From contig OZ245049.1 of assembly GCA_965224465.1 (NCBI GenBank), positions 600,001 to 632,000 on the forward strand: 32,000 bases of DNA. Direction: 5' to 3'. Below, one piece after another: positions 1 to 32,000 of the stretch; position 1 is the stretch's first letter; each line of letters starts with the position of its first letter. The DNA comes from Flavobacteriaceae bacterium (lineage in GTDB: Bacteria; Bacteroidota; Bacteroidia; Flavobacteriales; Flavobacteriaceae). The notes beneath the pieces were generated by a model that saw only the letters and a program-made list of their open reading frames with translations, was not told the origin of the DNA and did no database searches. The translations under genes were made by a program, and so were the position numbers.

Positions 1-1
1 T

Positions 2-403
2 TTTTGTAAATGGGAAGTAAATAAATATTTAGCGCCTGTTCTTTTAAATGAAAATATTAATAGTAATGGGTATGAATTTAATGCTTTTATCTCTAAAAAA
101 GAGGATTTCCTATTATTTACAAAATACAATAAAAAAGGAGGACAAGGAAGTGGCGATTTATACATTTCAAAAAAAAATATTGAGGGAAAATGGCAAAAAT
201 CGATAAATTTAGACACACCCATTAATACAAAATATATGGAATATTGTCCTTTTTATGATGAGAAAAATGAAATCTTATATTTTACAAGTAAGAGACAAAA
301 TAGTTCGCCTAAAAAATTTAAAGATATTTCTGATTTTAAAAAATATATTGAAGAGAGCGAAAACGGGTTGAGTAAAATTTATATGATTTCTATAAAATTA
401 TAA
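2..403 (+). CDS. 3' part of a PD40/TolB-like beta-propeller repeat protein (5' end outside the window)
   Basis: Frame 2 is open from the window edge to TAA at 401-403. It is absent from the ORF track because it has no start. The translation ...GGQGSGDLYISKKNIEGKWQKSINLDTPINTKYMEYCPFYDEKNEILYFTSKRQ... fits the PD40 repeat pattern. Confidence 0.55.
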   Translation, partial: FCKWEVNKYLAPVLLNENINSNGYEFNAFISKKEDFLLFTKYNKKGGQGSGDLYISKKNIEGKWQKSINLDTPINTKYMEYCPFYDEKNEILYFTSKRQNSSPKKFKDISDFKKYIEESENGLSKIYMISIKL

Positions 404-424
404 TAGAAACTATAATAACAGGAT

Positions 425-692
425 GTTCGTGCGATGCATAGCGCCCATCATAAACATCCTGTTGACTATACCGGCTCAAAAGATGATGCTATAGGGATTG
501 TGTGACTTAATTAAGAGGCTATCGACAAAAACCTAAATAGGTACCACCTGTTTTTAGATACGGATACGCATTGGTCAGTAGTGTTTTGGCTTGCGTTTCC
601 CAGTACGTGGCTACGTTTGTTTATTTTCGGTTATTATTACATGCTTTTATTCGTTGTAACCAATAAGCAGCTGGGGCCTCTTCTGCTAAACA
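425..692 (+). repeat. Rep-B copy 1 (GC-richer ~270-nt segment beginning GTTCGTGCG)
   Basis: Sequence gttcgtgcgatgcatagcgcccatcataaacatcc...cccagtacgtggctacg. Repeated at +1220 and +2441. Its first ~75 nt recur inverted at 10152-10226. Confidence 0.8.
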
Positions 693-793
693 GATAGCCT
701 GTTTTGAGTTTTCCTATCTTATAGTCGTTCTATTTTTCAACAACGCTAGAATGCAAAATAAACTATTTATATCAGTTATTTTGGATTGTAATT
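693..793 (+). repeat. Rep-A partial copy (gene-proximal two thirds) ending TTGGATTGTAATT
   Basis: gatagcct...cgttctatttttcaacaacgctagaatgcaaaataaactatttatatcagttattttggattgtaatt aligns with the full copies at 9377-9537 and 21706-21862 (reverse complement). Confidence 0.85.
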
Positions 794-886
794 TTATTAG
801 GTTATGGTTCTCCAAAAACCACAGAGATATACACCAAGACCATCGAAATAAAAAAATAGTTGGACCGCTTGAAAATTTAAAAAAAT
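794..886 (+). pseudogene. Possible relic of the 3' end (box II region) of a tyrosine recombinase gene, frameshifted
   Basis: Translates as LLGYGSPKTTEIYTKTIEIKK* and, after a +1 shift in an A7 run, KIVGPLENL. This resembles the LLGHsSxKTTEIYTHV...KIxSPLDxL C-termini of Xer-like integrases. There is no upstream recombinase body. Confidence 0.4.
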
Positions 887-1009
887 TGAATACTTTTATA
901 AAAAAACAACAGACACCCCGGAACTATTATAGACATAACGGAAATAACGTCAAGTTTTGGAAGTTTATTGATGATATATGGGTGTTGAGCTTAATAAAAA
1001 ACAAAAAAA

Positions 1010-1629
1010 ATGGAAGTAAAAACAGGGTTCATATTAGTTGCGATTTTTTCAATACTTGCAGGAAGTTATGCTATTTATGCGTCATATAAAAACTCACACA
1101 AAAACTATTCTCAAAAAAATTAAAACATAGATTAGTTCAAAACATACTTGGAATAAATGGAGCAAGAGTCTTGTATGGATTTTTAGGATTGGGATTAATT
1201 TTGTTCGGTACTTTTATATTGTTTCAATTTTTTGTAACCCCCAAATTAGGTAATGAATATAATAATAAAACGAATCAATTTATCATTTCATCAAGAACAA
1301 TTAATAAAGAAGGATATACTTTAAATTCAAATATTATAACAAATTTAAATCAATTAGAATCAAGAATAAAATTTGGAGGAGAAGAACAATTAAATCAATA
1401 TGTGAAGATTAGTTTTAAGAATAATTATCTCGAAGAAATACCTCAAATAGTTTGGAAAATGAAAAACCTGACAACTATAGATTTAACATATAACAAAATT
1501 GTAAATTTAAACATTGAACAAATTTCCAAAATGGATAGTTTAAAAATAATTGTGTTAAAAAACAACCCTATTACAAAGGAAAATATTAATAAATTAAGGA
1601 AGAAAACAAGTATTGAAATACGATACTAA
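1010..1629 (+). pseudogene. Frameshifted copy of the LRR membrane protein gene (A7 tract at 1113-1119 versus A8 in the intact copy)
   Basis: The ATG at 1010 corresponds to the ATG at 2230. Reading stops at TAA 1120-1122 after ...KNYSQKN. The rest (ORF 1171-1629) is identical to the C-terminal 152 aa of the intact paralog but lies in another frame. Confidence 0.85.
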
Positions 1630-1644
1630 GCCTAATAACTAAGT

Positions 1645-1912
1645 GTTCGTGCGGTGCATAGCGCCCATCATAAACATCCTGTTGACTATACCGGCTCAAA
1701 AGATGATGCTATAGGGATTGTGTGACTTAATTAAGAGGCTATCGACAAAAACCTAAATAGGTACCACCTGTTTTTAGATACGGATACGCATTGGTCAGTA
1801 GTGTTTTGGCTTGCGTTTCCCAGTACGTGGCTACGTTTGTTTATTTTCGGTTATTATTACATGCTTTTATTCGTTGTAACCAATAAGCAGCTGGGGCCTC
1901 TTCTGCTAAACA
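1645..1912 (+). repeat. Rep-B copy 2
   Basis: Matches 425-692 except for a few substitutions in the first ~20 nt (gcgatgc versus gcggtgc). Confidence 0.8.
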
Positions 1913-2013
1913 GATAGCCTGTTTTGAGTTTTCCTATCTTATAGTCGTTCTATTTTTCAACAACGCTAGAATGCAAAATAAACTATTTATATCAGTTATT
2001 TTGGATTGTAATT
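1913..2013 (+). repeat. Rep-A partial copy
   Basis: Identical to 693-793 (tandem unit 2). Confidence 0.85.
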
Positions 2014-2106
2014 TTATTAGGTTATGGTTCTCCAAAAACCACAGAGATATACACCAAGACCATCGAAATAAAAAAATAGTTGGACCGCTTGAAAATTTAA
2101 AAAAAT
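2014..2106 (+). pseudogene. Possible tyrosine recombinase 3'-end relic (copy 2)
   Basis: Identical to 794-886. Confidence 0.4.
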
Positions 2107-2229
2107 TGAATACTTTTATAAAAAAACAACAGACACCCCGGAACTATTATAGACATAACGGAAATAACGTCAAGTTTTGGAAGTTTATTGATGATATATG
2201 GGTGTTGAGCTTAATAAAAAACAAAAAAA

Positions 2230-2850
2230 ATGGAAGTAAAAACAGGGTTCATATTAGTTGCGATTTTTTCAATACTTGCAGGAAGTTATGCTATTTATGC
2301 GTCATATAAAAACTCACACAAAAACTATTCTCAAAAAAAATTAAAACATAGATTAGTTCAAAACATACTTGGAATAAATGGAGCAAGAGTCTTGTATGGA
2401 TTTTTAGGATTGGGATTAATTTTGTTCGGTACTTTTATATTGTTTCAATTTTTTGTAACCCCCAAATTAGGTAATGAATATAATAATAAAACGAATCAAT
2501 TTATCATTTCATCAAGAACAATTAATAAAGAAGGATATACTTTAAATTCAAATATTATAACAAATTTAAATCAATTAGAATCAAGAATAAAATTTGGAGG
2601 AGAAGAACAATTAAATCAATATGTGAAGATTAGTTTTAAGAATAATTATCTCGAAGAAATACCTCAAATAGTTTGGAAAATGAAAAACCTGACAACTATA
2701 GATTTAACATATAACAAAATTGTAAATTTAAACATTGAACAAATTTCCAAAATGGATAGTTTAAAAATAATTGTGTTAAAAAACAACCCTATTACAAAGG
2801 AAAATATTAATAAATTAAGGAAGAAAACAAGTATTGAAATACGATACTAA
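2230..2850 (+). CDS. Small membrane-anchored leucine-rich-repeat (LRR) protein
   Basis: 206-aa ORF with two N-terminal hydrophobic helices (FILVAIFSILAGSYAIYA; LYGFLGLGLILFGTFILFQFF). C-terminal LRR units: LEEIPQIVWKMKNLTTIDLTYNKIVNLNIEQISKMDSLKIIVLKNNPIT. Confidence 0.8.
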   Translation: MEVKTGFILVAIFSILAGSYAIYASYKNSHKNYSQKKLKHRLVQNILGINGARVLYGFLGLGLILFGTFILFQFFVTPKLGNEYNNKTNQFIISSRTINKEGYTLNSNIITNLNQLESRIKFGGEEQLNQYVKISFKNNYLEEIPQIVWKMKNLTTIDLTYNKIVNLNIEQISKMDSLKIIVLKNNPITKENINKLRKKTSIEIRY

Positions 2851-2865
2851 GCCTAATAACTAAGT

Positions 2866-3134
2866 GTTCGTGCGGTGCGTAGCACCCAGCATAAACACCC
2901 TGATGACTATACCAGATCAAAAGATGATGCTATAGGGATTGTGTGACTTAATTAAGAGGCTATCGACAAAAACCTAAATAGGTACCACCTGTTTTTAGAT
3001 ACGGATACGCATTGGTCAGTAGTGTTTTGGCTTGCGTTTCCCATTACGTGGCTACGTTTGTTTATTTTCGGTTATTATTACATGCTTTTATTCGTTGTAA
3101 CCAATAAGCAGCTGGGGGCCTCTTCTGCTAAACA
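2866..3134 (+). repeat. Rep-B copy 3 (diverged in its first ~60 nt)
   Basis: gttcgtgcggtgcgtagcacccagcataaacaccctgatgactataccagatc..., then near-identical to copies 1 and 2, with one substitution (cccattacg) and one extra G. Confidence 0.8.
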
Positions 3135-3237
3135 GATAGCCTGTTTTGAGTTTTCCTATCTTATAGTCGTTCTATTTTTCAACAACGCTAGAATGCAAAA
3201 TAAACTATTTATATCAGTTATTTTGGATTGTAATTGG
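3135..3237 (+). repeat. Rep-A partial copy ending TTGGATTGTAATTGG
   Basis: Same as 693-793. The end matches the canonical Rep-A terminus. Confidence 0.85.
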
Positions 3238-3251
3238 TGTTAAGCCTTGCT

Positions 3252-3327
3252 TCTCCAAAAACCACAGAGATATACACTAAGACCCTCGAAATAAAAAAAT
3301 AGTTGGACCGCTTGAAAATTTAAAAAA
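3252..3327 (+). pseudogene. Possible tyrosine recombinase 3'-end relic (copy 3, more degraded)
   Basis: Translates as SPKTTEIYTKTLEIKK*, followed by ..GPLENL in the +1 frame. The LLGY part is replaced. Confidence 0.35.
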
Positions 3328-3480
3328 ATTGAATACTTTTATCAAAAAAACAACAGACACCCCGAACCTATTATAGACATAACGGAAATAACGTCAAGTT
3401 TTGGAAATTTATTAATGAGATATAGGGGTTAGGTGCAATTTAGCAAACTTGAAACACAAAAACTAAAGAAAATATATTAT

Positions 3481-4893
3481 ATGACAGTGACAACAAAAGA
3501 ATTTTGGGATAAATATATAAATGAAGACATTTTAGATATATTTGAAATAACCTACGATTTTTTTTCAAAAGAATTACCAAAAGAATTTATTGAAAATTAT
3601 GATATTGAAGAGGTAATATTAGAAACGAGAGGACATCATGAGACAGCAAAAAAATTTGATAATGTTATTAGATTTTCTAAATTACTTCAAAAAGAACAAC
3701 CAAAATTATATAAAGAAAATTTTCAATATTTTGATGATTTTTTAATTGATTATTATTGCTTCCATAAAGATTATAACAACGTTGAGGATTCATTCTCCAA
3801 CTTTATTTTAAATCCAACTCACAATTTTGACAAATATTTAATTTCTTTTAGAAAATTGCTTTTCTATGGATATACAGATATTTTGAATGCAGCAATAACT
3901 AAAAATTACAAAAAAGTAGAGGCTTCTGATAAGTTAATAGGAAATGCAGGACATGATTTAGCGTTAAGTAAATTTTACTTGACATTAGAGAAATTCCATT
4001 TAGATGATGATTTTAATACTAAAACTTTTCTAGCAAAACTTAACAAATACGACTTTGATTTTAATAACGAATTTCTTTCGGCAGTTGAAACAGGAATGCG
4101 TGAACAACTCTCAAAAGAAGATATTGTAAATAATTTTCTAAATGATAGGCAGAACTTTATTATAACTCTTGAAATATATTTTTTAAGGTATATGCAAGAA
4201 CGTAAAATCTCTTTTGCAATAAGTGGTAGAATTTGGGGTAAAATTTTGGCGTTTTGGGCTGAAAATAATGACAAAAAAAGATGTAGTACTAATGATTATT
4301 TTCAAGTGAAAGTTGATGAATTAGAAAAGTACCTTACAAGATTATCAGGAGATATGTTTATTGATAATAAATCAGAGATGATTGCCGTACTCTGGGGAAG
4401 TGTATATGTATATGATTTCCTTAAAGAAATAGAAATTATAAAACAGTATACTTTTGATAACTTTATTGAGATAACAAGAATATTAAAAGGAAAAGTGATA
4501 GGGCAATGTACAAGTGATTTGTGGAATTCAAATTTTGTTCACTTGTGGGAGAAACCCGATAGTATTTCAACAATTGAATTCATTGAAGAAGAAAAAATAT
4601 TTAAAAAAAGTATCCTTTTTACACCTCAGAAATTCACACGATTACAAAGCGAAATATCAAAAGAATTAGCGAATATAGGAGAATTCTCCACTCATATTAT
4701 TGAAGGAGGAAAAACTGATGAAAACAAATATAACACATCTCTATTAGATGATTTCTTTGATACAAATAAAGGCAACAACACGCACAAAGTAAATAGAATA
4801 CTTGAACCTATTAAGGTAGAGAAAAAGGTTGGAAGAAATGAACCTTGTCCATGTGGTAGTGGAAAGAAATATAAAAAATGTTGTATAAGATAA
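3481..4893 (+). CDS. SEC-C motif (SecA-type C-terminal metal-binding) domain protein, otherwise uncharacterised
   Basis: Long ORF; the track starts it at GTG 3433 and the first ATG is at 3481. The C-terminus ...[18 protein letters not shown] is the canonical SEC-C zinc-binding motif. Confidence 0.8.
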
Positions 4894-5469
4894 AAAAGCA
4901 GTTAATCGAGTAGACGGCTCTGACTGATACAGCCAGAGTGCGCCGCCTCTCACACCACCGTACATACGTGAGCATCTCCGTTCAGAACGTTACTCCTGTA
5001 CATAAGGGACTTGCACCCTCTAGATTAATTAACTACATATCCGTAGTTAAAAGACACCCATACTGGGCATACACAAAGCATAAAACAATAAGGGTTAAGT
5101 GCCAAACCAAAAATGGGTACATCTCAACAAAGTCCGCCAAATTTAAAATTTGACGGTTAATAGAAGAATAACGATAAAATTGTAAATTTGGCAAAGTACT
5201 AACCTATAAAGTCCATGTTTTTTAACCGATCTACGATTCTTTATACTAACGTTGAAATGCATTGAAAGACGAAAAAACTGCAATGAAAAGCATTTTTAAT
5301 GTCTTGTGATATCAGATTTTTTTTAAAGATATACAGGTAAACTTTTAGACTAAAAAAGCGGTTAACATTACGGTTAATACAAACAGTAATAGAGAGATAG
5401 ATAGTCACTAATTTTAAAACACAAGTAACGTTTTTATTTGTTAATCGTCTACAATACAAACTACCTTTT

Positions 5470-6165
5470 ATGACATTGAATTCAACAAAAAAAACAGCGA
5501 GAATTACAGGTGTATTATTTCTTATCGTAACTATTACACATATACTAGGAACAAGTATAATAGAAAACCTTGTTTATACACCAGATTACCTAACTAGCAT
5601 AGCGGCAAATAAACCCATGTGGATTACGGCTTTATTAATTATGTTTGTATGCTGTGCAGGAATTATAGGTATTGCAATTGCCGTTTTTCCAATTTTAAGA
5701 AAATACCATTTAGGTGTTGCATTGAGTTATTTGGGATTTAGAATGGTAGAATCTATTTTATTTATAATTACTGAAATTAAAACATCTTCCTTACTCACAC
5801 TAAGTGAACAATACAATAAGTCTGACATAACTTTAAAACCAATTTTCGAAACAATTGGAGCTACATTGCAAGAGTCTCGCACTTGGAGTTTTGAAATTGG
5901 AATGCTGTTTTTCTGTACTGCTGCATTTATGTTTTATTTTGCTTTTTATAAATCAAAGTTACTCCCTCGATTTTTATCTATTTGGGGGATTGTAGGAGCT
6001 ATATTGGCATTTGTAGCTACCTTGTTTAGATTCTATGAAATAGAAATTCCGGGACTTGGAATTGTATTAAATCTTCCTATTGCAACTAATGAAATCTTCT
6101 TGTCGTTTTGGTTAATTTTTAAAGGATTTAATTTAACACCAAATACATCAAATAATTCAGCCTAA
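5470..6165 (+). CDS. Multi-pass membrane protein, DUF4386-like
   Basis: 231-aa ORF with about 6 hydrophobic helices. The N-terminal ...KKTARITGVLFLIVTITHILG pattern is typical of DUF4386 proteins. The family name comes from recall, not a search. Confidence 0.7.
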   Translation: MTLNSTKKTARITGVLFLIVTITHILGTSIIENLVYTPDYLTSIAANKPMWITALLIMFVCCAGIIGIAIAVFPILRKYHLGVALSYLGFRMVESILFIITEIKTSSLLTLSEQYNKSDITLKPIFETIGATLQESRTWSFEIGMLFFCTAAFMFYFAFYKSKLLPRFLSIWGIVGAILAFVATLFRFYEIEIPGLGIVLNLPIATNEIFLSFWLIFKGFNLTPNTSNNSA

Positions 6166-6476
6166 CTTTGTTTTATGATCAGTTCAATTAACTGACACGG
6201 AAGAGGTTGATGGGATAAACACGTCGCCTACAAAACATAAGACCAATACAAGTTTGTTGTTTACATAAAAGCGCTATATATTTAACAAAGACCACCAACA
6301 CGAAGTATCACCAAAGGTAATACGTTAAAGATGGTTTTAAAGAAACAAAATAAAACAAAATAAAAAGCTTTCGCTAATTGCAAGCTATAAAGTCCGTACT
6401 TAGAAATTTACATTGTACCTAGCTAGACGTAGTGCAACAAATAGAACATCCGTACCAACATTAAAATTGAAATAAA

Positions 6477-6971
6477 TTGAGAATACTTAATATACATCAA
6501 CGAACATTGAATCAACCAAAAAGTAAAGTAACGGAATTACTAAAAACGTTATCAACTAAAAACGATAGAATTTGGCCAAAAGAAAAATGGCCAGAAATGA
6601 AATTCAAAAACGGAATTCAAGTTGGAGCGAAAGGTGGACACGGACCCATAAGATACTCGGTAGAAAAATACAATCCGAATGAAATAATTCAATTTAGGTT
6701 TTCAAAACCAAATGGATTTAACGGAATTCATAAGTTCGAGATAAAGGAATTGGATAAAGAAAAGACAGAAATAAAGCACACAATTGATATGAATACTACT
6801 GGAAAAGGAACATTAATATGGACTTTTGCAATACGTTCCTTACACAACGCTTTAATTGAAGACGGATTTGACAAACTTGAAAACAATTTCTCGGAGAACC
6901 AAAAATCAACTCCTTGGAATATGTGGGTTAAATTTCTCAGAAAGCAGATTGCAAAACAAAGAAGAACGTAA
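6477..6971 (+). CDS. SRPBCC (START/polyketide-cyclase-like) family protein
   Basis: 164-aa ORF with a TTG start. The motif block RIWPKEKWPEMKF...VGAKGGHGPIRYSVEKYNPNEIIQFRF..PNGFNGIHKFE is typical of a widespread SRPBCC subfamily. Confidence 0.7.
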   Translation: MRILNIHQRTLNQPKSKVTELLKTLSTKNDRIWPKEKWPEMKFKNGIQVGAKGGHGPIRYSVEKYNPNEIIQFRFSKPNGFNGIHKFEIKELDKEKTEIKHTIDMNTTGKGTLIWTFAIRSLHNALIEDGFDKLENNFSENQKSTPWNMWVKFLRKQIAKQRRT

Positions 6972-7042
6972 AATAAACCATTTATATCGGTTATTTTAGA
7001 TTTTAGTTGGTATTCTATCGGTCATTTCGGACTGTAATTGGC
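6968..7042 (+). repeat. Rep-A fragment, rearranged (gene-proximal arm with an internal duplication)
   Basis: gtaaaataaaccatttatatcggttattttagatt...atcggtcatttcggactgtaattggc. It overlaps the stop codon of the SRPBCC gene. Confidence 0.6.
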
Positions 7043-7402
7043 ATAAGAAGCTAGCTTTAAACCAGCCACTAAAAGGAGCTAGTTAATTTATATAACACGC
7101 ATATAATATTAAACAAAAAAGAATACAAATAATAGGATACGATTCTGAGAATAAAACAATGGGAGTCATATTGAGAAATCATACAACTTATTACCAGCAA
7201 ATCATCTCATTACTAAAATAACAAATGAAACATGGGGAAATAAAGTCAAAGCCCAATCTGGCTATAAAAAAAACAATACTTAAATGTCATAAATGGAGAT
7301 CTTTTTATGAAACTAGCTGAATTAAAAAATTAAAACCTATTAACATACACAAACACCTAAGCAACTAAATTTACGTAGATCCGTCGTGCGACCGTACTAA
7401 TT

Positions 7403-8332
7403 TTATTGTATGGCGTTATTAATTACTATGTTCGCTGTTTCTTTTGCTATACCAATTGTAACTATTGAACCACTATTGAAATTTAAAAAATCTTTTTCGA
7501 TTCCGTCACTAAATATAATTCCATTATTTGGCATAAATGACTCTATTGTTAAAGTACTATTCCGTATAATTCCTGCTGTCATTTCTGTTTGAGTTCTTAT
7601 ACTTTTAAAAGGTTCTCTTACAGCAAAAATGAGGTCTTTATCTTTTAGTTTTGGTTGTTTTAGGCTTCGGTTTTTCTCAAACATATTTGTAATCCCATAA
7701 GCCATATTAAAAATAGAACTCAACCAACCTGTTGATCCTGCAAGTGTTGAGACAATAATCCCGCTTGAAGAGTGTTGCTCCGTTTTGTTTTTGAATGATA
7801 TTTTGTAGCGTGCTGAAACATGAGAAGAAGCTCCAATAAACAAATCATTAAAAGCAAGTAATCTTTGACCGTCATTTAATTTTGCTTCTGCAAAACTCAT
7901 AATTCTAGAATTATATGTATTCATTAATACATTTTCAACTCCTTGAATAAAATTTGAAATATTAAAGGGCAATAATACCCCATCATATCTGTCTGTATCA
8001 GGGTTTACAGCAATAATTGGTAGATTGTCTGAATACTTGGCAGTATTAGCTACAAGTCCATCTTGCCCAATAACAACAATTATATTTTTTTTTGAAAAAA
8101 GATAAGAAGAAACATATTGTCTGTCTATCGTTTTATTCTTAATTACTTTAGATAGTTGAGTTTGCAAAGAATTTAATGAGTTTTTAAATATTTCATCTTC
8201 AATTTCATATTCCTTAAAATCCCCTCCTAGTCTTTCAATATAAAACTTAGCTTGTGCCTTTGTATTAAATCTTTCAATAAGAAATTCAAGACGGGTTTTA
8301 TTCTTTACGATTATAGCATACTCGAAACTCAT
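7403..8332 (-). CDS. Divergent NAD-kinase-fold (ATP-NAD kinase / DAG-kinase-like) protein
   Basis: 309-aa ORF. It has GQDGLVAN in place of the NadK GGDGT motif, then NDLFIG and SSGIIVSTLAGSTGW (compare NadK DGLIVSTPTGSTAY). Its start overlaps the stop of the upstream SPFH gene (TAATG). Confidence 0.7.
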   Translation of the reverse strand: MSFEYAIIVKNKTRLEFLIERFNTKAQAKFYIERLGGDFKEYEIEDEIFKNSLNSLQTQLSKVIKNKTIDRQYVSSYLFSKKNIIVVIGQDGLVANTAKYSDNLPIIAVNPDTDRYDGVLLPFNISNFIQGVENVLMNTYNSRIMSFAEAKLNDGQRLLAFNDLFIGASSHVSARYKISFKNKTEQHSSSGIIVSTLAGSTGWLSSIFNMAYGITNMFEKNRSLKQPKLKDKDLIFAVREPFKSIRTQTEMTAGIIRNSTLTIESFMPNNGIIFSDGIEKDFLNFNSGSIVTIGIAKETANIVINNAIQ

Positions 8333-9351
8333 TAGTTCGTTTTTCTTTTGTCGTTGAGAATAGAATCCAATAAATCTGGACTAATATTTAAATTACCAAT
8401 TTTTTCTGCATTGCCTGCTAATTCTCTAAATGCAAGTGATATGTTAAATCTTGGGTCAGAATTATTATTTAAAGCTGTTAAAATTTTCCAATCCATATCT
8501 CGATATGGTTTTAGAGTTGTTTCTAAAACATATCCTTTTGTTTCTGCCTCTTTTTTGTCGTTTTCTGTTTTTTGTTCAATAAGTGATTTACGTTGGTTTT
8601 CAACTGAAATATCAGCTTCCAATTGCATTTCCCTCAATTTTCTTTGGTTATCTGCCTTTTGAACATCAGATTCCATTTTCTTTTCGGCAATTTGCTTTTG
8701 TTTTTCTTCAACTGCAATTTCTGTATTCAGTTCTGATTCCTTAATTATTCGTTCTTGTTCAACTGCAAAATTTCGTCTTTCGTAAACAGCCAAGTCAGCT
8801 TCTTGTTGCAATTTTTCACGCGTTTCAGTTTCCAATGCTCTTGCCATTTCAGGAGTTGCTTGAATTGCAAGGATATTTGCCCCAAGAATCTCAATACCTA
8901 GCATTCCAATTGCAATAGAAGATTTTAGTCCTTCTGTAATGTTTTCATCGATTGCTTTTGCAGAACGAATAGCTTCTTTTAACTTTATACTGTGTATATA
9001 TGCAGAAGTTGCAGTTTGTGCTTCATTGATAATTCTTTGATTTAATTTTTCAATGTCATTTTTCTTGTATTGTCCATTATCCTGAACCGTAAAATCTAAA
9101 ATATCAGCTAGAGTTTTCGGATTATTTATTTTATAGCTAATTTGTCCTTGAATTGTTACCGTTTGATAGTCATTTGTAGATTCATTAAAAACAAAAGGCA
9201 GGTCATTACTTCCCATTGGAATTGCTGCTATTGAACTATTAGGTGCAAAATAGAAAAAAGAAAGCCCTCTTCCTTCACGTTTTATATTCCCGTTTTTAAA
9301 ATGAAGAACATAAGTCATTGAGTCAAATTTTATGTGTTTTATTCCAAACAT
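8332..9351 (-). CDS. SPFH/Band-7 (flotillin-like) domain protein with a central coiled-coil
   Basis: 339-aa ORF. The N-terminal beta-rich SPFH-like region is followed by an E/K/Q/A-rich segment (EMARALETETREKLQQEADLAVYERRNFAVEQERIIKESELNTEIAVEEKQKQIAEKK...), as in flotillin/YqiK-type proteins. Confidence 0.7.
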   Translation of the reverse strand: MFGIKHIKFDSMTYVLHFKNGNIKREGRGLSFFYFAPNSSIAAIPMGSNDLPFVFNESTNDYQTVTIQGQISYKINNPKTLADILDFTVQDNGQYKKNDIEKLNQRIINEAQTATSAYIHSIKLKEAIRSAKAIDENITEGLKSSIAIGMLGIEILGANILAIQATPEMARALETETREKLQQEADLAVYERRNFAVEQERIIKESELNTEIAVEEKQKQIAEKKMESDVQKADNQRKLREMQLEADISVENQRKSLIEQKTENDKKEAETKGYVLETTLKPYRDMDWKILTALNNNSDPRFNISLAFRELAGNAEKIGNLNISPDLLDSILNDKRKTN

Positions 9352-9376
9352 GTTTTTTCAGTATTATAGTTGTTAC

Positions 9377-9537
9377 ACCAAATACATTTCCAAGTGACAG
9401 TTTATAAATGGAATTATTTTTTGTTTTAGATAGGCAAAAAATGAATGGATAGCCTTAGCTATCGTTCTGTTTCTCAACAATGCTAGAACGTAAAACAAAC
9501 CATTTACAGAGTCATTTTGGATTGTAATTGGCATTAT
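9377..9537 (+). repeat. Rep-A full-length copy
   Basis: caccaaatacatttccaagtgacag...ggatagccttagctatcgttctgtttctcaacaatgctagaacg...cattttggattgtaattggcattatt. Internal hairpins are GATAGC-cTTA-GCTATC and an imperfect CGTTCTg...cTAGAACG (7 bp and perfect in copy 21706-21862). Confidence 0.9.
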
Positions 9538-9640
9538 TAAAACTTAGGTTTGATGCCATACAACATAGCGCTACACGCTGTTCGTAATTTTAAATAATAT
9601 GCTTTATCTATTCAATTTTAAATCCCTATATCCGTTATAC

Positions 9641-9895
9641 AGCATCCTTCAAATATACAAAACAAGCCCGTTACGCAATCTAACCTTTCAATTATTTTTT
9701 TGTAAAATTTCCAATCATTATCCTCTCTGTTTTAGAACCTATACAATTACACATATTCTTATCCTAAACATGCGGTTTTAAAAGTCTAAAATCAGGTAGT
9801 TTTTACGGAGAAAATCAACAAGGATTAAGAAGTTTTCAGGTATTTATTAGCTGATTACAATTATTATTGGGACATGTTTAGACACCTAAAGAAAA
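9641..9895 (+). repeat. Rep-C copy 1 (~250 nt), containing a ~119-nt core bounded by 9-bp inverted repeats CTAAACATG/CATGTTTAG (9764-9881)
   Basis: Collinear with 13815-14070. Both landmark spacings are identical in the two copies: 120 nt from CAAAYATACAAAAC to CCTAAAC, and 119 nt from CCTAAAC to CATGTTTAG. Confidence 0.75.
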
Positions 9896-9965
9896 TAACA
9901 CAGTGCACTCTACAGTTAAATTTTAGTTATAAATTTTAAAATCACAGTACTAAAACACTCCTGTA

Positions 9966-9993
9966 TTGTGTTTTGGATTATGTTGGTAATAAC
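9966..9993 (+). repeat. Rep-A terminal fragment
   Basis: ttgtgttttggattatgttggtaataac resembles the TTTTGGATTGTAATTGGTATTAT terminus. It directly abuts the next full copy. Confidence 0.5.
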
Positions 9994-10150
9994 ATCAACT
10001 AAATTTCCAAGTGACAATTTAGAAATGGAATTATTTTTTATTTTAGCTAGGTAAAAAAATCTAAGGATAGCCTTCTATCGTTCTGTTTTTTAACAACGCT
10101 AGAACGTAAAACAAACTATTTATATCGATCGTTTAGGATTTAAATTACAA
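9994..10150 (+). repeat. Rep-A full-length copy
   Basis: aaatttccaagtgacaatttagaaatggaattattttttattttagctaggtaaaaaaatctaaggatagcc...aacgctagaacgtaaaacaaactatttatatcgatcgtttaggatttaaattacaag. Confidence 0.9.
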
Positions 10151-10151
10151 G

Positions 10152-10226
10152 TCCCCTACTAACATCTTTTTGAGCCAGCATCGACTACCGTATTTTCATG
10201 CTTGGCGCTACCATTACACGAACGCT
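10152..10226 (-). repeat. Rep-B 5' fragment, inverted
   Basis: The reverse complement gttcgtgtaatggtagcgccaagcatgaaaatacggtagtcgatgctggctcaaaaagatgttagtagggga aligns with gttcgtgcgatgcatagcgcccatcataaacatcctgttgactataccggctcaaaagatgatgctataggga (425-497). Confidence 0.65.
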
Positions 10227-10259
10227 CCTCTGTTTACATTCAATATTACTTTAATAAGG

Positions 10260-11318
10260 TTACATATATTTCTTAGTTATATAAGAAGAGGTCATGACTG
10301 CGAGTAATGCTCCATAATTTAGATTAAATCTCACCTCATCTCCTACCTTTAATTCTTTGTTTTCACAATCAATGATAACATGATCACTGGTTGCTCCAAG
10401 AATTTCAATATCTAATATAGGAGTCATTCCTGAGACTAAAACATCTTGCAATCCAATACCTAATATTGCTCTTCTAATTAAACCTCGATTTTTAAATTTC
10501 GGTATATTTCCAAATGCATCTTTATGAATCGTTCCGTAAGGTACAGATGGTTTTATTTTTGATTCGATAACCTCTGTAACTAGTATAAATGCGTCTGTAA
10601 ACAACTCAGGAATAGGTTTACTGCACAGTGTTTCGCAACCCATAAATACAGATTCTCCTATTCGTAAATTATTGATTTCCCCAACATCCTTGGTAGACAT
10701 AAACCAATTGTAATTAGCTGAATTGCCACCGGAGACTACTTCTAATCTAAGGTTAAATTTCTCTCGGATATCTTTGACAATTAAAGATAATTGTTCCATT
10801 TTTTCATCATTAGGCTCGACTCCTCCAAAACAAGTTAAATTTGTTCCAATACCTATGATTTCAATCCCTTGCATTGCTATTATTTCCTTAACGGCATCTT
10901 CTATATCCGACGGCATTATTCCTTCCCTTAAATCACCAAGTTCAACCATCAATATAATTTTATGTATCCTATTATATTTTCTGGCATATTTAGATAATTC
11001 TTTGATCACAGTAATTTCAGAATTGAGACTAATGTCTACATACTTTACTACTAATTCCGTTTGACTTAATGGAGGCGTTCTTAATAAAACTAATTGAGAA
11101 TGTATTTTAGCATTATATATTTTTATAAGATTAGTTATTCTTGAATCGGCAAGTGTTTTTATTCCACTTTCTATTAAAACTTTGGATATTTCAATAGCTC
11201 CACTAACTACTTTTGTGCTACACATTATATCGATTCCTTTTGAACGGTAAAGGTTCTTTAAAACGCTTGCATTATGTGCAATTTTATCAAGGTTAATTTC
11301 TATTCTTGGGGTAATCAT
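10260..11318 (-). CDS. PLP-dependent amino-acid racemase of the alanine/ornithine racemase (YhfX/Orr-like) family
   Basis: 352-aa ORF with N-terminal alanine-racemase TIM-barrel signatures (INLDKIAHNASVL...STKVV with the candidate PLP lysine; ILMVELGDLREG). Its ATG overlaps the stop of the upstream DUF1611 gene (ATGA). Confidence 0.75.
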   Translation of the reverse strand: MITPRIEINLDKIAHNASVLKNLYRSKGIDIMCSTKVVSGAIEISKVLIESGIKTLADSRITNLIKIYNAKIHSQLVLLRTPPLSQTELVVKYVDISLNSEITVIKELSKYARKYNRIHKIILMVELGDLREGIMPSDIEDAVKEIIAMQGIEIIGIGTNLTCFGGVEPNDEKMEQLSLIVKDIREKFNLRLEVVSGGNSANYNWFMSTKDVGEINNLRIGESVFMGCETLCSKPIPELFTDAFILVTEVIESKIKPSVPYGTIHKDAFGNIPKFKNRGLIRRAILGIGLQDVLVSGMTPILDIEILGATSDHVIIDCENKELKVGDEVRFNLNYGALLAVMTSSYITKKYM

Positions 11319-12394
11319 ATAACACAGCCTTCTTTTTGAAGTGTTGGAAATACCTCAACTATTTTTTCAACCAATTTATCGGTTCCATATTTTAAAACAT
11401 CCGTAGTTGGTAATGCATATTTACTTTCATATGCTACTATAGTATTTTCAAGTTCTTGGTCTGTCATATCTTCATGATTAAGTGTAATGGCAATTACTTT
11501 TGATTTTGAAAACAATTCATTCAGCTTAATTTCACTTTCTAATGTTGGCATTGGGTTGTTAGGATAATCACAGTGATATTTTCTTTTGGGTGGATGTTGC
11601 ATAATAATAGCATTAGGCATTGCCCCTCTAAGAATTGCACTTGACGATGTAAACGCTGGATGACTCAATGCTCCCTGACCTTCAACTATAATTATATCTG
11701 GCTGTTCTGTAGCAACTGCATTTAAAATTGCATTTTCAACTTCTCCCGTGGCAAAACCAGAAGTTAGAACATCTAAAGCAATACCATATTTTGCACCTTG
11801 GAGTAATCCTGTTTGTCCAGTAGTAACAAAAACTGTTTTTAAACCTTGTTTTTTCAAAGATTCAACTAGTAATCGGGCAGTTGTTCTTTTCCCTACGGCA
11901 CAATCTGTTCCTGCTACAACTATTACTGGGGTTTTGATTTCTGAAATACGTCCCGTAAATATATGGAGCTTATCTCTTGGTGGAGCTTTCCTAATATCAT
12001 AAATTCGGACACCATATTCAGTTGCTTTTTGAATAAATTCATCGTCTTCAGTAAAATATTCTGGAAGACCATTTATAATATTCATCTTATTTTTAATAGC
12101 ACTTACAATTATCTGTCTTTGTTCTTTATTAAGATATGATGTTAGAGGTGCAATACCATAAATAAAATTTTCAGGAGCATCCTTCAACGTATTTAAAGCA
12201 GCTTCAATACTTTTAAATATTGGAATATGGTTCTTAATTCCATCAAGATACTCACCTGCATCCAATCCTGCTTTTGTACTATCTATAATGCCAACAATAT
12301 CATACTTTTCAGAATATCTAGCTAAACCATTAGCTACTTTTCCATCTATCTTTCCAAACTCATTTTCACTATAAACTAAAGATTTTTCTCTCAT
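11315..12394 (-). CDS. DUF1611 family protein (DgcN-like, P-loop-type GTDCAVGK motif)
   Basis: 359-aa ORF. GKVANGLARYSEKYDIVGIIDS...VVAGTDCAVGKRTT...IIVEGQGALSHPAF match my recollection of the conserved blocks of DUF1611. Confidence 0.7.
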   Translation of the reverse strand: MREKSLVYSENEFGKIDGKVANGLARYSEKYDIVGIIDSTKAGLDAGEYLDGIKNHIPIFKSIEAALNTLKDAPENFIYGIAPLTSYLNKEQRQIIVSAIKNKMNIINGLPEYFTEDDEFIQKATEYGVRIYDIRKAPPRDKLHIFTGRISEIKTPVIVVAGTDCAVGKRTTARLLVESLKKQGLKTVFVTTGQTGLLQGAKYGIALDVLTSGFATGEVENAILNAVATEQPDIIIVEGQGALSHPAFTSSSAILRGAMPNAIIMQHPPKRKYHCDYPNNPMPTLESEIKLNELFSKSKVIAITLNHEDMTDQELENTIVAYESKYALPTTDVLKYGTDKLVEKIVEVFPTLQKEGCVI

Positions 12395-13134
12395 TTTTTA
12401 CTTTTATATTTTAATTTAATTAATGTCAATTACAAACCAACTAACGTTGAATTATTTCGCACATAACACAATGGTTAATAACAACAACTGAAGGGACCTA
12501 TTGATATTCGCTGATGTTAGGAATCAGTACCTTGATTTTATTATTCATTCTAATCTATATCTAAACATATATATTTAAAAAGAACTATAACACTAGAAAA
12601 GAACCAATTAATCGAAGGTCAGCTCATTACAACATCTAATTCTATTTGATCTTTATTCAGAAATAAACGCAATCTAATTCAGACAGAGAAAAAAGACCTT
12701 TCATACAGATTATCAATAATTAACTTGATTCTGCGAAAAATAATTCAATCCATTACAATCAGTATAAACACTGCAAATTTATCCGCAACAGCTCCTTAGT
12801 TTTGTTACGAAATTTAATTTCTTTTCTTGTATTATGTTATTATATCCGAACGGATATTTGTATGATTAGTAGAGTAGTAAAAGTACTACCTTTTTAGTTA
12901 AATACTAAACTTAATTTTAAAAATTTAACTTTAGTTTCGCCACAAAAAACAGTTAACATAGCGTGCCTAGATCTAATAAAATTTCTTGTGATTAAAAGCC
13001 CTAATACAGAAATAGTTGCCCTTTATATTATAAATTTCAGATTCGTTTAATATTTCTTGATGTATCTATCTCGTATCTAATGTTCTCAAAATATATTTTA
13101 AAGAAACATGCAGTCTTATCTGTTTTTTTTGTAA

Positions 13135-13180
13135 AAGTCCTTTAAATATACAAAACAACAATATTACGTACACGAACCTT
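13135..13180 (+). repeat. Rep-C 5' fragment
   Basis: agtcctttaaatatacaaaacaacaatattacgtacacgaacc aligns with gcatccttcaaatatacaaaacaagcccgttacgcaatctaacc (9642-9685). A Rep-A copy follows immediately. Confidence 0.55.
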
Positions 13181-13185
13181 TTAGA

Positions 13186-13258
13186 CCAATTACAATCCAA
13201 AATAATCGATATAAATAGCTTATTTCTAAAACGTCACTAGGAAATGTATTTGGTATTA
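13186..13258 (-). repeat. Rep-A short form (two arms only, ~73 nt)
   Basis: ccaattacaatccaaaataatcgatataaatagcttatttctaaaacgtcactaggaaatgtatttggtatta has both conserved arms and lacks the central ~80 nt. Confidence 0.85.
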
Positions 13259-13391
13259 CCTACAGTTACATTAAAAAAAGCGAAAACAATCGTAATTATT
13301 TTCGCTATTTATCATTTCAATAAGATGTAAAAACTTAAAAAGCTACACTTAAAACATAGCTGTTTTAATTCGTTTTCTACAATGCACCCCT

Positions 13392-13715
13392 TTAAGGATT
13401 TACCGAAATCTTCTTTTTTATCTTAACTTTAATAGTTTGCGTGGTGATTATTCCTCCTGTCACCCCTCCAATTATAAGATCTACAAGATTATACCGCGTA
13501 ATTACCATACAATTACCATCCCCTGGAGTATTCACATTTGTTCTTCCTAAAGGTAGAATCCCCCAAAAAAGCCAAATCTGCTTCCCTTTAGAGTATTTGT
13601 GATTAACACCTTCCATTTCCATATATTTACCAACACTCGTTTTGGTAGTCATACAAGAAGACATTAATACAGAAAATAGAATTACTAGTACAAATAGGTT
13701 TGTATTAATTTTCAT
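13392..13715 (-). CDS. Bor-family small lipoprotein
   Basis: 107-aa ORF with a lipoprotein signal peptide and lipobox (VLMSSC). The conserved core KQIWLFWGILPLG...D resembles Bor/Iss-type lipoproteins. Confidence 0.65.
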   Translation of the reverse strand: MKINTNLFVLVILFSVLMSSCMTTKTSVGKYMEMEGVNHKYSKGKQIWLFWGILPLGRTNVNTPGDGNCMVITRYNLVDLIIGGVTGGIITTQTIKVKIKKKISVNP

Positions 13716-13814
13716 TTTAATAATTATTAGATTATTGTTTTAAATTTTTTATCATGATATCAGATCGATAAAATAACCAGTCCTTTTTCTTTTATCATCT
13801 TCATACCTTGATTT

Positions 13815-14070
13815 TAGAGACCACAAACATACAAAACTGACACGTATCGCATACTAACATTATTGTCTTTTTTTATTAAAAACATTAGGGAATAACTCTT
13901 GTTTATTAAAACCCCAAGAACAGCAATAGTTCTTATCCTAAACGTGGTTTCTCCAAAGTTTAAAGGCACGTGTTTTTTACGAGGAAAATCTAAGTGGATT
14001 TAGAAATTTTTAGGTATTTATGAGCTGATTACAATTATTTTTGGGACATGTTTAGATGCATAAAGGAAAT
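13815..14070 (+). repeat. Rep-C copy 2, core bounded by CTAAACGTG/CATGTTTAG (13938-14055)
   Basis: Collinear with 9641-9895 at roughly 65-75% identity by eye. The shared block is aggtatttatKagctgattacaattattWttgggacatgtttaga. Confidence 0.75.
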
Positions 14071-14532
14071 GAATTGAATTTTTATCAAAGTAAAAACACC
14101 GCTTATTTAAGACAGATATTTTTGGAAACAGTATAAACACAGAAACATTTACATTCACTATATCTCAAAGCAAATTATATTGGTTCCAGCAATAAATATA
14201 AATTAAGGAGGATTCACTCCTACGTTCTTTCGCTATTAAAAGAACATACGAATATTGCACCGATCCTTTCAGCAGATGCACCAATTTTAAATCATTTCTT
14301 TAGTGCTGCCTATCAAAGGGTACACAGCACTTATTCTTGTAAAACATATGTGGCTTATCTTGAAAACAGCATCTATTTACCGCAGCTTTAAATACTGATT
14401 ATTGCACAGTTCAAACGTTTATAAATAGTAGCGCATTGTTTTAATCAGTTACAAACTCACAAACGATAGATTAACCAGTAACCACTTAGTAATTACAAGA
14501 ATTATTGTGAAAAATCACCTTTATTAATTGTT

Positions 14533-15141
14533 TTACGCACTACAATCACTTGACACCCTATCCAATATTGTTAAATACCATTTTTTATTTACTAAAGTCA
14601 AATAGAAAATAAGCTCCCCTTTCTCATTATCTGATAATACAATTCTTCTGCTGTACTTTTCTAATTGTTTAAAAGCATTAATTTCAACATCTGAAATGCC
14701 TTTTTCTCCAGCATAATTTTTTAAATTAATTGCTGTTCTTGAGAGTAAATCGCTTCTTTTTGTTGTATCACAATAAAGTCCATTCTTACTCCAATTCATT
14801 GTTCCGCAATCAAATGTTGGAAGACTTTCAAAAACTAATTTAAAAGATGTTTGAAAAGAACTATACGGTAAATAACTAGGTATTGGGTTTGTGAAATCTA
14901 TGTTGTTTATTTTGATATACCTGTCCATTGAACCTGGTCTAAAAAGAATAATTAAGCCTTTGTCTCTTAAAATTAACTTATTCAACGCGATTTCGTCATT
15001 TTCTTCAAATGCTTTAATAACTTTAAAGATGGTTTTTTCAAGTCCATTATTAGTAGTTTTAAGTGCTGTTTTCTGAAATGAAAACAACATTCCAGCGATA
15101 ACAAATAATGGAATTAAAAATAGATGTTTTACTTTATTCAT
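14533..15141 (-). CDS. Hypothetical secreted protein
   Basis: 202-aa ORF with an N-terminal signal-like helix (HLFLIPLFVIAGMLFSF). I recognise no family. Confidence 0.6.
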   Translation of the reverse strand: MNKVKHLFLIPLFVIAGMLFSFQKTALKTTNNGLEKTIFKVIKAFEENDEIALNKLILRDKGLIILFRPGSMDRYIKINNIDFTNPIPSYLPYSSFQTSFKLVFESLPTFDCGTMNWSKNGLYCDTTKRSDLLSRTAINLKNYAGEKGISDVEINAFKQLEKYSRRIVLSDNEKGELIFYLTLVNKKWYLTILDRVSSDCSA

Positions 15142-15236
15142 GAGTTTTTTTTATTCAAAGACCAAATTAATAGGCTTGGTGGGTTAATTAAATATAGTGG
15201 ATTCTTGACCCAAGAATCAACAGTTTCGCCCCAAGT

Positions 15237-15399
15237 GTACGAGCTATGCTTTTGAAAGACTATTTTCTATTTCGATAGCCTAGGAGAAGCAAGCCCCTCA
15301 ATAAGGATTTAACACCAATTACAATCCAAAACAACCGATATAAATAGTTTGTTTTACGTTCTCGTCTTGTTAAAAAGCAGAACGATAGAAGGCGCTATC
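15237..15399 (-). repeat. Rep-A partial copy plus conserved leader extension
   Basis: The core is caccaattacaatccaaaacaaccgatataaatagtttgttttacgttctcgtcttgttaaaaagcagaacgatagaaggcgctatc. The extension 15237-15312 is homologous to 16796-16852 and, with a ~33-nt deletion, to the leader at 794-886. Confidence 0.75.
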
Positions 15400-15441
15400 A
15401 CATTGATAAAAAATCCGTGTGATCGGGGAATGAATGTTGTC

Positions 15442-16488
15442 TTATTCATAAATCACATTGTCTAATTTCACTTCTTTAATATTTTTTAAACAACCTTTTA
15501 AGGAACTTAAATCACCTTTTAAATCATACCTTTTTCCATTTACTTTAACAATTACGCCTATTTTATCTAGGTTCCCAAGCTTCCTTATTTCATAAATTTC
15601 GTACGTGGCATTTTTATTTTCAAAGATTAGTCTATCTTCTTTTTTGTTGATTTTAAAATCGGGGTTCTTATAAACTGATTCTATTGGATACGAAAACTCA
15701 ACTGTTTGGTCAGACGCCATAAAAGTATAATTAAGTATCCTGTTGTTGATATTAAATACACTAACTTTCTTTTGGTTCTTAACAAGTTTAAATGAAAATA
15801 ATTCTGTAATACCTTCTTGCTGCAGGTCAATTGTTTTTTCTGTTTTTATACGCTTCTTATTCCCCTCCCACTCCGTTATGGTTCTAGTCAGAAAAGGAAA
15901 ATCATAAGCTTCTTCAATAACTAAAACAGGTGTAGGAATGTTGTCAATCACTTTAAATTCTGAAAACTGATGCCAACAACATCCACTTTTCGTCATGGTA
16001 TGAATCGTCTTTGTATCAGTATCTATTTGAAACATCCCACAGTATTGTTGAGCCAATTGAGTGAATGCAGGACTGTGCTTTAAACCATCTCCATTTTCAA
16101 GATATATTTGAAAAGAGGGCCCGTGATAACAACTGTATTGCCCATCCATTATCGCTAAATCCTTTTTACCATCAAAATTGAAATCCTCATAGATTAATAC
16201 ACTCTGCTCCCCGTATGGTAATTCTAAAACATTGGTCTTAACAGCTCCTTTTTTGTCTAGTTCAAAGATCAATTCATCAGCGTTAATTTCTATAATTTGT
16301 TTGTTCGTATTCGTTTTAATAATTGAAATTTTTCCTTTCTTAAAAACTTCATTTTCAAAGCCTTCTTCAATAGTTAAAATTCCCATATACTTTTCGGAGA
16401 ATCCTTTAATTTTATATTCAGTCTGACCAAATACATTGGTAGAAATAAATCCATTTAAAAGGAATAAAAATAATTTCATTTTTTGCAT
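15442..16488 (-). CDS. Hypothetical secreted protein with an FG-GAP/VCBS-like DFNFDGKKD motif (possibly XAC2610-type immunity-like)
   Basis: 348-aa ORF with a signal peptide (MKLFLFLLNGFISTNVFGQ; the start could be 16479). The motif is YEDFNFDGKKDLAIMDG. The family assignment is tentative and from memory. Confidence 0.6.
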   Translation of the reverse strand: MQKMKLFLFLLNGFISTNVFGQTEYKIKGFSEKYMGILTIEEGFENEVFKKGKISIIKTNTNKQIIEINADELIFELDKKGAVKTNVLELPYGEQSVLIYEDFNFDGKKDLAIMDGQYSCYHGPSFQIYLENGDGLKHSPAFTQLAQQYCGMFQIDTDTKTIHTMTKSGCCWHQFSEFKVIDNIPTPVLVIEEAYDFPFLTRTITEWEGNKKRIKTEKTIDLQQEGITELFSFKLVKNQKKVSVFNINNRILNYTFMASDQTVEFSYPIESVYKNPDFKINKKEDRLIFENKNATYEIYEIRKLGNLDKIGVIVKVNGKRYDLKGDLSSLKGCLKNIKEVKLDNVIYE

Positions 16489-16575
16489 TTTTATTTTTTC
16501 TTACAACTTTTTTTAAAGAAATTGCAAGATGGTTTAAGCATAACAACCTATTTACTAGAACTATACATCAACTAA

Positions 16576-16680
16576 AACCTAAAACAACCGATATAAATAG
16601 TTTATTTTTAAACCCTCACTTGGAAATTTAATTGGTATAACAAAAAATAATTCCATTTCTAAACCTACACTTAAAAATGT
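16576..16680 (-). repeat. Rep-A short form followed by an extra distal-arm copy
   Basis: aacctaaaacaaccgatataaatagtttatttttaaaccctcacttggaaatttaattggtataac, then aaaaaataattccatttctaaacctacacttaaaaatgt. Confidence 0.7.
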
Positions 16681-16795
16681 TTTTGCTAGTAGACAAATAT
16701 ACTGCTTTTATGCTTGTTTTTATTGTAAACATAAGAATCTAGCAAGATACGTAAACAGTCGTCCTTTAATAAAACCAACAGCTTCACTACAAAGG

Positions 16796-16960
16796 CACGA
16801 GGCATGCTTTAGAAATACTATTTTCTATCTTGAGACATCGCCTAGGGAAACTATAATTACAACCCAAAACGACCGATATAAATAGTTTATTTTACGCTCT
16901 AGCGTTGTTAAAGAACAGAACTACAGCTAAGGCTATACTTAGATTTTTGCCTAGCTAAAA
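16796..16960 (-). repeat. Rep-A copy (distal arm missing) plus leader extension
   Basis: cacgaggcatgctttagaaatactattttctatcttgagacatcgcctagggaaactataattacaacccaaaacgaccgatataaatagtttattttacgctctagcgttgttaaagaacagaactacagctaaggctatacttagatttttgcctagct. Confidence 0.8.
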
Positions 16961-17190
16961 AAAACTCAGTATCAAGTACTATTTATACGCAATTTGGTCA
17001 ATCTTAATACACAATTGACTCAAATACACATCACTAGAGTATAAAACAGTAGGACTCGCGTTTTTCTTATGCGTTATCTAACACATAAGAACATCCAATT
17101 TAGCGCTATAAAAACAGTCGCTTAAACTTGGGTGGATGTTTTTAAGGAGACATTGATGTATGGCAGTAAATACAAGTCTATTTTTAGTAC

Positions 17191-18048
17191 TTAAAACGCC
17201 TTCACTACCGAAGCAAAAAAATCCTTAAGATGTTTGGTTCCATATATAGGTGCGACATTATCAAACGCCATAAGTGTCAGAAAAAACTCTATGGGACCAT
17301 AGGTCTTTGAAGAAGTACATGTGCGAACCATCCAAATAATAAACCTTCGAATCCAATTGGGAAGGTGGACGATTCTAATTTCCTTATCGCAGGCTTTAAG
17401 TGCCAATACAGCCAATTCATTTTGACTTAATATATCTGGACCACCTACAATTACTTCGGAAGTATTCGTAGCTATCGAATCTACACATAATTCTGCCAAG
17501 TCAGCTCCAGCAATTGGGTTTAATTTAAAATTACCATGTCCAAACAAATACACGGTACCTTTCTTAGCCATATCTAAAAAGTCCTTCATATCTGAAAAAA
17601 AACCATTCGGACGCATCACTGTATGATGTAATCCAGATAATTTTAAGACATCCACAAACTGCTCTTTTGCTTCAAATATTTTAAGGTGACGGAGTTTATC
17701 TCCCCCTATTGCAGAAACATATAAGAAGGAGTCTACTCCATATTTTTTTGCTTCGTATAGAAGGTTGATATTCCCTTGATAATCCACATCCATATACGTC
17801 AATCCATCTTTTTGTCTTGTGATTCCAATACTTGAAAAAACCCAATCAATATTTTTGCAAATCCCCTTCAATGTTTCCGCTTGTGTTATTTCACCCACAA
17901 AAAAATCTGTGACACCTTTAAACAATGCTTTCTGACTTTCTTTTCGAATCAAAACCCGTACGCAATGCTTTCTTTTTACAAGTTCTTTTACCAAATACTG
18001 TCCTAAATACCCTGTTGCGCCTGCAACTAAAACGTTCTTAGCTTCCAT
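17191..18048 (-). CDS. NAD(P)-binding atypical SDR / NmrA-like oxidoreductase
   Basis: 285-aa ORF with an N-terminal Rossmann motif (VLVAGATGYLGQYLVKEL). Its length and layout are typical of NmrA/HSCARG-like proteins. Confidence 0.8.
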   Translation of the reverse strand: MEAKNVLVAGATGYLGQYLVKELVKRKHCVRVLIRKESQKALFKGVTDFFVGEITQAETLKGICKNIDWVFSSIGITRQKDGLTYMDVDYQGNINLLYEAKKYGVDSFLYVSAIGGDKLRHLKIFEAKEQFVDVLKLSGLHHTVMRPNGFFSDMKDFLDMAKKGTVYLFGHGNFKLNPIAGADLAELCVDSIATNTSEVIVGGPDILSQNELAVLALKACDKEIRIVHLPNWIRRFIIWMVRTCTSSKTYGPIEFFLTLMAFDNVAPIYGTKHLKDFFASVVKAF

Positions 18049-18103
18049 CGTTTATTTTTATTACAAATTTAGAGCATCAATCTTGTTTCCTTCTTGACAA
18101 TCG

Positions 18104-18685
18104 TCAAGAACGATTTTTCTTATAAACACGTGCCTTAATTCGGCTCAGGGTTTCTGGAGACACTCCTAAAAAAGAGGCGATATATTGCTGTGGAACACGT
18201 TGAAATAAATCCCCCTGCGTCTGTAACAAATCTACATAGCGCTGTTCTGCTGATTTAGTCACAAAAGATGCAATTACTTTTTGACAAGTTATCAATTCGT
18301 TTTCCGTAGCAATTCTAGCAATCACCTCAAATTTAGGAATTACGCTTAATAATAATTCGATGTTTTTTTTTGTAAATACATATAGTTCCGTTTCTTCTAC
18401 TGCTTGGTAGTTTTCAATTGCAGGGATATTATAGGTGTAACTTTCACCTGCACAAATAAACTGCCCTTCTGTATAAAAGAATGCTGTTTTGTCGTTACCA
18501 TCTACATTGTAAAAAAGCCTTACGCAACCTTGTGTCACAAAATAGATGTCCTTATATATTTTTCCTTCCGTAAATATAATTTCATTTTTAGAATATCTTT
18601 TTTTCTCAACAGCTGTTGTGAGTGCAAATATTTCTGCTTCGTTTAAAGAAATATAAGCCTTGATATTTTTGAGTAGTTTATCCAT
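18104..18685 (-). CDS. Crp/Fnr family transcriptional regulator
   Basis: A cNMP-binding-like N-terminal domain and a C-terminal HTH (YIASFLGVSPETLSRIKA). The likely start is the ATG at 18685 (MDKLLKN...) rather than the track start at 18739. Confidence 0.85.
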   Translation of the reverse strand: MDKLLKNIKAYISLNEAEIFALTTAVEKKRYSKNEIIFTEGKIYKDIYFVTQGCVRLFYNVDGNDKTAFFYTEGQFICAGESYTYNIPAIENYQAVEETELYVFTKKNIELLLSVIPKFEVIARIATENELITCQKVIASFVTKSAEQRYVDLLQTQGDLFQRVPQQYIASFLGVSPETLSRIKARVYKKNRS

Positions 18686-18871
18686 TTTAGTAAAAAATAT
18701 TGATTTCACTGATATTTGTACGCAGTACCAGAAGAGCAATCACTATTATGAGCCCTTTCCAATGCATCGTCATATATTCAATTTCTAGTTGTTTTATAAA
18801 TTGTTACATCAAAACCGTTAAAAAGCACACCATTTCTCGTATAATAGATATTCCCACTAGAATTATAACAT

Positions 18872-19016
18872 CAATTAAAATCCAAATCACAGATATAAAT
18901 AGTTTGTTTTACGTCCTATCGTTGTTAAAAAACAGAACTACAGCTAACTATCCTTAGATTTTCCGTCTAGCTAAAATAATTACATATCTAAACCATCACT
19001 TGGAAATATTTTTTGT
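18872..19016 (-). repeat. Rep-A full-length copy
   Basis: caattaaaatccaaatcacagatataaatagtttgttttacgtcctatcgttgttaaaaaacagaactacagctaactatccttagattttccgtctagctaaaataattacatatctaaaccatcacttggaaatatt. Confidence 0.85.
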
Positions 19017-19308
19017 GTAAGTCATTCTTTATAGGGAAGTATACCTGAAATACAGTGCCATTTTATAAGGTTTTTCCGTTGTAAATTTAAAATAAAAACG
19101 CACAACATGTAACATATTACTACTATTTAACAGCTATTTCTTATTGCATATTATTCGTAAAAGTGGATTTAAAACCAGGTACTCACCTAGGTTTTTAAGC
19201 TAATTATTTTTAGTTTTACCCCTGGTAATAATGAACACGAAAATGAGTGCATTTTTTACTTAAACTCAGAACGAATCTATAGAACCAAGCTTCCCAAAGG
19301 CATACCTT

Positions 19309-21153
19309 ATGAAAGAAACAAACATACTACATTATATAAAAGACGTATTAGAAAATATGCCTACTGGTTGGTTGCACACCACTACCCATCGATTAGACAT
19401 TTATAATGAAAAACTTGCAAAAACGCAATTCTTAGACCAGCTTGAAACCTTATTTAAGAACAACAACGCAACGGCATCAGCACTCCTTGAATTACCGACC
19501 GCCTATGATTATATTAGGTTAGGGCATCCATTATCTTGCATTTTAGAATGGGGGATTGCGCAGCTACAGCACCTGAATCCAGCCCTTGTAATTAGTTTTT
19601 CTTCAAAGACCATTCCTCTGATGGCAATTCTAAGAAAAAATGCATTAGATCATAAAAACACACAAATCCTTTACACTGGAACATTGCCCAATGGTTTTGA
19701 TGCGGAAATATTGAGAAATATTTATGGCTATAAATTTGACCTAAAAAAAATAGAGAAAACCACGGCTATTTCTGATTTTAACGGAACAAATATTTTGATT
19801 TCAGAACACAATGAGATTTGTAATTTTGACCTACAGCCAAATATTGACTTTTTTATAAATACACATACTCAATTTGGAAGTGTTTTACTCATAAACGGAA
19901 CAAAAAACAACAATTATATCTCAGAAATTCAGCATGTACGAAGAAGAGAATCTATCGCCATGACCCCCGACAATGCGCTTGCTGTACTACACCTTCTCTT
20001 AAATAACACTTCGTTTAAACCTAAAAAAAGTAATTTTGAATCCGATAAAACAACTGTTTTAAATGAAATAAAAACCATTACAGACAGCAATACACCTCCT
20101 CTAGTTGCCTCTAGCGGTCTCTCTATTCAATATGCTATTTTGATGGGACTTGTTCACAATGCCCGAGAGAAACACCAAGGAAAAGCAATCAAAATTATTG
20201 TTCCTCCAAATTGTTATGGAGGCACCAATGATCAAGCAAGACGTGTTGCTGCTTGTATCGACAATGTAGAAGTAGTAGATTTACCTGTAGATGGAGGCAA
20301 CGATATGGTTCAAAGTATTGACATTGTCTTGGCTAAAATTGCAATCGAAGATGCAGTGCCTTATATCATCGCAGAAATCCCTACAAATCCTAGAGTTGAA
20401 GTACCTGATCTTAGTCTATTAAAAGAAGTATTACATAAAGTACGTACAACTGCAACTGGAAAAACAGCCATCGACCCCGTGTTTATTTTAGACCAAACAT
20501 TTTGTCCGAATGTCCATTTCTTAGGGGAAAACGAAATTCTAGCCAGTGTGCGCACTATTTCATTTGCTAGCGGCTCAAAATTCCCAAGTGGAGGACGCTG
20601 TATTGCGGGCTACTGTACTGCCAATAAAAAAGCAGCAGCTTTGATGGAAAAAATTGCAGTACATCTAAGTATTTGTGATAACGAAGCGACACCTATGCAG
20701 TATAAAATCTTAGCAGAGCAATTGCCTACAATGAATCAAAGAATAAAAGATGCTTACAAAAACACCCGTGAATTTGTAAACTTTATCCAAGACACCTTAC
20801 CTACGGCAAACATAAATTTTGTTTCAGAAGCATTGGCAGCACAAGGATTTACTCCTTCTGTGTTTTCTTTAGATCTTCCTACAAAAGGAAAAACAGCAGC
20901 AGAAAAAGAAGCGTACAAAAGAGCTTTAAATCATAAGTTAATCCAATTAATGATTACCGAAATCCCAAACGAAAGCAAGTACTGCGTGAGCTATGGACAA
21001 TTAAAAGGGTGTTACTGGACAATTCCTGCAACCTCTACACAAGGAACCACCAAGGAAGATGATAAGGATTATATTGCACGTGTAGCATTATCTCCTAACA
21101 TGGATCTTGAACTCCATAAAAAAGTGTTTTTACAATTTGTTGCAGAAATTTAA
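19309..21153 (+). CDS. Large PLP-dependent enzyme, C-terminal half of the Cys/Met-metabolism (trans-sulfuration fold type I) type
   Basis: 614-aa ORF. SSGLSIQYAILMGL, YGGTNDQ, AEIPTNPRVEVPDL, ILDQTFCP and SFASGSKFPSGG (candidate PLP lysine) follow the order of motifs in cystathionine synthase/lyase-like enzymes. The ~260-aa N-terminal extension is of unknown function. Confidence 0.75.
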   Translation: MKETNILHYIKDVLENMPTGWLHTTTHRLDIYNEKLAKTQFLDQLETLFKNNNATASALLELPTAYDYIRLGHPLSCILEWGIAQLQHLNPALVISFSSKTIPLMAILRKNALDHKNTQILYTGTLPNGFDAEILRNIYGYKFDLKKIEKTTAISDFNGTNILISEHNEICNFDLQPNIDFFINTHTQFGSVLLINGTKNNNYISEIQHVRRRESIAMTPDNALAVLHLLLNNTSFKPKKSNFESDKTTVLNEIKTITDSNTPPLVASSGLSIQYAILMGLVHNAREKHQGKAIKIIVPPNCYGGTNDQARRVAACIDNVEVVDLPVDGGNDMVQSIDIVLAKIAIEDAVPYIIAEIPTNPRVEVPDLSLLKEVLHKVRTTATGKTAIDPVFILDQTFCPNVHFLGENEILASVRTISFASGSKFPSGGRCIAGYCTANKKAAALMEKIAVHLSICDNEATPMQYKILAEQLPTMNQRIKDAYKNTREFVNFIQDTLPTANINFVSEALAAQGFTPSVFSLDLPTKGKTAAEKEAYKRALNHKLIQLMITEIPNESKYCVSYGQLKGCYWTIPATSTQGTTKEDDKDYIARVALSPNMDLELHKKVFLQFVAEI

Positions 21154-21160
21154 AACGAAC

Positions 21161-21190
21161 GGGAGACCGCTGTATCTCCCTGTTTTTTTT
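21161..21190 (+). terminator. Rho-independent terminator of the PLP-enzyme gene
   Basis: GGGAGA-ccgctgta-TCTCCC hairpin followed by TGTTTTTTTT, 8 nt after the stop codon. Confidence 0.7.
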
Positions 21191-21196
21191 AACGTT

Positions 21197-21224
21197 ATAA
21201 TACCAATTACAATCCAAAATAACA
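21197..21224 (-). repeat. Rep-A terminal fragment
   Basis: ataataccaattacaatccaaaataaca; only the gene-proximal arm is present. Confidence 0.7.
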
Positions 21225-21234
21225 GCCTCTACTT

Positions 21235-21693
21235 CTATACATCTAATTCTAAACAATCAATAAGCGTTTTCATTCCTATTAAAACAATCCCTCTTAACTC
21301 TCCATTCATGCGCTTAAAACCATTTTGCGTAGTTGCCATAACTAAAACCCCTGTAAATAAACTTTTAGATCTAAGATTTGATAGGTACTTTTTATTGATT
21401 TTTATTTTGTTTTTATCATTCTCTTCTCCTGAAAAATAGTTGAGAAATTGTAAGTTTTTAGACTGACATATCTCAAACTCAAAGGAATTTAACTGTTTCT
21501 TATTTGTTTTTTTTAATCTCTCAAAATACAAATAAATTACAAAAATAATTTTCATTATATCATTTAACGCCTCTTCTTCAACATCAAATTTATAGCCTAT
21601 TAACAAGGACATCATAAATGGTTGATTCTTTAGCATTCTTTCTGATATATCCGTAGACTCACGCATCCCTATATTCTCTACCTTTTTTATCAA
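21235..21693 (-). CDS. Hypothetical protein
   Basis: 152-aa ORF with a TTG start 13 nt from the Rep-A terminus. I recognise no family, so coding status is less certain. Confidence 0.45.
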   Translation of the reverse strand: MIKKVENIGMRESTDISERMLKNQPFMMSLLIGYKFDVEEEALNDIMKIIFVIYLYFERLKKTNKKQLNSFEFEICQSKNLQFLNYFSGEENDKNKIKINKKYLSNLRSKSLFTGVLVMATTQNGFKRMNGELRGIVLIGMKTLIDCLELDV

Positions 21694-21705
21694 AGCTCCA
21701 ATAAT

Positions 21706-21862
21706 AATACCAATTACAATCCAAAATAACCGATATAAATAGTTTATTTTACGTTCTAGCGTTGTTGAAAAATAGAACGATAGCTAAGGCTATCCTTAGA
21801 TTTTCCGCCTAGCTAGAACAAAAAATAATTCTATTTCTAAACCGTCACTTGGAAATGTAGTT
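21706..21862 (-). repeat. Rep-A full-length copy (closest to consensus)
   Basis: aataccaattacaatccaaaataaccgatataaatagtttattttacgttctagcgttgttgaaaaatagaacgatagctaaggctatccttagattttccgcctagctagaacaaaaaataattctatttctaaaccgtcacttggaaatgtagttg. Confidence 0.9.
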
Positions 21863-22083
21863 GAAATAAGAGATTCATCAATATCTTTTTGAGTGATTTT
21901 CATTCTAATTTCGTTCGTTTTTTAATTTTTTATACAATCGTATCAATCCCGTAAAAATGTATTTCTACCACCTTAAGCCTCTCAACTAAAGGCAACAACA
22001 TTATAAATACAGGAAATATTTTATTTATTTAATCCTGAATAAACTCAGTGAATTATATTTTTTATCGAAACTAACATCAGAAT

Positions 22084-22647
22084 TTATCTTCTTTTTTTGT
22101 TTATGATTTTAAGCCCCAATAATAGTAATAAGATCAAAATGACAACAAAAAAAGCACTCGTAGAAACACTTTTCAGTACAGAGAAACAGCTCGTTGTTTC
22201 TACCGTGATCGCTGTCAAATTAGGATACCTTGTCAACATAAAGATAATTCCAAAATTTTCCAAATAATCTGCAATCCCAGAAAATATTGGGAGCAGACAT
22301 ACATATGCTAATGGCGTATGTAATGAATTTAGTTTTTTTAGAAAATACGCTATTATCAAACAATACGTAAGTCCAAAAAACAATGGGTATATCATATCTA
22401 CAGGCAATTGGTTTGTAAGATAATTTTGCTGCCCAATTTCACCAAGCTCATTAAATAATTTGTTCACATAGTTCAAGTCATATCCAGTAGGCATCAAATC
22501 CAATAATTTCATTCCCTTAGAAAACCCCATTGTTTTGGGAATTGTTACAGTTAGCATAACCAGCAATACAATATTGGTTACTAAAAAAAGTCCTAAAATC
22601 TTTTTACCTGAATTTGATCCGTTTATAAATTTAATAAGTCGTTTCAT
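22084..22647 (-). CDS. Hypothetical multi-pass membrane protein
   Basis: 187-aa ORF with 4-5 hydrophobic helices. I recognise no family. Confidence 0.6.
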   Translation of the reverse strand: MKRLIKFINGSNSGKKILGLFLVTNIVLLVMLTVTIPKTMGFSKGMKLLDLMPTGYDLNYVNKLFNELGEIGQQNYLTNQLPVDMIYPLFFGLTYCLIIAYFLKKLNSLHTPLAYVCLLPIFSGIADYLENFGIIFMLTRYPNLTAITVETTSCFSVLKSVSTSAFFVVILILLLLLGLKIINKKRR

Positions 22648-22867
22648 GCTTTATAAAATAAGTACGTATTCCTCTTATGTACAGAAAAGTAACGGTACAG
22701 AGCAGTGCGTGATGCTATTTAAAAATTATATATCTCTACAATATCTTTCAAATATATAAAAGTTAGGGCTACCTCACACGCATAATTTATTTTTTCTCAT
22801 GCATTCTAAAAAGTGTTATTTTTTAAATACCCGTTGAATAATGTCATACGTACGTTTATACCACACA

Positions 22868-22975
22868 ATCCAAAATAACCGATATAAATAGCTTGTTTTA
22901 GGTTCTAGCTAGAACAAAAAATAATTCTATTTCTAAACCGTTACTTGGAAATGTGTTTGGTATTATTTTTAAAAG
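22868..22975 (-). repeat. Rep-A copy with an internal deletion
   Basis: ataccacacaatccaaaataaccgatataaatagcttgttttaggttctagctagaacaaaaaataattctatttctaaaccgttacttggaaatgtgtttggtattat. The centre is collapsed between two TTCTAG/CTAGAA repeats. Confidence 0.85.
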
Positions 22976-23010
22976 TAAAGAAGCTGCTTTCTACAATGGT
23001 ATATAGTTAT

Positions 23011-23052
23011 AAAAAAAATAGAGGGCGTTTGGTCAACAACCAAACACCCTCT
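23011..23052 (-). terminator. Rho-independent terminator downstream of the DJ-1/PfpI gene (minus strand)
   Basis: A 14-bp stem with one mismatch (AGAGGGCGTTTGGT / ACCAAACACCCTCT) and a 5-nt loop. On the minus strand it is followed by a T run (A9 at 23011-23019 on the plus strand). Confidence 0.65.
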
Positions 23053-23057
23053 ATTTT

Positions 23058-23106
23058 ACACAAATTACAATCCAAAATAACGGTTTAGAAAAGTATTTGT
23101 ATTAGA
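23058..23106 (-). repeat. Rep-A minimal/degenerate copy
   Basis: acacaaattacaatccaaaataacggtttagaaaagtatttgtattag. Confidence 0.5.
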
Positions 23107-23124
23107 TAAAAAAACACGTTTTTT

Positions 23125-23924
23125 TTACTTCAACTTTTTCAATAAAAGTGTTGCCACTAACTCAGAAGACGCAGGATTTTGCCCTGTAATTAACAGCCCA
23201 TCTTCAACAGCATAAGGGTTCCAATCTGCTTTCTTAGAATAAATCCCTCCATTACTTTTCAGCATATCTTCTACCAAAAACGGTACAACATCGGTTAATT
23301 GAACTGCTTTTTCTTCACTATTTGTAAATCCAGTTACTTTTTTCCCATTTACTAAAGGAGTTCCATCAGCATTTTTTGTATGTTTAAAAATAGCAGGAGC
23401 ATGGCACACAGCAGCAACAGGTTTATTATTTCTATAAAAAGCCTCTATCAATGCAATGGAATACTTATCTTCTGCTAAATCCCATAAAGGACCATGTCCT
23501 CCAGGATAAAATACGGCATCAAAATCAGATTGATTTACAGTTTCTAATTTTACAGTTTTTGACAATGCCTCTTTGGTTTCCTTATCTATATTAAACCTAA
23601 TAGTTGCAGGCGTTTGAAAATCTGGAGAGGTGCTTTTGGATCTATCGGTGGTTGCCCACCTTTTGGAGATGCCAAGGTTATTTCTACACCTTTATCTTTC
23701 AATAAATAGTACGGCGCAGCAAACTCCTCTATCCAAAACCCTGTTTTTAGTCCTGTATTCCCTAAATCTTCGTGACTCGTCAAGACAAATAATACTTTTT
23801 TAATAGAAGCACTATTTTCTGTAGAAGTACTTAATTTCTGTTCCTTAGTATTGCTTTCTTTTGTCTTCTTAGCACAAGAAGAAAACAAAGAAATCGCAAT
23901 GAGCATTATTGTTATTTTTTTCAT
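23125..23924 (-). pseudogene. DJ-1/PfpI (type 1 glutamine amidotransferase-like) lipoprotein gene split by a 1-nt frameshift
   Basis: ORF 23586-23924 has a lipoprotein signal (LFSSC) and ...LASPKGGQPPIDPK. ORF 23125-23565 has ...AVFYPGGHGPLWDL...AAVCHAPA. Shifting frame at the T4 run 23634-23637 (an A run on the coding strand) gives the continuous reading ...IDPKSTSPDFQTPATIRFNIDKETKEALSKTVKLETV.... Confidence 0.8.
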
Positions 23925-24012
23925 ATGAAATCATTTTATTTTATAGTGACAAAATTACAAGGAAAAGAACTCTTAAAAATTGATGCATGGTAATTTAATT
24001 GATGCAATAAAC

Positions 24013-24597
24013 TCACTCCTGCGTTAATTCTTTTCTTATCCTACTTAAACTTTCTGTAGTGATTCCAAGATAAGAAGCAATGTGATAATTTTTTACACGC
24101 TGTTCAATATCTGGATACATACGTCTAAAGGATACATATCTTTCTTTGGCTGATTCTGATAAACTGGCTAATATTCTTATTTGAAAACTGGCAAAAGCAC
24201 CTTCCATTTTTTTTCTAAAAAATGTTTCTAATGATGGAATTTCAAGAAACAATTCCTCCATGTCTTTTTTTGATATTTTATAAAGCATTGCGTCTTGAAT
24301 AATTTCAATATTCATGATCGCTTTACTTGAAGTAAAGAAAGCTGTATAGTCACTTATCCACCAATCGTTCACAGCAAACTGTAATGTGTGTTCTTTACCA
24401 GATTTGTCAATAAAAAACGTTCGTAAGCATCCATTGTAAACATAGAATTGATACAAAACCCTCTCTGATGCTTTTAATAGCGTAGTTCCTTTTTTAAGCA
24501 GTACTTTTTCTAACTTACTTTCTATAAGTATTGCTTCTTCTGATGAAAAAGAAATGCCTTTAAAAATTTCTGATACTATTGAATTATCGGTCTTCAT
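24013..24597 (-). CDS. Crp/Fnr family transcriptional regulator
   Basis: 194-aa ORF with a cNMP-binding-like domain and a C-terminal HTH (HIASYLGITTESLSRIRKEL). Confidence 0.85.
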   Translation of the reverse strand: MKTDNSIVSEIFKGISFSSEEAILIESKLEKVLLKKGTTLLKASERVLYQFYVYNGCLRTFFIDKSGKEHTLQFAVNDWWISDYTAFFTSSKAIMNIEIIQDAMLYKISKKDMEELFLEIPSLETFFRKKMEGAFASFQIRILASLSESAKERYVSFRRMYPDIEQRVKNYHIASYLGITTESLSRIRKELTQE

Positions 24598-24795
24598 TTA
24601 AATTACTATCAATAGGTTATATTATGATGAGTGATGTATTTTACGCATCCAATATAGCAAAAAACAAATCAAGTAAAAGTTTTACATAAAAAAACTAACG
24701 ATACCTATCGCTAGATTTCTTTAAACACAGAAGAACAAAACATACCTTATTCACATCGGCTATTTGAATATTTTTTTGGTATAGTCACTGTTCTT

Positions 24796-24853
24796 TACTG
24801 GAAATGATGTTATACCAATTTCTAAACCGTCACTTGAAAAAATATTTGGTACT
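24796..24853 (-). repeat. Rep-A distal-arm fragments (two in tandem)
   Basis: tactggaaatgatgttatacc followed by tttctaaaccgtcacttgaaaaaatatttggtact. Confidence 0.6.
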
Positions 24854-25429
24854 ACAACAACAAAGTAGTTGTAGTACCAAATTGATGTAATTTAGTTGTA
24901 TTTTTTCTCAGAAATCACAGTGTCATTTTTATATTCAATTTCTTTAGAAATTTTTCCGTTTAGCTTGAAATATTTCCACACACCTGTTTTTTCATCATTC
25001 TTATACATGCCTTGACTAGCTACTTTTGCTGCATCATTATAGGTTTTGGAAATTCCATTTTTTCTTCCGTTCGCATATGTAACGGTTTTTCTCAACATAT
25101 TATCATCATTAAAATATTTCCATTCACCTGATTTATAGCCTAGTTTATAGTAACCTTCAAGTATAAGATCACCTGTTTCAGAATATTTTTTAAAGAGACC
25201 ATCTTTATAACCATCTTTAGAATTGACCGTTCTTTTTTTATTTCCATTATTATAAAAACTATTTTCAGTTTTCAAATAACCAGCAACAAATTCTTTTTCA
25301 CTAACTAATAGACCTGAGGAATTATAGTATTTACATGTCCCCTGTAACTTATCATCTTTAAATAACTCTAATGATGCTATTTTATGATTGTTATAGAATT
25401 CTTTTTTACTGTAATCTTTTGCATTGCTG

Positions 25430-26546
25430 AATTCAAGTCACAAACGCAACTTTTAGTTAAATAATAATTGTTCCATTACAAATATAGGGTTTTGATATTT
25501 ATGTCTCTTCCTAGGTCTGTTATTTAATTTTGTTTCTACCTCTTTGATTCTTTGATCTGTTAGGTTTGTAAAGTCACTTCCTTTGGCAAAATATTGTCTA
25601 ATCAAACCATTTAAATTTTCGTTAGATCCTCTTTCCCAAGAGTGATATGGATGCGCAAAAAAGTAATCAATACATAAATTTTCTGCAACCTGCTCATGGC
25701 CTGCAAATTCTTTTCCATTATCAGCTGTTATAGTATGTAGATAAGGCTTCCAGTCTTCTAATATTTCATTGATAGCTTTAGTGACAACAACTGCTTCTTT
25801 AGAGCTTACTTTTTTCATTTTAAGCATTCCAGAAGCTCTATCATTTACGGTAAGTATGGCTTGATTATGGTTTTTACCTATGATTAAATCGACCTCTAAA
25901 TCTCCAAATCGATTTCTTTGTTCAACAACTTCAGGGCGTTGTTCTATACTAATACGATTCTTTATAACCCCTCTAGAATCCTTTGATGAGCCACGTTTTC
26001 TATATCTCCTTCCCTGTCTGCGAAGGTGTGTATGTAAATCACCATCATTCCTCTTGTCTTCCCTAATATGCTGATATATACGCTCAATAGACACCGTTTC
26101 TTTACCTTGTTTTTTTAGGACACCAACTACTTGCTCAGGACTATAATCGTCTCGCAATAACAACTCTATTGCTTGTTGAATATCTTCTGTAAAGCGTTTT
26201 CTTTTAGGCTTTTCTTTATGACGTTTAGCATACTTTTTTTGGGCTAATTCATGCTTGTAAACTCCATTTCTTTTGTCTGAATTACGCTTAATCTCTTTGC
26301 TAATAACAGACTTGTCTTTTCCTATAGCAGCTGCTATCTCAACCTGTTTATAACCTTGTTTTAACATGCAACAAATTGTGTATCTTTGCGCTTGGGTGAT
26401 GTGTTTCATACAACTTCTTTTTTCGAGATTTGAGACCGTAAGATACATATCCATCAAGACAAGAAAGGTAGGTTTTCCTACTTTTCTGTTTTGAAAATAT
26501 AACCATCATAGAATCAAATCGAAAAGTTGCGTTTATTAGTTGAATT
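25430..26546 (-). mobile_element. IS30-family insertion sequence (~1117 bp)
   Basis: Terminal inverted repeats AATTCAAGTCACAAACGCAACTTTT (25430-25454) and AATTCAACTAATAAACGCAACTTTT (reverse complement of 26522-26546) match at 22/25. A single transposase ORF fills the element. I could not identify a target-site duplication by eye. Confidence 0.85.
25453..26409 (-). CDS. IS30 family transposase
   Basis: An N-terminal HTH (ITQAQRYTICCMLKQGYKQVEIAAAIGKDKSVISKEIKRN) and a DDE core (...DLEVDLI...TITADNGKEF...HPYHSWERGSNENLNGLIRQY). The likely start is the ATG at 26409. Confidence 0.9.
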   Translation of the reverse strand: MKHITQAQRYTICCMLKQGYKQVEIAAAIGKDKSVISKEIKRNSDKRNGVYKHELAQKKYAKRHKEKPKRKRFTEDIQQAIELLLRDDYSPEQVVGVLKKQGKETVSIERIYQHIREDKRNDGDLHTHLRRQGRRYRKRGSSKDSRGVIKNRISIEQRPEVVEQRNRFGDLEVDLIIGKNHNQAILTVNDRASGMLKMKKVSSKEAVVVTKAINEILEDWKPYLHTITADNGKEFAGHEQVAENLCIDYFFAHPYHSWERGSNENLNGLIRQYFAKGSDFTNLTDQRIKEVETKLNNRPRKRHKYQNPIFVMEQLLFN

Positions 26547-26905
26547 TAAGATTGGTATATATTTTTTCCCAAATTAAACGTCCATCTTCTGTTTGTTGGC
26601 TCCATACTCCAGTAGGATCATTATTTTTATAATAGCAGGTTTCTATTAATTTTGTCCCCGTATTTGCTGCAAACAAATTAGCTACCCATTTACCTACTTT
26701 TAAACCCTGCTTATAAACCTCTATCCTTTTAAGCGTTCCTTTTTTACTATAGCTTTTCCATTCACCATCTTTTAAGCCATTTTTATAGTTAAAATCATCA
26801 CTAATTTCACCATTTGAATAGTAAGAAGTACTTTTCCCATTCGCCTTCCCATTTTTATTAAAAAAAATTACTTGTTCGTAAGCGTACGGTAAAGTACACC
26901 CTTGA

Positions 26906-28408
26906 TTATTTATCAACAGGCTTCCAATTTTGAGGCAGTAACTCCGAAAGTTTATTAGCCTTATGTTCTGGTAATCTATTAAGGACATCACATAGCCACG
27001 TATGTGGGTTTACGTTATTCTTTTTGCAAGTAGCAAAAAAGCTATAAAATAGAGCTATGTTTTGTGCGGACTCATGACTGCCAGCAAAGAGATAATTTTT
27101 TCTGCCAATAGCTAAAGGTCTTATGGCATTTTCTATATTATTGTTGTCTATTTCAAACCTGCCATCATCGATGTATAGTTTTAGGTTTTGCCATATTTTA
27201 AGAGTATAAGCAATTGCTTTTCCTATGGCACTTTTAGGCAGTACGTTTTTTCGCTCTTTTGTAAGATAAATTTCTATTCCGTCTAAAACAGGTGATGCAT
27301 GTTTTTCTCTATATGCTTTAGTTTGCTCAATAGTTAATTCTTGTTCTTTTATTTTACGTTCTATCTTGTATAGCTTTTGAATTTCCAACAAAACAACATC
27401 CGCTCTTTTAGGATCATTATCCAGCGCCTTCTCAAAATACCGCCTAGCATGAGCCATGCAACCTAAAAGAGTAATTTCTCCTTTTGTTGTTAAGTTTTGG
27501 TATGCAGCATACCCATCGGACTGTAGTGTCCCATTGAAATCTTTAAAAAACTCTTCTGGAACAACTTTTCCTCTCCCTTTATTGTATTCAAAAAGAACTA
27601 AATTTTTAACAGGATTTCGATACACCCACATATACCCTCTGTGTGTTGATTTTTTCTTGTCTTTATCTAAAACCTTTATAGGAGATTCGTCTGCTTGAAT
27701 ATAATTGGCATTTTCTAAAAACTGAGCCTTAAATGTATCGTATAAAGGAGCGATAAGCTCCGAACTTTTAGATACCCATCCTCCAATTGTTGATTTACTT
27801 ACTTTTAAATCTTGTCGTTTAAAAATTTGAATTAATCTGTAAAGTGGTAAATGGTCTACAAATTTTGAAATAAGTATAAAGGCCAATAAACTTGCTGATG
27901 CATTTCCTTTAGGTATCGGTAAGCTTGGTAATTCTGCTATAACAACGCCTTTTTCTTCCGGAAGTGCATATTTAGGTCTTACAATTCGTCTTACAAAAAC
28001 GGAAAGAGGCGTTATTTCTAAAAGTTCTGTAACTTCTTCTCCTATTTTTACAGCTCCTTCTTCTATGTGCTTAGGCTCTATAATCTCTTCTACTCGCGGA
28101 AAATGCGCAGGTATAGAAGAGCGAACAGGTTTTTTCTTTCCTTTCTTCTTTTGTTTTCTTTCGTAGATTACAATATGTTTTTTGTATGCCTCTTCTTTCT
28201 CAGCTATTATTTTTCCGAAAAGCGACAATTGATTTGTGTCAACAGGGATAAAACGTTCGCTTTTAGACCCGAAAACCATTCTTCTAAGCTGCTCGTATTG
28301 CTGCTTAATTTCAGCTAGTTCTTGAGCTGTTTTTTCAAGTTCAATCTTTAAAATTACCAGCTCTTTTTGTATGTCTATTGTATTGTTTTCCACACTATAA
28401 ATATACAA
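26906..28408 (-). CDS. tnpC: IS66 family transposase (TnpC)
   Basis: 500-aa ORF with an N-terminal leucine-zipper region and the FGSKSERF motif. The DDE domain blocks are IQADESPIKVL and LQSDGYAAY. Confidence 0.9.
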   Translation of the reverse strand: MYIYSVENNTIDIQKELVILKIELEKTAQELAEIKQQYEQLRRMVFGSKSERFIPVDTNQLSLFGKIIAEKEEAYKKHIVIYERKQKKKGKKKPVRSSIPAHFPRVEEIIEPKHIEEGAVKIGEEVTELLEITPLSVFVRRIVRPKYALPEEKGVVIAELPSLPIPKGNASASLLAFILISKFVDHLPLYRLIQIFKRQDLKVSKSTIGGWVSKSSELIAPLYDTFKAQFLENANYIQADESPIKVLDKDKKKSTHRGYMWVYRNPVKNLVLFEYNKGRGKVVPEEFFKDFNGTLQSDGYAAYQNLTTKGEITLLGCMAHARRYFEKALDNDPKRADVVLLEIQKLYKIERKIKEQELTIEQTKAYREKHASPVLDGIEIYLTKERKNVLPKSAIGKAIAYTLKIWQNLKLYIDDGRFEIDNNNIENAIRPLAIGRKNYLFAGSHESAQNIALFYSFFATCKKNNVNPHTWLCDVLNRLPEHKANKLSELLPQNWKPVDK

Positions 28409-28451
28409 AAAACAAGACTAAATAGCAGGTAAAACCTACAGTTTTATTGAA

Positions 28452-28805
28452 TTATTTAGCCTCTAAATAACGTTCGTTTTTCTGAGTATTTATAATACTA
28501 ATTCCGTCTAAAACCATAACCATTTGGGTATAACTCAAAACTACTAATCCATCTTCAATGTCGTATTTTGGAAGCTCAAAAATACCTCGTTCCAATCGTT
28601 TATAATACAGTACAAATCCTCCAGGTCGCCAATGAAGAAGTTTTAGTTTATTTTTTTGCTTATTGATAAATGCATAAACACTATTTCTATCTCGCTCTTG
28701 TTCCATGTGCTCACTAACTAATCCACTTAATCCATTAAATCCTTTTCGCATATCAACTGCAGATAAGTGATAATAATACGTGTGTTCTGTACCTAATCCT
28801 AACAT
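28452..28805 (-). CDS. tnpB: IS66 accessory protein TnpB (IS66 Orf2)
   Basis: 117-aa ORF. DMRKGFNGLSGLV...VYAFINKQKNKLKLLHWRPGGFVLYYKRLERGIFELP is the conserved IS66 Orf2 pattern. Confidence 0.9.
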   Translation of the reverse strand: MLGLGTEHTYYYHLSAVDMRKGFNGLSGLVSEHMEQERDRNSVYAFINKQKNKLKLLHWRPGGFVLYYKRLERGIFELPKYDIEDGLVVLSYTQMVMVLDGISIINTQKNERYLEAK

Positions 28806-29802
28806 TTATATTTTCGTTTTTGTTTAGATGCAAAAATTAGATTATTTTTAACTTCTTACAAGATGTAGTTCTCCGTACGCTTACACTTGTTCGATATTCC
28901 CTGACAAATCAAAAGCTGTTTTTTTACCTACCATTTTTCCGTTTGCAAACGTCGCTTCTGTATATGCCCCACTATTTTCTGCTATTTTATAATTCCCATT
29001 AAGAAATTTATTATCAGTTTTAAACAATACATCTTTCCCAAAACGTTGGGTTTGAACATCATTCCACATCAGATATGATACTTGAGCTTTTACATTTGAT
29101 ACCAGTAAAAGGAGTACTATAATTATACTATTTTTCATTATTTATATATGTTTATCGTTTTATAATCTTAATAAATGACTTAACACCTTGCTAACAAGCT
29201 AACTAATTTTCAGGAGATTCTTTTTCATAACCTGTTTGAAAAGATCACTTTTCATAACAAAGGCTAATCTATTCCGATATTTCTCTTGTAAAAAACAATA
29301 CAACATAATAATACGTTTTTACAAAAAAAAATAATGTAATCCATCAAACCCCAACCTTAAATTGAAAAGAGTCTTTAGAGAGCATACCTCGCCCTCCTTA
29401 TCTTTCCTGTTAATATGCAACTAACAGGCATACTTAAATTCCCTAAAACTTAAAAATAATTGTATTCAAATTGTTTTATTTAGCCCCTCATAGTATAAAA
29501 TAAAGCCTTTTTTGATTTTCTTTAGTCAATAACCTCGAGGTAAGCCCACGAAGCATGAAAAGAAAAAACCTTAACCCTTTCGATGCAAGCATCGGTGAAT
29601 TAACCACTTGGTGGGATTAAAAGCAGCATGTACTTTATAGCTTTCCGTCCTATATATCCATAGCAAAAAACCCTGATTTCTAAATAATCCTATTGAAAAA
29701 ACAGTTGCTTAAACAGGCCTTAATGTTATTACCAAGGCAAATATACAAAAGAAAACGAAAAAGCATATAACTATTTACTTTTTTTTACGATACATAAAAA
29801 AA

Positions 29803-31827
29803 CTACAGATCTCCAATATATTTACGGAGCAACCATTCTACCGATAATAAAGCGATTATCAAGCCTAGCAACCAACGCAGCTGAATCAAAGGGTTCTTAG
29901 TAGTCACCGATTTCTGAATGGGCTTGAGAGACGTATTTGACACTAAGTGGCTCACTAAGTTCTTTGATGCATCAATACTATAAAATTGCCCATTAGATTT
30001 TTTTGCTAAATTTTTCATTAACACAACATTTGAAGCATCAAACACCTGTTCTGCATCAAAGTCCCTGACTTTAAACCGTCCATGTTTGTTTACTTGTTGC
30101 CCATCCACATTCACGGTATAACGGTACATCCCAACAGGAACATCGTTCATCACAACACTATACGAATTATCTTGCAAAGCAAAAGGAACATTTTTTTGAT
30201 AAGTTCCATGCTCAGATTTCATAGACAGCCACAACTTAGCTGAAGGATCAAACTTAAAATTATGATCGTTTAAGAACGCCGTAATTTCAATCGTTTCATT
30301 CTGATTGTAAAACGATTTAGATGTGACCGTAAGCCTCGTTTTTGAACTATTTGAAGATACATACTGAATCAGATTGGCTATATACAAATCAAACTTCAAG
30401 AACGATTGCTCTCTTTGATAATAGAACAATCTCCATTTCCAACAACCATCCCCCAACAAAACAGCCGCTTTCTGTCCTTCTTTAGGTGAAAAAGTAAACA
30501 ACAATGGTTCTTTGGTAGCCACTGTACCTATTTGTTGAAAAAGTAAGGTTTCAAAACTAGTAGAGATGGTAATTTTCCCAAAAACATCATTTAGAGGAGG
30601 CATTCTTGAAAAATCCAAATCTTCTGTTAAAAAAACGGAATAATCCGCATTATAAACAGCTAAATATTCTTCTTTGACCCTTGATAAATTCTTTTTAAAA
30701 TAGGATTGGTTGGCATTTAAAAACTGCCAATCTGTAGCAGCCCCTGTCACTATAAGATAATTTAAACTAGATTTTTTAATTTTATCAAATACAGACTTGA
30801 ATGCTGCACTAGGTTGGTATAAAATAAGCAAATCATAACTGTCTAAATTTTCTTTTAAGCGATCGATCGGCACTATAGTAACCTTGCGTTGTTTATTGGT
30901 TTCTATGCTCCGTTTTAACATCCCTACATCTGGGTGCAAAACCCCTGTAATAATGGCTATTTTGGACTGTTCATCTATAACATCTACCGCAAAATTACGG
31001 CTATTATTTTTTGTGTTTTTCTCTTTTTTAACTTCTTTTACCCGTAGGCTATAAAATTGTTTCCCTACGGTATTTGAAGGCAACTTAAAGTGGATACTTT
31101 TAGAATGTTCCCCTTGTTTAAAAATTAGAGATTCCTTGTAAACAATTCTGTTTTTTTTATAGACAGACACCGTTGTTTGACAACCGTTTTCTCCCGAATA
31201 ATGCACAAAAGCCTCTACAGGGAAATTGTTTTTTAAATACGAATATTTATTCACGTTTAATTTGTGAATACTCAAATCGTTATAATGTACCGTATCTCCT
31301 GTAATCACAGAAAAAACAGGTTTATTTAAGCTTAAAAAATCTACAGAATTACCAACAGTTTGGTTTCCGTCAGAAATTAATAAAAATGCTGCAGGAGTAT
31401 TTTTATACACTTCTTGTAAGCGCGCAAGCGGTGTGTAGATATTAGTTTCTTTTTCCTCAAAATCTAAATGATCCAAGGTCTCTAAATCCTTTCCGAATTT
31501 AAAAAAACTAATTTCAAATTTCTCTTGGATCCCTGTACTTGATTTTAAATTCTCTACCAAGGATTGGATTGCTATTTCTTGTTTTTTAACAGAACTAGAA
31601 TTATCCACCAATACAGCCAATACCGGTTTTTCTATATGTAAAACGGTCGTTTCTATTTGGGGATTGAATAATAGTAATAATAAGGTGAAAATGGCAAGAA
31701 AACGCAAAAAAGCCAATATTATATTGACTTTTTTATACGTTTTTTTATAAAAATAATGGAACCATGCCCCTGCTCCTGCAATAATAAATGATATTATAAG
31801 AAATAGAAACATTTGATTGTTCTGCAT
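29803..31827 (-). CDS. Membrane protein with an N-terminal double-transmembrane (BatA-like) region, a vWA-like DxSxS motif and a C-terminal anchor
   Basis: 674-aa ORF. It has two N-terminal helices, VLVDNSSSV (MIDAS-like) and a C-terminal helix (LRWLLGLIIALLSVEWLL). The domain naming is from recall. Confidence 0.6.
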   Translation of the reverse strand: MQNNQMFLFLIISFIIAGAGAWFHYFYKKTYKKVNIILAFLRFLAIFTLLLLLFNPQIETTVLHIEKPVLAVLVDNSSSVKKQEIAIQSLVENLKSSTGIQEKFEISFFKFGKDLETLDHLDFEEKETNIYTPLARLQEVYKNTPAAFLLISDGNQTVGNSVDFLSLNKPVFSVITGDTVHYNDLSIHKLNVNKYSYLKNNFPVEAFVHYSGENGCQTTVSVYKKNRIVYKESLIFKQGEHSKSIHFKLPSNTVGKQFYSLRVKEVKKEKNTKNNSRNFAVDVIDEQSKIAIITGVLHPDVGMLKRSIETNKQRKVTIVPIDRLKENLDSYDLLILYQPSAAFKSVFDKIKKSSLNYLIVTGAATDWQFLNANQSYFKKNLSRVKEEYLAVYNADYSVFLTEDLDFSRMPPLNDVFGKITISTSFETLLFQQIGTVATKEPLLFTFSPKEGQKAAVLLGDGCWKWRLFYYQREQSFLKFDLYIANLIQYVSSNSSKTRLTVTSKSFYNQNETIEITAFLNDHNFKFDPSAKLWLSMKSEHGTYQKNVPFALQDNSYSVVMNDVPVGMYRYTVNVDGQQVNKHGRFKVRDFDAEQVFDASNVVLMKNLAKKSNGQFYSIDASKNLVSHLVSNTSLKPIQKSVTTKNPLIQLRWLLGLIIALLSVEWLLRKYIGDL

Positions 31828-31861
31828 TATTGTAATTTATTAAGTATGAAATAACATCGAT

Positions 31862-32000
31862 TTAGGTTAACATTCCTCCATCAACATTTAATGTTTGACC
31901 TGTAATATACGCAGACATATCCGAAGCTAAAAATACACACGCATTTGCTACATCTTCTGGAGAGCCTCCACGTTTTAAAGGGATGGCATTTCTCCATTCT
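31862..32000 (-). CDS. 3' end of a classical SDR, FabG-like 3-oxoacyl-ACP reductase (5' part outside the window)
   Basis: The reverse-strand translation ...[45 protein letters not shown] is the typical FabG/SDR C-terminus. The stop is at 31862-31864. Confidence 0.8.

Follow-up and report, generated by a model that had tools for sequence, protein, structure and literature searches.

The window, that is, the whole 32-kb stretch of DNA that was analysed, is shown here to hold a putative integron-like gene-cassette array in a flavobacterium. A short element that recurs in front of its cassettes is, as judged from homology, a genuine remnant of an Xer/integron-type recombinase gene, namely of its final ~30 codons, and such a relic would place the window within a system that captures cassettes. 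Our favored explanation, which we regard as fairly likely, is that the decapitated head of such an array persists in the form of a repeated unit next to attI-type sites.

Relics of a Recombinase Gene End

The following copies of the relic were located in the window.

794–886, plus strand: recombinase 3' relic, copy 1, recognized by translation, tblastn, and nucleotide alignment
2014–2106, plus strand: recombinase 3' relic, copy 2, same as copy 1 with no differences
3236–3329, plus strand: recombinase 3' relic, copy 3, which encodes VLSLASPKTTEIYTKTLEIKK with its stop at 3300–3302
15215–15316, minus strand: decayed relic and leader adjoining the right end of an E2 repeat at 15317 (the 15317 copy); reverse complement GGTGTTAAATCCTTATTGAGGGGCTTGCTTCTCC/TAGGCTATCGAAATAGAAAATAG...GAAACTGTT
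16773–16851, minus strand: more decayed homologue of the preceding element (the 16852 copy), recognizable solely via that copy

Copy 1 is equivalent to residues ~330–360 of a 368-aa recombinase. Its first frame reads LLGYGSPKTTEIYTKTIEIKK up to a TAG stop codon (857–859) directly 3' of an A7 run (850–856), and the +1 frame past this run reads KIVGPLENLKKL, the shifted tail of which, KIVGPLENL, ends at 886. The His of the LLGH motif is changed into Tyr in copies 1 and 2. The ORF of copy 3, located at 3237–3302, has lost the LLGY codons, and this copy is ~12 nt shorter at its 5' edge than the 15317 copy. The initial annotation had proposed two further-decayed copies, which were confirmed in part. 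The 15317 copy gave a 27-nt local alignment with copy 1 that was matched by 1 of 2000 shuffles, and it has GGTGTTAA...CTTGCTTCTCC in common with copy 3. The similarity of the 16852 copy to copy 3, the sole relic copy with which it was compared, was not significant (reached by 521 of 2000 shuffles), and it is linked to the relics through the 15317 copy alone, to which it exhibited clear homology (0 of 2000 shuffles).

The intact 368-aa recombinase of the related locus L005 (10159–11265, minus strand; related loci are given L numbers) was compared with the window using tblastn, which gave 84% identity over residues 330–348 at both 794–850 and 2014–2070 (E = 1.3e-4) and 74% identity at 3237–3293 (E = 0.006). 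These three relics were the sole credible matches, and a Pfam search of 20 ORFs likewise gave no recombinase body in the 32-kb window, in agreement with the earlier statement that none precedes the relic. A functional tyrosine recombinase was defined as having a core-binding domain in addition to a full catalytic domain (R-K-H-R-H/W-Y), and just the last ~30 codons of such a gene are left in the window. The box II segment with the catalytic tyrosine was defined by LLGH-x3-KTT-x-IYT containing the nucleophilic Tyr, together with homology to intact members. On these grounds the relic is classed as a tyrosine recombinase C-terminus, with 84% amino-acid identity to the L005 protein and 83.5% nucleotide identity to the gene of L011.

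When the repaired relic peptide was searched against 5.8 billion proteins, two small Flavobacteriaceae ORFs were retrieved, namely MLGHASPKTTEIYTKTIEINNKKIVGPLENL (E = 9e-11) and ...VSMRHVQNMLGHASPKTTEIYTKTIDINNKKIKGPLENL (E = 4e-9). The latter is located in L004, where it forms the tail of a recombinase pseudogene; the remaining part of that gene (…YRPSYWLFEGQ…NPWTTVH) persists upstream of it, with a ~170-nt repeat dividing it. The reconstructed C-terminal half, used as a query, then gave 154 Phage_integrase proteins ending in …HTLRHSFATHCIENN…MLGHSSPKTTEIYTKTIEINNKTI.SPLD.L. The bare 32-aa relic peptide gave no recombinase match in Pfam, NCBIfam, or PDB (phmmer), yielding either nothing or a spurious lectin repeat; the significance of the relic hence rests on its close family and not on generic profiles, for which such a peptide is too short. 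Nucleotide alignments against intact recombinase genes also support the homology. Chance resemblance was ruled out by the protein retrieval, the tblastn matches, and the nucleotide identity, so that the resemblance to a tyrosine recombinase C-terminus noticed in the initial annotation is borne out.

An Intact Parental-Type Gene and Its Early Stop

An intact gene of the parental type was found in L011, a metagenome contig obtained with a degenerate DNA pattern for GPLENLKNLNT. Its 352-aa recombinase ends in …MLGHASPKTTEIYTKTIEIIKK and a stop codon, followed by an out-of-frame IVGPLENL and the same leader as in the window. Compared with unit 1 of the window, the nucleotide identity was 83.5% for the relic and 82.1% for the 100-nt leader, and fell to background level past the GTT that terminates the leader. 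A parental-type gene, ~83% identical in its 3' end and leader to the window leaders, thus exists, and it sits at the boundary (head) of a cassette array.

The recombinase of L011 (1844–2902, minus strand) does not possess the usual …NNK.I.SPLD.L tail, and the relic-only allele of L002 (2789–2920) keeps the long frame; the two tails differ by a 4-nt indel in an A/T-rich run. L011 and the window carry the same early stop, …IEIIKK, since their deletions relative to the L002 allele (4 and 7 nt, respectively) shift the frame by an equal amount. The frameshift, which had been read as a mark of decay, is therefore no evidence of it, because the same allele is present in the otherwise intact L011 gene. 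The A/T-rich run at the recombinase tail may be prone to slippage, with a possible effect on how active the enzyme is. Furthermore, a cbiA-like flank is common to L011 and the relic-only loci L002, L003, L009, and L010, indicating that the same chromosomal site exists both with and without the recombinase body.

The Repeated Unit and the Proposed Crossover Point

The relics are embedded in a larger repeated unit, the parts and neighbors of which are as follows.

428–986, plus strand: repeated unit ("pseudo-cassette") 1, consisting of E1, a 165-nt spacer, the E2 right half, the relic, and the leader
1648–2206, plus strand: repeated unit 2, 99.8% identical to unit 1
2869–3430, plus strand: repeated unit 3, 95% identical to units 1 and 2
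428–559, plus strand: E1, a conserved stretch that opens the unit (CGTGCGrTGCrTAGC...)
725–793, plus strand: E2 right half (...TTATTTTGGATTGTAATT), whose last base, 793, abuts the relic; likewise 1945–2013 and 3167–3235
887–986, plus strand: attI-like leader 3' of the relic, ending in the core TATATGGGTGTT (975–986)
2107–2206 and 3330–3430, plus strand: equivalent leaders of copies 2 and 3, the core of copy 3 being TATAGGGGTT (3421–3430)
987–1647, plus strand: LRR-protein cassette, copy 1, frameshifted with a stop after 37 codons
2207–2868, plus strand: second copy of the LRR-protein cassette, whose 206-aa ORF (2230–2850) is intact
3481–4893: SEC-C-motif protein cassette after unit 3

The three relic copies are not independent, as all of them lie within this 559–562-nt unit. 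GTT is present at both edges of unit 1 (425–427 and 984–986), unit 2 (1645–1647 and 2204–2206), and unit 3 (2866–2868 and 3428–3430). Together with their LRR cassettes, units 1 and 2 make up a tandem duplication of 1220 bp with 99.8% identity, in which the two cassettes differ by one A (A7 at 1110–1117 versus A8 at 2333–2340).

A conserved core, TATAC-N4-5-GTT, was detected 3' of the stop codon of the recombinase, and homology ended directly after its GTT in every comparison, ~50–165 nt past that codon among the loci checked. This break falls between 986 and 987 in the window, 127 nt 3' of the relic stop codon: unit 1 reads …TATATGGGTGTT followed by GAGC and unit 3 reads …TATAGGGGTT followed by AGGT, so that they diverge at 986/987 and 3430/3431, respectively. 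L009 and L002 share 99% identity up to the end of the leader and 45% directly after TATACGGGTGTT. The modules of L006 and L007 are 98.8% identical over 566 nt, with the edges …CGTT and TATACATATGTT, and the homology between heads a and b of L005 likewise ends at the core GTT. Six modules of L013 (Flavivirga jejuensis GCA_039539385.1, BAABDA010000050.1, 49936–70271) all end at TATACAATTGTT, after which different cassettes follow. An attI site next to the recombinase gene, with its crossover at GTT, is hence assigned from sequence breaks, as distinct from biochemical mapping, for the window, L009/L002, L006/L007, and the six L013 modules. Whereas the capture site had been suggested to overlap the recombinase gene's 3' end, these breaks, lying 3' of the stop codon, place it beside that end without overlap. 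TATAC-N4-5-GTT would provide a concrete, testable crossover point for rAID-like recombinase-headed arrays; for their recombination sites, just "conserved intergenic motifs" have been reported to date.

Related Arrays in Flavobacteriaceae

All recovered relatives bearing a taxon name belong to Flavobacteriaceae or Flavobacteriales. In L005, L008, and L011, the recombinase stands at the head of a series of small diverse genes that share its orientation, and a 5'-truncated copy occupies that place in L006/L007; the co-oriented array layout was also observed in L002, L005, L008, and L013. The cargo of the L013 array includes Colicin_Pyocin immunity and T6SS_Tdi1_C proteins, and LRR, SEC-C, MORN, and HEAT proteins occur in other loci. 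Most cassettes of L002, L005, L008, and L013 are divided by attC-like hairpins that contain no relic. These sites are imperfect hairpins with fold z-scores of −2.1 to −4.1. Cassettes in these four loci start directly after …GTT, and the first box of their end site is the reverse complement of their first 6 nt plus AAC (the R''-box rule), as in L002 (GTT followed by GGCAAC … GTTGCCAAC) and L013 (GTT followed by GTAGTG … CACTACAAC). Cassettes that follow the first-6-nt rule are listed with the positions of the first bases and of their counterpart.

L002: GGCAAC, 2988 to 3576
L004: GGCATT, 776 to 2251
L007: ATATCC, 10451 to 12829
L013: GTAGTG, 6310 to 6931; GTAGCA, 10383 to 10899; ATGCAT, 15759 to 16371

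The initial annotation regarded relics in front of successive cassettes as a signature of the array, and this pattern recurs in L013 and in L006/L007, which bears that view out for this array type. L013 carries six modules of truncated recombinase plus attI in one 15-kb array (94–98% identical), of which the four complete ones are ~475 nt long and 95–98% identical. Each comprises an unrelated 130-nt sequence followed by recombinase residues 273–366, the leader, and the terminal TATACAATTGTT. Their left edges are sharp, and a GTT is close by in just m19829 (…AACCGTT followed by GCACAGG, plus 55 nt) and m5794 (GGTGTT, plus 17 nt), the other four of the six having no GTT nearby. L006 and L007 represent the same truncated module at two loci of one genome, with GTT on both sides. 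An IS (DDE_Tnp_1) is inserted directly upstream of one L013 module. The two arrays of L005 are convergent; a recombinase stands at the head of each, of which one is intact (368 aa) and the other frameshifted, and cassettes of the first array are mirrored in the second. One L005 array contains two copies of a ~420-nt cassette that has no ORF (GTCTTGCATTGAG…), at 1335–1750 and 3828–4250.

In the window, the cassettes showed no perfect R'' boxes, the search yielding just AT-rich chance pairs, and no convincing attC hairpins (z = +0.3 to −1.8 for E1 and −0.3 for 6156–6270). The window sites may hence be fossil. E1 was also found in L004 (4432–4568, 81%), after a cassette gene, and at 10163–10223 of the window (minus strand); in both genomes this element (CGTGCGrTGCrTAGCrCC…GGCTCAAAAGATG…AGAGGCTATCGAC) sits after cassette stop codons, and the bases with which it opens are similar to an attC-like site of L002 (7845–7870) in its 5' half. 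E1 was tried as the attC hairpin of the preceding cassette, an idea that was downgraded since as DNA it folds no better than shuffled sequences; it may derive from an attC half-site, as a remnant. Whole Rep-A, the repeat named in the initial annotation, folds as RNA better than shuffles (z = −3.3). Rfam gave no known RNA family in the window at the gathering threshold or in 380–1020 at E up to 10, and no tRNA was found; Rep-A as a group II intron end or known ncRNA was dropped for want of an Rfam match. A search of plasmid DNA with the repeated unit gave no match.

A plain segmental duplication of a dead array head and its neighbors through unequal homologous recombination, with the internal relic and leader as junk that never had a role in capture, would account for the 1220-bp tandem and for window cassettes having no clear attC features. 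We consider it unlikely, because a different gene follows unit 3 (95% identical) and homology stops exactly at the GTT core. The same exact break recurs in L006/L007 and in the six L013 modules, and the cassette next to GTT obeys the R''-box rule for three of these six and for the L007 module.

The 5' Edge of the Relic and the E2 Repeat

The relic begins at residue ~330 in the window (at the E2 end), ~323 in L002, 273 in L013, 222 in L006/L007, and 172 in L014. Truncation of the 5' part with retention of the 3' end is the rule among the sampled loci (the window, the L002 lineage, E2-split L004, L006/L007, L013, and L014). The edge is identical among the copies of one genome, indicating that they descend from one already-truncated template and that the edge is not a recombination crossover. 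E2 is an imperfect palindrome of 75–170 nt that ends in ATACCAAATAC…GTAATTGGTAT (ATACCAAATACATTTCC…GGATTGTAATTGGTAT), with ~16 full or partial copies in both orientations in the window. In addition to those in the units, they are located as follows.

9379–9529 and 9995–10146, plus strand: E2 copies
13188–13252, 15317–15393, 16570–16680, 16855–16964, 18873–19007, 21712–21863, and 22865–22954, minus strand: E2 copies
6963–7008, 21205–21223, 23063–23081, and 24818–24848: E2 fragments

Their orientation is constant with respect to the genes, the GTAATTGG end facing the start of the next gene. Scanning the genome collection with the E2 motif gave one foreign copy, in L001 (6508–6671), which is intergenic between housekeeping genes of another flavobacterium. 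A further E2 copy is inserted in the L004 recombinase gene (361–527) in the opposite orientation. No Rfam match was obtained for E2, which may represent a MITE-like element or a recombination site of a second type. E2-derived sequence was also sought upstream of the L002 relic, whose edge lies ~7 codons further upstream, and was rejected as the alignment did not beat shuffles. An IS cluster is located at the far end of the repeat-rich region (25453–29138).

25453–26457, minus strand: IS30-like transposase (HTH_38 + rve)
26906–28408, minus strand: IS66 transposase
28452–28805 and 28881–29138: two small ORFs upstream of the IS66 transposase, possibly IS66 accessory genes (putative)

These edges bear on the idea that the site overlaps the gene 3' end, each incoming cassette bringing a replacement end that displaces the old one to a position before the older cassette. 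In the window, L006/L007, and L013, the relics do indeed immediately precede a cassette junction, and a circle excised between two GTTs would carry one relic module; in a weak form, as a long att homology that extends into the gene, the idea may hold. Taken literally, it is nevertheless improbable, as the homology break lies 3' of the stop codon by the distance given above and the relic 5' edge varies by genome, being set by an E2 end in the window. Moreover, relic-free hairpins divide most cassettes of L002, L005, L008, and L013, and no internal relics were found in the stretches at hand of L005 and L011, which possess an intact recombinase.

Still less probable, in our estimate, is that the gene end is functional itself and hence kept, as a micro-protein, a promoter, or recombinase-binding attI arms. 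The relic is an open ORF of 43 or 53 codons in L002/L003 and L004, all five nucleotide differences between L011 and L002 in shared codons are synonymous (alignment read by eye), and 3' ends are kept across many independent truncations. Against this, the window copies have a stop codon and the His-to-Tyr change in LLGH, copy 3 has lost its start, and the 15317 and 16852 copies are heavily decayed. The relic is conserved to the same degree as the flanking non-coding leader, in which no Bacteroidetes −7 motif (TAnnTTTG) was seen by eye.

Proposed Origin of the Repeated Unit

In the favored explanation, that of a decapitated head, the relic would be the remainder of the recombinase gene formerly situated at the head of an integron-like cassette array. 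The array would have been of a rAID-like type, its cassettes pointing the same way as the gene of this simple Xer/IntI-related tyrosine recombinase, and cassettes would have been inserted at an attI-like site ending in TATAC-N4-5-GTT, ~50–165 nt past the recombinase stop codon as in the loci checked. In the window genome, the recombinase body would have been lost up to the E2 end, leaving this end, the last ~30 codons, the leader, and GTT. The decapitated head, embedded in a 559-nt GTT-edged segment, would then have been copied within the array to give three good and two decayed copies, each providing one capture site with different cassettes next to it (the LRR gene twice and the SEC-C gene). 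The attI-bearing pseudo-cassettes may have multiplied through site-specific excision and re-insertion by a recombinase acting in trans; such an enzyme is assumed because the window contains no intact recombinase. The newest tandem duplication of unit plus LRR cassette presumably arose through unequal homologous exchange, and the window sites might still be active. The relic would hence be a hitch-hiker that marks attI-type sites, since it lies directly upstream of them and recombination does not occur inside it. As to how the unit was copied, the chances of a site-specific and a homologous route appear roughly even. The pair of units 1 and 2 with their LRR cassettes is equally explained by ordinary unequal homologous recombination, and the simple pseudo-cassette model fails to account for the L013 left edges without GTT.

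Comparison with Known Systems

The closest described system is rAID-1 of Bacteroidales, in which a XerD-like recombinase at the 5' end is followed by co-oriented, diverse low-GC genes with intergenic repeats "reminiscent of integrons" (Ross et al. 2019, 10.1101/471110; PMC12247911). A recombinase head, co-oriented short low-GC genes, intergenic repeats, and immunity-type cargo were all observed in the related loci. rAID-1 is defined by a recombinase with no less than 44% identity to B. fragilis BF9343_RS08045 and by at least 2 co-directional downstream genes with GC ≤41%. The gene layout and GC content agree with this definition, as the genes in positions 1–7000 of the window are co-oriented and this part has 29.7% GC. 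The occurrence differs, since rAID-1 hosts are Bacteroidales and those described here are Flavobacteriaceae. The array type thus resembles rAID by layout, recombinase identity aside. The rAID-1 papers describe neither recombinase 3' relics inside arrays nor the crossover point (10.1101/471110; PMC12247911).

The related arrays share with integrons a site beside the recombinase gene, crossover after GTT, ORF-less cassettes, and integrase-less arrays (CALIN/In0). As with integron attC sites, the cassette-end sites of the related loci are imperfect hairpins, whose 5' box consists of the cassette's first bases in reverse complement plus AAC. Integrons in which intI is co-oriented with the array exist. 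The parent recombinases contain the domains Phage_int_SAM_4 and Phage_integrase, and, unlike integron integrases, they scored 183–207 bits on the TIGR02249 model, below its 265-bit cut-off. They matched this model in two stretches, without the stretch that holds the IntI-specific insertion; in the short homologues P0082 and P0093, the second stretch resumes at model position ~238–240. Another difference is that attI and gene-end modules are repeated inside the array here, and we know of no attI-plus-gene-end repeat in classical integrons. In the literature searched, no description of recombinase-stump-plus-attI repeats inside arrays was found. Surveys with IntegronFinder reported almost no integrons in Bacteroidetes (PMC9024848).

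Islands that integrate at tRNA or other gene 3' ends are similar to the window in carrying a partial copy of a gene 3' end at the junction of the inserted DNA. In such islands, crossover takes place inside the duplicated end and the gene is restored, whereas crossover here is located past the stop codon. Unlike in these islands, the duplicated piece here has an arbitrary 5' edge resulting from an earlier truncation.

A "xerD/tnpF" gene directly upstream of tet(X3) (L015, NZ_CP041297.1, 22418–24439; many Acinetobacter plasmids) encodes a 221-aa, N-terminally truncated homologue. It exhibited 49% identity to the L011 recombinase over residues 112–337. Approximately 175 nt past xerD, TATAGCCACTTGTT is followed by ATGTGCC before the tet(X3) start, and CGGCTACTAAC is present after the tet(X3) stop. 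The adjacency of xerD and tet(X) is known, and its role was left open (PMC7473080). From this arrangement, xerD-tet(X3) looks like an escaped truncated head together with its first cassette. A broader view, which we put forward tentatively as a minority possibility, is that an IntI-independent integron-like system is widespread in Flavobacteriaceae. In it, a truncated recombinase end plus attI would be a mobile "insertion-site cassette" that provides many capture sites per array, and the xerD-tet(X3) segment of Acinetobacter plasmids would be an escaped head with its first cassette. If the link between xerD and tet(X) is true, it would explain how a gene for resistance to a last-resort antibiotic was packaged in a flavobacterial source.
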